The position numbers and the translations under genes were made by a program. Of a DNA stretch of 64,000 nucleotides, positions 1 through 64,000 are shown one piece after another; positions within the stretch are counted from its first letter, which is position 1, and every line of letters begins with the position of its first letter. The stretch is from the NCBI GenBank assembly GCA_001819495.1, contig MHMW01000021.1:10706-74705 (forward strand), in the 5' to 3' direction. The notes beneath the pieces were generated by a model, which was not told where the DNA came from, did no database searches, and saw only the letters and a program-made list of their open reading frames with translations. The DNA comes from Candidatus Portnoybacteria bacterium RBG_19FT_COMBO_36_7 (lineage in GTDB: Bacteria > Patescibacteriota > Minisyncoccia > Portnoybacterales > GWB1-42-6).

Positions 1-2
1 CC

Positions 3-1205
3 TGCGACGAAACTAGCATCGCCGTCTTACAAACAAAGGAGGACGGCGATTTTAGTATTCTCTCAAACATCGTTTCCTCGCAGGTTGCCATCCATGCACC
101 TTTTGGAGGAGTGGTACCAACTCTCGCCAAGAGAGAACATCAGAAAAATTTAACTCTCATTTTAAAACAGGGTCTTGCTGAAGCTAAGCTTTTAAAAGTT
201 CAAAGTTCAAAGTTCCCGCCCGCCTCGCAAGCGAGAGCGTTGCGGGCAGGCAAAGTTCAAAGTAACAGTGCAAAATTCAAAGTTTTAAAACAAATTCTTA
301 ATCGAGAAGAAACGCTTTTTAAAAAATTAATGCCGTTCCTTAAAAAGTACGCCAAACCCGATATTGACGTAATTGCTGTTACTGTCGGTCCGGGTCTTGA
401 GCCAGCGCTTTGGGTAGGCGTTAATTCTGCCAAAGCGCTCGCCTGCTTCTGGGATCTGTCGATAATTCCTGTCAATCACGTTGAAGCCCATATTATCGCT
501 AATTGGCTCAAGCCAATTAGCGGAGCTCAAAACTCAAATGCCAGAACTCAAAACTTATTTCCGGCGGATTGCTTAATTGTGAGCGGCGGGCACACACAAT
601 TGGTTCTGATGCGCGATTTTGGAAAATACGAGATTCTGGGCGAAACGCGGGATGACGCGGCAGGAGAGGCATTTGATAAACTGGCTAAAATGTTAAATAT
701 TGGATATCCAGGTGGTCCTATAGTTTCAAAACTCTCAGCCCAAGCCAAGAAACAAAAGCTTGCCCCGAGCGTAGTCGAGGGGTTAAAAGTTAAATTACCG
801 AGGCCGATGATAAATTCAAAAGACTATGATTTTTCTTTTTCTGGTCTTAAAACAGCCGCTCTTTATTTTGTCAAAACGCTGAATAAAAAAACACTTAAAA
901 AATTAACTCCAGCAATTTGTGCTGAATTCCAGCAAGCTGCAATAGACGTCCTGGTTTCCAAAACCATCCGCGCGGCCAAAGAATATAATGTAAAATCTGT
1001 CTTGCTCTCCGGCGGCGTCGCGGCCAATGACCTCTTACGCACGTCACTAGAAAAAGAATTCAAACGATTTGGCTTAGTTTTTTCCGTTCCGCCCAAAAAA
1101 TTCTGCACCGATAACGCCGCTATGATAGCGCTGACAGCGGCTAAAAAAACAAAAAAATATAATTGGCAGGAAATCACAACTGAGGCAAATTTGCGAATAG
1201 CTTAA
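3..1205 (+). CDS. tsaD: tRNA N6-adenosine threonylcarbamoyltransferase TsaD (Kae1/Gcp family). It is 5'-partial: the reading frame continues from the window edge upstream of the listed ORF start at 111
   Basis: Translation from nt 3 gives CDETSIAVL...HAPFGGVVPTLAKREH, then VTVGPGLEPALWVGV, VSGGHTQL, DDAAGEAFDK, PGGP, DFSFSGLKT, CTDNAAMIA. These are the canonical TsaD motifs. Confidence 0.85.
   Translation, partial: CDETSIAVLQTKEDGDFSILSNIVSSQVAIHAPFGGVVPTLAKREHQKNLTLILKQGLAEAKLLKVQSSKFPPASQARALRAGKVQSNSAKFKVLKQILNREETLFKKLMPFLKKYAKPDIDVIAVTVGPGLEPALWVGVNSAKALACFWDLSIIPVNHVEAHIIANWLKPISGAQNSNARTQNLFPADCLIVSGGHTQLVLMRDFGKYEILGETRDDAAGEAFDKLAKMLNIGYPGGPIVSKLSAQAKKQKLAPSVVEGLKVKLPRPMINSKDYDFSFSGLKTAALYFVKTLNKKTLKKLTPAICAEFQQAAIDVLVSKTIRAAKEYNVKSVLLSGGVAANDLLRTSLEKEFKRFGLVFSVPPKKFCTDNAAMIALTAAKKTKKYNWQEITTEANLRIA
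178..292. repeat. In-frame insertion of a short-period AT-rich repeat (caaagtt units) flanking a GC-rich palindrome (cccgcccgcctcgcaagcgagagcgttgcgggcagg). It is translated as LKVQSSKFPPASQARALRAGKVQSNSAKFKVLKQ inside TsaD
   Basis: Tandem caaagttcaaagtt units on both sides of a GC palindrome. The segment is a multiple of 3 and interrupts the otherwise conserved TsaD N-terminal region. Related motifs occur at 20815-20850, 57736-57762 and 63940-63990. Confidence 0.5.
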
Positions 1206-1226
1206 TAAAGCTGTTATAATCAAGCT

Positions 1227-3401
1227 ATGGAAAATAACGGAAATAAAGCTTATAATCCCCGCGAAATCGAGCCTGAAATCTACAAATTATGGGAATATTC
1301 GGGTTATTTTAATCCCGACAATTTACCTGTTTCAAAAATTAAAAATTCAAAAATTAAAAATTTTTGCATTATAATGCCCCCTCCCAATGCCAACGAAGCC
1401 CTGCATATGGGCCACGCACTTGATTTTACTATCCAGGACGCGCTTATCCGTTTTAACCGAATGCAGGACAAAAAAACACTCTGGCTGCCTGGTGCCGACC
1501 ATGCCGGCTTTGAAACCCAGGTTGTTTTTGAGAAAAAACTTGAGAAAGAAGGTAAAAGCAGGTTCCAGTTTGAACGTAGCACTCTCTATAAAATGATCTG
1601 GGATTATGTCCAGCAGAACAAGCATATTATGGAAGAGCAGGCCAGGAGCTTAGGTGCTTCCTGCGACTGGTCAAGAGAAAAATTTACTCTTGACCCAAAA
1701 ATAGTGGAGATTGTCTATGATACTTTTAAAAAACTTTACGACGATAAACTTATCTATCGGGGCAAAAGAATAATCAATTGGTGCCCAAAACATCAGACTG
1801 GCTTGTCCGACCTGGAAGTCAAATACGAAGAACGGGAAGATAAGCTCTGGTATTTTAAATACCCCCTCTCCTCGGGTGAAGGATTTATAGTCGTGGCGAC
1901 GACCCGCCCCGAAACTATGCTTGGCGACACGGCTGTAGCTGTTAATCCGAAAGATAACCGCTACAAAAAATTGATCGACCAAAAAGTTAAACTGCCTCTG
2001 ACAAATAGAGAAATTCCGATCATTACCGACAGTGCGGTTGAGCTGGAATTTGGCACCGGCGCGGTCAAGGTAACGCCTGCGCATGATCCGGTTGACTTTG
2101 ATATCGCGGATAGACACAAACTGGAGTTCATCGAGGTCATCGGCAAAGACGGAAAAATGACCAACGAGGTGCCAGAAGCCTATCAAGGATTAAAGGTTGA
2201 TGATGCCCGCGCCAAGGTAGTGGTAGATCTAAACGCACTGGGCCTGATGGAAAAAGAAGAACCTTATAAACATTCTGTCGGCGCCTGCTATAAATGCGGC
2301 CGGACAATCGAGCCCTTAGCAATGGAGCAATGGTTCGTCAAAATAAAACCGCTGGCCGAAAAAGCAATTGAAGCGGTCAAAAAAGGCAAGACAAGGTTCG
2401 TCACAAAAAAGTACGAAAAGACATTTATGCACTGGATGAGGAATATCAAAGATTGGAATATTTCCCGCCAAATAGTCTGGGGCATCCGCATCCCGGCTTG
2501 GTATAAAAATGACCAGATTCATATCGGCAAAGAGCCCCCAAAAGAAGATGGCTGGGTTCAAGATACCGATGTTTTTGACACTTGGTTCTCTTCGGGCCAG
2601 TGGCCCTTCGTCACTTTGATGACCAGCGGCCAAAATGACTTAAAAGAATTTTATCCAACATCAGTAATGGTCACTGCCTGGGATATTTTATTTTTCTGGG
2701 TGGCACGCATGATAATGATGGGAATTTATTGCACAGGTAAAGAACCATTCAAACAAGTTTACATTCACGGACTCCTCAAAGACAAATACGGCAAAAAAAT
2801 GAGCAAATCAAAAGGCAATGTTATCAATCCTCTGGCAGTAGTAGAGCAGCGCGGAGCAGACGCCTTGCGCATGTCTCTCCTGTTTGGTTCTGAAGCTGAC
2901 AGTGATACTCCAATTTCTGAAGAAAAAATTATCGCCCAGCAGAGGTTTGCCAATAAGATCTGGAATGCTTCAAAGTTCGTGATGAATGCACTCGGGCCAG
3001 ACTACAAGCCAACCAAACCCGCCCGAGGCGCCCAGTCCGCCGACGGGTGGAGGTCCGCCATGGATGGATACACCAAAGAAGACAAATGGATATTGAAAGA
3101 ACTTGAAAAAGCGACTAAAAAGATCACGACAGATATCGAAAAATATAAATTCCACGAAGCGGCACAGGAAGCATATCACTTCTTCTGGCACAAGTTTTGC
3201 GACAAAACTATAGAAGATGTTAAAATAAGGATACAGAAAAATTCCAAAGACGCTGACGCTGGCAAACTCGTGGTTTGGACTGTTTTATATAATTCCCTGA
3301 AGCTTCTCCATCCTTTTATGCCCTTTGTCACTGAAGCTATCTATCAGAAGCTCCCCTCCCGGCCAAAAGAACTCTTGATGATTGAAAAATGGCCAAAATA
3401 A
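1227..3401 (+). CDS. valS: Valine--tRNA ligase, short form (724 aa). It lacks the long C-terminal coiled-coil domain
   Basis: PPPNANEALHMGHAL (HIGH region), LWLPGADHAGFETQ, CDWSREKFTLD, INWCPKHQTGLSDLEV, KMSKSKGN (KMSKS). Confidence 0.85.
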   Translation: MENNGNKAYNPREIEPEIYKLWEYSGYFNPDNLPVSKIKNSKIKNFCIIMPPPNANEALHMGHALDFTIQDALIRFNRMQDKKTLWLPGADHAGFETQVVFEKKLEKEGKSRFQFERSTLYKMIWDYVQQNKHIMEEQARSLGASCDWSREKFTLDPKIVEIVYDTFKKLYDDKLIYRGKRIINWCPKHQTGLSDLEVKYEEREDKLWYFKYPLSSGEGFIVVATTRPETMLGDTAVAVNPKDNRYKKLIDQKVKLPLTNREIPIITDSAVELEFGTGAVKVTPAHDPVDFDIADRHKLEFIEVIGKDGKMTNEVPEAYQGLKVDDARAKVVVDLNALGLMEKEEPYKHSVGACYKCGRTIEPLAMEQWFVKIKPLAEKAIEAVKKGKTRFVTKKYEKTFMHWMRNIKDWNISRQIVWGIRIPAWYKNDQIHIGKEPPKEDGWVQDTDVFDTWFSSGQWPFVTLMTSGQNDLKEFYPTSVMVTAWDILFFWVARMIMMGIYCTGKEPFKQVYIHGLLKDKYGKKMSKSKGNVINPLAVVEQRGADALRMSLLFGSEADSDTPISEEKIIAQQRFANKIWNASKFVMNALGPDYKPTKPARGAQSADGWRSAMDGYTKEDKWILKELEKATKKITTDIEKYKFHEAAQEAYHFFWHKFCDKTIEDVKIRIQKNSKDADAGKLVVWTVLYNSLKLLHPFMPFVTEAIYQKLPSRPKELLMIEKWPK

Positions 3402-3403
3402 TT

Positions 3404-3520
3404 CCCAATTACCAATAACCAATTCCCAATAAAATTTCTAATGTCCAAATGTCCAAAAATGCCCCACAAGGCGGGGCATGGATTGGAAATTGGAAATTGG
3501 AAATTGGAAATTTTACGTGA
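3404..3520. terminator. GC stem (gccccacaaggcggggc) embedded in a long imperfect inverted repeat of ccaat/attgg-type pentamer units. Probable bidirectional terminator or insulator between valS and the next gene
   Basis: ccaattaccaataaccaattcccaat ... gccccacaaggcggggc ... tggattggaaattggaaattggaaattggaaatt. The two flanks are imperfect reverse complements. Confidence 0.4.
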
Positions 3521-4296
3521 TTTATCTTCTCTACGCCATTTTCGGCCTCTTGCCCAGCGTTATCTGGCTTCTTTTTTATCTGCGAAAAGACAAACATCCT
3601 GAACCAAACAGAATGGTCGTCAAAATTTTTCTCTGGGGAATGCTGATGGGGCCGCTGGCCATTTTAGCTGAACTTTTCATAAAATGGCTGATGAACCCCG
3701 TAGATCTGGCAAATTTTATTGATATTTTGAGAACGAACGCAAAGGATAGCTATCTTTTTATCGGCATAGTTTTTGTTGCCCCGGTAGTTGAGGAAATCGT
3801 AAAATACGCGGTGGTTCACTTTGCCGTGCTTAAAAATCCTGATTTTGATGAACCGATTGATCTTATGCTCTATATGATTATCGCTGCTCTTGGCTTTGCG
3901 GCTATCGAAAATCTATTGCTTATTTTCCAAACTCCCCTGCCTGCTCTAGATAAAGTTATCACCCTGGCCGCGTTGCGATTCGTCTCGGCCACTTTTTTGC
4001 ATGCGTTAAGCTCCGGGCTTTTGGGATACTGGCTGGCCAAATCCATGCGTGACCCGGCCAAAAAAATCCAGTATCTGGCTCGAGGCTTTGGCCTTGCCAT
4101 TTTTTTCCATGCCAGTTACAATTATCTTACCTGGATCATTTCTGATAACCAGCCCTATGGTTCTGTTATTGCAATAGTTATGACCGTTCTTCTTCTTTCT
4201 TTCATGGCAGTCGCTGCATCTTATAATTTTTCGCTTTTGAAAAAAATGCATTCTGTCTGCAAAATCTGTAAGCCCCGTCCCAGCTTTTGGTCTTAA
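3478..4296 (+). CDS. Multi-pass membrane protein, PrsW-like intramembrane metalloprotease family (putative). The true start may be downstream, at MVVKIF
   Basis: About 7 hydrophobic helices. VVEEIVKYAVV (EExxK motif), FLHALSSG and FFHASYNY histidine motifs are typical of PrsW/CPBP-like proteases. Confidence 0.4.
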   Translation: MDWKLEIGNWKFYVIYLLYAIFGLLPSVIWLLFYLRKDKHPEPNRMVVKIFLWGMLMGPLAILAELFIKWLMNPVDLANFIDILRTNAKDSYLFIGIVFVAPVVEEIVKYAVVHFAVLKNPDFDEPIDLMLYMIIAALGFAAIENLLLIFQTPLPALDKVITLAALRFVSATFLHALSSGLLGYWLAKSMRDPAKKIQYLARGFGLAIFFHASYNYLTWIISDNQPYGSVIAIVMTVLLLSFMAVAASYNFSLLKKMHSVCKICKPRPSFWS

Positions 4297-4403
4297 ACAT
4301 TTCAACACCGTTATCTCTCTTGCGCGCTTTTTCAATAAGAGTTAAAATATAAAAAACATAAACAAATTCATAAGGCGGCACCCTCGCCGTCAATTAAATC
4401 AAT

Positions 4404-4892
4404 ATGGCAAAAAAACCTAATTTTCTTGAAAGATTAACGGGCGCGTCTTCGGACAACGATTCTATTGGGCCGCCAGAAATCAAATCCCGAGACAAACAAA
4501 TTGAAAAGCCAAAGGTCCATGAACCAATTGAGCCCGAAGGCGACGAGTGGCTTCCAGAATCAGAAGGCCAGCTGACCATTGATGTCTATCAGTCCCCTAA
4601 TCATATTATCATCAAATCCACCATTGCCGGAGTAAAGCCCGAAGATCTGGATATTACAATAACCAACGATATGGTTACGATCCGGGGCAAACGCGAGAAG
4701 GACGAAGAAATTCAGACTGACGATTATTACTATCAGGAATGTTACTGGGGCTCTTTTTCCCGGTCGGTCATTCTGCCCGTTGACGTTGAAGCAGATGCCG
4801 CCGAGGCCAGCCTTAAAAACGGAATTCTTACAATCAAACTGCCCAAGATTGAAAAAATAAAGACGAAAAAGATCAAAATCGCTACCGATTAA
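4404..4892 (+). CDS. Hsp20/alpha-crystallin family small heat-shock protein
   Basis: Alpha-crystallin domain: LTIDVYQSPNHIIIKSTIAGVKPEDLDITI ... SFSRSVILPVDVEADAAEASLKNGILTIKLPK. Confidence 0.8.
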   Translation: MAKKPNFLERLTGASSDNDSIGPPEIKSRDKQIEKPKVHEPIEPEGDEWLPESEGQLTIDVYQSPNHIIIKSTIAGVKPEDLDITITNDMVTIRGKREKDEEIQTDDYYYQECYWGSFSRSVILPVDVEADAAEASLKNGILTIKLPKIEKIKTKKIKIATD

Positions 4893-4917
4893 GTCGCCAG
4901 CTGAATTTAAAAACACA

Positions 4918-4949
4918 AAAACAATCCCGCCATGGCGGGATTGTTTTTT
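4918..4949 (+). terminator. Rho-independent terminator after the hsp20 gene
   Basis: acaatcccgccatggcgggattgttttttc: perfect 11-bp stem followed by a T-run. Confidence 0.6.
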
Positions 4950-4982
4950 CACCACCAATAAGCTTATAATATAAAATAGACA

Positions 4983-6659
4983 ATGCCACAAAAAATGAAA
5001 AAATTAATATTTTTTATAATCGCCCTTGCGGCCGGCTTATTTTTCTTTTTTTTATATATCGGGTCTATCAACCACAACAAAGTTTCTTACGGGGTGAGCG
5101 TCGCCGGAACAAATATTTCCGGCTCAAACTATGAAACTGCTAAAAATAAAATAAAGGATCTGGCAGATCAGAAAGAAAAACAGACGATAGAAATAAAATA
5201 TGAAGATAAAAAATGGCTGGTTTTGCCCCAAATTTTGGGAATAAGCATAGAAGAGAAAATGACAGCCGAAACAGTCTATTTGGTTGGACACGGAAAAAAT
5301 ATTTTTATCGCCTTGGTCCAACAGATCGATTCCTTTATCAGGGGCAGAAATATCGGATTCATTTTTTCATTGGACGATAAAAAATTCAGTAATTTTATTC
5401 AGGAAAACTTATCAGAGTCTGAGAAACCCGCTATAAACGCGACTTTAAAATACGATAAAGGCACAGACGATTTTTTGCTTGTCAGAGCGCAGGAAGGTCA
5501 AGTTTTTGATAGAGACAACTTCAAAGAACAGCTCGATGAATATTTGTCTTCTGCCGACCCTAAACCAATAGAACTTAAAAAAATTACTGACAATCCTGTT
5601 CTAACAGAAGATAAAAACAACACGGCCAGAAATAAAGCGAAATCTTTGATCAGCTTAGCTCCTTATCTTTTGAAAAATAGCGGCCAAAACTGGCAGATAG
5701 ACAAACAAATCATATTAGACTGGCTAGATTTTATTCCTTCGATCAATCAAAGCGGAACAATGACCGCCGTTATTTCCGAAACTGACATAAAAGACTTTTT
5801 GTCTCAGCTCGCTCCAAGCATAAATAAACAGCCCATTAACGCAAAACTGATGGCCCAAGACGGTAAAATTGTTGCCTTTGATCTTTCTCAACAGGGTCTG
5901 GAACTGCAAATAGACGAAAGTGCTAAAAAAATTAGCGAACAAATTGAAACAGGACAAAAAGAAATTTATTTGGTTGTACTTATCGTTGAGCCGGAGATTT
6001 CTGCTCAGACAATTGATACTCTTGGCTTAAACAGTCTTTTGGGCATTGGCAGCTCTTCATATGCAGGCTCTCCCAGTAACAGAATCCATAACATTTCCGT
6101 TGGCTCAGCCAAATTGAATGGCATTTTAGTCAAACCTGGCCAGGAATTTTCTTTTGTTGAAAATATCGGTGAAATTGAAGCTGAACAAGGTTATTTGCCT
6201 GAGCTTGTCATCAAAAATAACAAAACTATTCCTGAATACGGGGGCGGCCTATGCCAAATTTCAACCACTCTTTTCCGGGCGGCGGTTAACGCCGGCTTAA
6301 AAATAACAGAACGCTTTCCCCACGCTTTTCCTGTTAAATACTACAATCCTCAGGGTTTTGACGCAACGATCTATCCACCGCATCCTGACCTGCGTTTTTT
6401 GAATGATACGCCAAACAATATTTTACTCCAGCCAAAAATCAGAGGCACCCAAATTACATTTGAAATTTACGGTACGAAAGATGGCCGCCAAGTCAAAGTA
6501 ATTGGTCCGGCCATTTTAGAATCAAATACAGACGGTTCGATGAAAACGGTGCTTTATCAGGAAGTCTGGCGAGAGGGCATTATGGAAAGAAGAGATACTT
6601 TCCGTTCAAACTATCGATCTCCGGCCCTTTATCCGGTCCAGCGCAATCCGCTGGAATAA
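4983..6659 (+). CDS. VanW-domain protein (vancomycin-resistance-W-like), N-terminally membrane anchored
   Basis: N-terminal TM helix. C-terminal VanW-like region GSSSYAGSPSNRIHNISVGSAKLNGILVKPGQEFSFVENIG ... GGGLCQISTTLFRAAVNAGL. Confidence 0.7.
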   Translation: MPQKMKKLIFFIIALAAGLFFFFLYIGSINHNKVSYGVSVAGTNISGSNYETAKNKIKDLADQKEKQTIEIKYEDKKWLVLPQILGISIEEKMTAETVYLVGHGKNIFIALVQQIDSFIRGRNIGFIFSLDDKKFSNFIQENLSESEKPAINATLKYDKGTDDFLLVRAQEGQVFDRDNFKEQLDEYLSSADPKPIELKKITDNPVLTEDKNNTARNKAKSLISLAPYLLKNSGQNWQIDKQIILDWLDFIPSINQSGTMTAVISETDIKDFLSQLAPSINKQPINAKLMAQDGKIVAFDLSQQGLELQIDESAKKISEQIETGQKEIYLVVLIVEPEISAQTIDTLGLNSLLGIGSSSYAGSPSNRIHNISVGSAKLNGILVKPGQEFSFVENIGEIEAEQGYLPELVIKNNKTIPEYGGGLCQISTTLFRAAVNAGLKITERFPHAFPVKYYNPQGFDATIYPPHPDLRFLNDTPNNILLQPKIRGTQITFEIYGTKDGRQVKVIGPAILESNTDGSMKTVLYQEVWREGIMERRDTFRSNYRSPALYPVQRNPLE

Positions 6660-6740
6660 AAAAGTGTTGAAGGAGAGATTTGCCCCAGTACCAGATCCCG
6701 CTTTGCGGGAACGGTACGGGGTAAAAACTCTCAAAAACAG

Positions 6741-6823
6741 TGTCCTCGGTGGGAGTTGAACCCACAACCCTTTCGGGATACGGTCCTAAGCCGTACGCGT
6801 ATGCCAAATTCCGCCACGAGGAC
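6741..6823 (-). tRNA. tRNA-Leu (anticodon TAG) with a long variable arm
   Basis: Reverse complement folds as a cloverleaf: acceptor GTCCTCG/CGAGGAC, anticodon arm TACGG-CTTAGGA-CCGTA, variable arm TCCCGAAAGGGTT, T arm GTGGG-TTCAACT-CCCAC. Confidence 0.8.
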
Positions 6824-6886
6824 AAAAATGCCAATCCCTGCCTGCCGGCAGACAGACGCCACTCAGACATATTCAAATTTTACGCC

Positions 6887-8332
6887 ATGGATAATCTAAA
6901 ATCAATCTTTCAAGAAAAGAACAGAGCCCTGATTTTTGCCGTTATAGGCCTTTTTTTGATATTTTTTATCGCTTTGCAGGCCCCGACTGATCCTGATTTT
7001 GGCTGGCATTTGCACAATGGGAGCGAAATAATAAAAAATCGCGCCATCGCTCATTTTGACCAGGATTCGTTTACCATGAACGATTATCCATGGATCTGCT
7101 TCTCATGGATATCCGATATATTCATAGTGTTATTACAAAAATTGTTCGGGCTTTTCGGACTATCAATGTTTTTTTCGATAATAGCGGGAACGGCTTTTTT
7201 CTTGGCAGCCCGAGCTTTTAAATCGGAAGTTGTCTATCAGGTAATAATAGCGATGTTTGGCACAATCTTGAGCGTTTCAACTTTGGGCGTAAGAGATCAA
7301 ATGTGGGGTATTCTTGGTTTAGCTGTGCTGATATACATTCTAATTCGGTGGCGCGACAACCCTCAAAACAAAATAATCTGGTATCTTCCTTTATTATTCG
7401 CGGTCTGGACTAATCTGCACGCTGGCATTATTGTGGGAATAGGTACTATGTTATTGTTTTTTTTAATAGAATCCTGGAAGAAAAAAACTGTGTCGAAAAA
7501 TTTGATCCTGGTCTTTTTTTTGTCAATCCTGGCCACCTTCGTTAACCCTTACGGCCCGCGGATGTATCAAGAAACATGGATGACGCTGATAGATTTTTCC
7601 GGCCGTTTTCAATTGATAGAATGGCGGCCTTTATTTTTTGCCGGCCGGGATATCCTTCTGCCGGCTTTTATTTATGCTGCCTGTCTGCTGGTCGCACAGT
7701 TTTACATCAAAAAGCGTGATCTGACATTAATAATTATATCTGCCTTGTTTTTTGCTTTCGCGTTGGCTGCCTGGCGGAATCTGCCGCTTTTTTTTATTGT
7801 CAGTTCACCCCTAGCCGTTATGACGCTCAAAGACCTTATTGGCAAAAATCTATTAGATTTGATAAAAATGCCGGCAATTTTATTGACATTTTTTATCCTG
7901 ACATTCTATATTGGCTGGCAAGATATAAAATCAGTCTGGGCGATAGACACCGATCAGAAGCTCTTAGCCCAAGAAGCTGATTTCCCCTATTATGCCGTAG
8001 CATTTATTCGCGATAAAATGCCTAAAGCTGAAAGCTACCGACTTTTTAATGAGTATAACTGGGGCGGCTATATCCTTTGGCAAATACCGGATCAAAAAGT
8101 CTTTATTGACGGGAAAATGCCCCATTGGAAATTGCCCGACAGAAATATTTTTGCTGATTATTTAACTTTTCAGCAAGCACAAAATTTAAGCGATTTGGCT
8201 TTGTTGATTAAAAAATACGATTTAAATTTTGCTTTGATTCGCCGCAATTCTCCTATTGTCTTTAAGCTTTCCTTTTTTGGCTGGCATAATATCTATGAGG
8301 ACGATATGGCTATAATCCTAAAAAGGCCGTAG
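6887..8332 (+). CDS. Large polytopic membrane protein, possibly a GT-C-type (ArnT/PMT/YfhO-like) glycosyltransferase. The track ORF start at 6740 is rejected because it overlaps the tRNA-Leu
   Basis: At least 12 predicted TM helices, with a periplasmic-loop aromatic-rich segment and a C-terminal soluble domain. Neighbour of a GT2 polyprenol-phosphate glycosyltransferase. Confidence 0.35.
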   Translation: MDNLKSIFQEKNRALIFAVIGLFLIFFIALQAPTDPDFGWHLHNGSEIIKNRAIAHFDQDSFTMNDYPWICFSWISDIFIVLLQKLFGLFGLSMFFSIIAGTAFFLAARAFKSEVVYQVIIAMFGTILSVSTLGVRDQMWGILGLAVLIYILIRWRDNPQNKIIWYLPLLFAVWTNLHAGIIVGIGTMLLFFLIESWKKKTVSKNLILVFFLSILATFVNPYGPRMYQETWMTLIDFSGRFQLIEWRPLFFAGRDILLPAFIYAACLLVAQFYIKKRDLTLIIISALFFAFALAAWRNLPLFFIVSSPLAVMTLKDLIGKNLLDLIKMPAILLTFFILTFYIGWQDIKSVWAIDTDQKLLAQEADFPYYAVAFIRDKMPKAESYRLFNEYNWGGYILWQIPDQKVFIDGKMPHWKLPDRNIFADYLTFQQAQNLSDLALLIKKYDLNFALIRRNSPIVFKLSFFGWHNIYEDDMAIILKRP

Positions 8333-8367
8333 ATTGCCAATTTATCAGAAAATTAAATTTAATTTAA

Positions 8368-9087
8368 CTAATCTCTGTAAAAAATTTTCATCAGCGTCCA
8401 TAATGCCTTAACTGAAACAGAAACCATTTTCACGCTACTTTTACGCTCGTTATATCTTTGTTCAATCCATTGCATAGGCACCTCTTTGATGCGCAAACCC
8501 GCTCTTTTTGTTTGTGTCAGAAGCTCGCCATCAATAAAAAAGCCATTCTCCCTGCATCGCTCAATCATGATATCGGAGGCTTTTTTATTCATCGCTTTAA
8601 TGCCGCTTAAAGCATCTCTTACTTTCAGACCAAAAAAAATGTAAAGTATCTTAGCCAGACATATCGTTAATAGACGCCTGTGCCAAGGCCTTCTGCCCCC
8701 TATTCTTTTCCCGACTATCAAATCTGCTTCTCCATCTTCAAGCGGATTAAAAAAATTGATAATTCCCTCTGGCGGCAAAGGAATGTCAGAATCAACATAA
8801 AGATAAAATTTTGAGTTGATTTTTTTTATCGTTTCTCTTAAAGCATTGCCTTTTCCGGCCTGCGGGACATAGAAATAAGAAATCCTGCCGTTGCTTCTCT
8901 GGGCTATTTCTCGGCCAATTGTTTCGGTGGCGTCAGAAGAACAATTATCGGCTAAAATGATCCGCCAGGATTTTTTATCCCAACTGTCAAATACACCCAG
9001 CAACAAATCGACCGAATTTCGTAAAATTTTGGCATCGTTATAAAGCGGGATTATAATAACGTAGTCAATTGGACCGATTTTATCCAT
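8368..9087 (-). CDS. Family-2 glycosyltransferase (Dpm1/GtrB-like polyprenyl-phosphate sugar transferase)
   Basis: IIIPLYND ... ILADNCSSDATE ... YVDSDIPLPPEG (DxD-like motifs), with a C-terminal amphipathic segment. Confidence 0.65.
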   Translation of the reverse strand: MDKIGPIDYVIIIPLYNDAKILRNSVDLLLGVFDSWDKKSWRIILADNCSSDATETIGREIAQRSNGRISYFYVPQAGKGNALRETIKKINSKFYLYVDSDIPLPPEGIINFFNPLEDGEADLIVGKRIGGRRPWHRRLLTICLAKILYIFFGLKVRDALSGIKAMNKKASDIMIERCRENGFFIDGELLTQTKRAGLRIKEVPMQWIEQRYNERKSSVKMVSVSVKALWTLMKIFYRD

Positions 9088-9162
9088 AATTTAATACTTT
9101 TAGCATAATTGTTTATCTTTATTTAAGCAAGCGTCTTTTCGCTTCAAAATCTTGTTCGCCAT

Positions 9163-9195
9163 AATAAAAACCCGACTTTTTGTCGGGTTTTTATT
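9163..9195. terminator. Bidirectional rho-independent terminator between the 16S trailer and the GT2 gene
   Basis: aaaaacccgactttttgtcgggtttttatt. Confidence 0.55.
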
Positions 9196-9662
9196 ATAAT
9201 CTCTTTAAGCTGTCTCGGAGAGGGCTTTTTGGTTTACCTTTGTTAAATCCCGCAAAGCGGGAGCTGCAAAGCAGCTATTTAACAGGGTGACTACTCTCGT
9301 CAACCGACATTTTAGGTCTTGCCTGACCCACTCCGACCCAAGGTCGGAGCAATCGACACTACTTCCTCTTATATTAAAAAATATAAGAAAGGAGGTGATC
9401 CATCCACAGCTTCCGCTACGGATGCCTTGTTACGACTTCGTCCCTGTCACCGAGCCTACCTTGAAACCAATAAATTGGCGCTTCCGGTATTCCCGGCTTC
9501 CTTGACGTGACGGGCGGTGAGTACAAGACTTGAGAACGTATTCACCGCGCCATGGCTGATGCGCGATTACTAGCGATTCCGGCTTCATGAGGTCGGGTTG
9601 CAGACCTCAATCCGAACTGGGACCGGCTTTGATGGGATTAGCTCCATGTTACCATTTCGCTT

Positions 9663-9693
<31 letters not shown>

Positions 9694-10332
9694 AGCCCAG
9701 GTCATCAAAGGATCACGCTGATTTGACGTCATCCCCGCCTTCCTCCCCATTGTCTGAGGCAGTCTGCTGCGACACTTGTAACGCAGCATAAGGGTTGCGC
9801 TCGTTTCCTCACTTAAGAGAACAGCTCACGCCACGAGCTGACGACAACCGTGCAATACCTGACCCATCTGTCCTTGTGAGACATCGGCTGTTTCCAGCAG
9901 ACTTCAGATGGATGTCTAGACCTGGTAAGGTTCCTCGCTTGTCGTCGAATTGAACCACATGCTCCACCGCTTGTGCAAGTCCCCGTCTATTTCTTTGAGT
10001 TTTAGCCTTGCGGCCGTACTTCCCAGGCGGCAAACTTAACGCGTTAGCTTCGCCACCTGAAGGGTCGATACTTCAAATGGCTAGTTTGCATAGTTTAGGG
10101 CGTGGACTACAAGGGTATCTAATCCTTTTTGCTCCCCACGCTTTCGTCTCTCAGGGTCAGAGTAGCGCTAGCTGAATGCCTTCGCTTTTGGTGTTCCCTA
10201 CGATATCAACGGATTTCACCCCTACACCGTAGGTTCCATCAGCCTCTCGCACTCTCTAGTTTTGACGTTTCTTGCGCGGCGTTGGAGTTGAGCCCCAACA
10301 TTTAACACAAGACTATCAAAACCCCCTACAGA

Positions 10333-10363
<31 letters not shown>

Positions 10364-10454
10364 TGGGGTACTCGTCTTACCGCTCCTGCTGGCACGAGTT
10401 TAGGAACCCCTTATTCTTAGGGTACGCTCATTACGCTCCTCGCTTTCGCTCGTC

Positions 10455-10600
10455 GCTCAAATTAAAATTTTAAAGTTAAAAGTGTGAAATCATTGTATCG
10501 CTACGCAATGATTTATATATAATCATCCCGCGAAGCGGGGCACCTTAATTTTTAACTTTTCATTTTCCATTTTTAACTTAGCTCCGAACGTAAGTGAGGA
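10455..10600 (-). repeat. Insertion (~150 nt) in the V3 hairpin of 16S, built from the genome-wide AT-rich repeat family (aaagttaaaa / aatttttaac arms) around a GC palindrome
   Basis: Flanking 16S sequence aligns to E. coli ~430-500. The inserted segment is caaattaaaattttaaagttaaaagtgtgaaatc - core with cccgcgaagcgggg - ccttaatttttaacttttcattttccatttttaactt. The arms are inverted repeats. Confidence 0.5.
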
Positions 10601-10989
10601 GCGCATTGCTCCCCTATAAAAGAGTTTTACACCCCGAAGGGCTTCTTCACTCACGCGGCGTCGCTCGATCACGCTTTCGCGCATTGTCGAAGATTCTCGA
10701 CTGCAGCCTCCCGTAGGAGTCCGGACAGTTTCTCAGTTCCGATGTTGGGGGCCGACCTCTCAGTCCCCCTACCCGTCATCGCCTTGGTGGGCCGTTACCT
10801 CACCAACTAGCTGATAGGACGCAGGCCTCTCCTGAAGCAACCCTTGCGGGTCTTTAAATGAGAATGACATAAGTCCCCTCATTACTATCTTGTATTAGTC
10901 CCGATTTCTCGGGATTATTCAAAACTTCAGGGTAAGTTACCTACGCGTTACTAACCCGTTTGCCACTACCGCTCGTGCTTCGCTATCGC

Positions 10990-11045
10990 TCATCACTCGC
11001 TCAAATTAAAAGTTTAAATTTTCATTTTTAATTTTTAACTTAAGT
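10990..11045 (-). repeat. Insertion (~55 nt) in the V1 hairpin of 16S from the same AT-rich repeat family
   Basis: caaattaaaagtttaaattttcatttttaatttttaactt lies between CAAGTCGAACG...GCACAAAC and the GAGCGGTAGTGGCAAACGGGT region. Confidence 0.4.
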
Positions 11046-11726
11046 TTGTGCTGAACATAGTGAAGCACAAACGATCGTTCGACTTGCATGCCCGTATCCA
11101 CGCCGCCAGCGTTCATCCTGAGCTAGAATCAAACTCTCATTGTAAATGTTAGAACTAAAATTGCTGAATCGATCTTCGACCGTCCCACAAAATGCGGGGC
11201 AGTAAAGCGACTCAACACCTCTAGAATCCAACAAGTTTTTTCGAGACAACTTAAAAAGATTATCTCATCTCGCCGAAGCTCCGAATGGAGCATAGGCGGA
11301 TTAGCTCAAAAAAAATCTGGTTTATCCCGTTACATCCGCCAAAAAGACGGAAGTATTTATTACATCCCTTATAGTAGGATGCAATGGGATTTATTTAACC
11401 TTACTTTTTGTCTGTATTTTGTTGTTAAAGTTCAATCAAGTTTATCCATTTATACCCTCTTTCGCCCTGCAGGCTACGGACGGGTTATTCTCTTACGAGA
11501 ATAAAAAATACAACTAGTCAGACCTCTTAACTAATATTTAATTAAGAACCCCTCAAGTTGTATTTTCTAACTAACAAACTGATAACTGACAAACTGATTT
11601 TTTTTAATGGGTTCTTCTACATAGGCGTATTTTTCCTTTCCGCCCCGCAACTGCAGGGCTCTATGCAATGTCTATTTTACTCCTCTCAGTTAGCTTGTCA
11701 AGTGCTTAAATTTTACTTATCAAAAA

Positions 11727-12011
11727 CTACGATTTTTTATTATTTCTTTTATATTTTATATAGATAATTACGACTGCAATTCCAAAAATTAATGGGACTA
11801 AAAATAGAATATCAATCATACAACTACTCGAGCAATAGCCCCAAAAACCGTATGAATACATTTCTATAAACAACAATATTATGAAAACAACTAAACCAGA
11901 TAATAATCCAAATAGAATTCCAATTAAATTTTTCATTATATAGAGTACGTCTATTACAATGCCTTTGCCACATATTCTGTCATTTCTGCCAAGCGACACG
12001 CATAACCCCAT
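11727..12011 (-). CDS. Small hydrophobic protein (2 TM helices). The probable true start is at the internal MKNLIGILFG; the listed N-terminus is an out-of-frame read of a gap 3'-end remnant
   Basis: Hydrophobic segments GILFGLLSGLVVFIILLF and ILFLVPLIFGIAVVIIYI. The first 17 codons overlap the gap-fragment copy. Confidence 0.3.
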   Translation of the reverse strand: MGLCVSLGRNDRICGKGIVIDVLYIMKNLIGILFGLLSGLVVFIILLFIEMYSYGFWGYCSSSCMIDILFLVPLIFGIAVVIIYIKYKRNNKKS

Positions 12012-12030
12012 TCATTATCATACCAAGCCA
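11954..12030 (-). other. Degenerate duplicate (copy C) of the gap gene 3' end, encoding LAWYDNEWGYACRLAEMTEYVAKAL*
   Basis: Reverse complement ttggcttggtatgataatgaatggggttatgcgtgtcgcttggcagaaatg... matches the real gap C-terminus (WYDNEWGYACRLAEMTDFVANSF*) at protein level, with many synonymous differences. Confidence 0.55.
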
Positions 12031-12037
12031 AAATATA

Positions 12038-12331
12038 TTATTTATGCCGCACGCCGACTTTCTTTTCCAAAACATCAACACGTTTTTGTAATTCAACCAG
12101 CTCAAAACGATACGCGACGTTATGTAATCGCAACATAATTGCTTCGTGCTCACGCGCATTCGTTTCTCCTATGCTCTTTATTTCTTTTTTCAATCCTTTC
12201 TCTATTCCTTCAATTTTCTCTCCCGTTTCATCAAAACCGTTTTTAACCATAACGGCCAAATCATTCATTGTAATTTTCTTATTCGCTTTTTTCATGCCTT
12301 TATTATATTTATTGTCAAATTTTTGAGACAT
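12038..12331 (-). CDS. Hypothetical coiled-coil protein (~97 aa). Its start codon lies inside gap-fragment copy B
   Basis: MSQKFDNKYNKGMKKANKK ... AIMLRLHNVAYRFELVELQKRVDVLEKKV. No recognisable family. Confidence 0.35.
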   Translation of the reverse strand: MSQKFDNKYNKGMKKANKKITMNDLAVMVKNGFDETGEKIEGIEKGLKKEIKSIGETNAREHEAIMLRLHNVAYRFELVELQKRVDVLEKKVGVRHK

Positions 12332-12380
12332 ACTCCGCCATTTCAGCCAGCCGACACGCGTAGCCCACATTCGTATCGCT
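12315..12380 (-). other. Degenerate duplicate (copy B) of the gap 3' end, encoding ...DTNVGYACRLAEMAEYVSKI*
   Basis: ggctacgcgtgtcggctggctgaaatggcggagtatgtctcaaaaatttga; GYACRLAEM is conserved with different codons. It is preceded by two hairpins (gagcacat..atgtgctc; caagaaacc..ggtttcttg). Confidence 0.5.
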
Positions 12381-12535
12381 CCTCACGGCAGAGCTCCCAA
12401 GAAACCATCGGTTTCTTGCGCTCCCGAGCACATAAAACGTCATGTGCTCGGTCGCTGATTTCCTCCGCGGGGAAACACCCAGTTTCCTCATCCCCCTTCT
12501 GATGAATGGGGCCCGGCTGAAAGGACTTAAATTTA

Positions 12536-13546
12536 TTAGAAAGAATTAGCCACAAAGTCGGTCATCTCAGCTAATCTACACGCATAACCCCACTCATTAT
12601 CATACCAGGCCAAGACCTTGACCAAGGTTTCATCCATCACCATCGTGTAATTTGCGTCAACGATGGAAGAATAGGTATTGCCTTTGTAATCTATAGAAAC
12701 CAGAGGTGCGTCTTCGATGCCCAGAATACCATCCAGTTCCTTTGTCTGAGACATTTTTTTGAATGTCATATTTATTTCTTCAGCCGAGGTCGGGGTTTTG
12801 ACAACGCAGACAAAATCGGTAATCGAAACGACCGGTGTCGGCACTCTTAGCGAAATTCCATCCAGTTTTCCCTCAAGCTCGGGTATTGTTTTTGTGACGG
12901 CAGTAGCCGCGCCGGTGGTTGTCGGAATAATGGAAAGTGCGGCGGCACGGGCTCTTCGCAGATCCTTATGCGGCAAATCCAGAAGGCGCTGGTCGTTGGT
13001 ATAGCTGTGAGCAGTGGTCATAAAACCGTGCAAAATCTTGAATTTATCGTTCAAAACCTTGACCACCGGGGCCAGGCAATTGGTGGTACAAGATGCCATT
13101 GATATAATATCGTCTTTTTCTGAATCGTACTTTTCTTCGTTCACGCCGAGAACATATGTCTGGATTTCCCTGCTTTTTGTCGGCGCGGAAATTATCACTT
13201 TTTTGGCGCCGGCCTCAAGATGTTTTTTGGCACCTTCATATTCTGTAAAAACCCCAGAACATTCAAGCACGATATCAACGCCCATTTCTTTCCAGGGCAA
13301 GCGAGCGGGCTCTTTTTCTGCCAGTATTTTAATTTTTTTGCCGCCAATTTCCAATCCCCCGTCTTTTCCTTTAACGATTTTATCATAAACCCCATACATG
13401 GAATCATACTTTAACAAATGAGCTAAAGTTGGCGCATCGGTCAAGTCATTGATAGCCACAATTTCCAATCCAGGAAAATGGCTTAAAATTCGCTTTAATG
13501 TTGGACGCCCTATTCTCCCAAATCCATTTATAGCTATTTTGGTCAT
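12536..13546 (-). CDS. gap: Type I glyceraldehyde-3-phosphate dehydrogenase
   Basis: MTKIAINGFGRIGR, ASCTTNCLAP, WYDNEWGY. Full-length, 336 aa. Confidence 0.9.
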   Translation of the reverse strand: MTKIAINGFGRIGRPTLKRILSHFPGLEIVAINDLTDAPTLAHLLKYDSMYGVYDKIVKGKDGGLEIGGKKIKILAEKEPARLPWKEMGVDIVLECSGVFTEYEGAKKHLEAGAKKVIISAPTKSREIQTYVLGVNEEKYDSEKDDIISMASCTTNCLAPVVKVLNDKFKILHGFMTTAHSYTNDQRLLDLPHKDLRRARAAALSIIPTTTGAATAVTKTIPELEGKLDGISLRVPTPVVSITDFVCVVKTPTSAEEINMTFKKMSQTKELDGILGIEDAPLVSIDYKGNTYSSIVDANYTMVMDETLVKVLAWYDNEWGYACRLAEMTDFVANSF

Positions 13547-13659
13547 ATCTTTTTGGCCGGACTACTTGCCCCGTACAGAGCCGCCAGGAGGCGGATCTGG
13601 TTCGGGGTGCGGCCGAAACCGTTAATGGCAATTTTAGGCATAAGTGTCTATTTACTATT

Positions 13660-13893
13660 TTAACACTCTAGTTTTAGCAATTGACAGATTTTTTCCTTGT
13701 CAAAACCAATGACAATTTCTCCGTCAATATCCGAAACCGGCACCCCCATCTGCCCAGATTTTTCTATCATTTCTTCCGCTGCTTTGCTGTCGCTGCTCAC
13801 GTCAATATCATTAAATTCAATCCCTTTTTCTTTCAAAAAAGCTTTAAGAGTATGACAATAAGGACACGTTGGTGTTGAATAAATTTTGATCAT
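13660..13893 (-). CDS. Glutaredoxin-like (NrdH/YruB-type) thioredoxin-fold protein
   Basis: MIKIYSTPTCPYCHTLKAFLKEKGIEFNDIDV ... GVPV..IDGEIVIGFD. CPYC active site. Confidence 0.65.
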   Translation of the reverse strand: MIKIYSTPTCPYCHTLKAFLKEKGIEFNDIDVSSDSKAAEEMIEKSGQMGVPVSDIDGEIVIGFDKEKICQLLKLEC

Positions 13894-13919
13894 TTTTAAC
13901 GCGACTCTAATATCCGAAT

Positions 13920-13985
13920 ACATCCGAATTACTCTAATTTTATTCGTGTCATTCGGGTGTCAATTCGTGTCATTCGTGTCGCTAT
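13920..13985. repeat. Tandem decamer repeats (cattcgtgtc / cattcgggtg) with a catccgaatta motif, immediately upstream of the glutaredoxin gene. The same family occurs at 53125-53225
   Basis: catccgaattactctaattttattcgtgtcattcgggtgtcaattcgtgtcattcgtgtcgc. Confidence 0.5.
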
Positions 13986-14935
13986 TATCTATTCTTTAAA
14001 TAATTGTATGCAGAAAGGGCGGATTTTGCGCCTTCGCCAGCGGAAATTATTATCTGTTTTTCCAATATATCCGTCACGTCACCGGCCGCAAAGATCCCCG
14101 GCACGGATGTAACACAACTATTATGATCAACGATAATCTCTCCTTTCTCGTTACATCTGAGCAATCCCTTAACAAACGAAGACGCGGGCGTTGAACCGAT
14201 TTCAACGAAAATTCCGTTGACCTCTATCTGTTTTTCTTCTTTGGACCTGAAATTCCGATAAACAAGAGCTGTGACGAATTTATCTCCCAGTATTTTAATC
14301 AGCTCTACCTCTGATAAAGTTTGAACTTTCGGCTCTTTTTTTAATTTTTCCTGCAGATTTTTATCATCACCTCTTAGCTCATTATACCGATTTAAAAGAT
14401 AAATTTTTGAAGCGTATTTCGTCAACTGCCAGACAGTATCCTGCCCGGAATCTCCCGCTCCAATTACTGCCACTATTTTATCACGAAAAAGAGGCGCATC
14501 ACAAGTTGCACAATAAGTGATGCCTTTACCCTCAAATTCTTTAGTACCAGGCACTTCTAATTTTCGTTCGGCACGGCCGGTCGCGATAATAATTGACTTT
14601 GTTATATAAATTCTTCTGTCTGAACAGACCTCAAATTCTCCGCTGTCTGGCGCCATTTTTATGTTTTTTACTTCTTCTCCTTCTTTTATTTCCAAATCAA
14701 AAATTCCCTGGCCTGAGTTTTTTTCAAATTTTTTTAAATGCTCGGCAAATTTTTTGGTCAAATCAGCTCCCATAAGGCCGGGCACGCCCAGATAATTTTC
14801 AATTTGATAACCTTCCATCATCTGGCCGCCCAAGATTTTGGCAACAAGCAAAGTTTTTATCTTTTTGCGGGCTGCATAAATGGCTGCTGACATCGCGCCC
14901 GGCCCGCCGCCGATAATGATTAATTCGTAATTCAT
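13985..14935 (-). CDS. trxB: Thioredoxin-disulfide reductase
   Basis: IIIGGGPGAMSAAIYAARK (FAD GxGxxG), CATCDAPLF (redox-active CxxC), VIGAGDSGQD (NADPH site), GIFAAGDV. Confidence 0.85.
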   Translation of the reverse strand: MNYELIIIGGGPGAMSAAIYAARKKIKTLLVAKILGGQMMEGYQIENYLGVPGLMGADLTKKFAEHLKKFEKNSGQGIFDLEIKEGEEVKNIKMAPDSGEFEVCSDRRIYITKSIIIATGRAERKLEVPGTKEFEGKGITYCATCDAPLFRDKIVAVIGAGDSGQDTVWQLTKYASKIYLLNRYNELRGDDKNLQEKLKKEPKVQTLSEVELIKILGDKFVTALVYRNFRSKEEKQIEVNGIFVEIGSTPASSFVKGLLRCNEKGEIIVDHNSCVTSVPGIFAAGDVTDILEKQIIISAGEGAKSALSAYNYLKNR

Positions 14936-15975
14936 AATAGAAAATCTTTTATCTGTTTTTTTATATTGCATCCTATGATTTTACAGCTTTTTTGGCATTT
15001 TTGCAATCTTTTTCTTTCCAAGCCTGCCTTCTCTCCTTGCCACACCTCTCGAACGCTAGAATTTGAAATATTGCCTAAAACATTGCTCCGGAAGCATAAG
15101 GCGACATCACCGTTTGGCCAAACGACCAGATTATTATAAGGCGCAAGACATTGCCTTTTTTTAAATGAATCAGGGTCAAGATAATATTGATAAATCAATT
15201 TTAAATAAAATGGCGGATTTTTTATAATTTTTGACCTTTGTTCGGTCAGTGGCTTCAGATATTTTATAACCTGATCTTTTTCCGGCCACAGATCGCTTTT
15301 GGTTTGCCAATTATTTTTATAATCGGCATCGATATTAAAATCAAGCGGCTGGAAGATCAAATCAAGTCCCTTTAATGAGGCGTAGCTAATAATTTCATCA
15401 ATTTCTTTGATGTTTTGCCTAGTCAGAAGCATCCCTATTTCTACGCGCGTACCTTTGCCCTGCCGCAATTCATTTAGACAATCAAGCGCCTGCTTGGTTT
15501 TTTCAAAAGTTCCTGCCAAGCCTCTTAATTCATCGTGAACCAACGGATTCAAACTATACAAAGAAATTTTGACGCTTTTTAAATTCCATTTTAATAATTC
15601 TTGCGTCGCATCCCTGTCAATCATCGTTCCGTTAGTGTTTAAGCTAACAGGTAAATTAAGCTGATTACATTTTTCTATTATTTTAAAAACTAATTCTTTT
15701 TTCAGAAGCGGCTCTCCGCCATTTATCTCTATTTCCTGTGCGCCAAGCCAGTTTTTTATATCTTCAAGCGCCCGAAGCCATTTTTCATCTTCCAGTTCCC
15801 GGCCTGAATCTTCGTTTTTCCAGATATCGCAATGGCGGCATCTTAAGTTGCATTTTTTTGTAATAACTAAACTGACATACCGCGGCCGGCTAAAAGATGT
15901 GCCAAAACCCGAGTCCGATGCATTTGTTAAATATCTGATTGCTGATTTTAATTTCATGCTATTTTTCTCCTTCAA
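14932..15975 (-). CDS. Radical SAM enzyme with a C-terminal SPASM/twitch-like cysteine cluster
   Basis: VITKKCNLRCRHCDIW (CX3CX2C) ... GGEPLL ... C-terminal C..17..C, CQKSCKIIGC. It overlaps the upstream hypA-like gene by 17 nt and trxB by 4 nt. Confidence 0.7.
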   Translation of the reverse strand: MKEKNSMKLKSAIRYLTNASDSGFGTSFSRPRYVSLVITKKCNLRCRHCDIWKNEDSGRELEDEKWLRALEDIKNWLGAQEIEINGGEPLLKKELVFKIIEKCNQLNLPVSLNTNGTMIDRDATQELLKWNLKSVKISLYSLNPLVHDELRGLAGTFEKTKQALDCLNELRQGKGTRVEIGMLLTRQNIKEIDEIISYASLKGLDLIFQPLDFNIDADYKNNWQTKSDLWPEKDQVIKYLKPLTEQRSKIIKNPPFYLKLIYQYYLDPDSFKKRQCLAPYNNLVVWPNGDVALCFRSNVLGNISNSSVREVWQGEKAGLERKRLQKCQKSCKIIGCNIKKQIKDFLL

Positions 15976-16201
15976 TTTCCTTCAGTTTCCAAGCGCTACC
16001 CTTAATCCGGTGAATTTTAACCTTGATATTTGGCATCAATAAATTAATATTGTATTTCAAATTTTTGGGAGATACGCTTTCGCCGTGCTCAATAATATTG
16101 CCAAGTTCCACCACTATCTCCTTAATTTTTGAAAGCCCGTTTTGGCGGGCCTCCTCTTGAGCTACCTTGACTATTTCGTTGGCCAAATGAAAATCATGCA
16201 T
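15959..16201 (-). CDS. hypA: HypA-like hydrogenase nickel-incorporation protein, truncated (80 aa). It keeps the N-terminal MH(D/E) Ni-binding motif but lacks the CxxC...CxxC zinc finger
   Basis: MHDFHLANEIVKVAQEEARQNGLSKIKEIVVELGNI aligns with the HypA N-terminal domain. ...GSAWKLKEI aligns with the segment that normally follows the first CxxC. Confidence 0.5.
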   Translation of the reverse strand: MHDFHLANEIVKVAQEEARQNGLSKIKEIVVELGNIIEHGESVSPKNLKYNINLLMPNIKVKIHRIKGSAWKLKEIEGEK

Positions 16202-16202
16202 G

Positions 16203-17474
16203 TTAGTGTGTAGCGCAGGTCAGACAGGGGTCATAGGCCCGAATAAGCATTTTTATCAGGTCTTCACATTCTTCCTTGCATAAAGCTTTACCCCCATTGG
16301 TCAGCTGCGGAAGATAAGAAATCATATCCTCTTCCAGGCGCGCCAGGTTCTGGGCGGTCGGAGTAATAATATTGACGTTTTTTATCAAACCGTCTTCGCC
16401 GACCTCATAGTAATAAAAAAGTGTGCCGCGCGGCGCCTCTATCGCGCCAAAACCTTTACCAGCCTTGGGCTCAAAAGGATGGGACTGGACTGATTCAAAA
16501 TCAATATCTCGGGCTTTTTCCAAAAACAGTTGGGTTTCTTCCACGCAATCAACCATTTCAATCGCCTGGGCCAGAATGTTATAAAAAGGATTACCAATCG
16601 GCAGGATTAAATCCGTTTCCCGAAACAAGGATTTGGCCTTGGGGTTTAAATACTTTGCATTCAGATTCAGCCTAGCCAGAGCCCCTACCATAAATGGCTT
16701 TCCTTTAAATTCGGAACGTTTTGCCGCCGGATTTTCTTTAACCTGAAATTCCTGGATTTGAGGCATAAATTCACCAACCGGTTCTGTTTCTTTCTGCCTC
16801 TTGACCAAGCCATCATAAATCGCGTATTCGTCCGGCAGGCTCAAAGCGACAAAATCACACTCCCTATTAAATAAAGGATATTTAAGCGAACTGAAAAATT
16901 TTGCCAAAGAAACAGCGGAAGCCAAAGCCTTAACGCTCGCTTTTTCAATTTCTTTCAATTTTTCTTTGTCTGGCGCTTTTGTGAATCCGCCGACAATCGG
17001 CGTTAAAGGATGAATGCTTCTGCCGCCGATGATCTCAATTGTCTTGTTGCCAAAATCTCGCAGGACCAGCGCGTCGGCCGCCCGGCCCGGATATTTTTTT
17101 ATCAGCGCCAGATCATTTTTAATCCCGAAAAAATCGGAAAGTGAAAAGAAAAAAAGGTGCAAGGCATGACTGTTTAAAATCTGCCCCATCATCATCAGCC
17201 GCCTGAGCAAAATCGTCTGCTCGGAAGGAAAAATACCCAAAGCCGCTTCCAGTGCCTTTAAACTCGTCAAATTATGGACCACCGGACAGACCCCGCAGAT
17301 GCGGGAAGTGATTTGGGAAACTTCGTTATGGCTGCGGCCTTGTAAAATTCCTTCCAGCAACCTGGCTCCTTCATATAAATTCAGCCTGGCTTTGACAACA
17401 TTACCGTCAACTATATCGGCGACAAATCCGGCATGCCCCTCAATTTTTGCGATATGGTCTATTTTAATCTTCAT
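16203..17474 (-). CDS. [NiFe]-hydrogenase large (alpha) subunit, short group-3b/sulfhydrogenase type
   Basis: N-terminal RICGVCPVVH (L1 motif) and C-terminal DPCLTCATH (L2 motif). 423 aa. Confidence 0.85.
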   Translation of the reverse strand: MKIKIDHIAKIEGHAGFVADIVDGNVVKARLNLYEGARLLEGILQGRSHNEVSQITSRICGVCPVVHNLTSLKALEAALGIFPSEQTILLRRLMMMGQILNSHALHLFFFSLSDFFGIKNDLALIKKYPGRAADALVLRDFGNKTIEIIGGRSIHPLTPIVGGFTKAPDKEKLKEIEKASVKALASAVSLAKFFSSLKYPLFNRECDFVALSLPDEYAIYDGLVKRQKETEPVGEFMPQIQEFQVKENPAAKRSEFKGKPFMVGALARLNLNAKYLNPKAKSLFRETDLILPIGNPFYNILAQAIEMVDCVEETQLFLEKARDIDFESVQSHPFEPKAGKGFGAIEAPRGTLFYYYEVGEDGLIKNVNIITPTAQNLARLEEDMISYLPQLTNGGKALCKEECEDLIKMLIRAYDPCLTCATH

Positions 17475-18259
17475 TTTTTTATAATTTTATTTTTTGGTAT
17501 TACCGGTGGCGACGGGTACATATCGTCCAGCATACCAAATCTCTGCATAATCAAATCTATTTCCTGCTGCGAAAATCCGTAAACTTCTTTTAATTTATTA
17601 TTGAAATTATTGATGGCAGCGCCCTTAAGCGGGCCTCGGCAGCCGTCGCACGGATACGCAGAAGAAGGGCAGGGCGCGCCGCAGCCGCCCAAAATCATGG
17701 GCCCGAGGCATGGCTCGCCTTTTTGCAGAAGACATTCGTTTCGTTTCAGTTGGCATTCATAGCAGACCGGCCTTTGCGGAATTTTTGGAATAACGCCGGC
17801 TATCAACTCCTTTGCCGCCCACAAAAATTCTTCTTTGTTGATGGGACAGCCCGGAATTTCCAAATCCACTTTAACGTAATATCTGACCGGCCTGATATCC
17901 GGATTGGCAATGCCTTCAAAGTTTTTATAAACATAGCGCAGGCGCTGTTCTTTGTTCTGGTAATTTTTAAGCTCGGCGATACCGCCCAAACAAGCACAGG
18001 CACCAATCGTTACAAGAAGCTTCGTTCGCGCGCGCAGATCCTTGACCCTGGCCACATTCTGAGAGGTAATCGGTGTTCCTTCGACAAAAACCACATCGTA
18101 ATTTTCCGGCTCTGCCCGATCTTCTATCAGCGCAAAATCACCTATTTTTATCTTTTCGGTCAGCTCCAGCAATCTCTCTCCCAAATCTAAAATCGCCACC
18201 TGGCAGCCTTCGCAGCAGGTCAAAGAAACAATCGCGATACTCGGCTTTTTGTTAGACAT
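17471..18259 (-). CDS. [NiFe]-hydrogenase small (delta) subunit with C-terminal Fe-S cysteine clusters
   Basis: IAIVSLTCCEGCQVAILD ... GACACLGG ... CYECQLKRNECLLQKGEPCLGP..GGCGAPCPSSAYPCDGC. Confidence 0.75.
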   Translation of the reverse strand: MSNKKPSIAIVSLTCCEGCQVAILDLGERLLELTEKIKIGDFALIEDRAEPENYDVVFVEGTPITSQNVARVKDLRARTKLLVTIGACACLGGIAELKNYQNKEQRLRYVYKNFEGIANPDIRPVRYYVKVDLEIPGCPINKEEFLWAAKELIAGVIPKIPQRPVCYECQLKRNECLLQKGEPCLGPMILGGCGAPCPSSAYPCDGCRGPLKGAAINNFNNKLKEVYGFSQQEIDLIMQRFGMLDDMYPSPPVIPKNKIIKK

Positions 18260-19034
18260 ATAAGGAATCTAAACTATTTTTTGTGTACTTATACAGATTC
18301 GTGATGTTCTCTTCGTTTAAAATCTGAATGGCATAATTCCAATGAAACGAAATCCAATCCCCCACTTCAACATTTGGCAACATTGTTTTATCCCAATTAA
18401 TTTCTTTTTCTTTCATGCTTCCAAACTTTATTTTCTTTCTCCCGATTAATGGGTTATATTCAACAATAATTTTTAACTTTTCATTTTTAAATTTTAACTT
18501 TTTAACCCTCCCCCAGCCAACCCGGCAGATATCTTTTAGATCCGTCCTGCCTGCAAAATCAATGCTGCCGGTTACCGCCCCCAGAACCAGAACATGAAAA
18601 CTGTGGTGCGGTTTGGAAGAAACTGGAATTGCATCAGATTTTTCTTTCGCGGCTTTTCTTGATAATAAACCGGGGCCAGAAAATCTTTTAACAATCAATT
18701 CGCGCAAATCATTAAAAGTTACCTTTTCCAATAACTCATTGCCGAGCCAATAAGCTTCAATTACTTTTTTGTTCAAAGACCCTGTTTTAATTCTGTTTTT
18801 CTTGGCAATCAATTCGTAATAAGGATAGGCTGCCTGAAATCTTTTTAGGGCCGGGATTATATCGGGTATGCCCAATTTCCCCCTGATAAATTCTCTTAAG
18901 TTTTTCTGGTCTTCCGACAGCCCGCAAAGACCCATCTCATTTGGAATCAAGCCATATAGCGCCGCGATTTTAGGCCCTGACATTGATTTTTTCTCCCAGC
19001 AGTTTAATTTTTTCCAATATAAAACGGTACCCAA
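18252..19034 (-). CDS. Hypothetical protein with a C-terminal HypC/HupF-like domain. The alternative start MSGPKIAALYG at 18983 gives a shorter overlap with the upstream gene
   Basis: C-terminal DICRVGWGRV...VGDWISFHWNYAIQIL resembles HypC MC(L/I)(A/G)(I/V)PG...VGDWVLVHVGFAI. The N-terminal ~185 aa have no recognisable family. An in-frame AT-rich repeat insertion (KKLKFKNEKLK) is at 18440-18500. Confidence 0.4.
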   Translation of the reverse strand: MGTVLYWKKLNCWEKKSMSGPKIAALYGLIPNEMGLCGLSEDQKNLREFIRGKLGIPDIIPALKRFQAAYPYYELIAKKNRIKTGSLNKKVIEAYWLGNELLEKVTFNDLRELIVKRFSGPGLLSRKAAKEKSDAIPVSSKPHHSFHVLVLGAVTGSIDFAGRTDLKDICRVGWGRVKKLKFKNEKLKIIVEYNPLIGRKKIKFGSMKEKEINWDKTMLPNVEVGDWISFHWNYAIQILNEENITNLYKYTKNSLDSLYV

Positions 19035-19881
19035 GAATCATTATCAGACCTCCGGTTATCAGGCCGCTTGAAACAATCTCGCCAAAATTTATTTTTCCCG
19101 TTGAAGCGAATGCCAGCAAAGTGGTAATGGGAGATCCTAAAAGCAGAATTGCGGCTGCTGTAGAAACAGGAATATGCCTCAAACCGCTGTACCATGTTAT
19201 GACATAACCGAACAAGATAAAAGAAGCAATCTGGATCCAGAAAACCTGTTCAAAGTTAAGCTGGCTGATTATCGTCAATTGTCCGCTACCGGCCAGAAAA
19301 ATCAAAATCAGAATGGCGCCAAAAAACATTCTGCCCCAGGCAACGATCTTGGGTGACAGGCCTGCCAGCGCGTATTTTGATATAACGCTTTCAACCGCCC
19401 AAAGCAATGTGGCCAAAAATACATAAAAATCGCCGCGGTTAAAAGACAAATGAAGCGCTTTTAGGGCAATCAGATTTCCTGCCAATATCATCAGAGCTCC
19501 AATCAGCATTTCTTTTCTTATTTTTTCGCGCAAAAATATCGAGGCCAAAATCATAGTGTATATAAACATCGTTTTGTGGATAAAAGAACCTTGAGCGGCT
19601 GAGGTAATGGATAAACCTTTGAAAAATAACAAGAATGCGGCGCCGCCGCCCACAAATCCGATTACCAAAAGCATCAGCCACTGCTTTTTTGTCAGCTTGG
19701 CCAGCTGGCGCCATTCTTTGGCCAGCAGCACAAATCCGCTAAAAGCCAAAGCGACCATCACATTTTTTAAAAAAGCAAATAAGTACGGATTGACTCCGCC
19801 AACACCGTATTTGTTGATAAAAATCGAAAATCCCGAAATAATGGCGGTGATAAAAACTAATAATAATCCTTTTTTATTCAT
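18970..19881 (-). CDS. EamA/DMT-family 10-TM transporter
   Basis: Two duplicated 5-TM EamA-like halves. Confidence 0.7.
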   Translation of the reverse strand: MNKKGLLLVFITAIISGFSIFINKYGVGGVNPYLFAFLKNVMVALAFSGFVLLAKEWRQLAKLTKKQWLMLLVIGFVGGGAAFLLFFKGLSITSAAQGSFIHKTMFIYTMILASIFLREKIRKEMLIGALMILAGNLIALKALHLSFNRGDFYVFLATLLWAVESVISKYALAGLSPKIVAWGRMFFGAILILIFLAGSGQLTIISQLNFEQVFWIQIASFILFGYVITWYSGLRHIPVSTAAAILLLGSPITTLLAFASTGKINFGEIVSSGLITGGLIMILGYRFILEKIKLLGEKINVRA

Positions 19882-19990
19882 ACCAGGTAGTGAAAATTCG
19901 ACTTGTTATTGATAGATTATCAATAGCTTAGTCTTTTAATAAAATTACAGATGCCATATAGTAAAATCCGCATTATTTTTTATCCTGCTT
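19873..19990. repeat. Miniature inverted-repeat element, family B. The 21-bp terminal inverted repeats GCCAGGTAGTGAAAATTCGAC / GTCGAATTTCTACTACCTGGC enclose a core with the palindrome ttgatagattatcaa
   Basis: accaggtagtgaaaattcgac ... ggtcgaatttctactacctggc. Other copies are at 32903-32992, 47968-48045 and 48128-48192. Confidence 0.55.
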
Positions 19991-20231
19991 CGCGGGACGG
20001 TCGAATTTCTACTACCTGGCATGTTTTTTTCTTCGCACTTTTAAATAATTTATTAATTTCTTGCGCCTGTTTTTTGCTGATCTTCTGCACTATCACATTA
20101 TTTTGGGTCAGAACCCAGTCGCCTTTTTTGACAGAAATTATGGCGCCGACCTCCTGCGGCCCTTTTTGCGATTTCACCGTCGCAACGCCTTTTTTTAATC
20201 CGATAACTTGTTTTGGAATTGTCAGACACAT
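19980..20231 (-). CDS. hypC: Hydrogenase assembly chaperone HypC/HupF
   Basis: MCLTIPKQVIGL ... GDWVLTQNNVIVQKI; about 83 aa. Confidence 0.7.
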   Translation of the reverse strand: MCLTIPKQVIGLKKGVATVKSQKGPQEVGAIISVKKGDWVLTQNNVIVQKISKKQAQEINKLFKSAKKKTCQVVEIRPSREAG

Positions 20232-20249
20232 ATTCACTGTCGTTCAATT

Positions 20250-20320
20250 TAAAAAATGAAAATGAAAATGAAAATGTAAAAAAGTCATCCAGTTTTTAGT
20301 TTTTAAATTTTAATTTTTAA
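20250..20320. repeat. AT-rich short-period repeat block (aaaatg x4, then ttttaaatttt units)
   Basis: aaaatgaaaatgaaaatgaaaatgtaaaaaagtcatccagtttttagtttttaaattttaatttttaaatt. Confidence 0.4.
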
Positions 20321-20321
20321 A

Positions 20322-21185
20322 TTAAATTGCTCCCTGCACATTTTTTATCTGGTCATATCTGAACACCGGGCCCTGCTTGCAAACATAATGGCTTCCTATC
20401 CCGCAATGCTGGCAGACTCCGACTCCGCAGTGCATCCGCCGTTCAAACGAAAGATAAATATCTTCGTCAGCAAATCCGTATTTTTTCAATTTCTCCAAAA
20501 CGGCTTTATACATCACCGGCGGCCCACAGACAAATGCTCTGGCATCGGCAACAACAGAAACAACCTCAAATAACTTTGTAACCAAGCCAACGCACCCCTT
20601 CCAGTCTTCACAAACTTTATCTATGCTTAATTGAAGATTGACGCCGTCTTTCTGCCAAGATTCGTATTCATTGCGAAATAACATTTCCGAAGGATGCTTG
20701 GCGCCGTAAAATATCTGAATCTTGGCGTCTTTACCTAAAAATTCATTCTTGCCCAAAATCAAAGTCCTTAAAGGTATTAAGCCCAGTCCCCCGACAACTA
20801 TTAATAAATTCTTTTTTTCTTCATTTTTAACTTTAAACTTTGAACTTTGAACTTGAGCGCCAGCAATGGGCCAGCCGATGCCAAAAGGTCCTCTGATGCC
20901 GATTTTATCCCCCACTTTCAAAATATGCATTCTATTGGTCAGTTTCCCTATCGCTCTTATGCAAAGTTCTAAATTTTTTCCTGGCTTGTTGCAGGGCGCA
21001 AAGGGCGCTTCGCCAAACCCAGGCAAAGACAGCATAATGAATTGGCCTGGATAAATTCTGGCATCTTCATCAAATCTTAATTGAAAATGCATCTTGTCAA
21101 AGCCCAATTCAAACAGTTTGATGCCCGGCACATGGTCGGAAATCTTCAGAATTTTTGCCGTTTTGGTCTCGTAAAGATTAAACAT
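20322..21185 (-). CDS. Hydrogenase gamma subunit / AsrB-like FAD-NAD(P)-binding oxidoreductase with a C-terminal [2Fe-2S] cluster
   Basis: FNR-like fold motifs (GPFG, LLIVVGGLGLIPL) and C-terminal RRMHCGVGVCQHCGIG. It carries an in-frame repeat insertion QVQSSKFKVKNEEKK at 20815-20850. Confidence 0.75.
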   Translation of the reverse strand: MFNLYETKTAKILKISDHVPGIKLFELGFDKMHFQLRFDEDARIYPGQFIMLSLPGFGEAPFAPCNKPGKNLELCIRAIGKLTNRMHILKVGDKIGIRGPFGIGWPIAGAQVQSSKFKVKNEEKKNLLIVVGGLGLIPLRTLILGKNEFLGKDAKIQIFYGAKHPSEMLFRNEYESWQKDGVNLQLSIDKVCEDWKGCVGLVTKLFEVVSVVADARAFVCGPPVMYKAVLEKLKKYGFADEDIYLSFERRMHCGVGVCQHCGIGSHYVCKQGPVFRYDQIKNVQGAI

Positions 21186-21195
21186 ATATCCTCCA

Positions 21196-21224
21196 TTGAC
21201 AAATTAAAATAATAGTTTTAATAT
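21196..21224 (+). promoter_or_regulatory. Sigma-70-like promoter for the plus-strand zinc-ribbon gene
   Basis: ttgaca - 17 nt - taatat/tataat, followed by the RBS aaaaggagggtaag. Confidence 0.4.
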
Positions 21225-21251
21225 AATAAAAACGAATAAAAGGAGGGTAAG

Positions 21252-21386
21252 ATGGAAAAGGAGTACTGTGTGAAATGCGGAAAAGAAACACCATACACAA
21301 AGGACGTTCCTATCGACCAAAGAGATTGCTATATTGAAGGAGCTGGTCAGCTCTGTGACGACTGTTTTATCGAGATTTACGGCTAA
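21252..21386 (+). CDS. 44-aa zinc-ribbon protein (CxxC...C..CxxC) on the strand opposite to the hydrogenase operon. It is absent from the supplied ORF track (<60 aa)
   Basis: MEKEYCVKCGKETPYTKDVPIDQRDCYIEGAGQLCDDCFIEIYG*. Strong RBS 8 nt upstream, own promoter and a downstream hairpin terminator. Confidence 0.45.
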   Translation: MEKEYCVKCGKETPYTKDVPIDQRDCYIEGAGQLCDDCFIEIYG

Positions 21387-21389
21387 TAC

Positions 21390-21425
21390 CATCAGCGTTA
21401 TGCGCTATTTTAAAATAAAATAGCG
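21390..21425. terminator. Hairpin terminator (bidirectional) between the hydB 3' end and the zinc-ribbon gene
   Basis: ttatgcgctattttaaaataaaatagcgcattttatttt. Confidence 0.5.
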
Positions 21426-21447
21426 CATTTTATTTTAACAAATGATC

Positions 21448-22485
21448 TTAAGAATTTTCTATGTTTTTTAAAACTTCCGCAATATCAATACCCACAGGGC
21501 AAACGGCCGCACAGCGGCCGCATCCCACGCATCCCATAAAATTGAATTCTTCCGGAATCCTGGCGAATTTATGATAATACCAGAAATGAATCCGCTTGGC
21601 GGTGTCGTTCAGAAACTTATGCCCCAAGGCCACTTCGGAAAATTCCTGATAAAAGCAGGAGTCCCAGCAGCGCTGGCGCTCGCCCTCGCTATTTTCCAGT
21701 CCGGCTTTATCGTCAATCCGAAAACAAAAACAGGTCGGGCAGACTATTGTGCATTTGCCGCATTCAATGCATCGAGCCCCCAGCTCGTCCCAGATTTTTT
21801 GATTGTGCTTATTTTTCAGCTTATCCTGAATCTTTATCATCCGTTCGTCCAGTTTGCCTTCCTTGACCGGCCCGCTGAATTGAATATTAATATAGTCTTT
21901 ATAGCCAAAGTCATTTAAGATTTTTTGCCCAAGCAGGGAGCCGGTAAAAACTGCGTATTCGCCGTTATCCTTTTCTTCATTTATCAGTTTTGCTTTTTTT
22001 GTTCTTATGGCCGGCACCTTGGCAAAACTCATCTCGGCCAAAAAAATATCAAAGCTTAAATGCTCCAAAATATCCTCTTCCAGCGTCATCTCAAAGATAT
22101 TCTGGGACATGTCGGGGATGAGGCTATGGCCGACAATGAGCAGATTGCGTCTCCGCGCCTGATAATAGGGGTCTTTTTCAAAAACCTGGTCATAAAGCAA
22201 AACAGATTTCAAATCCAATAAATTCATGCCTAAAATCGCCGTTTTTTTTGGAGCCAATTCTTCAGCTTTTAAGATATGCCCTTTATATTCAAAAAGTTTT
22301 TCTTTTTCCGGGATAAAAAAGCGCTTAAAGGAATAAAAAGGCACGCCTTTCTCCAGCTTCAAATCTGCGGGGTATTTCAAGTGGTCAACTTCCAGCAGAT
22401 TTTCGCGCTTTTGTGTGCCAAAAACATCCCATCCGTTTTTTTGAAGGAATAAAATAAAATCTTCCAACTTATGTCTGGTTAGCAT
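21448..22485 (-). CDS. Hydrogenase beta subunit / AsrA-like iron-sulfur protein
   Basis: C-terminal CIECGKCTIVCPTCFC and CVGCGRCAAVCPVGID (2x 4Fe-4S ferredoxin motifs). About 345 aa, like sulfhydrogenase HydB. Confidence 0.75.
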   Translation of the reverse strand: MLTRHKLEDFILFLQKNGWDVFGTQKRENLLEVDHLKYPADLKLEKGVPFYSFKRFFIPEKEKLFEYKGHILKAEELAPKKTAILGMNLLDLKSVLLYDQVFEKDPYYQARRRNLLIVGHSLIPDMSQNIFEMTLEEDILEHLSFDIFLAEMSFAKVPAIRTKKAKLINEEKDNGEYAVFTGSLLGQKILNDFGYKDYINIQFSGPVKEGKLDERMIKIQDKLKNKHNQKIWDELGARCIECGKCTIVCPTCFCFRIDDKAGLENSEGERQRCWDSCFYQEFSEVALGHKFLNDTAKRIHFWYYHKFARIPEEFNFMGCVGCGRCAAVCPVGIDIAEVLKNIENS

Positions 22486-22685
22486 TATCCAAATTTTAAC
22501 ATAAAATCACAGCCGAACAAATAGTCAAAACTGTGAATAACTAAAAAGTCCCAAGCAATAAATCTTAGGGCTTTTTTACAGGAACCTTTTAATTTCCTGC
22601 TGTCTATTTCATTATCCTGAATACAAGCTTTTTCTTATGTTCAAAAGAATGAAGGAGAGAGTGATTTTTCACTCTCTCCTGATTT

Positions 22686-23582
22686 TTAACGAGGGACTGA
22701 CCACCTATAATTTGGCCTCTTGGTCGGATAAGACTTTGAAGGATACCGAGAAGTCTTATGCCTGTACTGAGACCGAGGTTGGCTATGATTATAGCTATAA
22801 CTTCTACTATAACCGTAGTTTCTATACTTAGAATAACTTCTGTACTCGTAATATCCGCCGTTGATAATTATCGGCGGAGGCAAGGGTATGGAACCCCACC
22901 AAGAACGTTGCCCTGGTGGAACTTGTACCGTGACTTCAACGGGCACTTCCACCGGGACCTCCACCAGAACCTCTTTTTCTACAATTTGAGTCTGTGGAGG
23001 CGGAGCCGGCCTAACAGCTGGCGGCTGAAAAGCTTGTGGCTGAAGGGGTTGTGTCTCAGAAACAACTTCATTTTTCCGAGGAATCCCGTTACCGCACTTC
23101 TTTATAATGGTAATCCAGAATTCCTCTTCATTATAAGGAAACTTGACCTCTAACGCTTCTAAGGTCTGTTTCCCTAACCACTCAACCGGCCTGCTGTCAT
23201 AAAACACTCCCTTTCTGGGTTTGAAAAACATCCCATCAGGGAATATTGCCCCCGGTTGATAAGATGACTGCGTTACATCGGAACATTCCACAGCCATTTG
23301 GAAGACAACAAATAATTCTTCCGCATCGTACTCCGGGTAGGCTTGCTCGAGTGCCCTTACGAAATCCTCCTGAATTCCAGGATCACCCAATTTATTTATT
23401 AGGTCATCCTGATTCCTGACTCCCCCTTTAATCATGGGTGCACCGCCTAACTTCGTCCATTTAAATGTCGGAGTACCGGCGTAAGCGTGAGACAGAAAGG
23501 GAGTCACTGCCAACAAAAACAAAATAAAGAATAAAACCAACACAATTAATCCCCAGATAAACATTTTCTTGTTCTTTTCCAT
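22686..23582 (-). CDS. N-terminally anchored extracytoplasmic protein with a Pro-rich linker and a Tyr/Ser/Arg-rich low-complexity C-terminal tail
   Basis: TM helix IWGLIVLVLFFILFLLAV, globular domain, PQAFQPPAVRPAPPPQTQ, (EVPV)3, then YYEYRSYSKYRNYGYSRSYSYNHSQPRSQYRHKTSRYPSKSYP. Confidence 0.5.
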   Translation of the reverse strand: MEKNKKMFIWGLIVLVLFFILFLLAVTPFLSHAYAGTPTFKWTKLGGAPMIKGGVRNQDDLINKLGDPGIQEDFVRALEQAYPEYDAEELFVVFQMAVECSDVTQSSYQPGAIFPDGMFFKPRKGVFYDSRPVEWLGKQTLEALEVKFPYNEEEFWITIIKKCGNGIPRKNEVVSETQPLQPQAFQPPAVRPAPPPQTQIVEKEVLVEVPVEVPVEVTVQVPPGQRSWWGSIPLPPPIIINGGYYEYRSYSKYRNYGYSRSYSYNHSQPRSQYRHKTSRYPSKSYPTKRPNYRWSVPR

Positions 23583-23774
23583 ATTTCCCTCCTTTGATAG
23601 TTTTTTGTTTTTTTTAAAAGAACCTTTTTTCTCGTAAATCTGCCGATTTCAGAATTTAGCATTATATATTAATTCTATAATTTTGTCAAGTGATTATGCT
23701 AGTCGGCGCGCAAATCAAAAAAGAGCCCATTTGGGACTCTTTTTTAAAATTTACGGAAGCGATTAAAATACAGC

Positions 23775-23924
23775 CTATTGCTGAATATTTGCCGCGACAT
23801 TACCGATGTCCAGACCGCTGGGCTGGTTAATGGAGCTCCAGATTAATAAAGTGAAGACCAGTCCGGTCAGAAAAATTAGCGCTATCGCCAGATACGGATT
23901 GATTTTTTGTTTTGGGTCTAGCAT
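23775..23924 (-). CDS. Possible 49-aa single-TM small protein immediately downstream of dsbA (not in ORF track)
   Basis: MLDPKQKINPYLAIALIFLTGLVFTLLIWSSINQPSGLDIGNVAANIQQ*. Its start is 5 nt after the dsbA stop. Confidence 0.25.
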   Translation of the reverse strand: MLDPKQKINPYLAIALIFLTGLVFTLLIWSSINQPSGLDIGNVAANIQQ

Positions 23925-23928
23925 TTTT

Positions 23929-24552
23929 TTATTGAAGCTTGCTGTCTATTGCCTTTTGAAAATCCTCATAGGGCACGGCGCCGACGACTTCCTCGCCGTT
24001 GATGAAAAATGTTGGCGTTCCTTCAACTCCCTTTTCACCCGCCTTATTATACCAATCCTGACCTGCTGTTTTAGCCGCATCCGAATTATAGCATTGTTCA
24101 AAATTATCGCCCAGCTCTAATGTTTTTGCCGCGTCAAGCACGTCCTGCTCTCCCTTTATGTCGGCCTGGTGATTGAACATATAGTCCTGGAATTGATTGA
24201 ATTTTCCTGCCTGATTGGCGCAATAGCTGGCTCTGGCCAGCTCGTAAGGTGGCAAAATATAAATAATCATTTTAACCTTGCCTTTTGCAATATAATCCTG
24301 CTCTATCTTGGGCAGGGTCTGCAGGGCAAAATTTGCGCAATGAGAGCATAAAAAATTGGTGTATTCTTCTATGACCACGGATGCGTCATCAATTCCCAAA
24401 ACTATTCCCGGCGTCCCCTGGCTAGAAGTGGTTGCCGAATTTGAAATTGAGGCCGGGTTTTCATTTGGTTTTTTTTCGCTGAAATACCAACCCGCGCCTA
24501 TCAAAATCAACGCCAAGATTACCGCGATTATAATAATTCTTTTGTCTGACAT
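23929..24552 (-). CDS. DsbA-family thiol:disulfide oxidoreductase, membrane anchored
   Basis: N-terminal TM helix; FLCSHCANF (CxxC) in a thioredoxin fold. Confidence 0.7.
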   Translation of the reverse strand: MSDKRIIIIAVILALILIGAGWYFSEKKPNENPASISNSATTSSQGTPGIVLGIDDASVVIEEYTNFLCSHCANFALQTLPKIEQDYIAKGKVKMIIYILPPYELARASYCANQAGKFNQFQDYMFNHQADIKGEQDVLDAAKTLELGDNFEQCYNSDAAKTAGQDWYNKAGEKGVEGTPTFFINGEEVVGAVPYEDFQKAIDSKLQ

Positions 24553-24639
24553 ATCATTGATTTAATGGTTAAAACTGACTTTACTTTAACAAGATATCAA
24601 ATAATTTAAAAACAGTCAAATAGCTACGCTAACCTTTGC

Positions 24640-24834
24640 CTATAGTTCGCGTACTTTTTTAAAAGCTTCCTTAGCCGCTTTATCCTTTTTTTCTTTTGAA
24701 ATCGGTACGCCTCCCTCTAGCCCTGTCAATTCTTCATCCTCTTCCGGCGTCGGCAATCTTCCTTTAAATGTTTTGCCGATCATTTTTTTCTCATCTTCTT
24801 CTTTTTTAAACGGAAATTTATATTGCTCGTTCAT
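24640..24834 (-). CDS. Small acidic/basic hypothetical protein (64 aa) with an LTGLEGG motif
   Basis: MNEQYKFPFKKEEDEKKMIGKTFKGRLPTPEEDEELTGLEGGVPISKEKKDKAAKEAFKKVREL. Confidence 0.3.
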   Translation of the reverse strand: MNEQYKFPFKKEEDEKKMIGKTFKGRLPTPEEDEELTGLEGGVPISKEKKDKAAKEAFKKVREL

Positions 24835-25080
24835 ATATTGTTATGAAAATATAATTTATTTTTTATCCAATAAATTTTTTAACAGTGATAAAACATCAAT
24901 AATTTTATAAATCCAGGTCAATTCCCCTGTCTTTTGCCTGCCTGTTTATGACGGCTGTGGAAGTATAGTTCTTGGGATCGGAAACAAACTTATCATAGAT
25001 ATGAAGCAAATAAAAAAGGCTGATAATCTCGAGCACGATGACTGCCAGCAACGTCGGTTTAATAATGGTTAGCATGTTTT

Positions 25081-25746
25081 TTATGGGGCGACGTATTCTA
25101 TCCAGAGTCCGTAAAGCTCGGCTGTGGCGCGCGTGTCTGCCAGACAATAACGGGCAATTTCCAGATATTTTCCTTCTTTGAAATATTGGGCCACTTTTTC
25201 CCCGCTGATTCCACTGATTTTTGGGCTTTCTATGCCCAGCGACCGGCAATAAAAATCCAAGCTGAATTTTCTGAACGCGCCGTAAAAAGTCAACTGGTCT
25301 AAGAGATCAATATGAAAATCGGCTGAATATCGTGGTGGCATAAGATTCCTTGTCGGCCTTACCTTTAGCGCCGCGCTTCGCAGCATAAGATATGGGCAGT
25401 CAAAACCACGGCCGTTAAATGTGATAAACTGATGATAATTTTTTATATTCTGCCAAAATTTTTCCAGAATTTTCTTTTCGGTGCTTATTTCAAAATCTAT
25501 TCCGTCTTCGGAAAAATTTTCTATTTTTCCGTCCGGGCCCTGAAAAAAAACTTTTCCCTTGCCAGATTCGGGATTCAAAAGACTGATGGCGACGATTTCG
25601 CCGCTAAACGGCCAAAAATTGACATTCTTTTTTATTTCTTCAATATCTCTTTCGTCTTTGGCGTTTTTTAAAAAATAATCCTGGGATTCCTTATCCAAGC
25701 TATCAAAATCGCCCGCTGTCTCTATGTCAAAAACAATCCTGCTCAT
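25081..25746 (-). CDS. PolB-type 3'-5' exonuclease domain protein (RNase H-like, COG3298-like)
   Basis: IVFDIETAG (Exo I, DxE), FITFNGRGFDCPYL (Exo II), YCLADTRATAELY (Exo III, YxxxD). Confidence 0.6.
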   Translation of the reverse strand: MSRIVFDIETAGDFDSLDKESQDYFLKNAKDERDIEEIKKNVNFWPFSGEIVAISLLNPESGKGKVFFQGPDGKIENFSEDGIDFEISTEKKILEKFWQNIKNYHQFITFNGRGFDCPYLMLRSAALKVRPTRNLMPPRYSADFHIDLLDQLTFYGAFRKFSLDFYCRSLGIESPKISGISGEKVAQYFKEGKYLEIARYCLADTRATAELYGLWIEYVAP

Positions 25747-25776
25747 AATTAGTGAGTTATTTGTTCTGAGGATTTT

Positions 25777-26016
25777 TTATTTCCCCTTTACGCCTTTAAA
25801 TCTGCTCATCTTTCCCATGCTGGTTTTGTTATCCATAAAACGGCCGCTTTCGGTGGTGGCTTTTATGAAAAGCTTTGTGCGGGGGTTTTTGTATTGGACA
25901 CGGCGGCGAACCATGCCTTTTCTCCCCGTTCCTTTTGGAGGATTAGTAGCCATATTAAATAAATTAACATTTTTGCCCTCTGGATACATTTTAATCTTTT
26001 TTTCTTTTTTTGACAA
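25777..26016 (-). CDS. Small basic protein, possibly ribosomal protein bL32-like. The likely start is MATNPPKGTGRKGMVRRR at 25953
   Basis: MATNPPKGTGRKGMVRRRVQYK resembles the bL32 N-terminus (MAVQQNKPTRSKRGMRRSH). 58 aa from the internal start. Confidence 0.3.
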   Translation of the reverse strand: MSKKEKKIKMYPEGKNVNLFNMATNPPKGTGRKGMVRRRVQYKNPRTKLFIKATTESGRFMDNKTSMGKMSRFKGVKGK

Positions 26017-26291
26017 ATGAAAAGGGCTGTCCGCTCGACAGCCCCAAAATTACTTCATTTCCTTGAATATCTTTAAAAGAACTCCCAGAATCAATGGATA
26101 CCTGCATGCTTTTGTCCAAAATTTAGCCACCCAATTCGGCCATTTTCTAACCAAAATCTCTTCGGCTTTTACTGCAAACTTTCTTGTTCCCATGTCTATC
26201 CCCTCCTCTTTTTTGATTGATAAAAAAGAAAAAAATAAATATCCCTTATCAGAAATAAAGGACATTTATTTTATCCCTAAACTGAATAAGC

Positions 26292-26849
26292 TTAGAATTT
26301 CACCTGAACGGGTTCTTTTTCTGCCTCACCTTTTATTTCAAAAAATTCTGCTGATTTGAAACTAAAGATTTTGGCGACTATATTGGAAGGAAAAACCTCC
26401 AAAGCAGTGTTTAAATCCCTGACATTGCCGTTGTAAAATCTCCTGGCTGCCTGAATTTTATTCTCTGTGTCGGCCAACTCTTCCTGAAGTTTTGAAAAAT
26501 TCTCAGAGGCTCTCAGCTGGGGATATGCTTCCGCTACCGCAAACAGGGATTTTAGCGCGCCTGACAGCATATTCTCGGCTTCTGCTTTTTGAGCCGCGCC
26601 TTGCGCCGAAATCGCCTGAGCGCGGGCACGAGTCACGTTTTCAAAAGCTTCCCGCTCGTGAGTCGCGTAACCCTTGACTGTTTCTACCAGATTGGGAATC
26701 AAATCATAGCGCCTTTTCAGCTGGACATCAATATCTGACCAGGCTTCTTCTGTCCTCTTTTTTAACCTGATGAAACGGTTATAAGCGACGACAAGCCACA
26801 AAATGATAGCAGCTAACGCCGCTATGATGACTGAAGTGTATATTGGCAT
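26292..26849 (-). CDS. LemA-family membrane protein
   Basis: N-terminal TM helix, then NRFIRLKKRTEEAWSDIDVQLKRRYDLIPNLVETVKGYATHE. Confidence 0.8.
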   Translation of the reverse strand: MPIYTSVIIAALAAIILWLVVAYNRFIRLKKRTEEAWSDIDVQLKRRYDLIPNLVETVKGYATHEREAFENVTRARAQAISAQGAAQKAEAENMLSGALKSLFAVAEAYPQLRASENFSKLQEELADTENKIQAARRFYNGNVRDLNTALEVFPSNIVAKIFSFKSAEFFEIKGEAEKEPVQVKF

Positions 26850-26929
26850 AGGTTTTAAAAATTTAATTATTAAAAATCTGCCTGATTAAATTATAATTTT
26901 ATTTACTGGTAAAGTCAATGTTTTAAATC

Positions 26930-27769
26930 TTAAAGTTTTTGGCATTTTGGACAAAAATGAGCCGAGCGGCCGCTGATTTTTAAGCGCTGGACAAAACCGG
27001 AACATTTTTTGCATCTTTGCCCTTCCCGGCCGTAAACTTTAAGATGCGACACATATTCCCCTTCTTGGCCTCGCGCGTCTAGATAATCGTTGTCCGAAGA
27101 ACCCCGAAGCGTCAGTGCTTCGGACAAAATTTTTTTTATGCCTTGAAAGATTTTTTTGATTTCGTCTGATTTTAAATCTTCTACGCGGTGCAACGGATGA
27201 ATTCTGGCAAAAAATAAAATCTCATCTGAATAGATGTTGCCGATGCCCGCGATATTTTTCGGGTCCATCAAGAACTGTTTTATTTTTGCCTTAGGCCGCT
27301 TTCTCAGAATTGCCGCAAAATCGTCAAGAGCGAAATCTTTATCCAGTGGCTCGGGCCCCAATTTTTCTTTTTCAAAGAAATCCACCAACTTATCCGTTTT
27401 TACTGCTTTGACATAGCCGAACTGCCGAAGATCGTTGTGAAAAAGCCGGCTGCCGTCGGAAAACCAATAAATCAGGTGATTCCACTTTTTGTCCTGGTCC
27501 TGCAGTTTCTCGTTTTTTTGGCGGAAAATCAGTCGGCCAGACAGTTTTAAGTGTATAAGCAAGCTCCAACCGTTTGATAATTCAATTATTAAAATTTTGG
27601 CGCGTCGCGCCAAGCATTTTATTTTTGCGCCTAATATGATTTTTTTAAATTCAACCAAAGAAAGCTTAACCATTTTTGGCAAGCTAACCTGGACTTTTTT
27701 GATTTTTTTACCCGCCATCAATCTGTTAAGCTGGGTTCGGATTGTCTCGACTTCCGGAAGCTCAGGCAT
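26930..27769 (-). CDS. mutM: Formamidopyrimidine-DNA glycosylase (Fpg/Nei family)
   Basis: MPELPEVETIR (catalytic P2/E3), H2TH region, C-terminal zinc finger CKKC...CPKC. Confidence 0.85.
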   Translation of the reverse strand: MPELPEVETIRTQLNRLMAGKKIKKVQVSLPKMVKLSLVEFKKIILGAKIKCLARRAKILIIELSNGWSLLIHLKLSGRLIFRQKNEKLQDQDKKWNHLIYWFSDGSRLFHNDLRQFGYVKAVKTDKLVDFFEKEKLGPEPLDKDFALDDFAAILRKRPKAKIKQFLMDPKNIAGIGNIYSDEILFFARIHPLHRVEDLKSDEIKKIFQGIKKILSEALTLRGSSDNDYLDARGQEGEYVSHLKVYGREGQRCKKCSGFVQRLKISGRSAHFCPKCQKL

Positions 27770-27779
27770 ATTTGGCAGT

Positions 27780-28292
27780 TTAAAAATAATATCCTTTTAT
27801 TTTACGCTTCAATTTTTCCGGCGAAGGCACAAACATCCATTCATAATAAATGCGCCTGGCGTTCTTAATATGCGGACCTTCAAAATCAAACCAGACTTTT
27901 TTGAAAGCCTCAATCAGGATCTTTCTGGCCCGCCCTATCTCCGGATCGGCTAAATATATATGCTGCCTGTCTATGCCGATTATTACAGAATAATGGCCTT
28001 CATAATGTTCGCCGTACAAAGAGAACCAGTCCACCAAAACCGGCTTTCTTTTTTTCAAAAAATATCTGATATCGCCAATCGTAGAATTCTCTTTCCAGAA
28101 ACCATGCCAGCCCAAAGATTTGACCGCCCCAATTAAACTTTCGGGAGACGCCCCTTCCCGGGCGCTGGTTCCACTTTTTCTGCCTAAGCCCTGTTCGCTG
28201 ATTTTAAATCCGTAAAAATTCAAAATCGTCCGAAGGGCGGCTGGCCCGCAATATCCCGTTTTTGTTTGTTCAAAAATTTTAAGTTTGATCAT
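27780..28292 (-). CDS. Standalone peptidase C39-like (papain-fold) domain protein
   Basis: FEQTKTGYCGPAALRTILNFYG (C39 Q...CGPAAL signature with catalytic Cys) and GHYSVIIGID...DP (catalytic His/Asp). Confidence 0.6.
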   Translation of the reverse strand: MIKLKIFEQTKTGYCGPAALRTILNFYGFKISEQGLGRKSGTSAREGASPESLIGAVKSLGWHGFWKENSTIGDIRYFLKKRKPVLVDWFSLYGEHYEGHYSVIIGIDRQHIYLADPEIGRARKILIEAFKKVWFDFEGPHIKNARRIYYEWMFVPSPEKLKRKIKGYYF

Positions 28293-28362
28293 TTTTTATA
28301 AGCACTTATGTTTTTATTCTTCCCATAAACTTGGATTTTATCATAGCACCAAAAATAAAAAA

Positions 28363-28392
28363 ATAAAAGAGCTTCTTTTAAAAGAAGCTCTC
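28363..28392. terminator. Hairpin terminator
   Basis: aaaagagcttcttttaaaagaagctctc. Confidence 0.45.
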
Positions 28393-28519
28393 GCTAATTA
28401 TCTTTCAATATCTTCTCCGAATTATTTGTGCTTTAGATATTTCATCGCCTGTTCTACCCTTTCTTTACGCGAGCCGGCAATAATAAAGAATTTTATTCCC
28501 ATTTTTTAAGGCAAATAAA

Positions 28520-29758
28520 TTATTCGTATCGCAACGCTTCTATCGGGTTTAATTTTGAGGCACGGCGGGCTGGATAAATGCCGAAAACAATGCCGATGAA
28601 GGCAGCAATGCCAAGGCCAAGCGCTATCCCGAGCAAAGAAATGCCGGTCGGCCAGTCCTGTCCCAGGAAATAACTTATTGTAATCGCCGACAATACAGAT
28701 AATACGATTCCGAGAAATATACCGATTGCCCCGCCAAGACAGGTCAGAATCACTGATTCAAACAAAAACTGCGTCAAAATGTCGCTGTTTTTGGCGCCGA
28801 CTGCTTTGCGCAGGCCAATCTCACGGGTGCGCTCGGTTACCGAAACCAGCATAATATTCATGATGCCGATGCCGCCGACTAACAGAGAAATGGCCGCCAC
28901 CGCTGCCAAAAAATAAGTCATGATGTTCGTAATGGTCTTGACCTGCTCCATTGCGCTGGCTTGAGTGCCAACGCTAAAATCGTCTTTTTCCGGATCGGTT
29001 ATATTATGAGAATTTCTCATCGTTATTTTTATATCCTCTGCCGTCCGATTAACTAAATCTTCTGATTCGGCTTCAACCAAAATATGCTGAAAATATTTTG
29101 TGCCAAAGATATACTGCTGAGCTGTTGTCCAGGGAATAAGGACAACATCATCAAAATTAACCATTGAAACCTGTCCTTTTTCAGATAATATTCCAATCAC
29201 CCTGTAATTCTTGCTGTTTATTTTTATTTTTTGTCCCATTGCCTCCGAAGAGCCGAAAAGCTCTTCTTTTACCTTTGAGCCTATAACAACTACATCGGCA
29301 AGATTTTTCACGTCATCATCATCCAGGGCTCTTCCTTTATCAATTTCTATGTCATATATCCTTATAAAACCGCTCCCGATTCCATAGATATTGACACTGT
29401 AAGTATCGGTCTGCGAAATAGCATTGGCGCTGCCAAACAACAAAGGCTCTACGTTTATAGCATAAGGAACATTCTCTTTTTTCTTCAGGGCAATCAGATC
29501 TTTTTCTTTCAAAGAGTCGCTGAATATCTGCATAACATCGTTAAACCCCTTGGGTTCGCGGCCTGGAGCTATCTCAATAACCTTGGCGCCCATTCCCTGG
29601 ATCTGTCCCAAAATTAAGTTTTGCGCTCCCTGCCCCAGCGACATAACAAAAATTATAGACATGATGCCTATTACAATTCCCAGCATAGTCAAAGCTGTCC
29701 TGCCTTTATTGACCTTGAGGGCCCTGGTGGCGCTTTTAAGAATATCTTTTGATGACAT
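28520..29758 (-). CDS. ABC transporter permease, MacB/FtsX family with a periplasmic MacB_PCD domain
   Basis: N-terminal TM helix, large periplasmic domain, three C-terminal TM helices (FtsX-type). Confidence 0.8.
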   Translation of the reverse strand: MSSKDILKSATRALKVNKGRTALTMLGIVIGIMSIIFVMSLGQGAQNLILGQIQGMGAKVIEIAPGREPKGFNDVMQIFSDSLKEKDLIALKKKENVPYAINVEPLLFGSANAISQTDTYSVNIYGIGSGFIRIYDIEIDKGRALDDDDVKNLADVVVIGSKVKEELFGSSEAMGQKIKINSKNYRVIGILSEKGQVSMVNFDDVVLIPWTTAQQYIFGTKYFQHILVEAESEDLVNRTAEDIKITMRNSHNITDPEKDDFSVGTQASAMEQVKTITNIMTYFLAAVAAISLLVGGIGIMNIMLVSVTERTREIGLRKAVGAKNSDILTQFLFESVILTCLGGAIGIFLGIVLSVLSAITISYFLGQDWPTGISLLGIALGLGIAAFIGIVFGIYPARRASKLNPIEALRYE

Positions 29759-29767
29759 TTTTTACTT

Positions 29768-30328
29768 TTATCTTTTTACCAGTTTGCGCTTTGCGTTAAA
29801 ATAAGTTACTAAATGTTTTCTCTTGTTCTTGGTGATGTATAAAGCGAAGTAAATAACCGCCAAAACACAAAAATTTATAGCCAAAATATAATTATTGTCT
29901 CCCCAGTTAATGGAATCAATACTAAAAGAAGACAGAGGATATAGAAATGGTGTAGCGAAATATTTGACGCTGTGAAAAGGAATATCAACTAAAATATGAA
30001 TGCCCCAGGCAGCCAGCGGCCACCATGGTTTTTTCAGGATCAGCCAAACAGCGATAAAAGCGATGGCAAAAAAAACAAGACTATGGCTAAAAGAATAAAG
30101 AGTCGGAATTATTTCTGGTCCCACCGGATTCAAATGTACCCTCGTGCTGTCAACGAAAGAAATACCCTTGAATATGGAAATTACGACATAAATGCCGTTT
30201 GAAAAAAGATCCGGCGCCACGGAAAAAATTATCGGCCACCAGATTTTTTTCTCTTTTCTATAAATTAAGCCTGTCCAGAGGCTGTGAGAAAAAATATCCA
30301 CAATATTAATGTAAAATTTAAAATGCAA
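29768..30328 (-). CDS. Hypothetical polytopic membrane protein inserted between the ABC permease and ATPase genes
   Basis: 5-6 hydrophobic helices; no recognisable motifs. Confidence 0.45.
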   Translation of the reverse strand: MHFKFYINIVDIFSHSLWTGLIYRKEKKIWWPIIFSVAPDLFSNGIYVVISIFKGISFVDSTRVHLNPVGPEIIPTLYSFSHSLVFFAIAFIAVWLILKKPWWPLAAWGIHILVDIPFHSVKYFATPFLYPLSSFSIDSINWGDNNYILAINFCVLAVIYFALYITKNKRKHLVTYFNAKRKLVKR

Positions 30329-30440
30329 AAATTAAAATGACAGATCAAAATTAAAAATTAGCTAATGCTAAAATCATTTTAAATTTTGCCCATTTTGCAT
30401 TTTACATTGTCGTTTTTAATTTTGATATTTGATTCTTGAA

Positions 30441-31151
30441 TTATTTAAGCTTTCCATCTCCTGCCCTGCGCCTGTGATTGACTATTTCATCTCCGATAAC
30501 GCAACCGTCTTTCATCTTAATGATCCGCTTGGCAAAACGCGCGGTTTCTGTTTCGTGGGTGACGACAACAATCGTGTGGCCTTTTTCGTTCAATTCCTCC
30601 AAAACCTGCATTATCTGCTCGCCTCCCTTTGAATCTAGGTTGCCGGTCGGCTCATCCGCCAAAATAAGCAAAGGATTATTGACCAGAGCCCTGGCAATCG
30701 CCACTCTCTGCTGTTCACCGCCGGACAACTGACTTGGCATATGATTTGCCCGATGCGACAAGCCAACAGCCGCAATCGCTGACTTAGCCGTATCCCCAAT
30801 CTTTTGTTTGTTCTCCTTATAAAAAAGAGGTAGCATAACGTTATCAAACACGCTGGTCCGCGGCAACAGATTATAGCTTTGAAAAACAAATCCAATTTTT
30901 TCATTCCTGATTTCAGCCAGCTGATCATCAGAAAATCTGGCAAAATTCTGGCCCTCAAACAAATACTGGCCGTATGTCGGCCGGTCTAAAAATCCTAATA
31001 TATGCATCAAAGTTGATTTTCCGCATCCCGAAGGCCCCATGATTGCGACAAATTCGCCTTTCTCAATTCTAAGGCTGATGCCGCAAAGGGCTTTGGTGAC
31101 TATTCCATCGCCGTATTCTTTGATAATATCCTTTGTCTCAATTATGACCAT
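30441..31151 (-). CDS. ABC transporter ATP-binding protein (MacB/LolD-like)
   Basis: GPSGCGKSTL (Walker A), LSGGEQQRVAIARAL (signature), LILADEPTGNLD (Walker B). Confidence 0.85.
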   Translation of the reverse strand: MVIIETKDIIKEYGDGIVTKALCGISLRIEKGEFVAIMGPSGCGKSTLMHILGFLDRPTYGQYLFEGQNFARFSDDQLAEIRNEKIGFVFQSYNLLPRTSVFDNVMLPLFYKENKQKIGDTAKSAIAAVGLSHRANHMPSQLSGGEQQRVAIARALVNNPLLILADEPTGNLDSKGGEQIMQVLEELNEKGHTIVVVTHETETARFAKRIIKMKDGCVIGDEIVNHRRRAGDGKLK

Positions 31152-31157
31152 CCTATT

Positions 31158-32819
31158 TTATTTGCTTATGGCAACGGCCTGTCCTTCAATAAGGCCGGAA
31201 ATTATTTCTACTTCTCCCTCGTTGTTTCTAATGCCGGTCTGAACCTCTTTTTCTTTTATCTGACCATTTTCCATGATTTTTACGATTTTGACATTGTTAT
31301 TTTGCTCAATTGCCCGCAAAGGAATAATTAAAGCGTTCTCGTGCCGGCTCGTTTCAATTTCAAGATTAGCCGTCATGCCTGCCTTTACTTTTGAATCGGT
31401 GCCGGACAAGCCGATAGTTATTTTGTAATAGACAACTCCCTGCACGACTGTCTGTGCCGGGTCAATTTTTATCACCTTGCCCTGCCACTTTTCATTTTCT
31501 CTGAAAGCGTCAAAAGTTATCTCTGCCGGGTTCCCCGCGATTATTTTAGCAATGTCTGATTCAGCGATATCTGATTTAATCTCAAAATCAGACAAACTGT
31601 TCATGGAAACAGCTGTCTGGCTGGAAAGCGCCATTTCTCCTTTTTCAAAAGGGATATCGGTGATTATGCCGTTGATGGGAGCGGTCAGACTTTTTTGGGC
31701 AACTTGATTTCTAGCCTGATTCAAATTGGCTTGCGCCTGCTTGACCTGCGCAGTGTAAAGGTCAATATCGGATTGACGAGGACTGGCCAGCTTGAGCGCC
31801 AGCTGACTTTGCGCAGTTGCCAAAGTTCCTTCTGCGCTGCTAAAAGCCGCCTGAGCCGTGTTTATGTTTGTTTGATTTGTGTTTTTTTGAGAAATGATCG
31901 TCTGCTGGGCAGCAACAAGGTTGGTCAAAGCGGTGTTCAAATTTGTCCGCGCAGCTGATATACTTGTTTTAAAAGCGTCCAGCTCTGTCTGGGTCAAGCT
32001 TGAAGATATTACCACCGAAAGCAAAACGTCATAAGTTCGGTTAAGCGCATTTATGGAAAAAGTGGCAGTCGTTTTTAATCTTTCCAGCGCGCTGTCGATG
32101 TCAGATTCGTTATAAGTTGAAGCTGCTGCGTTGATTGTCGGCAAAACCGAATTATAATCAAGCTCAGCCAGATATTTAAGATTTCTTGCATCTATCAAAG
32201 CCTGCGCATTAGAAGCTGTCTGATTAATATTCAATTCGGTAGAATCCAAAGTGTCTTTGTTTGTCTGTAAAGATGTCTGTGTTGTCAGCAAAGAAGAGCT
32301 CAACGTTCTTTGAGCATCCTCGTATACATGAGTGAGAGAAGCGGCCGCGGTTGCCTGCGCATTGGCTAAAGTTTTTTGCGCTTCTTCCAGATTTTTCTGG
32401 GCGTTGGCAACTGCAGTTTGCGCCACAGCGATGTCTTCGGCCGAAGCGCCGGCCAAAAGTTGAGAAAACTTTGCCTGGACAATTGCCAAAGCCGCTTCGT
32501 AGTTTTGAATCTGAAAAGCCAAATCGCTTGAATCCTGCGACATCAGAACCTGGCCGGCAGAAACTTTGTCGCCGACATTGGCTTTTATTTCTGTAATGCG
32601 GCCGGAGGCGACAAATTGAAGATTGATCTGGCTGGCCGGCTGGGCCGAGCCGGTGGCCGAAACCGTCTGAGCAATATCCCCTTTTTTGACCTTCACGAAA
32701 TCATAATCCGGTTCTTTCCCGCTTTGGTAACTCTGATAAAGCAAACCCAAATCGATTGCCAGCAATATAAAAAGACCGAGAATTATCAATTTTCTATGCT
32801 GCATAATGAAGTTTTTCAT
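31158..32819 (-). CDS. HlyD/MacA-family periplasmic adaptor (membrane fusion protein) with a long coiled-coil hairpin
   Basis: N-terminal TM helix, long Q/A-rich coiled coil, C-terminal beta-barrel/MP domain. Confidence 0.7.
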   Translation of the reverse strand: MKNFIMQHRKLIILGLFILLAIDLGLLYQSYQSGKEPDYDFVKVKKGDIAQTVSATGSAQPASQINLQFVASGRITEIKANVGDKVSAGQVLMSQDSSDLAFQIQNYEAALAIVQAKFSQLLAGASAEDIAVAQTAVANAQKNLEEAQKTLANAQATAAASLTHVYEDAQRTLSSSLLTTQTSLQTNKDTLDSTELNINQTASNAQALIDARNLKYLAELDYNSVLPTINAAASTYNESDIDSALERLKTTATFSINALNRTYDVLLSVVISSSLTQTELDAFKTSISAARTNLNTALTNLVAAQQTIISQKNTNQTNINTAQAAFSSAEGTLATAQSQLALKLASPRQSDIDLYTAQVKQAQANLNQARNQVAQKSLTAPINGIITDIPFEKGEMALSSQTAVSMNSLSDFEIKSDIAESDIAKIIAGNPAEITFDAFRENEKWQGKVIKIDPAQTVVQGVVYYKITIGLSGTDSKVKAGMTANLEIETSRHENALIIPLRAIEQNNNVKIVKIMENGQIKEKEVQTGIRNNEGEVEIISGLIEGQAVAISK

Positions 32820-32902
32820 TAAAGTTAATTAAAACAAAAAATGCTCAATATTTATGGCTCATATTGCCTTTAAATCATAATCTTTTTGCTCAAATAAGTC
32901 AA

Positions 32903-32992
32903 ACCTTGCCCGGTAGTGAAATTTCGGCATATTTTTTGAATTTAGCCCCGCCAGGCGGGGCCAGCCGAAATTCTACTACCGGGCTTGACATT
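32903..32992. repeat. Family-B inverted-repeat element, divergent copy (cccggtagtgaaatttcggc ... ccgaaattctactaccgggc), with core palindrome ccccgccaggcgggg
   Basis: See 19873-19990. Confidence 0.5.
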
Positions 32993-33015
32993 TCTTATAA
33001 ATCTGCTATAATATA
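32982..33015 (+). promoter_or_regulatory. Sigma-70-like promoter (TTGACA - 17 nt - TATAAT), followed by a ~240-nt structured leader
   Basis: cttgacatttcttataaatctgctataatatacc. Confidence 0.45.
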
Positions 33016-33258
33016 CCATTGTCCTCTCCCAAGCGGACTATAGCTCTATTTTGACCCCGTAATACAACTTTGGCTGTCGCGAAGCGACAATCAAATAAAT
33101 GCCGAAGTTGATATACGGGGTTGAGCCGAATAAGCTGAACAATCAGGCTTAAAAACCTGTTTAAATAATATCTTCTTTAAAAACTTAATAAGGGAAAATG
33201 ATCCCAAAAAATACAGAAAATTCAGATATGGCCGGAAAAGGCCGAAAGGAGGAAGAAA

Positions 33259-34353
33259 ATGACAGGTTTATTATTTTTTTTAGCGATTGTTGTATTTCTT
33301 TTAGGCGGAGCGATTCTGCAAGGATTAAGAAAGATCCCAGCCGAGCCGCCCCATATAGCCGTCGTAACTCGTTTTGGAAAAAGAACCGGCAAGGTGGAAA
33401 AGGAAGGGTGGCGATTTTTTCCGGGGTATCCATATTTTTATGGGTTCATTCTGGTTGATGTGACTAAAAAAAACCAGGATATGCCCAATGAAGTAGTCAG
33501 AACCCCTGATCTGGCGGAAATTAAAATTCCCGTCAGCATCACCTGGACGCCGCTGTCGAAAAATTTAATTGACTTCTTGAACTCCGGCGGAGAAAAAGGA
33601 GTCAAAGCGATCCTTGAAGATATTGTCAGGGAGCGCATCCGTGAATGGGCCATATCAGACGAAGAAGGCCCGGGCACATGGGAAGACGCCCTTAAATCAC
33701 GAGGGGATGCCGTAGCCATTTTGGTTAAGGCAATCATCGGGGAACAGTTACCACGCGTCCCTTCTTCAATTCCCACCTCGATTCTCTTAAAATATTTTGA
33801 CGAACCCCAGAAAAGTCCTATAAAATCGGAGTTAAAAAAATGGGGGCAAAATTGGGAGACAGTCACAAAAAAAATCGAGGAGGATTACAATAATCTTCCT
33901 CAGGATCAAAAAAGAACCCTGCAAGAATTTAATGCGGGGCTAAAAGAAAAAATTGAAGAAAGGAGAAAAATAATAAATAATATACGCCAAGGTAAGGGCG
34001 AACAAGAGATGCCTCAGCTGGGCATTATCCTCAATCGCCTCAACATCGGCGAAATGGCGGTCACCGGAGAAGTAGCCAAGGCCGCTGAATTCCGGGCTAA
34101 GGAAGAAAAAGAAAGAGAGGGAGAAATCCTGGAACTGGAGCATATCGCCAAAAGAGTCAATAAGTTGAAAAAAACCGGATTCTCGGGCGAGCAGTCCATC
34201 GAAATCCTCCAGACAGAAAGAGGCAAAGTAAAGAAACAAATCAACGAGAACAAGCTGAATATCTCGGAGGAAACCAGAAAGACTATTGAAAATATCGCGT
34301 CAGTACTGGGTTCTTTGCTAAAAAAAGGGGGTGACAAAAATGGCGGAAACTGA
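33259..34353 (+). CDS. SPFH/band-7 (stomatin/prohibitin/flotillin-like) membrane protein with a C-terminal coiled coil
   Basis: N-terminal TM helix, then IAVVTRFGKRTGKVEKEGWRFFPGYPYFYGFILVDVTKKNQDMPNEVVRTPDLAEIKIPVSITWTP (SPFH core pattern); K/E-rich C-terminus. Confidence 0.5.
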   Translation: MTGLLFFLAIVVFLLGGAILQGLRKIPAEPPHIAVVTRFGKRTGKVEKEGWRFFPGYPYFYGFILVDVTKKNQDMPNEVVRTPDLAEIKIPVSITWTPLSKNLIDFLNSGGEKGVKAILEDIVRERIREWAISDEEGPGTWEDALKSRGDAVAILVKAIIGEQLPRVPSSIPTSILLKYFDEPQKSPIKSELKKWGQNWETVTKKIEEDYNNLPQDQKRTLQEFNAGLKEKIEERRKIINNIRQGKGEQEMPQLGIILNRLNIGEMAVTGEVAKAAEFRAKEEKEREGEILELEHIAKRVNKLKKTGFSGEQSIEILQTERGKVKKQINENKLNISEETRKTIENIASVLGSLLKKGGDKNGGN

Positions 34354-34777
34354 GAAAGCGCCCAAATGGCTTTGGACAGGGTTAATTGTTGTTGTCGCTC
34401 TTCTGTTTATTGGCGGAATAATTAGTCTTATTCCTTCGCCTGAAGATAGAAAAGAGACTGACCGGTCTCCGCAAAGAGAAGCCGAAAAAAAGATTCAGGG
34501 AGAAGAGATAATTTCTGTCTCTCTCTCCTCGTCCACCTGGTCAAGCCCTGTGTATCTCAGAGCTTGCCGAAGCTTTGACATCGTCGGCCCAATCGGATCT
34601 TTATTCCGTCTGGACGCCGACGGTTTTGTGGGAAGGGTCGGAGAAGGCCACTTCCCTAATGATACCCGCTTTCAAGCGGGTATCAGGTTCAAAGGCCTTC
34701 CGGGAATGGAAGGCAGAAAAGTCTATATCAGGACATTCCCAATGAGGAATAATCCTGATATTGAAAAAATGCAATGA
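34340..34777 (+). CDS. Hypothetical membrane-anchored protein, translationally coupled to the SPFH gene (possible NfeD-like partner)
   Basis: It overlaps the SPFH stop by 14 nt. TM helix WLWTGLIVVVALLFIGGIISLI and a C-terminal beta-rich domain. Confidence 0.35.
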   Translation: MAETEKAPKWLWTGLIVVVALLFIGGIISLIPSPEDRKETDRSPQREAEKKIQGEEIISVSLSSSTWSSPVYLRACRSFDIVGPIGSLFRLDADGFVGRVGEGHFPNDTRFQAGIRFKGLPGMEGRKVYIRTFPMRNNPDIEKMQ

Positions 34778-35059
34778 GTTCAGGCCAGCGAAAAGATTCA
34801 AAAAAGAATCAATTCGCTGGCTTTTTTTTATTTGTCTGTCAAAAATTCCAAGTCGTAGGCGCTGGATTTTTTGGTACAGACAAATAACCCCGCACTTATT
34901 TTGACTCTCTTGAAATCATCTTTTTAAAGGTTAACTTAGTCTATCTAAAAATTTTGCAGACCGCGTGGCCGAATAGACCAAACTTTTTTGGGCGAAGCGG
35001 TCTGCCATGGGTTATTTTGCAAAATAAGTGCCGGGGCAATCTCCGAATAAAATCAAAAG

Positions 35060-35095
35060 CTAACGAAAGCAATTCCGTTAGCTTTTTAATTCAAA
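35060..35095. terminator. Bidirectional hairpin terminator
   Basis: aaaagctaacgaaagcaattccgttagcttttt. Confidence 0.5.
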
Positions 35096-35110
35096 TTTAT
35101 AAATTGTATT

Positions 35111-35443
35111 TTATGCCTGTAAGAAGCTTGCCACCAATTCCCAGATTCCAAAGGCCAATATCGCAACGCCAACACCCACCAAGCCGTAAATGAAAGCTCT
35201 TTTAGCTTTTCCGATTTTTTCCTCATCTCCCGCAGCAGTCATATAAAGAAATGCGGCATAAAGTATTACGAAAATACCTACTATAAAGATAATCGCAGCA
35301 AACCATGTTAAAATGGTATTTAACAAATCTAGAATTCCCCCTCTGGTCAAAGTAACACTCGGTAACGTGCCTGTCTGAGCCAAAGCAACTGCCGGCAGAA
35401 TTTGAGCTGCCAAAATCGCTCCCAGATATTTAATTTTTCTCAT
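35111..35443 (-). CDS. TrbC/VirB2-like pilin paralog 1 (signal peptide plus two TM helices)
   Basis: Signal peptide MRKIKYLGAILAAQILPAVALAQ; conserved LYAAFLYMTAAGDEEKIGKAKRAFIYGLVGVGVAI. Confidence 0.5.
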   Translation of the reverse strand: MRKIKYLGAILAAQILPAVALAQTGTLPSVTLTRGGILDLLNTILTWFAAIIFIVGIFVILYAAFLYMTAAGDEEKIGKAKRAFIYGLVGVGVAILAFGIWELVASFLQA

Positions 35444-35522
35444 TTTCTATCTCACCTCCTTTCAAATAAAAATTTTAATACTAATATTTATCAATTGGTA
35501 AAATTGCGATGTTTTTTTATCG

Positions 35523-35864
35523 TCAAGTCAGCAAGCTCTCAACCGCGTCCCAAATTCCATAAGCAAGCATGGCGACAATAATACCGACAATACCATAAAT
35601 AAAGGTTTTTTTAGCTTTCTCAATTCTGCTGTCGTCCCCTCCTGATGTCATGTATAAAAATGCGGCGTAAAGAATACAGGCAATACCTAGTATAAAAATA
35701 ATTTGGGCAAACCATGTTTTAATCTGATCAAATAACTCAACAAGTCTATCTGCCGTTAAATCAATCTGCGGCGGCTCATTGCCTTGGGCTGAAGCAATCA
35801 CGGGCAGCATTAGAATCGTTATGACAGAAATTATTAATAAATATCTTAAAATTTTTTTCTTCAT
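35523..35864 (-). CDS. TrbC/VirB2-like pilin paralog 2
   Basis: LYAAFLYMTSGGDDSRIEKAKKTFIYGIVGIIVAM. Confidence 0.5.
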   Translation of the reverse strand: MKKKILRYLLIISVITILMLPVIASAQGNEPPQIDLTADRLVELFDQIKTWFAQIIFILGIACILYAAFLYMTSGGDDSRIEKAKKTFIYGIVGIIVAMLAYGIWDAVESLLT

Positions 35865-35899
35865 ATGTTTATTGTTTCCTTCTTATTATTTATTATTTT

Positions 35900-36313
35900 T
35901 TAGTTTACCTCTAAAATACTTTTAATTAAAGTGATGAAACCGGCGCCAATCACAATTATCGCCACTCCGACAATCGTATAAGTGATGGCTTTTTTGGCTT
36001 TTTTAATCTTTTCTTCATCGCCGCCGGAAGTCAAAAAGAGAAATCCGGCGTATAAAACCATAATGGCTGCCAAAGGAACCATAATTTTATAAAACCATTC
36101 GGCTATCTTTTTGACTAAACCCTCAAAAGAATCAGTGTTTATGGGATTAGGAATTTCATATTTTCCCGTGCTACCTTGCTGCGCTAAAATAGGCTGCATA
36201 ATTAGTGCGCAGCCAAGTAGAGATAGAAATAATATTATAAAAATTTTTATCGATTTATTCAAATTCATAAAAATTAAATTTTTAATTTTTATCCGCTGCA
36301 TGTAAACTTCCAC
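35900..36313 (-). CDS. TrbC/VirB2-like pilin paralog 3
   Basis: LYAGFLFLTSGGDEEKIKKAKKAITYTIVGVAIIV. Confidence 0.5.
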   Translation of the reverse strand: MEVYMQRIKIKNLIFMNLNKSIKIFIILFLSLLGCALIMQPILAQQGSTGKYEIPNPINTDSFEGLVKKIAEWFYKIMVPLAAIMVLYAGFLFLTSGGDEEKIKKAKKAITYTIVGVAIIVIGAGFITLIKSILEVN

Positions 36314-36768
36314 CAGCTCTGGGGATTAAAGTCCCCGACGCTTTTGCCGATAACCTGAATGATGCTGTTGACAATCAGCCATGAAGCAAAAACAAAAATC
36401 AAGCCGATTACAACATTAATAAATATCTTTTTTGCCTGGGTAACCCTTTCCTCGGATCCGCCCGAAGTAAGAAAAATTGCTCCGGCAAAAACAATCAGAA
36501 GCCCGGCCACCGGCGGCGCCAGTCTGAAGGCAATAAAAGCGAAAATGTTTACGACAAGCGAGAAAAAAGCGCAAAGGTCGCATCCCTTATCGCCACATAC
36601 CGGCACAATCCGACAATTGGTGGTTAATTTAGTCATTACATCTTTGCATTCCGGCGTCTGGGCGTTTGCTAAAGAAGGATATAAAAATAATGAAAATCCG
36701 ATGATCAATAACAATGGCAATATTATAATAATTTTTTTCTTCATTAAGGTCTGCCTCATGAATTTCAA
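36289..36768 (-). CDS. TrbC/VirB2-like pilin paralog 4 with an extra Cys-rich insertion (7 Cys). The probable start is MKKKIIIIL at 36744
   Basis: VFAGAIFLTSGGSEERVTQAKKIFINVVIGLIFV plus TPECKDVMTKLTTNCRIVPVCGDKGCDLCAF. Confidence 0.45.
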   Translation of the reverse strand: MKFMRQTLMKKKIIIILPLLLIIGFSLFLYPSLANAQTPECKDVMTKLTTNCRIVPVCGDKGCDLCAFFSLVVNIFAFIAFRLAPPVAGLLIVFAGAIFLTSGGSEERVTQAKKIFINVVIGLIFVFASWLIVNSIIQVIGKSVGDFNPQSWWKFTCSG

Positions 36769-36782
36769 TTTTATATCTTAAA

Positions 36783-38225
36783 TCATTTCTTTAATTTCTT
36801 CTCGATTAAGTTGCTTACTTGGCTGGCCGCCTGGCTGATTGCCCGCGAAGCTTCCAGCTGTCCGTTATTGACCGCGTTTATCATTTCGTCAAAAATCGCG
36901 GAAATCGCCAGGTTGTCAACCTGATACCAGGAACGAGCTGATAACGATTGCTTGGCATAAACACCAAGCTCAAGGCCTTTTTGCTGATAATCAACCAGGT
37001 CCCGCCGGGCGGTCGGCCGCTCGGTCTTGTCCAGATATTGCTGGGCTTGCGTCTTTTGGGTCAGCCACTTAAGAAAAACCCAGGCGTATGTTTGTTTATT
37101 TGCGTCGGCGCTGGCCGAAACCGTCACCCCCCAATAATTGGGGTATGTCACATCAATTTGCGAGTCTTTGGGCTGGGGAACGGGAGCAATGCCGAATCGC
37201 AGATGCGGCTGCTTGGCTTTGATAGTTGAAATATGAAAAGAATAATTGATCATCATCGCCGATTTTCCCTGCGAAAATGCGTCAATTGAATAATCCAGAT
37301 TGTTATTCCAAGTATAGCTCTTTTTGCTCGGGTCGGCAAAATTTGTGTAAAATTGCAGCGAATTCAAACCCGGCTGATAAAGCTGGCCTTGGGCAAGCAC
37401 TGATTTGGCAAAAGTCGCTTCATCTTTTTTTTCATTGACCATCTCCGCCCCTGTTTGCAACATCAGCATCATCAGGATATCGGAGCCGCGATTGATATTT
37501 TTGACCGTGCCGATGCTGGCACCCGACATTAAAATATTATTGCTCTCATCTTTTTTCGTTAATTTCTCCACTGTCTCATTAAATTCATTCCAGTCTTTGG
37601 GCGGAGTGGATATCCCTGCAGAATTGAATATGTCTTTATTCCAGTAAAGAGCCAGTGTGTCAACAAAAAGTGGCAAAGCATAAATTCTTTCAGGCAAGGC
37701 ATTGCCCTTTTCGTCTGCTCCTCCATAAATAAAATCTTGCGCCGCCACATCAACGAAAGAATCCTTGAATTCTCTGACGGTCAAAGAATCTTCTCCGCTG
37801 TACTTTGAGGCGGACGGAATCGGAGCTGTTTTATCAACGTGCTTTGGCAGCCAGGAATTTTCAATCATAAAAATATCCGGTCCCCTGCCTGCCGCCAAGG
37901 CATCAACTAAATCTCTTTCGTAATCTGCGTAGGTTTTTTTATAATAAGTTATCTTAACTTTTCCGTAAGTCTGGTTAAAACTTTCAATCAGGGGCTTAAA
38001 AGCGTCGGAATCATCAAAAACGCCCCAAAACACAAGCTCTTCCTTTCCTTTTGTCAGGTCTTCTTTGCAGCCTGGCAAAGCAGCGCTTAAGCTCCCCAGA
38101 AGGCTCAATGCCACAACCGGAGCCACAATATTTAAAACAATTTTTTTGTTCGCTGCGTTTTTTTTAATTTTACGGAAAAGTCCCATTTTATTCGTAGTTA
38201 TTCGCGAGCTCGCCCGCCTTGTCAT
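36783..38225 (-). CDS. ABC transporter extracellular solute-binding protein (family 1, sugar/oligosaccharide type), lipoprotein-like
   Basis: N-terminal signal/lipobox-like LSAALPGC; typical SBP length and alternating alpha/beta composition. Confidence 0.65.
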   Translation of the reverse strand: MTRRASSRITTNKMGLFRKIKKNAANKKIVLNIVAPVVALSLLGSLSAALPGCKEDLTKGKEELVFWGVFDDSDAFKPLIESFNQTYGKVKITYYKKTYADYERDLVDALAAGRGPDIFMIENSWLPKHVDKTAPIPSASKYSGEDSLTVREFKDSFVDVAAQDFIYGGADEKGNALPERIYALPLFVDTLALYWNKDIFNSAGISTPPKDWNEFNETVEKLTKKDESNNILMSGASIGTVKNINRGSDILMMLMLQTGAEMVNEKKDEATFAKSVLAQGQLYQPGLNSLQFYTNFADPSKKSYTWNNNLDYSIDAFSQGKSAMMINYSFHISTIKAKQPHLRFGIAPVPQPKDSQIDVTYPNYWGVTVSASADANKQTYAWVFLKWLTQKTQAQQYLDKTERPTARRDLVDYQQKGLELGVYAKQSLSARSWYQVDNLAISAIFDEMINAVNNGQLEASRAISQAASQVSNLIEKKLKK

Positions 38226-38300
38226 CGGAATATCACAAAGACTGGACAGCGAGCAAAATTCGTATTAATTCATAACCCAACTCAGAATACCGCTAATCAT
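38196..38300. repeat. Family-D repeat (attcgcgagctcgcccgcc ... cagaataccgctaat); the second copy is at 43955-44075
   Basis: Shared blocks gagctcgcccgcct and cagaataccgctaat(c/t)at, in the same orientation at both loci. Confidence 0.4.
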
Positions 38301-38842
38301 TAAAATTTTCTGAAAATCAAACCATAATGAAAATTTCCGGCGTCAAATTCTCTGTCAAAAGTGAATTTTTTTTCAGTTGCCGCCTGGCTTGCCTCGCCCT
38401 GCGAAATCCGCCAGCCGCTGTCAGAAGTTAAAGTCTTGCCAGAGGGCTGCCAGTCTATAATCACCATTTTGCCGCCGCTTTTTAAAACCCGCCTGGCTTC
38501 TCTGATAATATCAGCTTTTTTATTGGACTGGAAAAGGACATTTGCCAGTAAAGCCATATCGCATGAATTATCAGGCAGCTTTGAGCCGCCGGGAATTTCC
38601 AGATTCCCGCGCAAAGTTTCAATATTGGCAAGCTCCGCCTGAACCGCTTTTCCTTTCACTTCCTCAAGCGCTTCGTTCAAGATATCTACCGCAAAGACCT
38701 GCCCTTCTTTACCAACCATTTTGGCCAAAGGAATAGAAAAATAGCCGTGGCCGCAGCCAAAATCGGCAATCCTTGAAGGAGTCTGAATTTCAAGCTGATC
38801 TAAAACTTTTTGAGGGTTAAGAAATCCTCCTGTTCCTGCCAT
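38300..38842 (-). CDS. Class I SAM-dependent methyltransferase
   Basis: IADFGCGHGYFSIPLA (motif I), VFAVDI (motif II). Confidence 0.75.
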   Translation of the reverse strand: MAGTGGFLNPQKVLDQLEIQTPSRIADFGCGHGYFSIPLAKMVGKEGQVFAVDILNEALEEVKGKAVQAELANIETLRGNLEIPGGSKLPDNSCDMALLANVLFQSNKKADIIREARRVLKSGGKMVIIDWQPSGKTLTSDSGWRISQGEASQAATEKKFTFDREFDAGNFHYGLIFRKF

Positions 38843-38990
38843 TGTTGTTGAAATTTATGAATGAGGCTCAATGCCGAATGAAATATTTTATAAAAAATTT
38901 ACGAAGTAAATTTTTGAGTGAAGGAACAAAGGTTTTGTTACTAAATTTTCATCTCCGCCCTGGGCGGATCAAAAATTTGGACAAAGCCCT

Positions 38991-41474
38991 TTAGATACAC
39001 GTAATCGTCGCCACTTTGTCGCCTGGCTCAAGCTTCATAATTCTGACTCCCTGAGTGGCGCGGCCGAGAAGAGAAACGCTGGACAAAGCTATCCGGATGG
39101 TCTGGCCTTTATCGGACATAGCAATCAAATCCTGTTCGTCAGGCTCCAAAATCTTTGCTATGACCAGCTTTCCGGTTTTGCTTGTCACCTGTGCCGCTTT
39201 GATGCCTGAACCGCCCCGGTGCTGGACCTTGAATTGTTTGACATCCGTCTTTTTGCCATATCCGTTTTGCGCCACCACGAGCAGCTCCAGTCTTGCATTC
39301 TTAATTTTCCATTTGGCGTCGATTATTTCCATACTGACCAGCTCATCGTCCTTTTTTATTAATATACCCTTCACTCCGGCTGCTGAACGACCCATTGGCC
39401 GTACGTCTTTTTCTTTAAAATGGATGCTTTGACCCTTAGCCGTAACCAAAATTATTTCGTCTTGCCCGCTGGTTGCTCTTGCCCAACGTAATTCATCCCC
39501 CTTTTTTAAAGTAATGGCAATAAGGCCGGAGCGGCGAACATTCGCAAAATCTTCAATCTCTGTTTTTTTAATTATACCATTTTTGGTCGCCATGACCAGA
39601 AAGTTATCCTCAAGGGATTGATTGTTTGCCTGCGAAGTGTTTTTTTTCAGATTTTTGAAAGATTCTTTGGCCGGCACCAGCGCTGTCACCCGTTCGCCCG
39701 GAGCCAACTGCAAGAAATTGACGATTGCCTGGCCTCTGGCCACCCGGCTGCCTTCGCCTATCTCATAGGCCTTTGTCTGGAAAACCCGGCCAGTATTGGT
39801 AAAAAACAGCAGATTGTCATGCGTAGACACAACAGCCAGATATTTCACCGCGTCTTCTTCTCTGGTTGTCATGCCAATCATGCCTTTGCCGCCGCGTTTC
39901 TGGGCTTTATAATTTTTTGGGTTTATCCTTTTGATATAACCGCCCTGCGTCAGGGTTATAATACATTCTTCTTGGGGCACTAAATCTTCTTCTTTGAATT
40001 CTCCGATAGGCGAGACAAAAACTTTTGTTTTTCGTTCATCGCCGTATTTTTCTTTTATCGCCGAAAGTTCATTGCCAATGACTTCCAGCACCTTTCTTGC
40101 GTCTTTCAAAATTGCCTCAAGCTCTTTTATCAATTTTAATTTTTCTTTAAGCTCGTCTTCTATTTTTTGGCGTTCAAGGCCGGCCAGCGCCTGCAGGCGC
40201 ATTTCCAAAATAGCGGAGGCTTGGGCATCGGAAAATTTAAAACGGACGCACAGATTCTTGTGAGCTTCTTCTTTGGTCGCTGATTTTTTAATCGTTGAAA
40301 TTATCGCGTCAATATGGTCAAGCGCTTTTTTCAGGCCTTCCAAAACATGAGCTCGTTCGCGCGCGCGTTTCAGATCAAACTGGGTCCGCCGCGTCACAAC
40401 CTCTTTTCGGTGACTTATATAATGCCCCAGAATATCTTTCAACGGAAGCACCTGGGGCTGCAAGCCGTCGGTCAAAGCCAGCAGATTAAGGTGGAAAGTT
40501 TTTTGCAAGTCGGTTAGTTTATACAGACGATTCAGAATCTTCTGCGGATAGGCTTCTGATTTAAGCTCAATAACAACCCTCATTCCTTCTCTGGAAGATT
40601 CATCCCTGATATCTTTTATCCCTTCAAGTTTTTTCTCTTTTACCAGTTCTGCTATTTTTTCAAGCAAATTGGCTTTGTTGACCTGATAAGGAATCTCGGT
40701 AATCAAAATATAAAAATTACCCTTCTTTGTTTCTTCAACCTTGGCGATACCGCGATTGATGATGCCGCCCTTGCCTGTTGAATATGCCTGAGTGATGGCT
40801 GAGCGGTCGTAGATTGCGCCGCCAGTTGGAAAGTCCGGGCCTTTGATAAATTTCAATAAGTCTTCTGTTGTGGCCTTGGGATGGTCTATTAAATGAACTA
40901 AACCGTCAACCAATTCGGTTAGATTGTGGGGCGGAATGCTGGTAGCCATGCCAACGGCAATGCCCAGAGAGCCGTTCAGCAGAAGCTGAGGTAATCTGGC
41001 CGGAAGAACCGTCGGCTCCTGGCGCGTACCGTCGTAATTGTCTATCCAATTGACAGTGTCTTTATCAATATCAATCAGCATCTCTTCGGCCAACGGAGTC
41101 AGGCGGCATTCGGTATAGCGCATGGCCGCCGGCGCATCACCGTCAATTGAACCAAAATTTCCCTGACCCTGTATCAGGGGGTATCGCATTGAAAAATCCT
41201 GGGCCAGACGGACTAAAGTGTCATAAACCGCCATGTCGCCGTGCGGATGATATTTACCCAATGTTTCTCCGACCACTGTGGCGGATTTTCTCAATTTTGC
41301 ATTTGACCTCAAGCCCATGTCCCACATCGCATACAAAATCCGGCGGTGAACGGGCTTTAATCCGTCTCTTACATCGGGCAGGGCGCGGCCCACGATAACC
41401 GACATCGCATAATCCAGATAGGAATCTTTCAGTTCATCGGTTATTTCTATCGGCTTAATATTTCCTAATTCCAT
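38991..41474 (-). CDS. gyrA: DNA gyrase subunit A
   Basis: AAMRYTECRL (active-site Tyr), HPHGD, C-terminal beta-pinwheel repeats; 827 aa. Confidence 0.9.
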   Translation of the reverse strand: MELGNIKPIEITDELKDSYLDYAMSVIVGRALPDVRDGLKPVHRRILYAMWDMGLRSNAKLRKSATVVGETLGKYHPHGDMAVYDTLVRLAQDFSMRYPLIQGQGNFGSIDGDAPAAMRYTECRLTPLAEEMLIDIDKDTVNWIDNYDGTRQEPTVLPARLPQLLLNGSLGIAVGMATSIPPHNLTELVDGLVHLIDHPKATTEDLLKFIKGPDFPTGGAIYDRSAITQAYSTGKGGIINRGIAKVEETKKGNFYILITEIPYQVNKANLLEKIAELVKEKKLEGIKDIRDESSREGMRVVIELKSEAYPQKILNRLYKLTDLQKTFHLNLLALTDGLQPQVLPLKDILGHYISHRKEVVTRRTQFDLKRARERAHVLEGLKKALDHIDAIISTIKKSATKEEAHKNLCVRFKFSDAQASAILEMRLQALAGLERQKIEDELKEKLKLIKELEAILKDARKVLEVIGNELSAIKEKYGDERKTKVFVSPIGEFKEEDLVPQEECIITLTQGGYIKRINPKNYKAQKRGGKGMIGMTTREEDAVKYLAVVSTHDNLLFFTNTGRVFQTKAYEIGEGSRVARGQAIVNFLQLAPGERVTALVPAKESFKNLKKNTSQANNQSLEDNFLVMATKNGIIKKTEIEDFANVRRSGLIAITLKKGDELRWARATSGQDEIILVTAKGQSIHFKEKDVRPMGRSAAGVKGILIKKDDELVSMEIIDAKWKIKNARLELLVVAQNGYGKKTDVKQFKVQHRGGSGIKAAQVTSKTGKLVIAKILEPDEQDLIAMSDKGQTIRIALSSVSLLGRATQGVRIMKLEPGDKVATITCI

Positions 41475-41487
41475 AAAAATAATTTAT

Positions 41488-41907
41488 TTAAGGCAAAACT
41501 GATGGCGGCACTGTTTTTTCATCACTTGTCTGCGGCACAACTTCTATATTTGTTTCCGGCTCTTTATCTATTTCTTCATTGACCGACTCAAATAATCCTG
41601 AAATGCTGGCTTTCAAGCTCTGCCAGAGACTCGGAATTTCTTCTTTCGCTTCTGAAAAAGATTGGACCTGCTGCTCAAATTGGTACTCGCTCGCCAGGTC
41701 TTTAGCGCTTTGGCCAGAACTTTCAGAACCTATTGTCGCCACCCACAAAATTAAAAAAAAGGTCATAAAAATGGCCACTCCAACCCACATTATTATCACT
41801 CTGACCGGTCGCGGTTTATTTTGAATTTTTTCAAGATAATCGCCTAAGCTCATTGTATTTACTGACCAGATAAGGATTAACGGCAGATAAATTTTTATAA
41901 TCATCAA
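41488..41907 (-). CDS. Hypothetical membrane protein
   Basis: Two TM helices, acidic C-terminus. Confidence 0.4.
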   Translation of the reverse strand: MMIIKIYLPLILIWSVNTMSLGDYLEKIQNKPRPVRVIIMWVGVAIFMTFFLILWVATIGSESSGQSAKDLASEYQFEQQVQSFSEAKEEIPSLWQSLKASISGLFESVNEEIDKEPETNIEVVPQTSDEKTVPPSVLP

Positions 41908-41924
41908 TCTCCGGCCGCCAGTTT

Positions 41925-42599
41925 CTATATTTTCATCACCACTACATCAGGCCCTTCTTCCGGCAGATCTTTTTTCTTAATAGTCAATCTTTCAACTGCC
42001 TCTTTTTTGCTTACACCCATTTCCTCTAAAAAATCTTCCAACCCTTCAAGCTTGATGGCCAGGCCAGGAATTTTGTAATGCATGGGGATAACAATCTTAG
42101 GTTCGATCTGATTAATGATATCAGCCGCCTCTTCTCCGTTAACAGTATAAATGCCGCCTACCGGAATCATCAAAATATCAATACCGTCAATGATTTCTAT
42201 CTGAGTGTTATCCAGCTTAACTTGTCCGATGTCTCCTAAATGACATATTTTTATGCCTTCCATTTCAATCACATAAGAAGTGCTTTTACCTCGTTCTTTT
42301 CCTTCTTTTTGATCATGAAAAGTTTCAAGACCAATGATATTAACGCCTTTTACTTCATACTCTCCTGGTCCCTCAATAACAAGAGGATTTGAGGCGGCCA
42401 GCGCTTCCATATTATTATGGTCGTAATGCTGATGGGAAATAGTAACGATATTTGCCTGGCCGCGAGGCGGAGTAAGGCCAATCCCTTTATCAAAAGGGTC
42501 GGTCACCAAAACCGTTTCTCCGCTCTGTATTTTGAAACAAGATTGTCCGTACCAAGTAATGACCATAGAAAACCAAAATATCAATTGCCCAATGGACAA
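41925..42599 (-). CDS. MBL-fold metallo-hydrolase
   Basis: TISHQHYDHN (HxHxDH motif). Confidence 0.75.
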   Translation of the reverse strand: MSIGQLIFWFSMVITWYGQSCFKIQSGETVLVTDPFDKGIGLTPPRGQANIVTISHQHYDHNNMEALAASNPLVIEGPGEYEVKGVNIIGLETFHDQKEGKERGKSTSYVIEMEGIKICHLGDIGQVKLDNTQIEIIDGIDILMIPVGGIYTVNGEEAADIINQIEPKIVIPMHYKIPGLAIKLEGLEDFLEEMGVSKKEAVERLTIKKKDLPEEGPDVVVMKI

Positions 42600-42761
42600 T
42601 TGGCTGATTAATTATATTTTCACTATTTAATCCTATCATAAATAACAGCTCCTGCCAATACCAAAATCATACACAAGCTATTGCAAATTTTTAAAAAACA
42701 AGCTATATTATATCTGCTAGCAATCGGCAAAAAACGCTGAACGCTTTATTAATAATTAAAT

Positions 42762-43940
42762 ATGAAAAAAATAGAGAAAGAAACACCAATGAATAATCTT
42801 CTGTTAAAATCCCCTGTTTTGCCAAAGATTAATCAGATTGTTTCGGGCACGGTCATTGAAATCGGCAAAAATACAATATTTATTGACCTGGGCGCTTTTG
42901 GCACCGGCGTAATTTTGGGCCGCGAAATTAAAGAGAACCAACAGATAATAAAAAGCTTAAAAATGGACGAAGAAATCAGTGCTATGATTGTTGAGCTGGA
43001 AAACGACGACGGGTTCATTGAATTGTCTTTAAAAGCCGCCAACAAACAGAATACTTGGGAGCAATTAAACGAACTTATGCAAAAAATGGAGCCGATTTCC
43101 ACCAAAATAATAAAAGCCAACAAGGGCGGATTAATAGTTGAACTAAAAGGCGTTCAGGGCTTTCTTCCTGTTTCCCAGCTTTCCTACGAACATTATCCTC
43201 GGGTTGAGGACGCGGACAAAATGAAAATATTGAGCGAACTTAATAAATTCGTCGGAAAAGAACTCGCTGTCAGAATAATTGATTTATCGCAGGAACAACA
43301 AAAATTGATAGTATCGGAAAAAGCTCTGCAGGAAATCAAACTTAAAGAAGTGCTAAAAAATTTCCAGGTTGGCGACATGGTAAAAGGCGTAATTTCGGGA
43401 GTGGTTGATTTTGGCGCTTTTGTCAGAATTAATTTGCCCAAGGCCCAAGAGCAAAAAAGCACAGAAGCAGAAATTGAAACCGAGCACTCTTCCAAATCTG
43501 ACGTTATCGAAGGCTTGATTCATATTTCCGAAATTGACTGGCAGCTCATCGACGACCCGCGTGAATTCTTAAAGGTTGACCAGGAAATCCAGGCAAAAAT
43601 CATCGGCATTGAAGGCGACCGACTATCTCTTTCCTTGAAAGCTCTTAAAAAAGACCCTTGGATGGAAATTGATGAAAAATATAAAAAAGAACAGACAGTC
43701 AAAGGCCAAGTGACCAAGTTTAATCCGTTCGGCGCCTTTGTTCAGCTGGATAAAGACATCCATGGTTTGGTTCATGTCTCTGAATTCGGCAACGAAACCA
43801 CTATGAAACAAGCGCTTGAAATAGCCAAAGAATACGAATTCAAAATTCTCTCAATAGAACCCAAGGTCCATAAAATGGCATTGGGCCTCATTAAACCAGA
43901 AGCTCAAAAAAAAGAGACAAAAACAGAAGAACAAAAATAA
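42762..43940 (+). CDS. rpsA: 30S ribosomal protein S1 (four S1 domains)
   Basis: Repeated S1-domain pattern G..V.G.V..I...GAFV.L; a sigma-70-like promoter (ttgcaa-17-tatatt) lies about 60 nt upstream. Confidence 0.8.
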   Translation: MKKIEKETPMNNLLLKSPVLPKINQIVSGTVIEIGKNTIFIDLGAFGTGVILGREIKENQQIIKSLKMDEEISAMIVELENDDGFIELSLKAANKQNTWEQLNELMQKMEPISTKIIKANKGGLIVELKGVQGFLPVSQLSYEHYPRVEDADKMKILSELNKFVGKELAVRIIDLSQEQQKLIVSEKALQEIKLKEVLKNFQVGDMVKGVISGVVDFGAFVRINLPKAQEQKSTEAEIETEHSSKSDVIEGLIHISEIDWQLIDDPREFLKVDQEIQAKIIGIEGDRLSLSLKALKKDPWMEIDEKYKKEQTVKGQVTKFNPFGAFVQLDKDIHGLVHVSEFGNETTMKQALEIAKEYEFKILSIEPKVHKMALGLIKPEAQKKETKTEEQK

Positions 43941-43954
43941 CATTGGAATACGAA

Positions 43955-44075
43955 ACCTGTGTATTCGTATATATTCGTGAGCTCGCCCGCCTCGCTGCTG
44001 GAACATCGAAAAATCTTGATGGAGACCAAAATCTATATTAATCAATAGCTCAAAACAGAATACCGCTAATTATGA
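43955..44075. repeat. Family-D repeat copy overlapping the ftsH 5' UTR and start codon
   Basis: attcgtgagctcgcccgcctcgctgc ... aacagaataccgctaattATG. Confidence 0.4.
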
Positions 44076-45898
44076 AAAACCTAGCCAAAAATATATTCAT
44101 TATATTAATCATTTTTCTTGCCATATCACTGATTTTTTCGCTTTTCTCCGGACAAAGCCAGGAATTAAAAGGCGTTACTTTAACCGGATTGGTTCAGCAA
44201 ATTAATGAAGAACAGGTGTCCAAAATAGTGATAAAAGGTCAAGATGTCAATATCACGCTCAGAGACGGCACATTCGAAAAAACCACCAAGGAAGACGCAG
44301 CTCCTTTAAGCACGACATTAAAGGATCTGGGAGCCGACCCTTCAAAGATCCAAGCAGTGCCAATCGAGGTTTCGCAGGAATCAGTTCTGTCATACTGGCT
44401 GATAAACTTACTGCCGTTTTTGCTTCCTTTAATCTTTATCGGCCTTTTCCTCTGGTTCATGCTTCGCCAAGCCCAGCGCGGCGCCAACCAAGCCTTTGGC
44501 TTTACACGCTCTCTGGTCAGAATGCTTTCTCCCCAAGACAAAAAGAACCAGCGCACCACATTCAAAGATGTGGCTGGCCTGCAGGAAGCAAAAGACGAGC
44601 TAAAAGAAGTCGTTGAGTTCTTAAAACAGCCGGAAAAATTTAAAGCAGTCGGCGCCCGCATTCCCAAAGGCGTTCTCCTTGTCGGGCCGCCCGGCACGGG
44701 AAAAACTCTTCTGGCTCGGGCGGTTTCGGGCGAAGCCAATGTTCCATTTTTCCATATTTCTGGTTCGGAATTTGTAGAGCTTTTTGTCGGAGTCGGCGCT
44801 TCTCGCGTCCGCGACACTTTTGCCCAAGCTAAAAAAACAGCGCCTGCGATTTTATTCGTTGACGAACTTGACGCCATCGGCCGCCACCGGGGAGCCGGCC
44901 TGGGCGGCGGGCATGATGAAAGAGAACAAACATTAAATCAAATCCTGGTTGAGATGGACGGCTTTGAACCAGATACCAGAGTAATCGTTATTTCAGCCAC
45001 CAACCGTCCTGATATTCTGGACCCGGCACTTTTAAGACCTGGCAGATTTGACCGCAGAATAATTCTCGATCTGCCCGATATTAACGATCGCGAACAAATC
45101 TTAAAAATCCACGCCAAAGGCAAGCCGCTGGCAAAAAAAATTGATTTGCGCCAGATTGCCGAGCGGACGCCGGGCTTTTCGGGCGCCGACCTTTCAAATC
45201 TGATGAACGAAGCGGCTATCTTTGCGGCCAGAAGGAACAAAAAAGAAGTTTCCATGGAAGAGCTCATCCCTTCGGTTGAAAAAGTTCTGCTCGGCCCGGA
45301 AAGAAAAAGTCATATCTTGTCTGATAAAGAAAAAAAAATAGCGGCTTGGCACGAAGCCGGACACGCGCTGGTCAATGCTTCCCTCCCCCATACCGACCCG
45401 GTCAGAAAAGTTTCAATTATTGCCAGAGGTCGCGCTGCCGGATATACCTTAAAATTACCGACCCAGGACAGACATTTAACAAGTAAAACAGAATTCGTTG
45501 AAGAGCTGGCGGTTTTGATGGGCGGCTACGCAACTGAAAAGCTGGTTTTCGGCGAAATGACCACTGGTTCTTCCAATGATCTGGAACAAGCAACAGACCT
45601 GGCTAGAAAACTTGTCACCAGATTTGGCATGAGCGATAAGCTCGGCCCGCGCACTTTCGGCGAACAGGAAGAACTGATATTTTTAGGCAAGGAAATAGTA
45701 ACGGAAAAAGATTATTCGGAAAAAATCGCCGCCCAAATTGACGAGGAAGTAACCAAATTCATTACCGATGCCCAAAAAACCGCCCAAAATATCGTCACAG
45801 AAAAAAGAGCTTTGCTGGACAGAATCGCCGAACGCCTGATTGAAAAAGAAACAATTGAAAAAGAAGAATTTGAAAAAATAATGGCGGGTGAAGCATAA
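44072..45898 (+). CDS. ftsH: ATP-dependent zinc metalloprotease FtsH
   Basis: [13 protein letters not shown] (Walker A), second region of homology, HEAGHAL (zinc site). Confidence 0.9.
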
Positions 45899-45938
45899 AG
45901 AAGGGTTTAAATTTTTTTCCTAACTTGAGCGCGCCTCT

Positions 45939-45967
45939 CTTGAAAAGGTGCGTTCTTATTTATATAC
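45939..45967 (+). promoter_or_regulatory. Sigma-70-like promoter for the tRNA cluster
   Basis: ttgaaa - 17 nt - tatact. Confidence 0.4.
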
Positions 45968-46007
45968 TGATTATAAAAGAAGTAAATCAGCAACCCTGCT
46001 AAATTTT

Positions 46008-46049
46008 GGGCGCGTAGCTCAGCGGTTAGAGCACCGCCCTTACCCGCCT
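46008..46049 (+). other. tRNA 5'-half-like fragment (acceptor plus D arm) directly upstream of tRNA-Ile. It cannot be folded into a complete cloverleaf
   Basis: GGGCGCGTAGCTCAGCGGTTAGAGCAC resembles the 5' half of the following tRNA (GCGCCCGTAGCTCAGTGGTAGAGCAC). Confidence 0.4.
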
Positions 46050-46059
46050 GCCAAAGCCT

Positions 46060-46131
46060 GCGCCCGTAGCTCAGTGGTAGAGCACGACTCTTATAAAGTC
46101 GGGGTCCTTGGTCCGATCCCAAGCGGGCGCA
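46060..46131 (+). tRNA. tRNA-Ile (anticodon TAT as encoded). An unusual UAU isoacceptor if unmodified
   Basis: GCGCCCG-TA-GCTC-AGTGGTA-GAGC-A-CGACT-CTTATAA-AGTCG-GGGTC-CTTGG-TCCGATC-CCAAG-CGGGCGC-A; 72 nt. Confidence 0.55.
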
Positions 46132-46201
46132 CTAAAATAGCCTAAAGCATATGGCTTATAGCACATAATCCGCTAAAAGCTATCTGCCAAAAGCTATTAT
46201 C

Positions 46202-46278
46202 GGGCGGTTAGCTCAGCTGGCTAGAGCGTCACATTGACATTGTGAAGGTCAGTGGTTCAAGTCCACTACCGCCCACCA
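46202..46278 (+). tRNA. tRNA-Val (anticodon GAC), CCA encoded
   Basis: GGGCGGT...TCACA-TTGACAT-TGTGA...ACCGCCC-A-CCA. Confidence 0.8.
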
Positions 46279-46279
46279 A

Positions 46280-47068
46280 ATGAAGTCAAAAAAATCGGCC
46301 ATTTTTATTTTATTGCTTTTTACCGCCCTCGTTTTGGCGGGTGTTTTTTATTGGTCCTTCATAAAGACTCAGGACAAGCTAAATAATCTGCCGAATGAAT
46401 CAGCCCAAAATTATTCCAATCTGCCAAATACAGAGAAAGAGATTTCAACCTCCACTCCCCCGTTTGTAATCAAAGACGAAATTTCGCGCGGCAATCCCGC
46501 TAAAAAACAGATTATTTTTACTTTTGACGCCGGCGCCGGATCAAATTCTTTGCAAAAAATTCTTGAAGTGACCAAAGCACATAATTTAAAATTAACTTTT
46601 TTTAGTACCGGGAAATTTGCCCAGAAGTATCCAGATTTAATAAAACAAATTGCCGCGGAAGATCACGAAATTTTCAATCACACGTATTCTCATCCGCATT
46701 TGACCCAAATAACGGACGAACAAATAAAAGAAGAACTTGATAAAACGGAACAAATTATCATCGGCCTGACCGGCCAAACCACCAAACCATATTTCCGTCC
46801 TCCATATGGCGACCGCAATTCTTATGTGCTTGAATTAGCCAAAGAGGAAGGCTACCAATCTGTCTATTGGACCATCGATGCATGGGATTGGATGACCGAT
46901 AAAACCGAAGAACAAGTCAAAAACAGAATTTACTCAAATTTAAAAAATGGCTCAATAATCCTGATGCATATTGGTGATAATATCACGGGGAATATCCTAG
47001 AAGAAGTTTTTACAAAAATAAAAAATGACGGATACAAAATAGTCAGCTTAACCGAAGGATTAAAATGA
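46280..47068 (+). CDS. Polysaccharide deacetylase (NodB-homology, CE4) family protein, secreted
   Basis: FTFDAG, HTYSHPHL, RPPYGDRN motifs; N-terminal signal/anchor. Confidence 0.8.
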   Translation: MKSKKSAIFILLLFTALVLAGVFYWSFIKTQDKLNNLPNESAQNYSNLPNTEKEISTSTPPFVIKDEISRGNPAKKQIIFTFDAGAGSNSLQKILEVTKAHNLKLTFFSTGKFAQKYPDLIKQIAAEDHEIFNHTYSHPHLTQITDEQIKEELDKTEQIIIGLTGQTTKPYFRPPYGDRNSYVLELAKEEGYQSVYWTIDAWDWMTDKTEEQVKNRIYSNLKNGSIILMHIGDNITGNILEEVFTKIKNDGYKIVSLTEGLK

Positions 47069-47976
47069 AATTCATAGCCAAAAAAGAAAACGTTGGCCGG
47101 CGGCTCGATAAACTTATTGCCGGGTATTGGCCGCAATATTCGCGCGCCTATATTCAAAAACAGGTCAAAGGCGGCGCGGTTCTGGTCAACGGCCAGATAA
47201 AAAAATCTAGTTATTTATTGAAAGAAAACGACGAAATTGAGGCAAATATTTTACCACTTCCTGAAATTTCTCTTGAGCCTGACCAAACAATTGAACTAAA
47301 AATTATTTATGAGGACGATGACGTGATAGTGATTGATAAGCCTGCCGGTTTAATTGTTCATCCAAGCGCCACCCAGAAAAGCGGCACGCTTGTGAACGGC
47401 TTGCTCGCCCACTATCCCCTGCTCAAAGGCGTCGGAGAGGACCCAGTCAGACCAGGCATTGTCCATCGCCTTGATAAAGACACTTCTGGCCTGATGATTG
47501 TCTCTAAAAACAACGAATCGTTTGGATTCTTAAAAGACCAGTTCAAGAACAAAAAGGTTGAAAAAAAATATCTGGTTTTGGTGGCTGGCCGGCCGAAAGA
47601 ATCATCCGGCAAAATTAAAACTTTCATCAGCCGCAGCAAATCAGATCCGACCAGACAAAAAATTTCACAGCACGGAGCAAAAGAAGCAATCACTTTTTAC
47701 AAAACCATACGCGAATTTCGTAATTTTACTTTAATTGAGGCCGTTCCAAAAACCGGGCGCATGCATCAGATAAGAGTGCAGCTAGCTTGGCTGGGCAATC
47801 CAGTGACCTGCGACAATAAATACGGGCTAAAAAAGCGCGCCTGCCCCGAAGGCCTGACCAGGCAATTTCTGCACGCGGCAAAGCTGACAGTAGTCTTGCC
47901 CGACGGTCAAAAGAAATCTTTCATCAGCCATCTGCCGCCTGATCTCGATATAATATTAGCTAGCCTTGCCAGGTAG
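47065..47976 (+). CDS. RluA-family 23S rRNA pseudouridine synthase (RluD/RluC-like) with an S4 domain
   Basis: RLDKLIAG (S4), VIVIDKPAGLIVHP, HRLDKDTSGLMIV (catalytic Asp). Confidence 0.85.
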   Translation: MKFIAKKENVGRRLDKLIAGYWPQYSRAYIQKQVKGGAVLVNGQIKKSSYLLKENDEIEANILPLPEISLEPDQTIELKIIYEDDDVIVIDKPAGLIVHPSATQKSGTLVNGLLAHYPLLKGVGEDPVRPGIVHRLDKDTSGLMIVSKNNESFGFLKDQFKNKKVEKKYLVLVAGRPKESSGKIKTFISRSKSDPTRQKISQHGAKEAITFYKTIREFRNFTLIEAVPKTGRMHQIRVQLAWLGNPVTCDNKYGLKKRACPEGLTRQFLHAAKLTVVLPDGQKKSFISHLPPDLDIILASLAR

Positions 47977-48045
47977 TGAAAATTCGACATTTTTTTTGAT
48001 TTTTGATCGCCTTCGGCGATCAGTCGAATTTCTACTACCTGGCTT
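47968..48045. repeat. Family-B inverted-repeat element, copy 3 (core palindrome gatcgccttcggcgatc)
   Basis: gccaggtagtgaaaattcgac ... gtcgaatttctactacctggc. Confidence 0.55.
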
Positions 48046-48127
48046 GAAATAAAATGATATTTGTGCTAAAATTTCAAAGTTAATATAATTAAGACAGTAT
48101 TTCACCGAAAGACTGTTTTTATATACT

Positions 48128-48192
48128 TTGCCAGGTAGTGAAATTCGACTGCTGCCTGGCAACCATTTAATTTTAAATTGTCGAATTTCTAT
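48128..48192. repeat. Family-B inverted-repeat element, copy 4 (short core)
   Basis: gccaggtagtgaaattcgac tgctgcctggcaaccatttaattttaaattg tcgaatttctattacctagc. Confidence 0.5.
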
Positions 48193-48200
48193 TACCTAGC

Positions 48201-48587
48201 ATGAAAATGACAGAAGAACAACTGAAAAAAGATCTGCCGGAAATTAAGCCCGGCTATACCGTTATTGTCCACCAAAAAATTAAGGAAGGCGACAAAGAAA
48301 GAATCCAGCATTTTCAGGGACTGGTTATTGCTCAAAAACATGGCTCTGGAATAAACGCTACTTTTACCGTGCGCAAAATTTCCGCCGGCGTGGCGGTTGA
48401 ACGAATTTTCCCGCTTCATTCTCCAAACATCCAAAAAATTGAAGTAGTCAAAAAATCAAAAGTGCGGCGGGCCAAACTCTATTATCTTCGCGGCCGTTTT
48501 GGCAAACAGGCAAAGATGAAAAAGACAGAGGCGGTGGTGCCCGAAACCGTTTTGCCGGAGCAAACGCCTGACCAAACTGCTGAATAA
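48201..48587 (+). CDS. rplS: 50S ribosomal protein L19
   Basis: [34 protein letters not shown]...[21 protein letters not shown]. Confidence 0.9.
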
Positions 48588-48591
48588 AAAC

Positions 48592-48673
48592 GCGCGGGTG
48601 GCGGAATTGGTATACGCGTATGCTTGAGGTGCATATGCCGCAAGGCTTGGAGGTTCGAGTCCTCTCCCGCGCA
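48592..48673 (+). tRNA. tRNA-Leu (anticodon GAG)
   Basis: GCGCGGG...TATGC-TTGAGGT-GCATA, long variable arm, GGAGG-TTCGAGT-CCTCT, CCCGCGC-A. Confidence 0.75.
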
Positions 48674-48718
48674 CAATAGTGAGCTTGCGGCGACTCGTTT
48701 ATTCACCCCGTTAGATTA

Positions 48719-48790
48719 GGGCAATTAGCTCAATGGCAGAGCGTCTGCTTTACACGCAGAAGGCTGTAGGTTCAATCCCTACATTGCCCA
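48719..48790 (+). tRNA. tRNA-Val (anticodon TAC)
   Basis: GGGCAAT-TA-GCTC-AATGGCA-GAGC-G-TCTGC-TTTACAC-GCAGA-AGGCT-GTAGG-TTCAATC-CCTAC-ATTGCCC-A. Confidence 0.75.
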
Positions 48791-48850
48791 CGAGGTACCC
48801 TTATCTAACGGGGTAGGCCGCAGGCGCGCCCCGTACCGAGCTTTGCTTTG

Positions 48851-48880
48851 GTACTGGGGTTCAATCCTTACATCGCCCAC
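48851..48880 (+). other. Partial duplicate of the tRNA-Val(TAC) 3' end, ~65 bp downstream of the intact gene
   Basis: ggggttcaatccttacatcgcccac versus the tRNA 3' end ggttcaatccctacattgcccac. The 65-bp spacer contains the palindrome cggggtaggccgcaggcgcgccccg. Confidence 0.45.
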
Positions 48881-48958
48881 AATTCTGGCTTATAGCATAT
48901 AGCTTATGGCAAATAGCAATTTACTATTGGCTATAAGCGATTAGTGATAAGCCAAATC

Positions 48959-49034
48959 GCCGGGGTAGCCAAGGTGGTTACGGCGCGGCTCTGAAAAAGC
49001 TGAGATGTCGGTTCAACTCCGACCCCCGGCACCA
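48959..49034 (+). tRNA. tRNA-Phe (anticodon GAA), CCA encoded
   Basis: GCCGGGG-TA-GCCA...CGGCT-CTGAAAA-AGCTG...GTCGG-TTCAACT-CCGAC-CCCCGGC-A-CCA. Confidence 0.8.
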
Positions 49035-49155
49035 AACTAAGTTAAAAGTTTAAAATTAAAAATGAAAAATTTAGGTATCGCTTCGCGATAAAATATAAAT
49101 TACACACGGAGCACATACCTTTATTTTTAACTTTTCACTTTTAATTTTTAACTAT
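49035..49155. repeat. AT-rich repeat element with inverted arms (ttaaaattaaaaatgaaaaatt / aacttttcacttttaattttt) around the palindrome tatcgcttcgcgata, between tRNA-Phe and tRNA-Gly
   Basis: Same arm motifs as the 16S V3 insertion and the 59150-59300 element. Confidence 0.5.
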
Positions 49156-49159
49156 TTCT

Positions 49160-49231
<72 letters not shown>

Positions 49232-49574
49232 CCCATCCTCCGCCGAGGCTACGGAATGGTACGCTTTGACGGAAAACAATAAATGCGGATGTATGGTATT
49301 CCGTATCCGTCAGCCGACGGAGAAGGATACCATCGCCCGCTCTTTATTTTATTTTTTATGTTTTACATTTATGTTTTAAAAGGTCTCAAAGATAAACGGA
49401 CATATTTAATAGCAAACTGAAAAAACATTGTATTGGACAGGTTAAATCAACAAAACATAGACTTCCTGTTCAATTATTATTTACTGAAATGTATTTAACA
49501 TCAAAAGAAGCAAAAAGACACGGATTGTGGTGGAAAAGTGGAGCGGGCAGAAGGAAATTAAAAGAAATATACAG

Positions 49575-49608
49575 ATAAAACAAAAAACCCTTCCAAAATC
49601 GGGGGTTT
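49575..49608. terminator. Bidirectional rho-independent terminator (serves the hup gene on the minus strand)
   Basis: caaaaaacccttccaaaatcgggggttttttgtttt. Confidence 0.6.
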
Positions 49609-49636
49609 TTTGTTTTATGAGAAATTTCTTACAAAT

Positions 49637-49909
49637 TTACCTTACTGCATCCTTCAGCGCTTTGCCAGCTTTGAATTTAGGAACTTTCATGGCCGGGATC
49701 TGAATTTTGGCGCCGGTCTTTGGATTAACGCCTTTGCGGGCGGCACGCTTTGAAACCTGAAAAGCGCCAAAACCGGTCAGAACAACCTTATCCCCTTTTT
49801 GTATGGCTTTGGTTATGGTTTCAAGCGTTCCTTCCAGACATTCGGCTGCCGCTTTTTTTGAACAAGCACATTTGGAAGCGATTGCTTCAATTAATTCGTC
49901 TTTTGTCAT
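49637..49909 (-). CDS. hup: HU-family DNA-binding protein
   Basis: MTKDELIEAIA ... VLTGFGAFQVSKRAARKGVNPKTGAKIQIPAMKVPKFKAGKALKDAV. Confidence 0.85.
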   Translation of the reverse strand: MTKDELIEAIASKCACSKKAAAECLEGTLETITKAIQKGDKVVLTGFGAFQVSKRAARKGVNPKTGAKIQIPAMKVPKFKAGKALKDAVR

Positions 49910-49931
49910 AATGATTTAATAGTCTTAATAA

Positions 49932-50747
49932 TCAAACATCGACCTTTGTGACTAATTTTATCTTCTCTATATTTTGAGCCAAACCTGTTTTATCGTCAAT
50001 AGTGATAAGCACTGCATTAACTAAAACCGGCCCTTCTGCCACTTCCATATGATAAGGCATCTGCGTTAAAAATCTTTTTATTATTATATCTTTATCTACG
50101 CCAAGCACTGAATTCTCCACCCCGACCATGCCCACATCGGAAACATAGGCAGTGCCGCCGGGCAAAACCCTGGCATCATCTGTTCCGATATGGGTATGCG
50201 TACCAACAACAGCCGAAACTTTTCCGTCCAAATACCAGCCCATGGCCATTTTTTCTGAAGTCGCCTCGGCATGCCAGTCAATGATTATGGCAGACACCTT
50301 TTCCTTGCCCGATTCTTTTTTCAGCGAGTAGTCTTCCAAAATTTCTTTGACGCAGACAAACGGATTATCAAACTGCTGCTGCATGAAAACACGGCCAATT
50401 AGATTAGCCAAAAGAATTTTTTTTGACCTGATATTGATTTGAAAAAATCCTTTTCCAGCAATTTCTGGTGCCCAATTAGCCGGCCTTAAAATCGGCAGTT
50501 TTTTCTCTTCAAGAATATCCATGGTACCTTTTTTGGCAAAAGCGTGGTTTCCCAAGGTCAACCAGTCAATTCCCGCATCAGCCATTTCTTTGACGCTGTC
50601 GCCTGAAATTCCTTTACCGTGCGCTAAATTCTCTCCGTTGGCCAAGATCAAATCGGGATCGTATTGCTTTTTCAATTCCGGTAGGACTTTTTTTATGGCC
50701 GACCTCCCCGGCTTCCCAACTATATCTCCAAAAAATAAGACTTTCAT
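49932..50747 (-). CDS. YmdB-family metallophosphoesterase (TIGR00282, 2',3'-cNMP phosphodiesterase-like)
   Basis: MKVLFFGDIVGKPGR ... ANGENLAHGKGI ... GNHAF. Confidence 0.8.
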   Translation of the reverse strand: MKVLFFGDIVGKPGRSAIKKVLPELKKQYDPDLILANGENLAHGKGISGDSVKEMADAGIDWLTLGNHAFAKKGTMDILEEKKLPILRPANWAPEIAGKGFFQINIRSKKILLANLIGRVFMQQQFDNPFVCVKEILEDYSLKKESGKEKVSAIIIDWHAEATSEKMAMGWYLDGKVSAVVGTHTHIGTDDARVLPGGTAYVSDVGMVGVENSVLGVDKDIIIKRFLTQMPYHMEVAEGPVLVNAVLITIDDKTGLAQNIEKIKLVTKVDV

Positions 50748-50754
50748 TTAATTC

Positions 50755-50885
50755 AAACTGCAAAGCGCAAAAATCAAAATGACAGTTCAAAATTTAAAAT
50801 TTTACATTTTGCATTGCTCGCCTCGCTGTAACTTTGGCGAAGCGGGTCATTTTGCACTTTGATTTTTTATTTTTGAATTAAGCAA
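50755..50885. repeat. AT-rich repeat block homologous to 30320-30430 (gcaaaaat[ct]aaaatgacag[at]tcaaaatt) plus the GC palindrome gctcgcctcgctg...cgaagcgggtc
   Basis: About 30/35-nt identity to the 30330-30365 segment. Confidence 0.45.
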
Positions 50886-50888
50886 ACG

Positions 50889-52418
50889 TTAGCGAGCATA
50901 TTCTACCACTCTTGTTTCCCTTATCACATTAACCTTTATCTCTCCCGGATATTTCAGTTCTTCCTGAATTCGGTCCGCAATCTGACGGGCCAGTTTTCGC
51001 GCGGCTAAATCGTCAAGTTTTTCTGGATGAATAAAAACCCTGATTTCGCGGCCAGCCTGAATGGCAAAAGTTTTTTCCACCCCTTCAAATGAATTAGCGA
51101 TCTTTTCCAGCTCCTCGAGTCTTTTCAAATAAGCTTCTAAAGTGTCTTTTCTGGCACCCGGCCTGGCTCCGGAAATTGCATCAGCTACCTGAATAATGAC
51201 CGATTCTAAGCTTTCATGAGGATATTCTTCATGGTGTGATATTACTGCTTTGATAATGTCTGGCGAAATATTGAATTTTTCTAGAATCATTTTACCGATC
51301 TCGGTGTGCGAACCCTGGATTTCGTGGTCAATTGCTTTGCCAATATCATGAAGCAGGCCGGCCTTTTTCGCCACCGAAACATCCGCGCCGATTTCAGCCG
51401 CAATGGCCGCTGCCAAATGCGCTACTTCAACCGAATGAAGCAGAACATTCTGGCCGTAACTGGTTCGGAATCTCAAGCGGCCCAGAATTTTAACTAGCTT
51501 TGGGTCAAGCCCGGCGATTCCTGTGTCAAAAGCTGCTGCCTCGCCCGCTTCCTGGATTTTATTACCAATCTCGTCTCTGGCTTTTTCAACTGCTTCCTCG
51601 ATTCTGGCTGGCTGAATTCGGCCATCGCTCATTAATTTTTCCAAAGCCAGCTTGGCAACCTGGCGCCTGACCGGATCAAAACCCGATATGACAATGGCGC
51701 CTGGCGTATCATCCACTATCACCTCAACGCCCGTTAATTTCTCCAATGTTTTAATATTACGGCCTTCTTTGCCGATAATCCTGCCTTTTAAGTCATCGGA
51801 AGGAAGTTCAACAGTGGTCGTTGAAATTTCGGCCGCCTGAGAAGCGGCGTAGCGCTGCATAGCGAGCGTAATGATATCTCGGGCTTTCTTTTCTAATTCC
51901 TGCCTTCCATCATCTTCCAATTTCTTGATTCTTTCAAGCAGAACCTGCTGGTGGTCTTTCTCTATTAAATCCAGTAGCTCTTTTTTTGCTTCTTCCTGGG
52001 AAAGCCCTGATATTCTTTCTAGATTTTCTCTCTGTTTCTGGCCGAATCCCTCCAGCTCCTGCTTGATTTGTTTCACTTTGTCTATTTTTTCTGTTAATTC
52101 CTGGAATTTTTTGTCTGTTTCTTCGGTTTTTCTATCCAGGTTTTCTTCTCTTTTTTCCAGCCGCTCTTCCATTTTAATCACCTGTTGTTTTCTTTCTTTT
52201 TCTTCTTTCTCCGCTTCTTCAATTATCTGCACTGCTCTGTCTTTGGCCTTAAAAAGTGTTTCTTTCGCTTCTTGTTTTGCATCTTCAATCAATTTATTTA
52301 ATTTAGATTCAACCGTTCCCAATTGTTTTTTGGCGATTGTCTGGCGAGCCAAATAACCTAAAAATGACCCAAGAGACAGGGCCACAATAACGACAATTAT
52401 ATATCCTAAGTATTCCAT
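50889..52418 (-). CDS. rny: Ribonuclease Y
   Basis: N-terminal TM helix, coiled coil, KH domain (IGKEGRNIKTLEKLTGV), HD domain (HSVEVAHLA...LLHDIGK). Confidence 0.85.
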   Translation of the reverse strand: MEYLGYIIVVIVALSLGSFLGYLARQTIAKKQLGTVESKLNKLIEDAKQEAKETLFKAKDRAVQIIEEAEKEEKERKQQVIKMEERLEKREENLDRKTEETDKKFQELTEKIDKVKQIKQELEGFGQKQRENLERISGLSQEEAKKELLDLIEKDHQQVLLERIKKLEDDGRQELEKKARDIITLAMQRYAASQAAEISTTTVELPSDDLKGRIIGKEGRNIKTLEKLTGVEVIVDDTPGAIVISGFDPVRRQVAKLALEKLMSDGRIQPARIEEAVEKARDEIGNKIQEAGEAAAFDTGIAGLDPKLVKILGRLRFRTSYGQNVLLHSVEVAHLAAAIAAEIGADVSVAKKAGLLHDIGKAIDHEIQGSHTEIGKMILEKFNISPDIIKAVISHHEEYPHESLESVIIQVADAISGARPGARKDTLEAYLKRLEELEKIANSFEGVEKTFAIQAGREIRVFIHPEKLDDLAARKLARQIADRIQEELKYPGEIKVNVIRETRVVEYAR

Positions 52419-52472
52419 AGTTAGAGCGTTTTTTGGCTCTAACCACTAATTAGCGCTAGTTTGCAATAGCAA

Positions 52473-53057
52473 TTAATCTTTGGCTTTGATAATCTTATCT
52501 ATCAGCCCATAAGCTTTTGCTTCCTCGGCCGACATATAAAAATCACGGTCCGTGTCTTTTTCAACCTTTTTTATCTCCTGCCCAGTGTGTTTTGCTAAAA
52601 TTTGATTCAGTTTATCTTTGACTTTGATTATCTGGCGCGCCGCAATGTCAACGTCAACTGCTTGACCTTCGGCGCCGCCCATCACCTGATGCAGAAGCGC
52701 CTGGGAATTTGGCAGCATATAACGTTTCCCTTTCGTGCCGGCTGTCAGAAGAACCGCACCCATTGAAGCGGCCACACCCACGCAGACGGTTGAGACGTCC
52801 GCTTTGACAAACCGCATCGTATCATAAATCGCCAAGCCGGAATAAACCACTCCGCCAGGCGTGTTTATATACATCGTGATATCTTTTTTGGGATCTTGAC
52901 TGTCTAAAAACAGGAGCTGGGCAACGACCGTGTTGGCCACCGCATCAGTAATCGGACTGCCCAAAAATATAATCCTTTCTTTCAGGAGCCGGGAGTAGAT
53001 ATCATAGGCGCGCTCGCCAAATTGAGATTTTTCTATGACCGTAGGAATCAAATTCAT
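52473..53057 (-). CDS. clpP: ATP-dependent Clp protease proteolytic subunit
   Basis: [18 protein letters not shown] ... [11 protein letters not shown] (catalytic Ser), HQVMGG (His). Confidence 0.9.
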
Positions 53058-53124
53058 TGAAGCCTAAATTCTTAATTAATGGTTAGATAGAAAAACATTT
53101 AAATTACTTTTTTTAATAACCTGA

Positions 53125-53225
53125 ATAAAATTTATTCGGGTCATTCGGGTCTCATTCGGGTTATTCGGGTCTGTCTAAAAGCGACACGAATATACAAATG
53201 CATCCGAATTATCCGAATAGATTTA
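53125..53225. repeat. Tandem nonamer/decamer repeats (tcattcgggt x4) plus cgacacgaat / catccgaatta motifs upstream of clpP. Same family as 13920-13985
   Basis: ttattcgggtcattcgggtctcattcgggttattcgggtctg...gcgacacgaatatacaaatgcatccgaattatccgaatag. Confidence 0.5.
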
Positions 53226-53232
53226 TAAATTA

Positions 53233-54513
53233 TCACTCCTCAAGCAATTTAAAAACTTTTTCGTTTTTCAGGATATCTTGAGTATATTGTGAAAGTTGTT
53301 CTTTGTCAATCTGATGATCGGTCTGATCGGCCGTCTCAAAATGGCTCAGGGTCTTATTCATTTCCTGTTTAAGTTCTTCTTCGGTCACTTCAATTTTTTC
53401 CTGCTTGGCCATTTCCTGCAAAACCAAAAAGTTTTTCACATTCTGCTGGGCTTTCTCCCTAAATTCCTTTAATAATTCCGGCTCTGTTTTGTTGAATTTT
53501 TCAAGATATTTTTCGTATTCAAGTCCAATCTGGCTAACTTTGCTTTTTAGGTCATCCAACAATCTTTGTATTTCTCCCTGGATTAAAACCTCGGGAATTT
53601 CCATCCCAGACTTTTCTGCGATTTTTTCTATCAGAGCCGTTCGCCATCTCTCTTTTTCCTGTTCTTTCTTTTCGGCTACTAAACCCTCTTTAATGCTGTC
53701 TTTCAACGCCGAAGCATCCTTAAAATTGCCGACTCTCTTTGCGAATTCATCATTGAATTCGGCCGCTTCTATTTCTTGCACCAAATTCATTTTTGTTTTG
53801 AAATCCACATTTTTGCCGGCCAAATTTTTGGCTGAGAAACCAGCCGGGAAAGAAACTTTAAATTCCTTCTTTTCACCTTCTTTCATACCCAAAATATTTT
53901 CTTCAAATTCAGGCATAAAATAACCTCTGCCCAGAATCGCCGGATGGTTTTTGCTTGTTAATTCCGCTAAATTTTGACCTTCGCACTGACCTTCAAAATC
54001 GATCTCAATCCTGTCTCCAGCGGCGCAGGCCCGGGCCACGGTTATGTATTTGGCCCGCGATTTTAAAAGCCAGTCAATCGCTTTTTTTATTTCCTCCTCA
54101 CTGACCGAAACTTCCTTCAGGTCTTTTTTAAATGATCCGGCGATTTTTTTGTAATCGGGCAAATTAATTTCAGGCATCACCGCCACCTTTGCTTTAAATT
54201 CAAAAGGGTTATCCTTGGCTATTTTTGTTACCGATATTTCCGGCTTGCTGACCGGCTCAAGTTTATAATCCATCACCGTGCGCACATAGGATTTACGCAC
54301 GCAATGCTCGGCCGCGTGTTCCAAAATATGGTCGGCCCCGATCTTTTCTTCCACCATTTTGGCCGGCACATGCCCCGGCCTGAATCCCTCAATTTTCAAA
54401 TCGGCTGCTAGTTCTCGCGTCGCCTCATCTATAAATTCGTGCCACTCTTGAGTTGGCACTTCTATTTTCAACTCTATTTCTGATTTGGGAAGTTTTGTGA
54501 TATCTACTTTCAT
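53233..54513 (-). CDS. tig: Trigger factor
   Basis: N-terminal ribosome-binding domain (GFRPGHVP), PPIase-like middle domain, C-terminal arm; 426 aa. Confidence 0.85.
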   Translation of the reverse strand: MKVDITKLPKSEIELKIEVPTQEWHEFIDEATRELAADLKIEGFRPGHVPAKMVEEKIGADHILEHAAEHCVRKSYVRTVMDYKLEPVSKPEISVTKIAKDNPFEFKAKVAVMPEINLPDYKKIAGSFKKDLKEVSVSEEEIKKAIDWLLKSRAKYITVARACAAGDRIEIDFEGQCEGQNLAELTSKNHPAILGRGYFMPEFEENILGMKEGEKKEFKVSFPAGFSAKNLAGKNVDFKTKMNLVQEIEAAEFNDEFAKRVGNFKDASALKDSIKEGLVAEKKEQEKERWRTALIEKIAEKSGMEIPEVLIQGEIQRLLDDLKSKVSQIGLEYEKYLEKFNKTEPELLKEFREKAQQNVKNFLVLQEMAKQEKIEVTEEELKQEMNKTLSHFETADQTDHQIDKEQLSQYTQDILKNEKVFKLLEE

Positions 54514-54596
54514 TTATTTTTGACAAAATTTGTGATTATGATAAATTTATGTATCAGCTAAAATCTAGCTGAAATAGTTCCTAAAAGGAGGACAAA

Positions 54597-55079
54597 ATGA
54601 GCCAAAAAAAGAAAGCTAAACCAAAACCTATCGCAAGATTATATTCCCGCCATATATCTTTAGGCATTCTTGTTCCAGAAAATTATGCCCGAGATCTTGT
54701 TGAACTTATCCAAATCGGCATCCCTTTTAGTTTTAAAGGATATCGCAATCCAAATGAAAAAGGATATGTCGTTCTTGAATTCGAAATTATAGGAACAGCG
54801 GAGACAAGATTCAATGAGGATCTGGAATCATTCTTCAAAGAAAAAGGTGTTACCTTTGATAAACCATCTACCCTCCGGCCCAAAGACGAAATAAAGCAGG
54901 TCCTTCAACGGGCCGAAAAAGCAGCTGAAACATCCAAAAAAGAAGTAGATAATGCTCATGCTCTCTTACGAGACGAAAAGGCAATTATTGTTAAAAGAAT
55001 GGGCATCCATCATGGAGTGATTCATGCTCTTTCTTGGGTTATGAACCAAAAAGGTATCGGCGAAATTGCGCCTGTTTAA
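54597..55079 (+). CDS. Hypothetical protein (160 aa)
   Basis: Good RBS (aaaaggaggacaaaATG); no recognisable family. Confidence 0.45.
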   Translation: MSQKKKAKPKPIARLYSRHISLGILVPENYARDLVELIQIGIPFSFKGYRNPNEKGYVVLEFEIIGTAETRFNEDLESFFKEKGVTFDKPSTLRPKDEIKQVLQRAEKAAETSKKEVDNAHALLRDEKAIIVKRMGIHHGVIHALSWVMNQKGIGEIAPV

Positions 55080-55099
55080 TTAAACCAAATCTTAATCAT

Positions 55100-55135
55100 C
55101 CCGACCAGTCCGCACGACTGGTCTTTTTTTTGTTT
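55100..55135 (+). terminator. Rho-independent terminator
   Basis: ccgaccagtccgcacgactggtcttttttttgtttc. Confidence 0.6.
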
Positions 55136-55162
55136 CTTGAATTTTCCTCCCCTCCTCAGATG

Positions 55163-55628
55163 AGGAGGGGCTGGGGGTGGTGTTGATTTTTTAACTTCAA
55201 CACCTCACCTCTATCTCCTATCCTCAACTGAGGAGAGGAGAATAATTTGAAATTATTTTAAATTTTCAAAGATTTTTAACAAAACTCCGTCTAAATTATT
55301 ATTCACATCATTATCCCAAAATCTTAAAACTTTGAAGTCTAAGTTTTCTAAATACCCATCGCGTTTCTTGTCGTATTCTGAATCTATGTGCTGGCTACCG
55401 TCTATTTCAATAATTAGACGCTTCTTCGGACAGTAAAAATCTACAATATATTTACCAATGGAATGTTGCCTTCTAAATTTATAACCCAATCGGCTACTTC
55501 TTAAGCGCAACCAGAGAATAATTTCTTGAGGGGTTGATGATTTTCGCAACTTTTTACGAAACTCTTTTTTATTTTTTAAATTATGGACAGTGCGCATTAA
55601 ATCAACACCCCACCCTACCCCTCCCCTC
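55163..55628. mobile_element. About 466-bp mini-element: a DUF559 endonuclease gene bounded by ~26-bp G/C-rich imperfect terminal inverted repeats, each embedded in a hairpin
   Basis: Left gaggaggggctgggggtggtgttgat (55163-55188). Right atcaacaccccaccctacccctcccctc (55601-55628), reverse complement gaggggaggggtagggtggggtgttgat. Confidence 0.45.
55253..55597 (-). CDS. DUF559 / Vsr-like (PD-(D/E)xK) endonuclease-domain protein
   Basis: STPQEIILWLRLRSSRLGYKFRRQHSIGKYIVDFYCPKKRLIIEIDGSQH...KRDGYLENLDFKVLRFW; start taken at MRTVHNL. Confidence 0.6.
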   Translation of the reverse strand: MRTVHNLKNKKEFRKKLRKSSTPQEIILWLRLRSSRLGYKFRRQHSIGKYIVDFYCPKKRLIIEIDGSQHIDSEYDKKRDGYLENLDFKVLRFWDNDVNNNLDGVLLKIFENLK

Positions 55629-55684
55629 AACCGAAGGGAGGGAAAAAAAGTAAATTCTCAATCGAGTAAAGGGAATAAAAAAAT

Positions 55685-57766
55685 TTACATAAACAACGCC
55701 GCCAAGGCCAGCGTCAAAGTTCCTAACAATTTGACCAATACGTGCAGAGAGGGACCGGCTGTGTCTTTAAACGGATCACCGACCGTGTCGCCGGTGACCG
55801 AAGCCGCGTGAGCCGCGCTGCCTTTGCCACCGTAATTTCCCGCTTCAATGAATTTCTTGGCATTATCCCAAGCGCCGCCGGCATTATTCATCAATGTTGC
55901 CAAAAGTACGCCAACGATCGTACCAATCATAATTAATCCTGCTTCTGCTTCCGCTCCCATTAATAGCCCTGTGGCCACCGGAATAACAACAGCGAGCAAT
56001 CCGGGTAATATCATCTGTTTCAGCGCCCCTTTGGTCGTGATATCAACACACATGGAATAATTCGGCTTGCTCGTGCCGGCCATAATGCCTTTATCTTCTT
56101 TGAACTGTCGCCTGACTTCATTAATAATGTAGGAAGCCGCTTTACCAACCGCCCTCATCGCTAAAGAAGAAAAAAGGAAAACCAGCATGGCGCCGATAAA
56201 TCCACCAATAAAAACTTCCACTTTGGCCAAGTCCACTATTTTTAATTGTACTTCTTCCAAAAAAGCCGAAAAAAGCAGGAAAGCGGCTAGAGCCGCACTG
56301 CCCATGGCGTATCCTTTGGTGAGCGCCTTGGTCGTGTTGCCGGCTGAATCCAATTTGTCGGTCACTTTACGTGTTTCCTCTGCTCCGCCTGACATCTCAA
56401 CAATGCCGCCGGCGTTATCGGTTATTGGGCCAAAAGTATCCATAGCCAAAACATAGGCGGCTGTGGCTAACATTCCCATAGTTGCCACTGCTGTGCCAAA
56501 AAGCCCGCCGCCTTCAAAACCGCTCATAGCGCCCAATTTGTAAGAACCAATTAAAGCCAGCGAAATTGTCACAACTGTCGCGGCTGTTGATTCCATGCCA
56601 ACTGAAAACCCGGCAATAATATTGGTCGCATGGCCGGTAGCCGAGCTTCTGACGATTTCTTTGACTGGCCGGTATTTTGCTTCAGTATAGTATTGAGTAA
56701 TGTAAACAAAAGCGATGCTGGTTACAATACCGACAAGCCCCGCCCAAAAAAACCAGATACTGCCCAGCATTTCCATAGTAATAAAGTAAAAAGAGACAGC
56801 TGCCAGAAAACTGGCCACCAAATATCCTCTGTTCATCGCCTTCATCGGCTCATCAATTTCTTTCGGCCTGACCACCATTATTCCCGCGATGCTTGAAAAA
56901 AGCCCAAATGCCCGGGCAACCAAAGGAAATAAAATACCGCTGATGCCAAAATGAGGGAAAAGAGCTACGCCCAGGATCATCGCGCCAATGTTCTCGGCCG
57001 CCGTTGATTCAAAAAGATCAGCGCCACGGCCTGCGCAATCGCCGACGTTATCGCCGACCAGATCGGCGATAACGGCCGGGTTTCTGGGGTCGTCTTCTGG
57101 AATCCCCGCTTCAATTTTGCCGACCAGATCCGCGCCCACGTCAGCCGCTTTAGTATAAATTCCGCCGCCCAACTGCGCAAATAGCGCCACCAATGAGGCG
57201 CCAAATCCGAATCCCACGATCAAAGAAGGAATACTGGCCGCTGTATAGCCTAAAAAAGTATAGACAAGATAAAGACCGGAGATACCGATTAAGCTCATGG
57301 CTACTATCGCAATACCAGAAACCGCGCCCCCGCGCAAAGCCAAAACCAAAGCCCGAGCAAAACTAGACTGAGCCGCATGTGCGACCCTGATATTTGAACG
57401 GGTGGCACTCCACATCCCAATCCAGCCAGATAACAAAGAACAGGCTGCGCCAAACACAAAAGCAATGGAAACTTGATAACCATAGACCCAGCTGCCGGTA
57501 AACCCGTAGGTGCCCAACAATAACAAAGCCAAAATAACGGCAATTCCCCCGATTGTCAGATATTGTCTTTTTAAAAATGCGTTGGCGCCTTCTTTGATAT
57601 ACCTGGCGATATCAACCATTTTTCCTTGACCGGTTTGCTCTTCACCTACTTTTCTAGCCAGATAAAAAGCGAAAAAGATACCCAGCAGACTGGCAACGAT
57701 AGAGATAATGATTCCTATGTGCACGGCAATAGTTTCAAAGTTCAAGTTCAAAGTTGAATCTGCCAA
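55685..57766 (-). CDS. hppA: K+/Na+-stimulated membrane-bound H+/Na+-translocating pyrophosphatase
   Basis: GDNVGDCAGRGADLFES, DNAGG, 15-16 TM helices; 693 aa. The N-terminal LNLNFE is encoded by caaagtt-type repeat units. Confidence 0.9.
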   Translation of the reverse strand: MADSTLNLNFETIAVHIGIIISIVASLLGIFFAFYLARKVGEEQTGQGKMVDIARYIKEGANAFLKRQYLTIGGIAVILALLLLGTYGFTGSWVYGYQVSIAFVFGAACSLLSGWIGMWSATRSNIRVAHAAQSSFARALVLALRGGAVSGIAIVAMSLIGISGLYLVYTFLGYTAASIPSLIVGFGFGASLVALFAQLGGGIYTKAADVGADLVGKIEAGIPEDDPRNPAVIADLVGDNVGDCAGRGADLFESTAAENIGAMILGVALFPHFGISGILFPLVARAFGLFSSIAGIMVVRPKEIDEPMKAMNRGYLVASFLAAVSFYFITMEMLGSIWFFWAGLVGIVTSIAFVYITQYYTEAKYRPVKEIVRSSATGHATNIIAGFSVGMESTAATVVTISLALIGSYKLGAMSGFEGGGLFGTAVATMGMLATAAYVLAMDTFGPITDNAGGIVEMSGGAEETRKVTDKLDSAGNTTKALTKGYAMGSAALAAFLLFSAFLEEVQLKIVDLAKVEVFIGGFIGAMLVFLFSSLAMRAVGKAASYIINEVRRQFKEDKGIMAGTSKPNYSMCVDITTKGALKQMILPGLLAVVIPVATGLLMGAEAEAGLIMIGTIVGVLLATLMNNAGGAWDNAKKFIEAGNYGGKGSAAHAASVTGDTVGDPFKDTAGPSLHVLVKLLGTLTLALAALFM

Positions 57767-57864
57767 CTGGCGGAGGAAATTGTCCCGATAGTTAAGCTAT
57801 CGTGGATCCCCGATTGAATAGCGTTCAATCGGGAAAAATTGAAAATTGAAAAATTTAGTTATTA

Positions 57865-59139
57865 TTATTTTTTCTTTTTGGTTTTTTTCTTTTTTGGCTC
57901 TTTTTCCTCATTTTTTTCTTCTTTCGCTTCTTTTTTGTCTTCTTTCGTCTCCGCTATTTCCGATTCTTTAGATTTCCCTTCTTCATTTTGAACAGCTTTG
58001 CCTTGACCAGTCAAAACATCTATTTTCCAACCAGTCAGCCGAGCCGCCAGCCTGACATTCTGTCCTTTTTTGCCAATAGCCAAAGAAAGCTGGTCTTCGG
58101 GCACTTCAACTTGGGCAATTTTTTGTTCTACATTAATATCTACGTTCAAAACTTTTGCCGGCGCCAGAGCATTTGAAATAAATTTTGCCGGATTTTCTGA
58201 CCATTCTATTATGTCTATCTTCTCTCCGCCAAGCTCATTAATGACTGCCTGAACTCTTGTACCCCGCTGGCCGACACACGAACCTATCGGATCTACTCCT
58301 TCTTCGGTTGAAACAACTGCTATTTTTGAACGCGATCCGGCTTCTCTGGCTATTAACTTTATTTCAACCGTCCCAGCGGCGATTTCGGGCACCTCTAGTT
58401 CAAAAAGCTGAGCAATCATCTTGGGATGTGAACGCGAAAGCAGGACGCCCGAACCCTTGGGGTCTTTCTGAACTTCTAAGATCAAGAAACGCAGCCGCTG
58501 ACCGGGCCGGTAAAATTCGCCCTGGATCTGTTCTTCAGAAAAAATCACGCCGATGGTGCGGCCGATATCCACAAATACCGCTCCTCTCTCAAGCCGCTGG
58601 ACAATGCCCGAAACAACCTGACCTTCTTTATTCTTATATTCGTCATAAACTGCTTCTCTTTCGGCTTCGCGAATCCGCTGGATAATTACCTGCTTGGCTG
58701 TCTGCGCCGCGATCCGGCCAAAATCCTGATGGGCTTCAATGTCCATCTGCGTTTCTTCGCCTGGTTTTATTTTTTTACTGATTTTCTTGGCCTCATCAAT
58801 CATAATATGTTTTTCGGGATTAAAACGCACTTTTCTTATTTCGCCTTCAGCCAATTCTTTCTCTTCAATTTCACGTTCTGTCTGACCAGCTTCCATTTCT
58901 CTGACAATCTCTTCTTCTGACTTAATCATTGATTCATCTACCACCAGCTTTATCTGGTACATCTTGACTTTACCTGTTCTCAGGTCAAAATGAGCCCTGA
59001 TATTTTGGCCTTTATGTCCATAGTCTTTTTTATAAGCAGCCGCAACCGCCATCTCAATGGTTTCAATTACCTTTTCTTTTGAGATGCCTTTTTCCTCACA
59101 AATCTGATCAATGGCTGATGAAAATTGTTGTAAATCCAC
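57865..59139 (-). CDS. nusA: Transcription termination/antitermination factor NusA with a K/E-rich C-terminal tail
   Basis: N-terminal domain, S1 domain, two KH domains (GSCVGQRGTRVQAV; IGKKGQNVRLAARLTGWKIDV). Confidence 0.85.
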   Translation of the reverse strand: MDLQQFSSAIDQICEEKGISKEKVIETIEMAVAAAYKKDYGHKGQNIRAHFDLRTGKVKMYQIKLVVDESMIKSEEEIVREMEAGQTEREIEEKELAEGEIRKVRFNPEKHIMIDEAKKISKKIKPGEETQMDIEAHQDFGRIAAQTAKQVIIQRIREAEREAVYDEYKNKEGQVVSGIVQRLERGAVFVDIGRTIGVIFSEEQIQGEFYRPGQRLRFLILEVQKDPKGSGVLLSRSHPKMIAQLFELEVPEIAAGTVEIKLIAREAGSRSKIAVVSTEEGVDPIGSCVGQRGTRVQAVINELGGEKIDIIEWSENPAKFISNALAPAKVLNVDINVEQKIAQVEVPEDQLSLAIGKKGQNVRLAARLTGWKIDVLTGQGKAVQNEEGKSKESEIAETKEDKKEAKEEKNEEKEPKKKKTKKKK

Positions 59140-59149
59140 GTTCGCTTAC

Positions 59150-59300
59150 GCTCAAGTTAAAAATTAAAAGTGACAACTTTGTTGTCATCCTGAGGGCGAA
59201 GCCCGAAGGATCCTGCTGAATTTCCATAAAGTCCTCCCTTAACGCTCAGGATGGCGCCATGCGCCAGTTTTTAATTTTTAATTGTCGTTTTTACTTTTTA
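59150..59300. repeat. AT-rich inverted-arm element (ttaaaaattaaaagtgacaa ... ttgtcgttaattaaaaattaaaaa-type arms) with core inverted repeat catcctgagggcgaag / cgctcaggatgg
   Basis: Arms are reverse complements sharing TTAAAAATTAAAA; the core has a 9-bp inverted repeat. Confidence 0.5.
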
Positions 59301-59393
59301 TATTTTACTCTTTAAATTTATAAATAGGCCCGCTCACGCGGACCCATAAACCTACCTATCTGTATCTATACTATTATATAGCACGCTTTCTTG

Positions 59394-59831
59394 TCAATAT
59401 CCGTACACGGCCCGCTCCAAATGCCGGATAATGTGCCGATTCGCGGCTCGGTCAAATTCAATCGCGATGACGTCAATCTGCCAAGGAATCTCCGGGCTGA
59501 CTTTATTGAATTTAAGATAGCATTCAGCGGATTTTATCAAGTGCTTTTGTTTAAAATAATCCACATTCTGCTCGGCTTGGCCGATAAATTGCGCATCAGC
59601 CATGTCAATCGTTTTGACCTCAACAAAAACAATGGCTTTTGTTTTTTTAAAAATTTTGCCCGAGGTTTTTGCCGCCACAATATCAAGCTCGCCCAATTTG
59701 CATTTCCAGTTACGGCTCAGAATCCGGTAGCCTTTTTGCTTCAAAAAATTCTCCGCTATTTTTTCGCCTTCGGCCCCCAAAATTTGATTTTCCCTGCGCA
59801 TCAGATTATATTTAAATATAGTCCTTTTCAT
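59394..59831 (-). CDS. YraN/UPF0102-family endonuclease-like protein
   Basis: GAEGEKIAENFLKQKGYRILSRNWKCKLGELDIVA...VFVEVKT. Confidence 0.7.
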   Translation of the reverse strand: MKRTIFKYNLMRRENQILGAEGEKIAENFLKQKGYRILSRNWKCKLGELDIVAAKTSGKIFKKTKAIVFVEVKTIDMADAQFIGQAEQNVDYFKQKHLIKSAECYLKFNKVSPEIPWQIDVIAIEFDRAANRHIIRHLERAVYGY

Positions 59832-59897
59832 TCTATCATAAAGGGTTCTACTTCGTCCCGCTGAGCGGGACTACGGACGACCAAAGGAGGTGATCAA

Positions 59898-60476
59898 ATG
59901 AACGCTTGGTATAAAATTGCCAGGTTTTTGGGTAAAATCATCTTGTTTTTTGGGCCACCGGTTCTGGTTTTTGGCAGCCTGCCAGAGAATCCAGCCGTCA
60001 TCTTTTCTAACCATTACAGCTTTCTTGACCCGCCGCTGCTGGCCATAATGCTTAACCGCCGATTATGGTTTCTGGCCTTGCCCGAGGTATTGGAATGGAA
60101 ATTCATCGGCTGGCTTATCAGAAAATCTCGTTCGGCTATATCTATTTCTTCTACTGGTCCGTTCGGCTTAAAAGGCGCTATTAAGATTTTGAAAAGTGGC
60201 GGGACAATCGTCATTTTTCCAGAAGGCACAAGATCCGAGACTCGTGAGGTTCAGGATTTCAAACCTGGTCTGGCTATGCTAACCAAATTTGCCAAGGCAG
60301 TTCCAATTGCGATTGACGGCACTTTTGAAGCCTGGCCCCGCGGCAGACGGCTGCCCAGACGATACAAAATTAAGATCTTAATCGGCAAGCCGATTGAATT
60401 TTCTCCTGAACAGGAAAACGAAGAAATCGTCAGAATCGCAAAAAAAGAAATCTCATTGCTCCTTCGCCAGGGATAA
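59898..60476 (+). CDS. plsC: 1-acyl-sn-glycerol-3-phosphate acyltransferase
   Basis: NHYSFLDPP (HX4D), FPEGTRS. The RBS AAAGGAGGTGATC is a perfect complement of the 16S 3' end. Confidence 0.75.
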   Translation: MNAWYKIARFLGKIILFFGPPVLVFGSLPENPAVIFSNHYSFLDPPLLAIMLNRRLWFLALPEVLEWKFIGWLIRKSRSAISISSTGPFGLKGAIKILKSGGTIVIFPEGTRSETREVQDFKPGLAMLTKFAKAVPIAIDGTFEAWPRGRRLPRRYKIKILIGKPIEFSPEQENEEIVRIAKKEISLLLRQG

Positions 60477-60551
60477 AATCCCTGGCTTATTTTTTTCAAC
60501 CAAAAAAGTCCCTGACGGGCTTTTTCATACGGCAATAAATTTTATCCACAA

Positions 60552-61601
60552 TCATTCTGCCAGCGATGCCTGAAAGCTATTGCTGATACTGATTTTGACC
60601 GGTTCAATACTTTTTACATCCTTGCTCTCCAAAATTACTTTTAACATCATCCCTTCCATTGTTTCTTTTGAAAAACTCTGGTCAAAAATGAAATTGCCCA
60701 GGCTATAGGCGATAAAGCCATCTTTGTATTGTTCAATTTCCTGGACCACATGCGGATGATGGCCGACAACAAGATTGGCACCCGCGTCAATCGCGCTCCG
60801 AGAAACATCTTTTTGAAAATTATTTGCGGCCTGCTTGTATTCATCGCCAAAGTGCAGCGAGACGACCACAAAATCCGATATTTTTTTGGCGTCTGAAATA
60901 TCTTGAGCTATTCTTTCTTTGCTCGACCAGGCAATGCCCGAGCTGCTCGCAACTGCTTCAGTGTATTTTGCGCCCAAAGCCGTATAGGCTAAAAATCCCA
61001 ATTTAACTCCGCTAATTTCTATAATTTTTGCGTTGTGCGCTTCCTGCTCATTCAGCCCGCCGCCGGCAATTTCAATGCCGTTGTCTTGCAAAATTTTAAA
61101 TGTATCGTCCATGGCGATTTTTCCCCAATCGCCGATGTGATTATTGGCCACGGATAAAATATCAAAACCCGCATGCTTCAGTCCTTCAACAACTTTCGGG
61201 TCCGCCCGAAAAGAATAAATACTACCAACATTCCTGCCCCGTTCCGAAATTGCACCTTCTAAATTCCCGAAAGTCAGATCTGCTCCGGCCAGATACTCAC
61301 CAATCTTTTCAAACGGCCAAATCCAATTATCTAATTTTTCCATCTTATCCCCTACTGCGCGCGCCAGCATGATATCGCCGACAAACATCATGGTAATTAC
61401 TTTTTTTATTTCTTCCGTGGCAGTAACTGCGGCTGGCGAAGCAGTTTGGACAACATTTTTTTGCTCTCCTTGCTCAAAAACAAAAAAAGTGGCCGGTTTC
61501 AAAAATCTAAACCAAGCCACTGCGCCTGCCGCTAATATTAAAACAAGTGCTAAAACCGCCAGAATAATATTGCGATTCCTTATGCTTTTCTCTTCAGTCA
61601 T
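60552..61601 (-). CDS. CapA/PGA_cap-family metallophosphoesterase-like protein (poly-gamma-glutamate capsule synthesis family)
   Basis: MMFVGDIMLAR...GNLE...ANNH...GHHPHVVQ...SLGNFIFDQ. Confidence 0.7.
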   Translation of the reverse strand: MTEEKSIRNRNIILAVLALVLILAAGAVAWFRFLKPATFFVFEQGEQKNVVQTASPAAVTATEEIKKVITMMFVGDIMLARAVGDKMEKLDNWIWPFEKIGEYLAGADLTFGNLEGAISERGRNVGSIYSFRADPKVVEGLKHAGFDILSVANNHIGDWGKIAMDDTFKILQDNGIEIAGGGLNEQEAHNAKIIEISGVKLGFLAYTALGAKYTEAVASSSGIAWSSKERIAQDISDAKKISDFVVVSLHFGDEYKQAANNFQKDVSRSAIDAGANLVVGHHPHVVQEIEQYKDGFIAYSLGNFIFDQSFSKETMEGMMLKVILESKDVKSIEPVKISISNSFQASLAE

Positions 61602-62226
61602 GAATTATAATTTGAGTGCCCGCATCCGCCCAGTTATAAAGACCTTCCATGTTGGCATAAGAAACATTGATGCATCCGTGGCTCATCGGCTGGCCAAAAT
61701 TATTATGCCAATAAGCGCCGTGGATGTAGTAACGCGGTAAAAACTGCAGATTCCATTTGGTATTGGGAAAATAATAATCCGGCCCTACATATAACACCAC
61801 CGGCCTCTTTACCTGAACTTTAAATGTGCCTTTTGGCGTCGGCATCCACCTGACGCCAGAACTGATCAAAAAACTGCCAACTTCTAATCCGTCCGGATTA
61901 TAATACCTGAGTTTCTGCTCGCTCAAATCAATATCTATTAATTTATGGGGTCCAGTATCCTCGACCACAACAGGAGGCGTGCTGCTCGCAGAGTTGCCAT
62001 CTGCCTCTGTTTCTAATTCCTGCTTTTTTGGAGCGTCTTCTGCGATCGGTAGCGCTTGCACCGGAACAACACTCATCTTTTTCGCGCTGACTGTTGCCAA
62101 AGAATTATCCGGCATCACCTTTTTAGCGGCAGTGTTTTCAATCCTGGCCCAAGCATAAAAGCCAGCCCCTGCCAGAATAAACAGACCCAGGCTACAAATA
62201 ACTATAATTTTATAAATTTTCTTCAT
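61594..62226 (-). CDS. L,D-transpeptidase (YkuD domain), membrane anchored
   Basis: C-terminal HGAYWHNNFGQPMSHGCINVSYANM (catalytic His/Cys). Confidence 0.75.
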   Translation of the reverse strand: MKKIYKIIVICSLGLFILAGAGFYAWARIENTAAKKVMPDNSLATVSAKKMSVVPVQALPIAEDAPKKQELETEADGNSASSTPPVVVEDTGPHKLIDIDLSEQKLRYYNPDGLEVGSFLISSGVRWMPTPKGTFKVQVKRPVVLYVGPDYYFPNTKWNLQFLPRYYIHGAYWHNNFGQPMSHGCINVSYANMEGLYNWADAGTQIIIHD

Positions 62227-62280
62227 ATCTTTAAGATAAATCTTTTTCTGGATTAATACGATTCAAAAGCCCAAAAGTTA

Positions 62281-62866
62281 CTATTCCTGTTCCCCTGCTA
62301 TTTCAAGCACGGCCTCAAGCGCCGACGGCAATTCTTTGATGCCGTCGTTTCCCGAAAAATGTCCTTTTTGATGTTCAACGATAATTTTTGCTCCTACCCT
62401 TTCTTTCCATGACTCTTTATTTTTCGGATTGACAAACGGGTCGTTGTCAGAAAAAATGGCAATGGCGCGATTAACTGCCTGGCGAATTTTTTTGTCGTCT
62501 CTGGACTCGTTGACCCAAGGCCCGACAATCCGCTTTTCCTCTTCGGTTTCAAGATTCCGCAGATTATACCAGCCGGCGACAAAAACCGCGCCGCCGATTT
62601 TGATGCCTTCAGGCAGAGTCTGCAAATACCTAATAATAGTCTGGCAGCCGATGGAATGACCGACCAAAAAAGTGTTCTCATCCGGCTGGCCGACAAGTTT
62701 TGACAAATAAGGGATCCAGGTTTCAATTTTGGGATTTTCGGTGTCCGGCATGGCCGGAACTTGCACCACAAAACCCCGTTTTTTCAGCTCGGCCTTAAGC
62801 CAAGGAAACCACCCTTCTTTTGGATTTCCTCCCCAGCCGTGGATTATAAAGACTCGTTTTGACATA
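62281..62866 (-). CDS. Alpha/beta hydrolase, RBBP9/YdeN-like serine hydrolase. The start is set at MSKRVFIIHGW because the longer track ORF runs over the tRNAs
   Basis: VFIIHGWGGNP ... LVGHSIGCQ (GHSxG nucleophile elbow). Confidence 0.65.
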
Positions 62867-62868
62867 TG

Positions 62869-62896
62869 TGGACCCACCGGGAATTGAACCCGGACC
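62869..62896 (-). other. tRNA 3'-end-like fragment (T arm plus acceptor) adjacent to tRNA-Ala; not a complete tRNA
   Basis: Reverse complement CCGGG-TTCAATT-CCCGG-TGGGTCCA resembles the tRNA-Ala 3' end AGGGG-TTCAAAT-CCCCT-TCGGTCCA. Confidence 0.4.
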
Positions 62897-62922
62897 TTAG
62901 CAACCCGCCTCCGCCGTAATCG

Positions 62923-62994
62923 TGGACCGAAGGGGATTTGAACCCCTGACCCCTGCAATGCGAATGCAGTGCTCTACCGCTGAGCTATCGGCCC
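62923..62994 (-). tRNA. tRNA-Ala (anticodon CGC)
   Basis: Reverse complement GGGCCGA-TA-GCTC-AGCGGTA-GAGC-A-CTGCA-TTCGCAT-TGCAG-GGGTC-AGGGG-TTCAAAT-CCCCT-TCGGTCC-A. Confidence 0.75.
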
Positions 62995-63113
62995 ACGGCT
63001 ACGGCGGGCGCAGTGCGAATGCTTGCCCACCAAAGCATTGGCGACAATGGGCAATGTATTACCACTATACTACAGGCCCTTATTTATTTTTTGAATTTAT
63101 TGACAGCTATAAT

Positions 63114-63551
63114 TCATTCCCTTTTATTAGCCAGAAAATGAACCAATGATTCTGTGTCGTCGAAAACTTTAGCATAGATAGACTCTATCCATCCTTGAAC
63201 TTTTTCTCCAAAACCTTTCAAATTATTTGTTCTTACACCATATAAGGGTTTACCCAAACCCTTAGCATAGCCGCTTTCAGCATAAATCCCCGGCGTGTTG
63301 CCCAGCAAAACAATTACACCCTTAGCTTTTTTGATTAACTCAAACTCTTTTCTGCACAACCAACCCCCAGACCTACTTTGAGGTAAATCGCGCAATGCGA
63401 CCACAATTCTTAAACCGCTTTCTTCAAGCTGGTTTACGATGTTACGCCATTCTTTATGCATTTTTCTATCCCACCGCAATCTCCTACCGTTCCAAGAATA
63501 AAGCGGAGTACATAGAAAATAATAAGGTTTTCTTTCGGTAGTTTTTTTCAT
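63114..63551 (-). CDS. Hypothetical protein, possibly nucleoside 2-deoxyribosyltransferase-like Rossmann-fold
   Basis: GVIVLLGNTPGIYAESGYAKGLGKPLYGV resembles the N-deoxyribosyltransferase-family glycine-rich segment. Weak. Confidence 0.3.
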   Translation of the reverse strand: MKKTTERKPYYFLCTPLYSWNGRRLRWDRKMHKEWRNIVNQLEESGLRIVVALRDLPQSRSGGWLCRKEFELIKKAKGVIVLLGNTPGIYAESGYAKGLGKPLYGVRTNNLKGFGEKVQGWIESIYAKVFDDTESLVHFLANKRE

Positions 63552-63604
63552 ATCTTCATCATTTTTATTCCCCCTGCCTCATGGCACCTCTTAAACTAAA
63601 TCAC

Positions 63605-63907
63605 TTAATCACTAAACACTTTCTTTATTATCCCTGCCTCTTTTTGCAAAACTTCGTTCTCTTCGTATTCGCCGGAATGGGCGGGCGAACCAGAATACGA
63701 TGGCTCTTTCTGGTCTAAATGCAAATTCACAAAAACAAAATCCCCTTCTCTTTTGATATAAACGTGGAATTTCGGATAATCGCCCGAACTTAGGCGGCGC
63801 TCATATGCCTCCTCCTCTATCCGCTCGTCACGCCCAACATAGCTATAACCCGCTTGTCTCATTAGATTCAAAGGAGAGTCTTTTATATTTTTGAAATTCA
63901 ATCGCAT
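63605..63907 (-). CDS. Hypothetical protein (100 aa)
   Basis: Intact ORF with plausible start; no recognisable family. Confidence 0.35.
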   Translation of the reverse strand: MRLNFKNIKDSPLNLMRQAGYSYVGRDERIEEEAYERRLSSGDYPKFHVYIKREGDFVFVNLHLDQKEPSYSGSPAHSGEYEENEVLQKEAGIIKKVFSD

Positions 63908-64000
63908 AAACTATAAAATCTAAAACGTTTTGACATTTGAGCTTTGGACTTGATTTAAAATTTGAACTTTGACATTTTTTAATTCAGTCTTTTCTGCACT

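What the first reader, a model, noticed from the sequence alone, without database searches (positions are those of the whole stretch)
178..292. A dispersed AT-rich / GC-palindrome repeat inserts in frame into protein-coding genes (Rickettsia-palindromic-element-like behaviour)
The same short-period motifs that fill intergenic regions (caaagtt / aaagtt / aaaatt units, often with a GC-rich palindromic core) also occur inside intact ORFs, where they are translated as extra low-complexity peptide.

In-frame examples:
- tsaD 178-292: LKVQSSKFPPASQARALRAGKVQSNSAKFKVLKQ, including the palindrome cccgcccgcctcgcaagcgagagcgttgcgggcagg.
- Hydrogenase gamma subunit 20815-20850: QVQSSKFKVKNEEKK.
- HypC-like fusion protein 18440-18500: KKLKFKNEKLK.
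- valS 1330-1365: SKIKNSKIKNF.
- hppA N-terminus 57736-57762.
- Probably the hypA-like gene around 16000-16050.

Every ORF stays open, so each inserted segment is a multiple of three. Selfish repeats that colonise coding sequence and are tolerated as surface loops are known from Rickettsia. To my knowledge they are not a described feature of this lineage.
Basis: partly seen in the sequence, partly recalled or inferred. Interest (0 to 1): 0.75.

Follow-up and report, generated by a model that had tools for sequence, protein, structure and literature searches.

The report
Tiny palindromic DNA inserted inside genes
An essential gene of an uncultured groundwater bacterium carries, in frame, a 36-base hairpin-forming DNA element nested in a 7-base tandem repeat; the identical element occurs at more than 100 other places in public metagenomes, including inside essential genes of an unrelated phylum, so it behaves like a very small selfish element that genes can tolerate.

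Summary
Its anatomy needs correcting.

Window 178-292 of tsaD (Candidatus Portnoybacteria) has two layers:
- **An A-rich heptamer microsatellite, (AAAGTTC)n.** It is one of 16 period-7 arrays in the window, against 0.4 expected.
- **A 36-nt GC-rich imperfect palindrome at 215-250**, nested exactly inside the array. The nearest orthologues lack it, and there is no target duplication.

The 36-mer is not local. One metagenome scan found at least 120 loci, and 112 of 125 copies share the identical 30-nt core. Copies lie in frame in DnaE of a Desulfobacterales bacterium, and in LepA, UvrC, MurD and other proteins. The element is 12 codons long and has no stop codon in any of the six frames.

A second, 30-nt double hairpin recurs at three sites in two genes of five organisms.

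AT-rich heptamer arms, including a 31-mer present four times, also sit at two 16S rRNA helix tips, in a tRNA spacer, and in DUF6390 and the hydrogenase gamma subunit. valS carries a different period-15 A-rich array and a separate 36-nt GC-rich insert.

The three TsaD hot spots are the only low-confidence segments of the AlphaFold model.

The hppA and hypA examples failed. How the element moves is unknown. I found no prior description.

The parts
3..1205 (+). tsaD (5'-truncated by the window edge), the host gene of the finding
   Evidence: ORF listing. T. maritima and E. coli TsaD structures match at E about 1e-67, with a break between query residues 58 and 116. 100% identical to a Candidatus Portnoybacteria protein.
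195..214 (+). Left part of the (AAAGTTC)n heptamer array in TsaD hot spot 1, encoding KVQSSKF
   Evidence: TRF period 7, 100% match. The same array is uninterrupted in orthologues L001 and L003.
215..250 (+). 36-nt GC-rich imperfect palindrome CCCGCCCGCCTCGCAAGCGAGAGCGTTGCGGGCAGG, the mini-element, translated here as PPASQARALRAG
   Evidence: Absent from L001 and L003. Removing exactly 36 nt restores AAAGTT|CAAAGTT, so there is no target duplication. Folds at -18.9 kcal/mol as RNA (214-249) and -11.5 as DNA. Found at 120 or more metagenome loci with a near-invariant sequence. No stop codon in any of six frames.
251..292 (+). Right, partly degenerate continuation of the heptamer array (CAAAGTTCAAAGT...AAAATTCAAAGTT)
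   Evidence: TRF period 7. Collinear with the L001 array.
526..555 (+). TsaD hot spot 2: (CTCAAAA)n heptamer array encoding AQNSNARTQN
   Evidence: TRF. Hypervariable column block spanning 2-47 aa among 120 orthologues. pLDDT 43.
750..797 (+). TsaD hot spot 3: A-rich flanks around the small GC hairpin GCCCCGAGCGTAGTCGAGGGG (762-782)
   Evidence: Sequence. About 10 extra residues compared with T. maritima TsaD. Hypervariable block spanning 4-48 aa. pLDDT 56.
1331..1363 (+). valS in-frame A-rich array (period 15, i.e. 8+7), encoding SKIKNSKIKN
   Evidence: TRF. 8 extra residues compared with T. thermophilus ValRS. Replaced by a shorter unrelated KKGAKP in the 86%-identical orthologue L001.
3018..3068 (+). 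Second valS insert: GC-rich and strongly folding, a net 36 nt (12 codons, within ARGAQSADGWRSAMDG). Boundaries are approximate.
   Evidence: Absent from L001 ValS. GC island folding at -24.4 kcal/mol.
18467..18505 (-). DUF6390 ORF: in-frame copy of the AT-rich 31-mer arm, sense strand A-rich, encoding KKLKFKNEKLK
   Evidence: 31-mer with 1 mismatch. Pfam DUF6390. Many orthologues lack the segment; others carry different elements at the same spot.
20823..20857 (-). Sulfhydrogenase gamma-like subunit: in-frame (AAAGTTC)-type array encoding QVQSSKFKV
   Evidence: 12 extra residues compared with the Pyrococcus gamma subunit 9nez_C. 9 extra compared with the syntenic Portnoybacteria orthologue L252. 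20-mer match with 1 mismatch.
10435..10600 (-). 166-nt insert at the tip of the V3 helix of 16S rRNA: complementary heptamer arms around GC hairpins
   Evidence: Rfam alignment shows 166 nt where the model has 11. Folds as one long hairpin, z = -2.9. Carries the 31-mer. Absent from the 16S of syntenic relative L252.
10978..11063 (-). 86-nt insert in the loop of 16S rRNA helix 6 (V1), containing a heptamer-arm hairpin
   Evidence: Rfam alignment shows 86 nt where the model has 2. Fold. 31-mer with 3 mismatches. Absent in L252.
49035..49159 (.). Composite element filling the tRNA-Phe/tRNA-Gly spacer: A-rich arm, core, complementary T-rich arm
   Evidence: tRNA coordinates. Fold -25.8 kcal/mol, z = -5.9. 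31-mer with 1 mismatch.
3399..3516 (.). valS-prsW spacer: inverted heptamer arms with a different unit (CCAATTN / ATTGGAA) around a GC hairpin
   Evidence: TRF. Sequence. Fold z = -3.9.
30308..30441 (.). Intergenic composite element with inverted heptamer arms. Similar elements lie at 20246-20324, 50782-50879, 57734-57857 and 59151-59308.
   Evidence: Array list. Sequences. Folds z = -3.1 to -3.3 for three of them; the 20240-20330 copy is not significant, z = -0.9.

Best explanation
The tsaD segment is DNA-level repeat material translated as a tolerated surface loop. It has two independent layers.

**Layer 1: a heptamer microsatellite.** The array (AAAGTTC)n belongs to a class of period-7 arrays that pepper this genome and many others. 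Between genes these arrays usually occur as inverted pairs around GC hairpins, forming 80-170-nt palindromes. They also cap two 16S rRNA helices. Inside genes only the A-rich strand is found as the sense strand. The complementary strand, (GAACTTT)n, meets a TGA stop in every frame within 21 nt.

**Layer 2: a 36-nt mini-element.** The imperfect palindrome CCCGCCCGCCTCGCAAGCGAGAGCGTTGCGGGCAGG was inserted precisely into that array in this lineage, without target-site duplication. It belongs to a high-copy, almost invariant family spread across at least two phyla. It is 12 codons long and open in all six frames. Wherever it lands in a gene, it adds 12 residues and keeps the frame. Copies survive in loops of essential proteins and are removed by selection elsewhere.

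**What is shown.** Exact insertion boundaries, presence or absence between relatives, family membership, six-frame openness, and loop location.

**What is inferred.** That the element is selfish and translated. That it moves at the DNA level as a hairpin, by an enzyme acting in trans that has not been identified; an HUH/Y1-type single-strand transposase is the best analogy. That heptamer arrays change length by slippage and offer favoured landing sites.
For: **Heptamer layer**
- Period-7 excess in the window (16 against 0.43 expected), in relatives, and in 681 kb of loci carrying the 36-mer (156 period-7 arrays against 18 of period 6 and 12 of period 8).

**Insertion of the 36-mer**
- Exact 36-nt insertion with no duplication.
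- 120 or more metagenome loci; 112 of 125 copies share the identical 30-nt core, with constant CCC and AGG/GGG ends.
- 30 of 111 distinct copies lie in open frames with at least 40 codons on each side. All six frames are used.
- The ORFs I read as DnaE, RecB-like, PEP-utilising enzyme, LepA, CysRS, UvrC, MurD and DinB carry it.

**Hosts and recency**
- Hosts include Desulfobacterales (DnaE 99% identical to an NCBI MAG protein), Candidatus Zambryskibacteria and Parcubacteria.
- The LepA insert is absent from seven cluster mates that are at least 90% identical.

**Openness and other elements**
- Both the 36-mer and the 30-mer have no stop in any of six frames and are multiples of 3 in length.
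- The 30-nt double hairpin is conserved at three sites in two genes of five organisms, always in the frame reading SAKGGSASGG or a close variant.
- The same peptide motifs appear at different hot spots in different TsaD orthologues.

**Structure and RNA genes**
- The insertion sites are the only low-pLDDT blocks of the TsaD model.
- The 16S inserts are absent in a syntenic relative.
Against:
- Only one copy of the 36-mer lies in the 64-kb window, so within-genome proliferation in this organism is not shown.
- Translation of the inserts is inferred, not observed.
- Near-identity across phyla is unlike REPs, which are species-specific (PMC6006769). It could instead reflect functional constraint rather than recent mobility.
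- Preference for arrays or palindrome centres is modest. 13 of 102 flanks are inverted against 3.7% in controls; strict period-7 flanks are 3 of 204 against 0.2%.
Confidence: 0.72

Rival explanations
1. The inserts are intervening sequences removed at the RNA level, like rRNA IVS or introns. On this reading they are not translated, and the in-frame property is incidental.
For: - The same repeat class sits at the tips of two 16S rRNA helices.
- CPR rRNA insertions are reported to be missing from transcripts (PMC11270868, PMC9297842, citing Brown et al. 2015).
- The elements fold into stable hairpins that could be RNase III substrates.
Against: - The 36-mer and 30-mer are multiples of three and open in all six frames.
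- All five 30-mer copies use one frame, giving a Gly/Ser/Ala-rich peptide. This points to selection on the translated product.
- Array orientation in genes is always the stop-free one.
- From general knowledge, bacteria have no known system that excises a hairpin from an mRNA and religates it.
- In-silico excision of the 36-mer restored no tRNA.
Confidence: 0.1
2. There is no mobile element. The segments are low-complexity linkers produced locally by slippage and AT bias, and the GC hairpins arose in place, for example by template switching.
For: - Heptamer arrays differ in unit sequence from site to site and are shared at the same TsaD position by distant orthologues. That fits a long-lived local microsatellite.
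Against: - Local origin cannot produce an identical 36-mer at more than 100 unrelated sites in at least two phyla.
- It cannot produce the same 30-mer in TsaD hot spots 1 and 3 and in DUF6390.
- It cannot produce the ordered 31-mer in rRNA, a tRNA spacer and a coding sequence.
Confidence: 0.08
3. The hairpin is a functional motif selected at each site, for example a binding or processing site for a conserved protein. Its invariance would then reflect function rather than selfish spread.
For: - Near-perfect conservation across hosts with 34-55% GC.
- A constant asymmetric internal loop is kept in every copy.
Against: - Copies lie in either orientation and in all six frames inside unrelated housekeeping genes.
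- Close relatives lack them without any visible compensation.
- No Rfam family matches.
Confidence: 0.08
4. The 36-mer is an assembly or sequencing artefact.
For: It is a short GC-rich palindrome. Many contigs end at or near it.
Against: - It is found in assemblies from many projects and pipelines: JGI, ENA Hainich, several GenBank WGS sets.
- The same gene continues in frame on both sides.
- The length is exactly 36 nt at every site.
Confidence: 0.02

Closest known systems
Rickettsia palindromic elements (RPE)
   Same: Palindromic selfish repeats that insert in frame into unrelated housekeeping genes, as well as between genes. They are thought to be tolerated at sites compatible with protein folding (review PMC10969869).
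   Different: RPEs are about 100-150 bp, occur only in Rickettsia, and each family encodes a conserved peptide in one frame. Here the units are 30-36 nt, open in all six frames, nested in heptamer microsatellites, and identical across phyla.
Cyanobacterial small dispersed repeats (SDR) embedded in tandem heptamer repeats (STRR); Elhai et al. 2008, Genome Res 18:1484
   Same: As I recall the paper, it describes 21-27-nt hairpin elements that are apparently mobile, often embedded in tandem heptameric repeats or nested in other repeats, with no target duplication and an unknown mechanism. That is the same architecture seen here. My genome scan also found (AAARTTC)3 arrays in many Nostocales.
   Different: The paper was not held in the library, so this comparison rests on memory. 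It concerns a different phylum and different sequences. As far as I recall, colonisation of coding sequence was not its theme.
REP / REPIN elements mobilised by RAYT (TnpA-REP, HUH-Y1)
   Same: 20-40-nt GC-rich imperfect palindromes, high copy number, no target duplication, and movement thought to go through single-stranded hairpin DNA (PMC3116915, PMC6006769).
   Different: REPs are extragenic and species-specific, and they carry a GTAG/GTGG tetranucleotide at the foot of the hairpin (PMC6006769). The 36-mer is often intragenic, identical across phyla, and has no such tag. No RAYT was found.
rRNA intervening sequences (IVS) and CPR rRNA insertions
   Same: Extra stem-loops at the tips of variable rRNA helices. 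[quoted passage not shown]
   Different: The published CPR analyses deal with introns, homing-endonuclease ORFs and IVS families. They do not deal with heptamer-arm hairpins shared with protein-coding genes and tRNA spacers. Excision from the RNA could not be tested here.

Membership tests
Rickettsia palindromic elements | Palindromic repeat inserted in frame in unrelated protein-coding genes and also in non-coding DNA | tested here: met
   coding; intergenic, rRNA.
Rickettsia palindromic elements | Unit length about 100-150 bp with a family consensus that encodes one conserved peptide | tested here: not met
   The units are 36 and 30 nt. The 36-mer is read in all six frames.
Rickettsia palindromic elements | Restricted to Rickettsia; sequence homology to RPE-1 to RPE-10 | tested here: not met
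   Host restriction fails: hosts are Portnoybacteria, Zambryskibacteria, Parcubacteria and Desulfobacterales. No sequence comparison with RPE consensus sequences was possible, because none was available in the tools.
REP / REPIN (RAYT-associated) | 20-40-nt GC-rich imperfect palindrome in many copies | tested here: met
REP / REPIN (RAYT-associated) | Conserved GTAG/GTGG (or CGTC) tetranucleotide at the foot of the hairpin | tested here: not met
   Flank composition of 102 copies shows no conserved tetranucleotide. There is only a pyrimidine at +1 in 93 of 102.
REP / REPIN (RAYT-associated) | Extragenic location and species-specific sequence | tested here: not met
   About 27% of copies lie inside open frames. 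The sequence is identical in a CPR bacterium and a Desulfobacterales bacterium.
REP / REPIN (RAYT-associated) | A RAYT (Y1 HUH transposase) gene in the genome, flanked by the repeats | tested here: inconclusive
Complete genomes were not available.
MITE | Terminal inverted repeats plus a target-site duplication | tested here: not met
   The empty site in L001 is AAAGTT|CAAAGTT, so the duplication is 0 nt.
Cyanobacterial SDR in heptamer arrays | Very small hairpin element embedded in tandem heptamer repeats or nested in other repeats, without duplication | tested here: met
   Window 195-292, L004, L125-L128 and L231. Inverted flanks are enriched 3.4-fold. The defining features themselves are recalled from memory of Elhai 2008.
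Cyanobacterial SDR in heptamer arrays | Sequence identity to SDR1-8; cyanobacterial host | not testable with these tools
   The paper and its sequences were not held. The hosts here are not cyanobacteria.
rRNA intervening sequence (IVS) | Extended stem-loop replacing the tip of a variable rRNA helix | tested here: met
   Inserts of 86 and 166 nt lie in the loops of helix 6 and the V3 helix. They fold as long hairpins and are absent in a relative.
rRNA intervening sequence (IVS) | Excised from the rRNA by RNase III without religation | not testable with these tools
   This needs RNA data.

The most novel reading that the evidence does not exclude
The 36-nt palindrome, and relatives such as the 30-nt double hairpin, may be among the smallest mobile DNA elements known. 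It is exactly 12 codons long and open in all six frames, and it is shared unchanged between CPR bacteria and Desulfobacterota. If so, it would be moved by an unrecognised, widely conserved or horizontally carried machinery that acts on single-stranded or slipped DNA. Heptamer microsatellites would be its preferred landing pads, or a by-product of the same machinery. It would then be a general source of new loops in essential proteins and of rRNA helix extensions in uncultured bacteria, and a marker of DNA exchange between CPR cells and other community members.
Probability: 0.35. Interest if true: 0.9.

Novelty: new variant of a known kind. Interest (0 to 1): 0.8.

Why it matters
1. **It explains odd CPR gene lengths.** Housekeeping proteins of CPR bacteria vary strikingly in length (TsaD 336-509 aa among orthologues). 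Some short 16S rRNA insertions also become explicable. Both trace to nested selfish DNA rather than to lineage-specific function.

2. **It marks tolerated insertion sites.** The hot spots form a natural map of positions that tolerate insertions in essential enzymes: TsaD, ValRS, LepA, DnaE and MurD.

3. **It poses a mechanistic puzzle.** A 36-nt element that is identical in different phyla cannot be explained by known REP/RAYT biology. It points either to an unknown mobilisation route or to gene flow between ultra-small bacteria and their neighbours.

4. **It has practical consequences.** These repeats break metagenome assemblies. They also inflate alignments and phylogenies, and produce spurious hypothetical proteins.

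5. **It broadens an old question.** The predominance of period 7 among tandem repeats echoes the unexplained heptamer repeats of cyanobacteria. Here it appears across many phyla.

Tried and rejected
**Examples from the finding that failed**
- hppA N-terminus: the array lies upstream of where homology starts, so it cannot be called an in-frame insert.
- hypA-like tail: a period-10 repeat from a different family.

**Insertion into tRNA genes**
- Three contexts looked like tRNA D-loops.
- ARAGORN and Rfam called no tRNA there, and in-silico excision of the 36-mer restored none.
- I treat them as tRNA-like fragments.

**Known RNA families**
- None was found over the tsaD segment at E up to 10, and none in the window apart from the 16S rRNA and eight tRNAs.

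**Target-site duplication**
- None.

**Transposase search**
It hit nothing near the 36-mer. This is a weak negative.

**Obligatory target**
- Most copies have neither array flanks nor palindromic flanks. The enrichment is real but modest.

**Other GC cores in the window**
- tsaD hot spot 3, the second valS insert, and the 59184 'VILRAKPEGS' hairpin had no further copies in the 1.7 Mb of sequence held. Their family status is therefore unknown.

**Literature**
- Ten searches found no description of heptamer arrays or in-frame mini-palindromes in CPR bacteria. None contained the 36-mer or its six translations.
- The library holds only open-access papers, so an earlier description cannot be excluded.
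Full report
**Origin of the window and the observation**

The ORF at 3-1205 is TsaD. It matches solved TsaD structures at E about 1e-67. It is 100% identical to a protein of Candidatus Portnoybacteria bacterium RBG_19FT_COMBO_36_7, a member of the candidate phyla radiation (CPR).

The short-period motifs are far more frequent than chance allows. With one fixed criterion the window holds 16 period-7 tandem arrays, against 0.43 expected from 3rd-order Markov simulations. No other period from 4 to 16 is enriched. TRF lists the same arrays.

**Anatomy of the tsaD segment**

I aligned the DNA with three orthologous loci fetched by exact-protein look-up. This resolves two layers.
- Relatives L001 (69% protein identity, syntenic) and L003 carry an uninterrupted A-rich heptamer array at this position: AAAGTTCAAAGTTCAAATTTCAAAGTT in L001.
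- The window has the same array with 36 extra bases at 215-250: CCCGCCCGCCTCGCAAGCGAGAGCGTTGCGGGCAGG.
- Removing exactly these 36 nt (12 codons, PPASQARALRAG) restores both the length and the array AAAGTT|CAAAGTT. The insertion is therefore precise and has no target-site duplication.
- A third relative, L004, has two different small GC hairpins at the same place.

Compared with T. maritima TsaD, the whole region between residues 58 and 116 is extra.

**Hot spots**

In alignments of 28 and of 120 orthologues, TsaD length ranges from 336 to 509 aa. The variation is concentrated in a few blocks:

| Hot spot | Range among orthologues | Position in the window |
|---|---|---|
| 1 | 16-58 aa | 178-292 |
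| 2 | 2-47 aa | 526-555, a (CTCAAAA)n array |
| 3 | 4-48 aa | 750-797, A-rich flanks around a GC hairpin |

An AlphaFold model built from the alignment has mean pLDDT 85. Its only low-confidence blocks are residues 81-100, 181-190 and 261-270, which are these three hot spots.

The inserted peptides recur at different hot spots in different orthologues:
- SAKGGSASGGK at hot spots 1 and 3;
- KEGWGGF at hot spots 2 and 3;
- PPTGDLPKGD at hot spots 1 and 2;
- KVAWQPRCFTQFP at hot spots 1 and 2.

**Other genes in the window**
- **ValRS.** It has 8 extra residues (SKIKNSKI) compared with the T. thermophilus enzyme. Its 86%-identical orthologue in L001 lacks the array.
- **Sulfhydrogenase gamma-like subunit.** It has 12 extra residues (AGAQVQSSKFKV) compared with the Pyrococcus protein. 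It has 9 extra compared with a syntenic Portnoybacteria orthologue.
- **The 'HypC-like' ORF.** This is a DUF6390 protein. Among 109 homologues many have no insert at GRVxx|KxK. Others have heptamer-encoded KKLKIKNEKLK or KKFKVQSSKFK. Still others have SAKGGSASGGK, VIPAKAGIQ...GMT or CHPELVSGSRSRNEFGMT at the same spot.
- **Failed examples.** The hppA array lies in the first eight codons of a TTG-started ORF, before homology begins. The hypA-like tail is a period-10 repeat. I do not count either.

**Non-coding copies**

Between genes the arrays usually come as an A-rich arm and a complementary T-rich arm around a GC hairpin. Examples are 49035-49159 between tRNA-Phe and tRNA-Gly, and 30308-30441, 50782-50879, 59151-59308 and 3399-3516. 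Most of these fold into long hairpins with z-scores from -3 to -6. The element at 20240-20330 is not significant, at z = -0.9.

The 16S rRNA gene (9388-11144, minus strand) carries two inserts of this kind. One is 86 nt, in the loop of helix 6. The other is 166 nt, in the V3 helix. A syntenic Portnoybacteria relative (L252) has a full-length 16S without either insert.

One ordered AT-rich 31-mer, ATTTTTAACTTTTCATTTTTAATTTTTAACT, occurs four times with at most 3 mismatches, against 0.00 expected. Two copies are in the 16S inserts, one is in the tRNA spacer, and one is inside the DUF6390 ORF. The AT-rich arms are therefore a true dispersed family and not only low-complexity sequence.

**The 36-mer is a widespread mini-element**

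It is unique in the window. I scanned the public metagenome collection with only its stems specified (GCCCGCCTCGCNNGCGAGNNNNNNGCGGGC).
- Of 125 matches, 112 have the identical 30-mer, including the unspecified positions. The three bases on either side are CCC and AGG in 84 of 102 copies, and CCC and GGG in 9 more.
- The flanks are otherwise unrelated, and the loci range from 34 to 55% GC.
- Of 111 distinct copies, 30 lie in open frames with at least 40 codons on each side. All six frames are used.
- By inspection of the translated ORFs, the hosts are DnaE, a RecB-like helicase, a PEP-utilising enzyme, LepA, CysRS, UvrC, MurD and DinB. A TsaD-like protein also carries the element at the position equivalent to hot spot 1, but in another frame. 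Homology look-ups confirmed only the DnaE, the LepA and the class V aminotransferase.

Host identities and recency:
- The DnaE is 99% identical to a protein of a 'Deltaproteobacteria' MAG and 91% identical to one from Desulfobacterales.
- An aminotransferase host is from Candidatus Zambryskibacteria, and the LepA is from Parcubacteria.
- Seven LepA proteins that are at least 90% identical lack the 53-residue composite insert containing the element. That insertion is therefore recent.

The element is 36 nt long and has no stop codon in any of the six frames. No Rfam family matches it. Neither the sequence nor any of its six translations appears in the searchable literature.

**A second mini-element**

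The 30-nt double hairpin TCCGCCAAAGGCGGATCCGCCTCTGGCGGA is conserved with a few substitutions in five organisms. It sits at TsaD hot spot 1, at TsaD hot spot 3 and at the DUF6390 hot spot. All five copies use the same frame, reading SAKGGSASGG or a close variant. It too is a multiple of three and open in all frames. One frame in five of five copies suggests selection on the peptide, and hence translation.

**Breadth of the heptamer layer**

It returned Nostocales, Bacteroidales, Pyrinomonadaceae, Verrucomicrobia, Desulfobacterales and several CPR lineages. Some hits were inverted array pairs around GC hairpins, as in the window.

Period 7 also dominates tandem repeats in the relatives' loci and in the 681 kb around the 36-mer copies: 156 arrays, against 18 of period 6 and 12 of period 8. 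Why the period is seven is unexplained.

**Mechanism**

These points are shown:
- precise insertion without duplication;
- presence or absence between close relatives;
- near-invariant sequence;
- nesting in heptamer arrays (the window, L231, L140, L187) and in the centres of other palindromes. Inverted flanks occur in 13 of 102 copies against 3.7% of control positions.

These points are inferred:
- Movement happens at the DNA level as a hairpin, through an enzyme supplied in trans. The nearest analogy is the HUH/Y1 transposases that move IS200/IS605 elements and REPs without duplication (PMC3116915, PMC6006769).
- I found no such gene. The element also fails two REP criteria, namely species specificity and the GTAG/GTGG tag (PMC6006769).
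- Selection then keeps only copies in loops. Array orientation in genes is always the A-rich one, because (GAACTTT)n meets TGA in every frame within 21 nt. This follows directly from the sequence.

**Comparison with known systems**

In behaviour the closest match is the Rickettsia palindromic elements, described as exceptional for their in-frame insertions (PMC10969869). In architecture the closest match is the small dispersed repeats embedded in tandem heptamers in Nostoc (Elhai et al. 2008). I could not read that paper and cite it from memory.

The published analyses of CPR rRNA insertions that I consulted deal with introns and homing endonucleases (PMC11270868, PMC9297842). My term searches of those two papers found no mention of repeats, hairpins or heptamers.

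I file the finding as a new variant of a known kind. It consists of mini-palindromes of 30-36 nt, open in all six frames and shared across phyla, nested in heptamer microsatellites. They colonise essential genes, rRNA helix tips and spacers of uncultured bacteria.

**Limits**
- Only 64 kb of this genome was available.
- Translation and mobility are inferred.
- The enzyme is unknown.
- The literature library is restricted to open-access papers.

Noticed in passing
window 19878-20032, 32904-32996, 47964-48055, and a solo arm at 48180-48209: A second structured repeat family. It has 20-bp terminal inverted arms (GCCAGGTAGTGAAAATTCGAC ... GTCGAATTTCTACTACCTGGC) enclosing a GC hairpin and a T run. 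Three arm pairs show compensatory changes among the three copies. There is no Rfam match.
   Followed up: partly
window 11952-12031 (-), 12310-12389, 12534-12613: An orphan fragment encoding the GAPDH C-terminus (LAWYDNEWGYACRLAEMTEYVAKAL*) lies between the intact GAPDH gene (12536-13546) and the 16S rRNA gene. Its DNA is 81% identical to the 3' end of the real gene. A third, degenerate copy is also present.
   Followed up: partly
window 46060-46132: A tRNA-Ile with anticodon UAU. From general knowledge, this is uncommon in bacteria, which usually read AUA with a modified CAU anticodon.
   Followed up: no
window 55142-55189 and 55599-55646: A 48-nt GC-rich inverted repeat pair (CCCCTCCTCAGATGAGGAGGGG type) flanks a 125-aa ORF of unknown function next to hppA.
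   Followed up: no
window 13942-13980 and 53134-53172: Period-9 arrays (ATTCGTGTC / ATTCGGGTC) with similar flanking sequence (71% over 56 nt) at two distant intergenic sites.
   Followed up: no
window 59184-59212: The core of the intergenic element at 59151-59308 contains GTCATCCTGAGGGCGAAGCCCGAAGGATC (VILRAKPEGS in one frame). From memory, this resembles a repeat motif seen translated in 'hypothetical proteins' of many phyla.
   Followed up: partly
L131 (contig end), L141/L211 4848-4903, L225: The 36-mer sits inside sequences that look like the D-arm region of tRNAs. They are fragments: neither ARAGORN nor Rfam calls a tRNA there, even after removing the element in silico.
   Followed up: yes
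L132, L155, L186, L203, L204, L209, L214, L221, L224: In one group of contigs the 36-mer always lies in the centre of the same larger palindrome (TTTCTCAGTTTCGTC | 36-mer | CGGAAACTGAGAAA). Composite, nested units therefore also appear to propagate. L186 and L209 carry two such units 2.8 kb apart, around cysC and toxin-antitoxin-like genes.
   Followed up: partly
L142 about 4080-4120: Right next to the 36-mer in the LepA insert lies a related but distinct palindrome, GCCCGCATCGCCTTGCGAAGCATGGCGGGC. This hints at a superfamily of such elements sharing the GCCCGC/GCGGGC outer stem.
   Followed up: no
L039 (Nostoc parmelioides) 3-410: A RAYT-like (REP-associated Y1 transposase) ORF lies within about 300 nt of an (AAARTTC)n heptamer array. 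This is a possible lead linking heptamer arrays to HUH enzymes.
   Followed up: no
L153 ORF residues about 300-400: The Desulfobacterales DnaE carries about 100 residues of several nested GC-rich repeat-derived segments around the 36-mer, and a heptamer-encoded KSKIQNPKSKI near its N-terminus. Many of its database homologues are 'partial' and sit on short contigs, as expected if these repeats break assemblies.
   Followed up: partly

Follow-up and report, generated by a model that had tools for sequence, protein, structure and literature searches.

The window, that is, the whole 64-kb stretch of DNA analysed here, contains a complete bacterial SSU rRNA (16S) gene of 1757 nt at positions 9388–11144 of the minus strand (Rfam RF00177, 1381 bits, model positions 1–1533). 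No 23S or 5S gene was found in the 64-kb window. Relative to the bacterial model, the helix 6 loop (V1) has 86 nt in place of 2 consensus positions (~10978–11063), and in the residue-level alignment helix 17 (V3) has 166 nt in place of 11. The insertions in V1 and V3 described in an earlier note on this DNA are thus present, and the remaining 16S sequence is intact, as had been stated there for its 5' and 3' ends, with all model positions 1–1533 matched. The sizes given in the note (~150 and ~55 nt) cover the AT-rich cores of the inserts but miss their GC-rich basal stems. By comparison with insertion-free relatives, the V3 insertion spans exactly 10434–10604 of the minus strand (171 nt). The whole helix 6 hairpin, aligned with the relatives L006, L025, L016, and L028, spans 10968–11075 of the minus strand (108 nt), against ~20 nt in L025 (GGGCTGTC-GCAA-GACAGCT). 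A clean empty V3 site was found in L025, L006, L016, and L027. The site reads CAAT[171 nt]TAATGAG in the window, where it is filled, and CAATTTTTGAG where it is empty; the helix 17 tip is GGGGAGCAAT-TTTT-GAGYGTACC in L025 and three other relatives and GGGGAGCAAT-[171 nt]-TAAT-GAGCGTACC in the window.

Read in the RNA sense, the V3 insert comprises a GC-rich basal stem (10582–10604 and 10434–10454), arms of AT-rich heptamer repeats (10542–10581 and about 10455–10494), and a centre holding the GC palindrome ccccgcttcgcggg, which the note had mentioned and which was located at 10527–10540. The helix 6 hairpin contains a second copy. The 5' arms of the V1 and V3 inserts are identical at 27 of 30 nt (TAAGTTAAAAAT..AAAATGAAAA) and the 3' arms at 34 of 42 nt (TTTTAATTTGAGCGA..GAGCGA.AGCGA), the similarity reaching into the GC-rich basal stems. 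The 16S gene of this CPR bacterium of Parcubacteria type carries two paralogous non-coding hairpin elements, one at the tip of helix 6 and one at the tip of helix 17, each built of a GC-rich basal stem, TTAAAAA-like heptamer arms, and a small variable centre. The string 'cgctc...cgctcaaatt', which had been read as a similar sequence preceding both insertion points, is real; however, it is the GC-rich 3' basal stem of the inserts themselves (GAGCGA repeats in the RNA sense), not a target site, and is absent from the empty sites of the relatives.

An assembly artefact, with repeats mis-joined into the 16S contig, could be suspected because the source is uncultured and repeat families are able to cause chimeric joins. 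However, the 16S sequence is in register on both sides of each insert, each insert has unique complementary GC-rich basal stems, and the V1 element recurs at the identical position in an independent assembly (L006, JACQXN010000027). The probability of an artefact is considered negligible.

The copy census covered the 64 kb and a few loci of relatives. The arm motif AAGTTAAAAATTAAAAATGAAAA occurs 10 times in the 64 kb with three or fewer mismatches, against 0.00 expected from dinucleotide shuffles. Because the arms are low-complexity heptamer repeats, two controls were applied, namely shuffles of the whole inserts and a comparison of the centres alone. The best non-16S match of the V3 insert scored 76.8 bits against 26.0 ± 2.6 (maximum 34) for 100 dinucleotide shuffles, a difference of about 19 sd, and that of the V1 insert 38.3 bits against 24.3 ± 2.4 for shuffles. 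The V3 insert aligned with positions 49037–49153, in the spacer between the tRNA-Phe and tRNA-Gly genes, over 120 nt at 74% identity (E 4e-16), and its arm gave an nhmmer match with an E value of 3e-8. The non-repetitive centres of the V3 insert and of this 49-kb copy scored 15 against 6.8 ± 1.45, a value attained by 1 of 2000 shuffles. The homology of V1 and V3, the motif count, and the 76.8-bit match bear out the proposal of the note that each of the two 16S inserts is a copy of a palindromic, non-coding repeat dispersed in this DNA.

The full-length intergenic copy in the tRNA-Phe/tRNA-Gly spacer (49035–49157) has two arms and a centre with a CGCTTCGCG hairpin, so that the architectural likeness to the V3 insert previously proposed for it stands. 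For the other intergenic palindrome named at that time, which lies upstream of nusA (59151–59323), the likeness extends to one arm alone: the left one, GCTCAAGTTAAAAATTAAAAGTG, is of the family (86% over 29 nt), but the centre is different and GC-rich. A short AT-rich palindrome lies at 20246–20330, in the spacer after a hydrogenase gamma-like gene, and other AT-rich palindromes occupy the same spacer in L031 and L034. For this and other weak copies, such as that at 1331–1369, convergence is possible, since the arms are low-complexity heptamers. A related sub-family is represented by intergenic AT-rich palindromes at 30307–30440 (arms AAAATTAAAATGACAGATCAAAATTAAAAAT) and at 50748–50884, the latter between the ymdB-like and RNase Y genes. 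A sub-family copy was also found in a syntenic spacer of L031, which indicates that the family is clade-wide.

Two solo arms lie in frame within protein genes on the minus strand. One (18463–18505; nhmmer E 1e-5) is in a DUF6390 gene (18252–19034, assigned by Pfam) and encodes VKKLKFKNEKLKI; the other (20817–20859) is in the linker of an FNR-like hydrogenase gamma gene (20322–21185) and encodes SSKFKVKNEE. Both half-copies occupy linker positions that are hypervariable among relatives owing to indels, and these indels include peptides (IPAKAGIQ...RVKHGMT) derived from a different GC-rich palindrome. No full-length element was seen inside a window ORF, only half-elements. When other CPR loci were searched with the arm HMM, the matches were limited to the V1 copy of L006, an in-frame arm in the gamma gene of L035, and one weak match in L004 (E 0.002) that is probably due to chance; viral contigs yielded 0 matches to the arm pattern. 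The element family is dispersed over intergenic spacers, including a tRNA-cluster spacer, and occurs as in-frame half-elements in two protein genes.

Relatives were collected with a lineage-specific 16S signature, which brought up 20 loci from genomes and 9 from metagenomes, and syntenic loci were reached via the neighbouring GAPDH gene (best protein match 91%). The nearest named genome is that of the Candidatus Portnoybacteria MAG L006, with a 16S similarity of ~93%. Both loops are empty in the metagenome locus L025 (16S identity 98%) and in L016/L028 (89%). In L031/L032 (96%), V1 is occupied by an element of ~300 nt that is bounded by terminal inverted repeats and contains a GIY-YIG ORF, and V3 is empty; an additional 668-nt insert is present further downstream in these loci. 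In L006 (93%), V1 holds the AT-rich element of the window together with 67 central nucleotides that the window copy lacks, and V3 is empty. V1 of L034 (~90%) holds a 110-nt hairpin of ATAGCAA heptamers, V3 lying outside the locus. L035 (86–92%) has GIY-YIG elements in both V1 and V3, the V3 junction being the same as in the window (CAAT / insert / AATGAG). The occupancy of both tips is thus all-or-none and out of step with 16S similarity. The presence of one element family at both tips of one gene was found in two independent cases, the window and L035. Within one small clade, hairpin elements of at least three unrelated kinds thus occupy the tips of helices 6 and 17, which act as recurrent landing pads.

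The note had named V1 and V3 regions of the same length and unrelated sequence in close relatives as the pattern to be expected of ordinary variable-region expansion. No such regions were found; the loops of the relatives are either short and empty or hold quite different elements, which argues against gradual growth in place. In its most specific form, this explanation assumes heptamer replication slippage (compensatory slippage), with the likeness to intergenic copies resulting from convergence of AT-rich sequence. The tandem TTAAAAA-like heptamers of the arms and the helix 6 hairpin of L034, built of ATAGCAA heptamers, are of the kind that slippage would generate. However, slippage does not account for the homology between the non-repetitive V3 centre and the centre of the 49-kb copy, for a whole-insert score about 19 sd above shuffles, or for the homology between the basal, GC-rich stems of the two inserts, and the empty sites of the relatives are clean, without intermediates. 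Growth by slippage is therefore considered highly improbable.

Neither insert showed signs of being an intron. No intron or ribozyme family matched at the Rfam gathering threshold, nor at E values up to 1 in the region 10400–11100, where the permissive scan returned only sub-threshold matches to plant and animal microRNA precursors, that is, to generic long hairpins. No ORF was present in either insert, both being too short (171 and ~90 nt). In the absence of an intron core and an endonuclease ORF, an intron, a ribozyme, or a homing-endonuclease carrier was ruled out, as the note had argued. Folded in the context of their host helices, as had been suggested, both inserts are predicted to form long hairpins that continue helices 6 and 17. 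The minimum free energy was -70.9 kcal/mol for the V3 region (z -6.2) and -47.3 kcal/mol for the V1 region (z -6.5), and in neither case was any shuffle equally stable. The V1 copy of L006 is also a stem-loop (z -7.8), and the copy at 49035–49157 folds into a hairpin with a z value of -5.4. On co-folding, no clear long leader–trailer processing stem was found for the 16S gene.

The GIY-YIG elements of the relatives raise the possibility that the window inserts are degenerate, ORF-less remnants of endonuclease-driven elements, or passengers on them, and that both loops were filled by homing. Homologous ~300-nt GIY-YIG elements occupy V1 of L031/L032 and of L035 and also V3 of L035, with the junction shared with the window, and CPR rRNA insertions are described as passing through cycles in which the ORF is lost (PMC11270868). 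On direct comparison, however, the window inserts and the GIY-YIG elements showed no sequence similarity, and clear homologues of the window element lie outside rRNA genes, where homing elements normally have none. An origin by homing is regarded as very unlikely.

The V1 element is common to the window and the 93% relative L006, and the relatives at 98% and 96% are without it. Its copies in the window and L006 are unlike at 6 of the 111 positions that both have, against a difference of ~7–9% in the flanking 16S sequence. The differences are distributed unevenly, with 2 in the 79 positions of the basal stem and 4 in the 32 positions of the AT arms, to which the 67-nt indel is added. The low divergence fits lateral spread by homologous recombination through the rDNA flanks, and the pattern would also fit ancestral presence followed by loss or replacement, together with constraint.

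No transposase, RAYT, or endonuclease was detected in a Pfam scan of 60 window ORFs. At the V3 site there is no target-site duplication and no direct repeat; TTTT is replaced by TAAT. The elements resemble MITEs in being short and non-coding, with terminal inverted repeats and multiple dispersed copies (within 64 kb), but the V3 insert, lacking a target-site duplication, falls outside the MITE class on this point; no cognate transposase was found among the 60 scanned ORFs. Insertion into rRNA is not mentioned in a review of prokaryotic MITEs (PMC10969869). The Rickettsia palindromic elements discussed there are likewise dispersed non-coding palindromes, found in intergenic regions and in frame at tolerant gene sites; the likeness concerns architecture and placement. 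Hairpin elements in the mitochondria of sponges (PMC2800124) and Volvox (PMC2670323) similarly occupy spacers, length-variable sites of rns and rnl, and occasionally protein genes, although they belong to organelle genomes rather than to a bacterial chromosome and their sequences are unrelated. For the Volvox palindromes, the fate in the rRNA transcript is stated to be unknown (PMC2670323). A REP/RAYT system was also considered. According to PMC3733652, REP sequences are palindromes of 20–40 bp whose head is GTAG or CGTC and which are associated with a Y1 transposase; the window arms begin with GCTCAAGTT or CTAAGTT, the elements measure 100–170 nt, and no Y1 transposase was found among the scanned ORFs of the window, so this assignment was rejected. 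By analogy with MITEs and with the Rickettsia palindromic or organellar hairpin elements, we infer that the family is a non-autonomous selfish hairpin repeat. The literature searched contained no description of a genome-wide hairpin repeat with a copy inserted in a bacterial 16S gene.

The choice of site may reflect tolerance. CPR 16S rRNAs commonly lack helices h6, h10, and h17, which lie exposed and next to one another at the surface of the subunit (Tsurumaki et al. 2022, PMC9297842); minimal h6 and h17 are present in the insertion-free relatives. The element would become fixed only where extra sequence is tolerated, and the tips of helices 6 and 17 would be such sites. In an rRNA gene that is probably single-copy, selection would leave only those insertions whose sites are tips both dispensable and exposed to solvent. 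Hairpin tips may also be targeted actively, or the element may be copied from tip to tip. Spread between lineages would probably proceed by homologous recombination through conserved flanking rDNA. As near relatives are free of the inserts, these would be recent selfish insertions.

Classic insertions of this anatomy are the intervening sequences of bacterial rRNA. In 16S rRNA, intervening sequences exist in Helicobacter and Campylobacter. Others occur, for example, in helix 25 or 45 of the 23S rRNA of Salmonella, Leptospira, and Coxiella, and are removed by RNase III without re-ligation (PMC4990558). Like them, the window inserts take the place of the small loop at the apex of a surface helix in an rRNA gene, have complementary termini predicted to form an extended stem-loop that continues the host helix (z -6.2 and -6.5), and are sporadic among close relatives and devoid of an intron core; both kinds are compatible with a single-copy rRNA gene (PMC4990558). 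In anatomy and distribution, the window inserts correspond to intervening sequences in all the features compared, from which their excision would be expected by analogy. They differ in belonging to a repeat family with members outside rRNA genes and in that two paralogous copies occupy one 16S gene.

The closest parallel within the lineage is provided by the insertion sequences of CPR rRNA genes (Brown et al. 2015; PMC11270868), among which rRNA insertions are frequent. As delimited in PMC11270868, the window inserts belong to its residual class, shorter than 200 bp and with neither an intron model nor an ORF, although its threshold of at least 100 nt relative to E. coli may leave out the V1 copy (86-nt surplus over the bacterial model). 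Repeats or palindromes are not mentioned in the main text of that survey, where the short ORF-less insertions are treated as uncharacterised and an RNase III-type fate is suggested for them (Tsurumaki et al. 2024, PMC11270868). Such insertions are common, and for one case among them the window offers a concrete origin, namely a dispersed palindromic repeat and not an intron.

In RNA, the inserts would be transcribed within the pre-16S rRNA and form local hairpins of 108 and ~171 nt with roughly 45 and 65 predicted base pairs, respectively. These hairpins would probably be cut by RNase III, as in classical intervening sequences, leaving a fragmented yet functional 16S rRNA whose pieces are clamped by the conserved GC-rich basal stems. 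Excision is favoured because the anatomy and the sporadic distribution of the inserts are those of bacterial intervening sequences. By the same analogy, RNase III cleavage appears somewhat the likelier of the two fates, and retention a possible but lesser one. No RNase III gene (rnc) was found by Pfam among the 60 ORFs scanned in the 64-kb window; genes for RNase Y and nusA are present. The combination of a conserved GC-rich base with a labile AT-rich tip suits a clamping stub with a disposable tip. The whole explanation, a hairpin repeat lodged at dispensable helix tips and preferentially excised in the manner of intervening sequences, is considered moderately probable.

The earlier note had concluded from the missing intron features and the intact gene ends that the inserts are retained; this does not follow, since an insert without intron features need not be retained. 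The alternative fate, in which both hairpins are kept in the mature 16S rRNA as expansion segments and re-extend helices 6 and 17 from the 30S foot, deserves consideration on other grounds. The tip of h6 in E. coli tolerates inserted aptamer hairpins, which is counted in favour of retention. The inserts extend their host helices coaxially at solvent-exposed tips (PMC9297842), and retained expansion segments are known in prokaryotic 5S rRNAs (PMC7812874). Between the window and the 93% relative, the V1 element is almost invariant in its GC-rich base, a conserved base with a labile tip would fit a retained expansion segment as well, and the strong conservation of the V1 basal stem could equally mean that the insert is kept in the ribosome and has a function there. 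Against retention, occupancy is all-or-none and incongruent with phylogeny, the 98% relative with neither insert showing that no conserved function is needed, and the distal part is labile (67-nt indel). Moreover, a long, nearly perfect double-stranded RNA is a natural substrate of RNase III, and excision is the fate of those bacterial hairpin inserts at helix tips that are known (PMC4990558); CPR rRNA insertions were likewise reported to be removed from transcripts (Brown et al. 2015, as cited in PMC11270868 and PMC9297842). Eukaryotic expansion segments and those of prokaryotic 5S rRNA (PMC7812874) are also extensions of surface helix tips around an intact core, but they are retained and lineage-conserved, in contrast to inserts that are all-or-none among near relatives. 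The window inserts, which the relatives at 98% and 96% do not have and in whose place others carry different elements, are not a stable lineage-conserved extension. Retention is therefore viewed as possible but doubtful.

A broader proposal, in which the AT-rich family actively colonises structural tips in Parcubacteria, with retained copies re-growing helices 6 and 17 lost by CPR and other copies adding lysine-rich linkers to proteins, is judged unlikely. If repeat-derived segments were retained, they would be genuine bacterial expansion segments of mobile origin and a direct example of selfish hairpin DNA remodelling the surface of a bacterial ribosome. The alternative between a fragmented 16S rRNA, as favoured here, and a bacterial expansion segment is made testable with total-RNA data. 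Irrespective of their fate in RNA, the patchy, phylogeny-incongruent occurrence of the V1 element calls for caution in the use of V1–V3 for fine phylogeny in this group, and amplicon length and surveys that rely on primers are distorted by the inserts together with an alteration of the 515 primer site.

The 16S rRNA genes of relatives, whose loci were reached via the neighbouring GAPDH gene, carry further elements. An element of approximately 300 nt that contains a small GIY-YIG ORF and ends in inverted repeats (GCACCTTCTAGATTT...AAGTTTGGAAGGTGC) was found in L031/L032 and L035 (96% and 86-92% 16S identity to the window, respectively). It occupies the tip of helix 6 in L031/L032 (13722-14030) and the tips of both helix 6 and helix 17 in L035 (12437-12745 and 13112-13412). 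The L031/L032 gene contains an additional 668-nt insert at position 1024 of the window 16S. In L034, with about 90% identity, the helix 6 tip (13695-13804) is a 110-nt hairpin of ATAGCAA / AGCTATA heptamer repeats, representing a third kind of insert at this tip.

Protein genes of L034 and L035 contain an in-frame insertion of a GC-rich palindrome coding for ...IPAKAGIQV...RVKHGMT..., located in the hydrogenase gamma-like gene of L034 (2605-3471) and the DUF6390 gene of L035 (3927-4712). These are the linker sites occupied in the window by the AT-rich arms, half-copies of the 16S insert repeat family.

The '515' universal primer site of the window 16S gene (about 10375-10396) reads GTGCCAGCAGGAGCGGTAAGAC in place of GTGCCAGCAGCCGCGGTAATAC. 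The exact 22-mer of this altered site matched 20 loci, mostly CPR, among GTDB species-representative genomes, and a longer pattern including it matched 9 metagenome contigs. The gene itself (9388-11144, minus strand) is unlinked to any 23S or 5S gene, and no LSU rRNA was detected with Rfam in the 64 kb window. A GT2 glycosyltransferase gene (8368-9087), tRNA-Leu, and one unannotated ORF are located downstream. Between the 16S and GAPDH genes, two short GAPDH-like remnants (11957-12034 and 12324-12377) resemble the C-terminal 18-26 residues of the adjoining GAPDH gene (12536-13546), which suggests a tandem duplication of its 3' end. Four small genes with T4SS-pilin / TrbC-like domains are arranged in tandem at 35111-36768.

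A DUF559 (Vsr-like endonuclease) gene (55253-55630) is bracketed by 48-nt GC-rich inverted repeats (TTTTCCTCCCCTCCTCAGATGAGGAGGGGCTGGGGGTGGTG...; 55142-55189 and 55599-55646), and together they possibly form a small mobile cassette. The window also harbors a further palindromic repeat family, unrelated to the first, with the arms GCCAGGTAGTGAAAATTCGAC / GTCGAATTTCTACTACCTGGC separated by 20-100 nt, in which a small GC hairpin is often present. This family has four copies in the window, all of them intergenic (19883-20026, 32909-32990, 47969-48049, and 48131-48206).

Follow-up and report, generated by a model that had tools for sequence, protein, structure and literature searches.

The window, that is, the entire stretch of 64,000 nucleotides that was analyzed, encompasses a gap gene for a type I GAPDH (12536..13546, minus strand; 336 aa), recognized as an open reading frame with full matches to the Pfam families Gp_dh_N and Gp_dh_C. 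The last ~78 nt of the gene (12536-12613, minus strand), denoted here tail A, are the end in use and belong to a repeat family, D1. The C-terminus encoded by tail A, TDFVANSF, is atypical in the tail comparison, where the gap ends of relatives read ...EY(I/V)xKxL, and its stop codon is followed by the 3' flank AATAAATTTAAGTCC. Downstream of gap, on the same strand, lies a stack of short units: the E2 unit (12381..12535), which consists of ~35 nt of gap 3' flank followed by a GC-rich structured element (core 12383-12500); copy B (~12311..12380), a displaced gap tail of the short-tail type that encodes (DTNV)GYACRLAEMAEYVSKI and a stop codon; ORF-CC (12038..12295), which codes for an 85-aa coiled-coil protein and is the cargo of the older cassette; copy C (~11953..12034), the oldest displaced gap tail, of the long-tail type, which encodes LAWYDNEWGYACRLAEMTEYVAKAL and a stop codon in a still intact frame; and, 3' of copy C, a called ORF of 69 aa with two transmembrane segments (11727..11936). 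The right-hand border of this variable stack is a conserved pre-16S leader (11145..11702, minus strand), which is found in all relatives at 70-83% identity and opens with a promoter-like TTGACA-16-TAAAAT (11701-11674; 11/12 in the promoter scan). The 16S rRNA gene itself occupies positions 9388-11144.

The two displaced tails were recovered by several approaches. The D1 family comprises three in-register copies, at 12534-12613 (the end in use), 12310-12389 (60% identity) and 11952-12031 (81%), with spacings of 224 and 358 nt, so that copies B and C lie 224 and 582 nt downstream of the gap end. A tblastn search of the window with the gap protein detected copy C (ILAWYDNEWGYACRLAEMTEYVAKA; E = 4e-10) and copy B (DTNVGYACRLAEMAEYVS; E = 0.015), and an nhmmer profile built from true gap ends detected both (E = 4e-20 and E = 3.5e-09, respectively); displaced ends of genes other than gap were not found in the 64 kb by tblastn. 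A preliminary description of this DNA, made from the sequence alone, had reported two extra gap 3' ends in tandem downstream of the gene, and these searches bear it out. Its further claim, that the ATG of a small ORF lies inside each fragment, holds for the longest ORF only: the 83 homologues of ORF-CC, all Patescibacteria-type, with a conserved start MKNANKKITMNDLA and motif RLDNVAYRFELVELQKRV, begin at MK(N/K)ANKKITMNDLA, which corresponds to window position 12295, downstream of copy B. In relatives, ORF-CC is preceded by a sigma-70-like promoter and a 58-aa zinc-ribbon ORF (ORF-Zn), both of which are deleted in the window. No Pfam or PADLOC family matched the cassette ORFs above threshold. 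The slot of the two-transmembrane ORF is filled by a different small membrane ORF in every relative, and the window ORF shows no significant similarity to its counterpart in L088 (here and below, L-numbers denote the loci of relatives and P-numbers denote ORF or protein records).

Upstream of gap there is an additional unit, absent from the preliminary description, that represents a copy of the gap start (13547..13641, minus strand). It consists of a pseudo-start, ATGCCTAAAATTGCCATTAACGGTTTCGGCCGC (MPKIAINGFGR; 13609-13641), and a 62-nt hairpin spacer (13547-13608), and contains a 32-codon pseudo-ORF whose TGA stop overlaps the ATG of the true gap. The same unit was identified in L084 and L211-213, and the spacer hairpin is conserved, with 13 pairs of which 3 are compensatory. 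The true gap start is native; it is near-identical in L082 and L088, loci that lack the 5' unit. Across distant lineages, the pseudo-start is conserved at 28/33 positions (by eye) versus 23/33 for the true starts.

We compared the locus with those of relatives whose GAPDH is 82-91% identical and whose upstream synteny is conserved. The number of extra gap tails, which always sit between gap and the 16S promoter, differs among these loci: none in L081-83 and L090, one in L085, L088 and L218, two in L086, and three in L084. The empty site anticipated in the preliminary description, with gap followed directly by the 16S promoter, occurs in no relative; tail-free sites do exist, with other genes in between. 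No extra gap ends were detected at any of 80 gap loci of other phyla (0/80), a set that serves as a negative background only, given that the best match listed is a 60% identical GAPDH. Records from NCBI, ENA and Logan and SRA-derived records contain the ORF that runs out of copy B into the following gene, and the arrays of relatives recur in independent assemblies (L086 = L087 = L208; L088 = L100/L111/L201). These reproduced junctions, together with the copy numbers of zero to three, indicate that the stack is real and dynamic, and the copies are specific to this lineage. The exact gap protein had no match in the contig index, and a metagenome scan with the tail core returned, among the matches listed, mostly unrelated genes encoding LMAEMAEY, the relevant ones being L100, L111, L201 and L208.

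The content of the arrays is informative as well. The short tail, AEYIxK followed by a stop codon, always adjoins the promoter/ORF-Zn/ORF-CC unit, and the short-tail equivalent of copy B is still the working gap end in L085. The displaced C copies correspond to the long tail seen at the working ends of L082, L088 and L090, loci without a C copy. Thus, the two tail classes, the short one with the ORF-CC unit and the long one in displaced C copies, fit an order of events. The junction 10 nt past the stop codon of copy C (...VGVRHK) recurs in L085, L086 and L218, and L086 equals L085 with one additional tail and an E2 unit. The loci nearest to the window by gap, L082 and L088, lack the cassettes that the window has in common with the more distant L085 and L086, a distribution that requires either lateral spread or repeated loss and weighs against the serial-insertion reading given below.

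The three tails of the window differ from each other almost exclusively at silent sites. Across 18 codons, tail A and copy C encode the same amino acids and differ by 7 synonymous changes; for A and B there are 7 synonymous and no non-synonymous differences, and for B and C, 5 and none, each pair with P <= 2e-4 under random substitution. The displaced B copies of the window and L086 differ by 8 synonymous and no non-synonymous changes, copy C differs from every true gap end only synonymously, and for all tail pairs compared, P <= 3e-3 (most <= 2e-4) under the same model. Codon position 3 accounts for 38 of the 52 tail mismatches. Older copies have decayed, with 2-4 amino acid or stop changes in L085_C, L086_C and L218_C (a stop codon in L086_C), whereas those of the window are undecayed. 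Because the mismatches are almost wholly synonymous and mostly in codon position 3, the comparison supports the interpretation of copies B and C as probable former working gene ends from diverged alleles rather than recent in-situ duplicates, as the preliminary description had proposed on the grounds of a conserved peptide encoded by differing codons. The homology carried varies from unit to unit, at about 33, 47, 60 and 78 nt; one core, YTGGCGGAGATGRCGGRGTAT, is kept in all gap-tail copies including the 30-nt ones.

E2 contains two similar hairpins, GGGGAAAC-TGGGT-GTTTCCCC and AAGAAACC-GATG-GGTTTCTT, as well as a lineage-specific inner hairpin. The 155-nt spacer between gap and copy B, in which E2 resides, has a fold z-score of -3.35, and 7 of 28 pairs are compensatory among the three sequences compared (n = 3). 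Neither this spacer (12381-12535) nor the 5' spacer (13547-13608) matched an Rfam family, at the gathering thresholds or at E <= 5; matches to GIR1 and miRNA families fall outside both spacers and were dismissed as chance. We also rejected the possibility that E2 is protein-coding, considering that the differences between the window and L082 affect all codon positions (by eye) and that the stems carry compensatory changes. Likewise, the GC-rich spacers are not relics of an older, GC-rich gap, in that their translations have no similarity to GAPDH beyond the tails.

E2 is not confined to gap. In L086, a homologous element likewise lies between gap and copy B; in L082, a copy with 80% identity is located 3' of trxB, and a displaced TrxR tail comes after it. 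Three further insertions were read from ORFs: P0205 at trxB, P0210 at the trxB of a second divergent, L211-like lineage (with a TrxR tail), and P0206, where E2 is fused to the tail of a third gene, neither gap nor trxB, the owner of which was not found among the sequences compared. A further E2 insertion, P0212, was also read from an ORF. Other candidates were discarded: the profile-search matches P0207 and P0213 are low-complexity repeats, and the cluster member P0217 is unrelated. The right end of E2 is identical in three gene contexts, and the element is flanked by a duplicated gene end of 56-60 nt. Judging by this distribution, E2 is a non-autonomous mobile element, apparently with no enzyme of its own. 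In L082 trxB, the displaced tail matches the nearest relative at 26 of 30 nt and the tail in use at 20 of 30, a comparison of 30 nt only that alone is not significant; this single testable case suggests that the displaced tail is native and the tail in use imported.

Neither an enzyme nor a carrier was identified. Inspection by eye revealed no integrase, transposase or homing endonuclease among the ORFs of at least 140 aa in the 64-kb window, and no TnpA, TnpB, RAYT or reverse transcriptase in the window; Pfam and PADLOC detected no nuclease or recombinase in the cassettes, and there is no integrase in the loci of relatives. The preliminary description likewise noted no recombinase in the stack. 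GIY-YIG ORFs occur only within or beside the neighboring 16S genes of L082 and L085, and a PaaX_M/Cas2-like ORF in L090 and L218 is a probable regulator and no sign of a nuclease. The search for a phage or viral carrier with a gap-end-like attP, suggested in the preliminary description, came back empty: neither the tail core nor the E2 cores, ORF-CC or the 5' unit had any match in viral contigs, and the phage collection yielded none either.

The interpretation that we favor, with even confidence, is that insertions which each replaced the gene end entered the 3' coding end of gap one after another and built up the stack. Each unit would consist of a cargo and, ahead of it, a substitute gene tail from another allele, which starts at an entry point close to WYDNEW/GYAC and includes the stop codon. 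Upon insertion near this point, the imported tail would be used by gap, which stays intact because this tail serves as its end, and the earlier tail would be stranded downstream. The newest unit adjoins the gene. In the window, this unit would comprise tail A, the 3' flank of that tail and the hairpin element E2; the older unit would be short tail B with the coiled-coil ORF, B having been the end in use before the arrival of E2; and the original end would be tail C, with the original downstream membrane ORF and then the 16S promoter after it. The preliminary description proposed serial site-specific integration at gap; the serial insertions, each with a replacement end, fit the evidence, but a gap-specific att site does not, considering E2 at trxB and a third gene. 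Given that E2 acts likewise at other genes, the target seems to be set by the carried gene fragment and not by a gap-specific recombinase site.

Mechanistically, such insertions might spread when an allele that bears one is copied, guided by homology, into an allele that lacks it, with the gene body as the left arm and the displaced tail with its downstream flank as the right arm. Copying could be triggered by a nuclease supplied in trans that cleaves the native tail but spares the imported one, which its synonymous recoding would shield, or could follow DNA uptake and depend on RecA alone. Units would be lost again when the direct tail repeats recombine with each other, which would explain the relatives with fewer copies or none. 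The anatomy, the differences among relatives, the silent divergence, the presence of E2 at several genes and the native status of the displaced trxB tail are observed, whereas we infer the enzyme, the direction of transfer and the way in which an element first gains the tail of a new gene. More tentatively, and with somewhat less than even confidence, we propose a new class of miniature mobile elements in Patescibacteria that replace gene ends, with E2 as a member and perhaps the 5' pseudo-start/hairpin unit as another. Such an element would be a hairpin module of ~110-150 nt that is always accompanied by a recoded fragment of the gene on its 5' side, enters the coding ends of essential genes harmlessly, and leaves the native end as a scar. 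Its target would be set by the carried fragment rather than by a site-specific enzyme, and it would be moved by an unrecognized nuclease or reverse transcriptase, or by recombination after uptake alone.

Among known systems, mobile ORF (mORF) insertions of fungal mitochondria, described in atp6 of Allomyces macrogynus and in atp6, atp9, cox2 and nad3 of Glomus, bring in a foreign C-terminal piece in frame and displace the native C-terminus; the native piece is nearest to the sister taxon, the inserted one is divergent, and most differences between the two are synonymous (PMC3630166). The present case shares with mORFs what appears to be an imported in-frame C-terminus with the native end displaced, as seen in the TrxR tails, along with synonymous-dominated ends that are polymorphic among close relatives. 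In contrast to mORFs, where a LAGLIDADG or GIY-YIG ORF lies between the two ends, we find the hairpin element of 110-150 nt or small anonymous ORFs, and the cargo had no family match to homing endonucleases (LAGLIDADG, GIY-YIG, HNH); moreover, the setting here is a bacterial chromosome, as many as three units are stacked, and a counterpart exists on the 5' side. The closest analogues are the C-terminal duplications of mORFs and decayed integrative elements stacked at gene 3' ends, of which the gap stack is a miniature, enzyme-less, multi-target variant, with a mechanism that we infer.

Arrays of SCC and pseudo-SCC at rlmH exemplify the accretion of integrative elements at a gene 3' end. PMC5704250 and PMC7192596 document integration at the 3' ends of housekeeping genes, tandem accretion and CIMEs, for example, with ICESt1/ICESt3 at fda, and describe target genes that are kept, direct repeats with the gene end, and stacks that include recombinase-less units. 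An origin of the gap stack by CIME-like accretion, in which a tyrosine or serine recombinase encoded elsewhere would insert small circles with the gene 3' end in attP and leave att-flanked, integrase-less units mobilizable in trans, is unlikely but fares best among the alternatives. Here, too, direct repeats with the gene end flank each of the stacked units, and the gene is restored to full length, as in CIME-type targets that are preserved because the element supplies the end. The core common to all gap-tail copies would suit an att site, the constant right end of E2 in three gene contexts resembles a true element terminus, and two short palindromes in E2 are candidate protein-binding sites. 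Nevertheless, CIMEs measure kilobases and have one att core and a cognate integrase somewhere, whereas the units here are 0.06-0.6 kb; no integrase, single att core or free attP-bearing form was found for the stack in the 64-kb window, cassettes, loci of relatives, viral contigs or phage collection. Also against such accretion, the homology carried by the units is unequal, and the same E2 sits at no fewer than three genes, namely, gap (the window and L086), trxB (L082, P0205, P0210) and that of P0206, with no recombinase core common to the gap and trxB tails evident by eye.

Miniature hairpin elements offer another comparison. MITEs, IS200/IS605-derived palindrome-associated elements and REP/BIME produce target duplications of few bases or none and are not known to duplicate a recoded gene end of 30-80 nt. 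Like these elements, E2 is small, GC-rich, non-coding, present in several loci and endowed with two related hairpins, but it differs in the duplicated gene end on its flanks and in the lack of a transposase in the 64-kb window. The stack also resembles integrons, in that short, mostly promoterless single-ORF units of the same orientation form arrays with a recurring site between them; here, however, the recurring site is a housekeeping gene tail without inverted-repeat symmetry rather than a palindromic attC, and there is no intI or attI.

Purely local events, that is, tandem duplication, replication slippage at hairpins or decay of whole gap duplicates in tandem, with subsequent drift and unequal crossing-over and nothing imported, are still less likely to account for the stack as a whole. 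Part of the variation does look local. In L084, three near-identical 30-nt copies, closer to each other than to the gap end, each precede a membrane ORF, and two of these ORFs are paralogous in their C-termini, which implies that some array growth occurred by local duplication and not by import; in L088-type loci, two tails are only 6 nt apart, with no cargo between them, and strong hairpins are potential triggers of template switching. A stranded copy that drifts neutrally, however, should acquire mostly non-synonymous changes, whereas the copies of the window show no such change among 5-8 differences per pair, and the displaced TrxR tail is nearer to the sister lineage than the tail in use, the opposite of what drift predicts. 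Local events also do not account for E2 at the junctions of different genes or for a 5' pseudo-start that is better conserved across distant lineages than the true starts.

That the repeats and hairpins are not scars but a selected 3' UTR or leader of the gap-16S region, with processing or regulatory sites, is very improbable. The hairpins are indeed conserved, with some compensatory pairs, conservation of the RLAEMAEY core in the copies exceeds that of synonymous sites in true ends, and the overlap of the 5' pseudo-ORF with the gap start (ATGA) in the window and L211 suggests translational coupling. Yet some close relatives are wholly devoid of copies, with L082 and L090 implying loss without effect; the copies decay in several lineages, up to the stop codon in L086_C; their number and content differ in every lineage; and E2, with no Rfam match, also occurs behind unrelated genes. 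A diversity-generating retroelement (DGR) or an assembly artefact has next to no probability: the repeat of a gene 3' end followed by a GC-rich hairpin is superficially similar to a VR/IMH/TR layout, but the mismatches extend to all four bases and show no adenine specificity, there is no reverse transcriptase nearby and GAPDH and TrxR are not known to be DGR-type targets, while the artefact, raised as an objection in the preliminary description, is excluded by junctions that recur in four or more independent datasets.

The genomes of Patescibacteria are tiny and contain hardly any recognizable mobile elements, and yet, small cassettes have been repeatedly gained and lost within an essential glycolytic gene that is kept throughout. 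If E2 is a self-propagating end-replacer, serial end-replacing insertion would allow gene ends and small ORFs to be exchanged laterally without the signature of a transposase or integrase. The displaced tails would then be datable scars and could serve as a recombination marker among uncultured lineages, and the phenomenon would be a bacterial counterpart of the mitochondrial mORFs.

On the practical side, scars of this kind are annotated as proteins by gene callers. Such spurious products include the 110-aa and 58-aa ORFs at this locus and, in public databases, the 57-aa P0204 and the 46-aa P0206.

Within the window, gap (12536-13546, minus strand) encodes a 336-aa protein with complete GAPDH domains. 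A repeat finder recovered its last ~80 nt three times in register, namely as the end in use (12534-12613; tail A) and as two displaced ends, copy B (12310-12389) and copy C (11952-12031), which are 60% and 81% identical to it, respectively. The coordinates, spacing and peptides of these copies in the preliminary description are correct. In a six-frame self-comparison of all window ORFs of at least 90 aa against the window, copy C was detected with an E-value of 4e-10 and copy B with 0.015, and no displaced ends of genes other than gap were found; with a profile of true gap ends, the E-values for copies C and B were 4e-20 and 3.5e-09, respectively. Displaced gap ends are absent from 80 gap loci of other phyla. 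An assembly artefact is excluded because the ORF reading from copy B into the adjacent coiled-coil ORF was found again in ENA, Logan and SRA-derived records, and the gap arrays of relatives recur in independent assemblies. The 97-aa form of the coiled-coil ORF is identical to OGZ33930.1 of Candidatus Portnoybacteria bacterium RBG_19FT_COMBO_36_7. The small ORFs had been described as starting inside the tail fragments, which does not apply to the coiled-coil ORF, whose conserved start, at 12295, lies downstream of copy B; its 97-aa and 110-aa forms are read-through from the copy B scar.

The GAPDH homologues of relatives, with 82-91% identity, share the gene neighbourhood of the window, in the order NiFe hydrogenase, HypA, radical SAM, thioredoxin reductase (TrxR), Grx, gap, a variable interval and 16S rRNA. 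The interval between the gap stop and the conserved ~560-nt pre-16S leader, which starts at a promoter-like site (11701-11674 in the window), spans 1.06-3.1 kb and is different in each lineage. Extra gap tails are lacking in loci L081-83 and L090; there is one in L085 and L218, one in L088, L100, L111 and L201 (a 47-nt relic 6 nt past the stop; the latter three loci were among the matches listed in a metagenome scan with the tail core), two in L086 and L087, and three, of ~30 nt each, in L084. Thus, the arrays differ in number, content and sequence, and none of the relatives carries an identical triplication. In L084 (6677-8010), the three copies are nearly identical to one another and each precedes a small membrane ORF, and ORF160 and ORF89 have a paralogous C-terminus in common, indicating that copy-plus-ORF units were duplicated locally in tandem; part of the array growth is therefore local. 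Downstream of gap in L218 and L090, a PaaX_M/Cas2-like ORF of 175-193 aa is flanked on both sides by palindromic hairpin repeats of ~40 nt (CCTCGTATTRCTCACGATCGTAAKTAATACGAGG; ~1417-1460 and ~2108-2145 in L218), apparently another type of border for cassettes.

Two units recur in the stack. The older one consists of a short gap tail (AEYIxK and stop), a sigma-70-like promoter, a 58-aa zinc-ribbon ORF, the overlapping coiled-coil ORF and a displaced long tail, copy C; the junction from VGVRHK and stop across ~10 nt to copy C is identical in the window, L085, L086 and L218. The short tail is still the working gap end in L085 and is itself displaced, as copy B, in L086 and the window. In both of the latter, the newer unit, in which a long tail is followed by ~35 nt of flank and a GC-rich hairpin element, E2 (12381-12535), lies between gap and copy B, so that L086 equals L085 plus one unit, and the newest insertion is the one nearest gap. 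By gap itself, the window groups with L082 and L088, both without the cassettes that it shares with L085 and L086. Repeated loss of cassettes is a possible explanation; copy C is intact in the window and decayed at other loci, which speaks for lateral acquisition at a later time.

In every pair of in-use and displaced tails, the differences are almost only synonymous. The synonymous and non-synonymous counts are 7 and 1 for window tails A and C (amino acids identical), 7 and 0 for A and B, 5 and 0 for B and C, 8 and 1 for A and B of L086, and 8 and 0 for copy B of the window and of L086 (P <= 2e-4 for each of these five pairs under random substitution). Codon position 3 holds 38 of the 52 mismatches; an adenine-specific mismatch pattern was ruled out. 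In L085, L086 and L218, the C copies, which are older, carry 2-4 non-synonymous changes, one of them a stop. Neutral drift of a stranded copy would produce mainly non-synonymous changes, and the window copies, without this pattern, were thus functional ends of diverged alleles in the recent past rather than drifted local duplicates, in agreement with the original view that they are not recent in-situ duplications.

E2 is not confined to gap. In L082, a locus without extra gap tails, the module map places an 80%-identical E2 directly past the TrxR stop, followed by a second, displaced TrxR 3' end (4468-4659; also in L081), in the layout AGMGAKAALGAYNYLKNR and stop, 27 nt, E2, GMGAKAALGAYNYLKNK and stop. 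The two TrxR tails differ by 6 synonymous and 0 non-synonymous changes over 17 codons. Compared with the working tail of L088, the nearest relative, the displaced tail agrees at 26/30 positions and the in-use tail at 20/30, a 30-nt comparison that is not significant alone, suggesting that the native trxB end was displaced and that the E2-attached, imported end is in use. Since small ORFs are called across E2 by gene prediction, further copies were sought with a peptide translated from its core. This recovered another trxB case (protein record P0205), a diverged E2 with a TrxR tail of an L211-like lineage (P0210), the 3' portion of E2 joined to another gene's tail (DVAEKKDIINAMSYEELIKFLKKKDEKEN and stop; P0206) and the E2 core in yet another context (P0212). 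E2 is therefore a small mobile element family tied to displaced ends of several genes. Its fold exceeds that of shuffled sequences (z = -3.35) and comprises two related hairpins, with compensatory changes in 7/28 pairs among only three sequences; no Rfam family was matched. Given these stem changes and differences between the window and L082 at all codon positions, the ORFs called across E2 and copy B are likely mis-annotated in databases. Such scar by-products are two ORFs of 58 aa and 70 aa that span E2 (12315-12491 and 12343-12555, minus strand) and the 110-aa ORF running from copy B into the coiled-coil ORF; a spurious 57-aa protein (P0204) called across E2 of L082 is present in public databases.

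The preliminary tally of gap copies, accurate for the 3' tails, overlooked a 5' copy (ATGCCTAAAATTGCCATTAACGGTTTCGGCCGC, MPKIAINGFGR; 13609-13641, minus strand), with a 62-nt GC-rich hairpin between it and the real ATG. This 5' unit, an 11-codon pseudo-start with GC-rich codon usage plus the hairpin (13 bp, 3 compensatory pairs), is common to three divergent lineages, the window (13547-13641, minus strand), L084 (4915-5000) and L211-213 (L211 2332-2417). Between the window and L211, the pseudo-starts match at 28/33 positions and the true starts at 23/33, as counted by eye from the alignment, and L082 and L088, both without the 5' unit, share an almost identical true gap start with the window. 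Judging from these alignments, both gap ends would have the same polarity, with an imported fragment 5' of the structured element and native sequence 3'. With this polarity, an insertion at a gene 3' end makes the imported tail the working one, and an insertion at the 5' end turns the imported start into a dead upstream mini-ORF. The pseudo-ORF of the window and of L211 terminates in ATGA, its TGA overlapping the real gap ATG, which may allow translational coupling. Type IV pilin-like (N_methyl) genes lie between glutaredoxin and gap in L084 (3788-4873) and L085 (4409-4960), so the 5' side of gap is also a variable spot.

The stack had been attributed to serial site-specific integration at the gap 3' end by cassettes without a recombinase. 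This attribution is supported in part: serial insertion of units that bring their own gene end fits the stack. No recombinase was seen in the 64-kb window, with ORFs judged by eye, or in the cassettes. Integrative elements, as described in two accounts (PMC5704250; PMC7192596), preserve the target gene and accrete in tandem, enzyme-less CIMEs included, and the stack resembles them in both respects. A gap-specific integrase is disfavoured by the several target genes of E2, by this lack of a recombinase, and by the absence of viral carriers of the tail core, E2, the 5' unit or the cassette protein among viral contigs and a phage collection. The anatomy of the stack matches that of fungal mitochondrial mobile ORFs, end-replacing insertions in which a foreign C-terminus comes in and the native one is displaced, the differences are synonymous and the native piece is nearest to the sister taxon (PMC3630166). 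Unlike a classical homing element, the units contain no endonuclease ORF. We therefore favour non-autonomous units that replace gene ends by homology guidance. The left arm would be provided by the gene body and the right arm by the displaced tail, the trigger could be a nuclease acting in trans or recombination following DNA uptake, and units might be lost through recombination between tail repeats. Among relatives, neighbouring 16S genes harbour a group I intron as well as ORFs of the GIY-YIG type (L082 8803-9054 and 9728-10271; L085 7475-7768 and 8146-8430), so that homing nucleases are at work beside the gap stack. The stack is a new, miniature, multi-target and enzyme-less variant of known end-replacing insertions.

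The 16S rRNA gene of the window (9388-11144, minus strand) is 1,757 nt long versus a 1,533-nt model and hence contains insertions. In L214, an SNase-like ORF that adjoins a remote homologue of the coiled-coil ORF has its first 13 codons (MKLKKKLTINIVK) repeated 1.7 kb upstream (53-91 versus 1750-1788), which may represent another displaced gene start. Elsewhere in the window (35111-36768, minus strand), three tandem paralogous small membrane ORFs with the motif LTSGG(D/S)EE(K/R)...AKK may constitute a pilin-like family.
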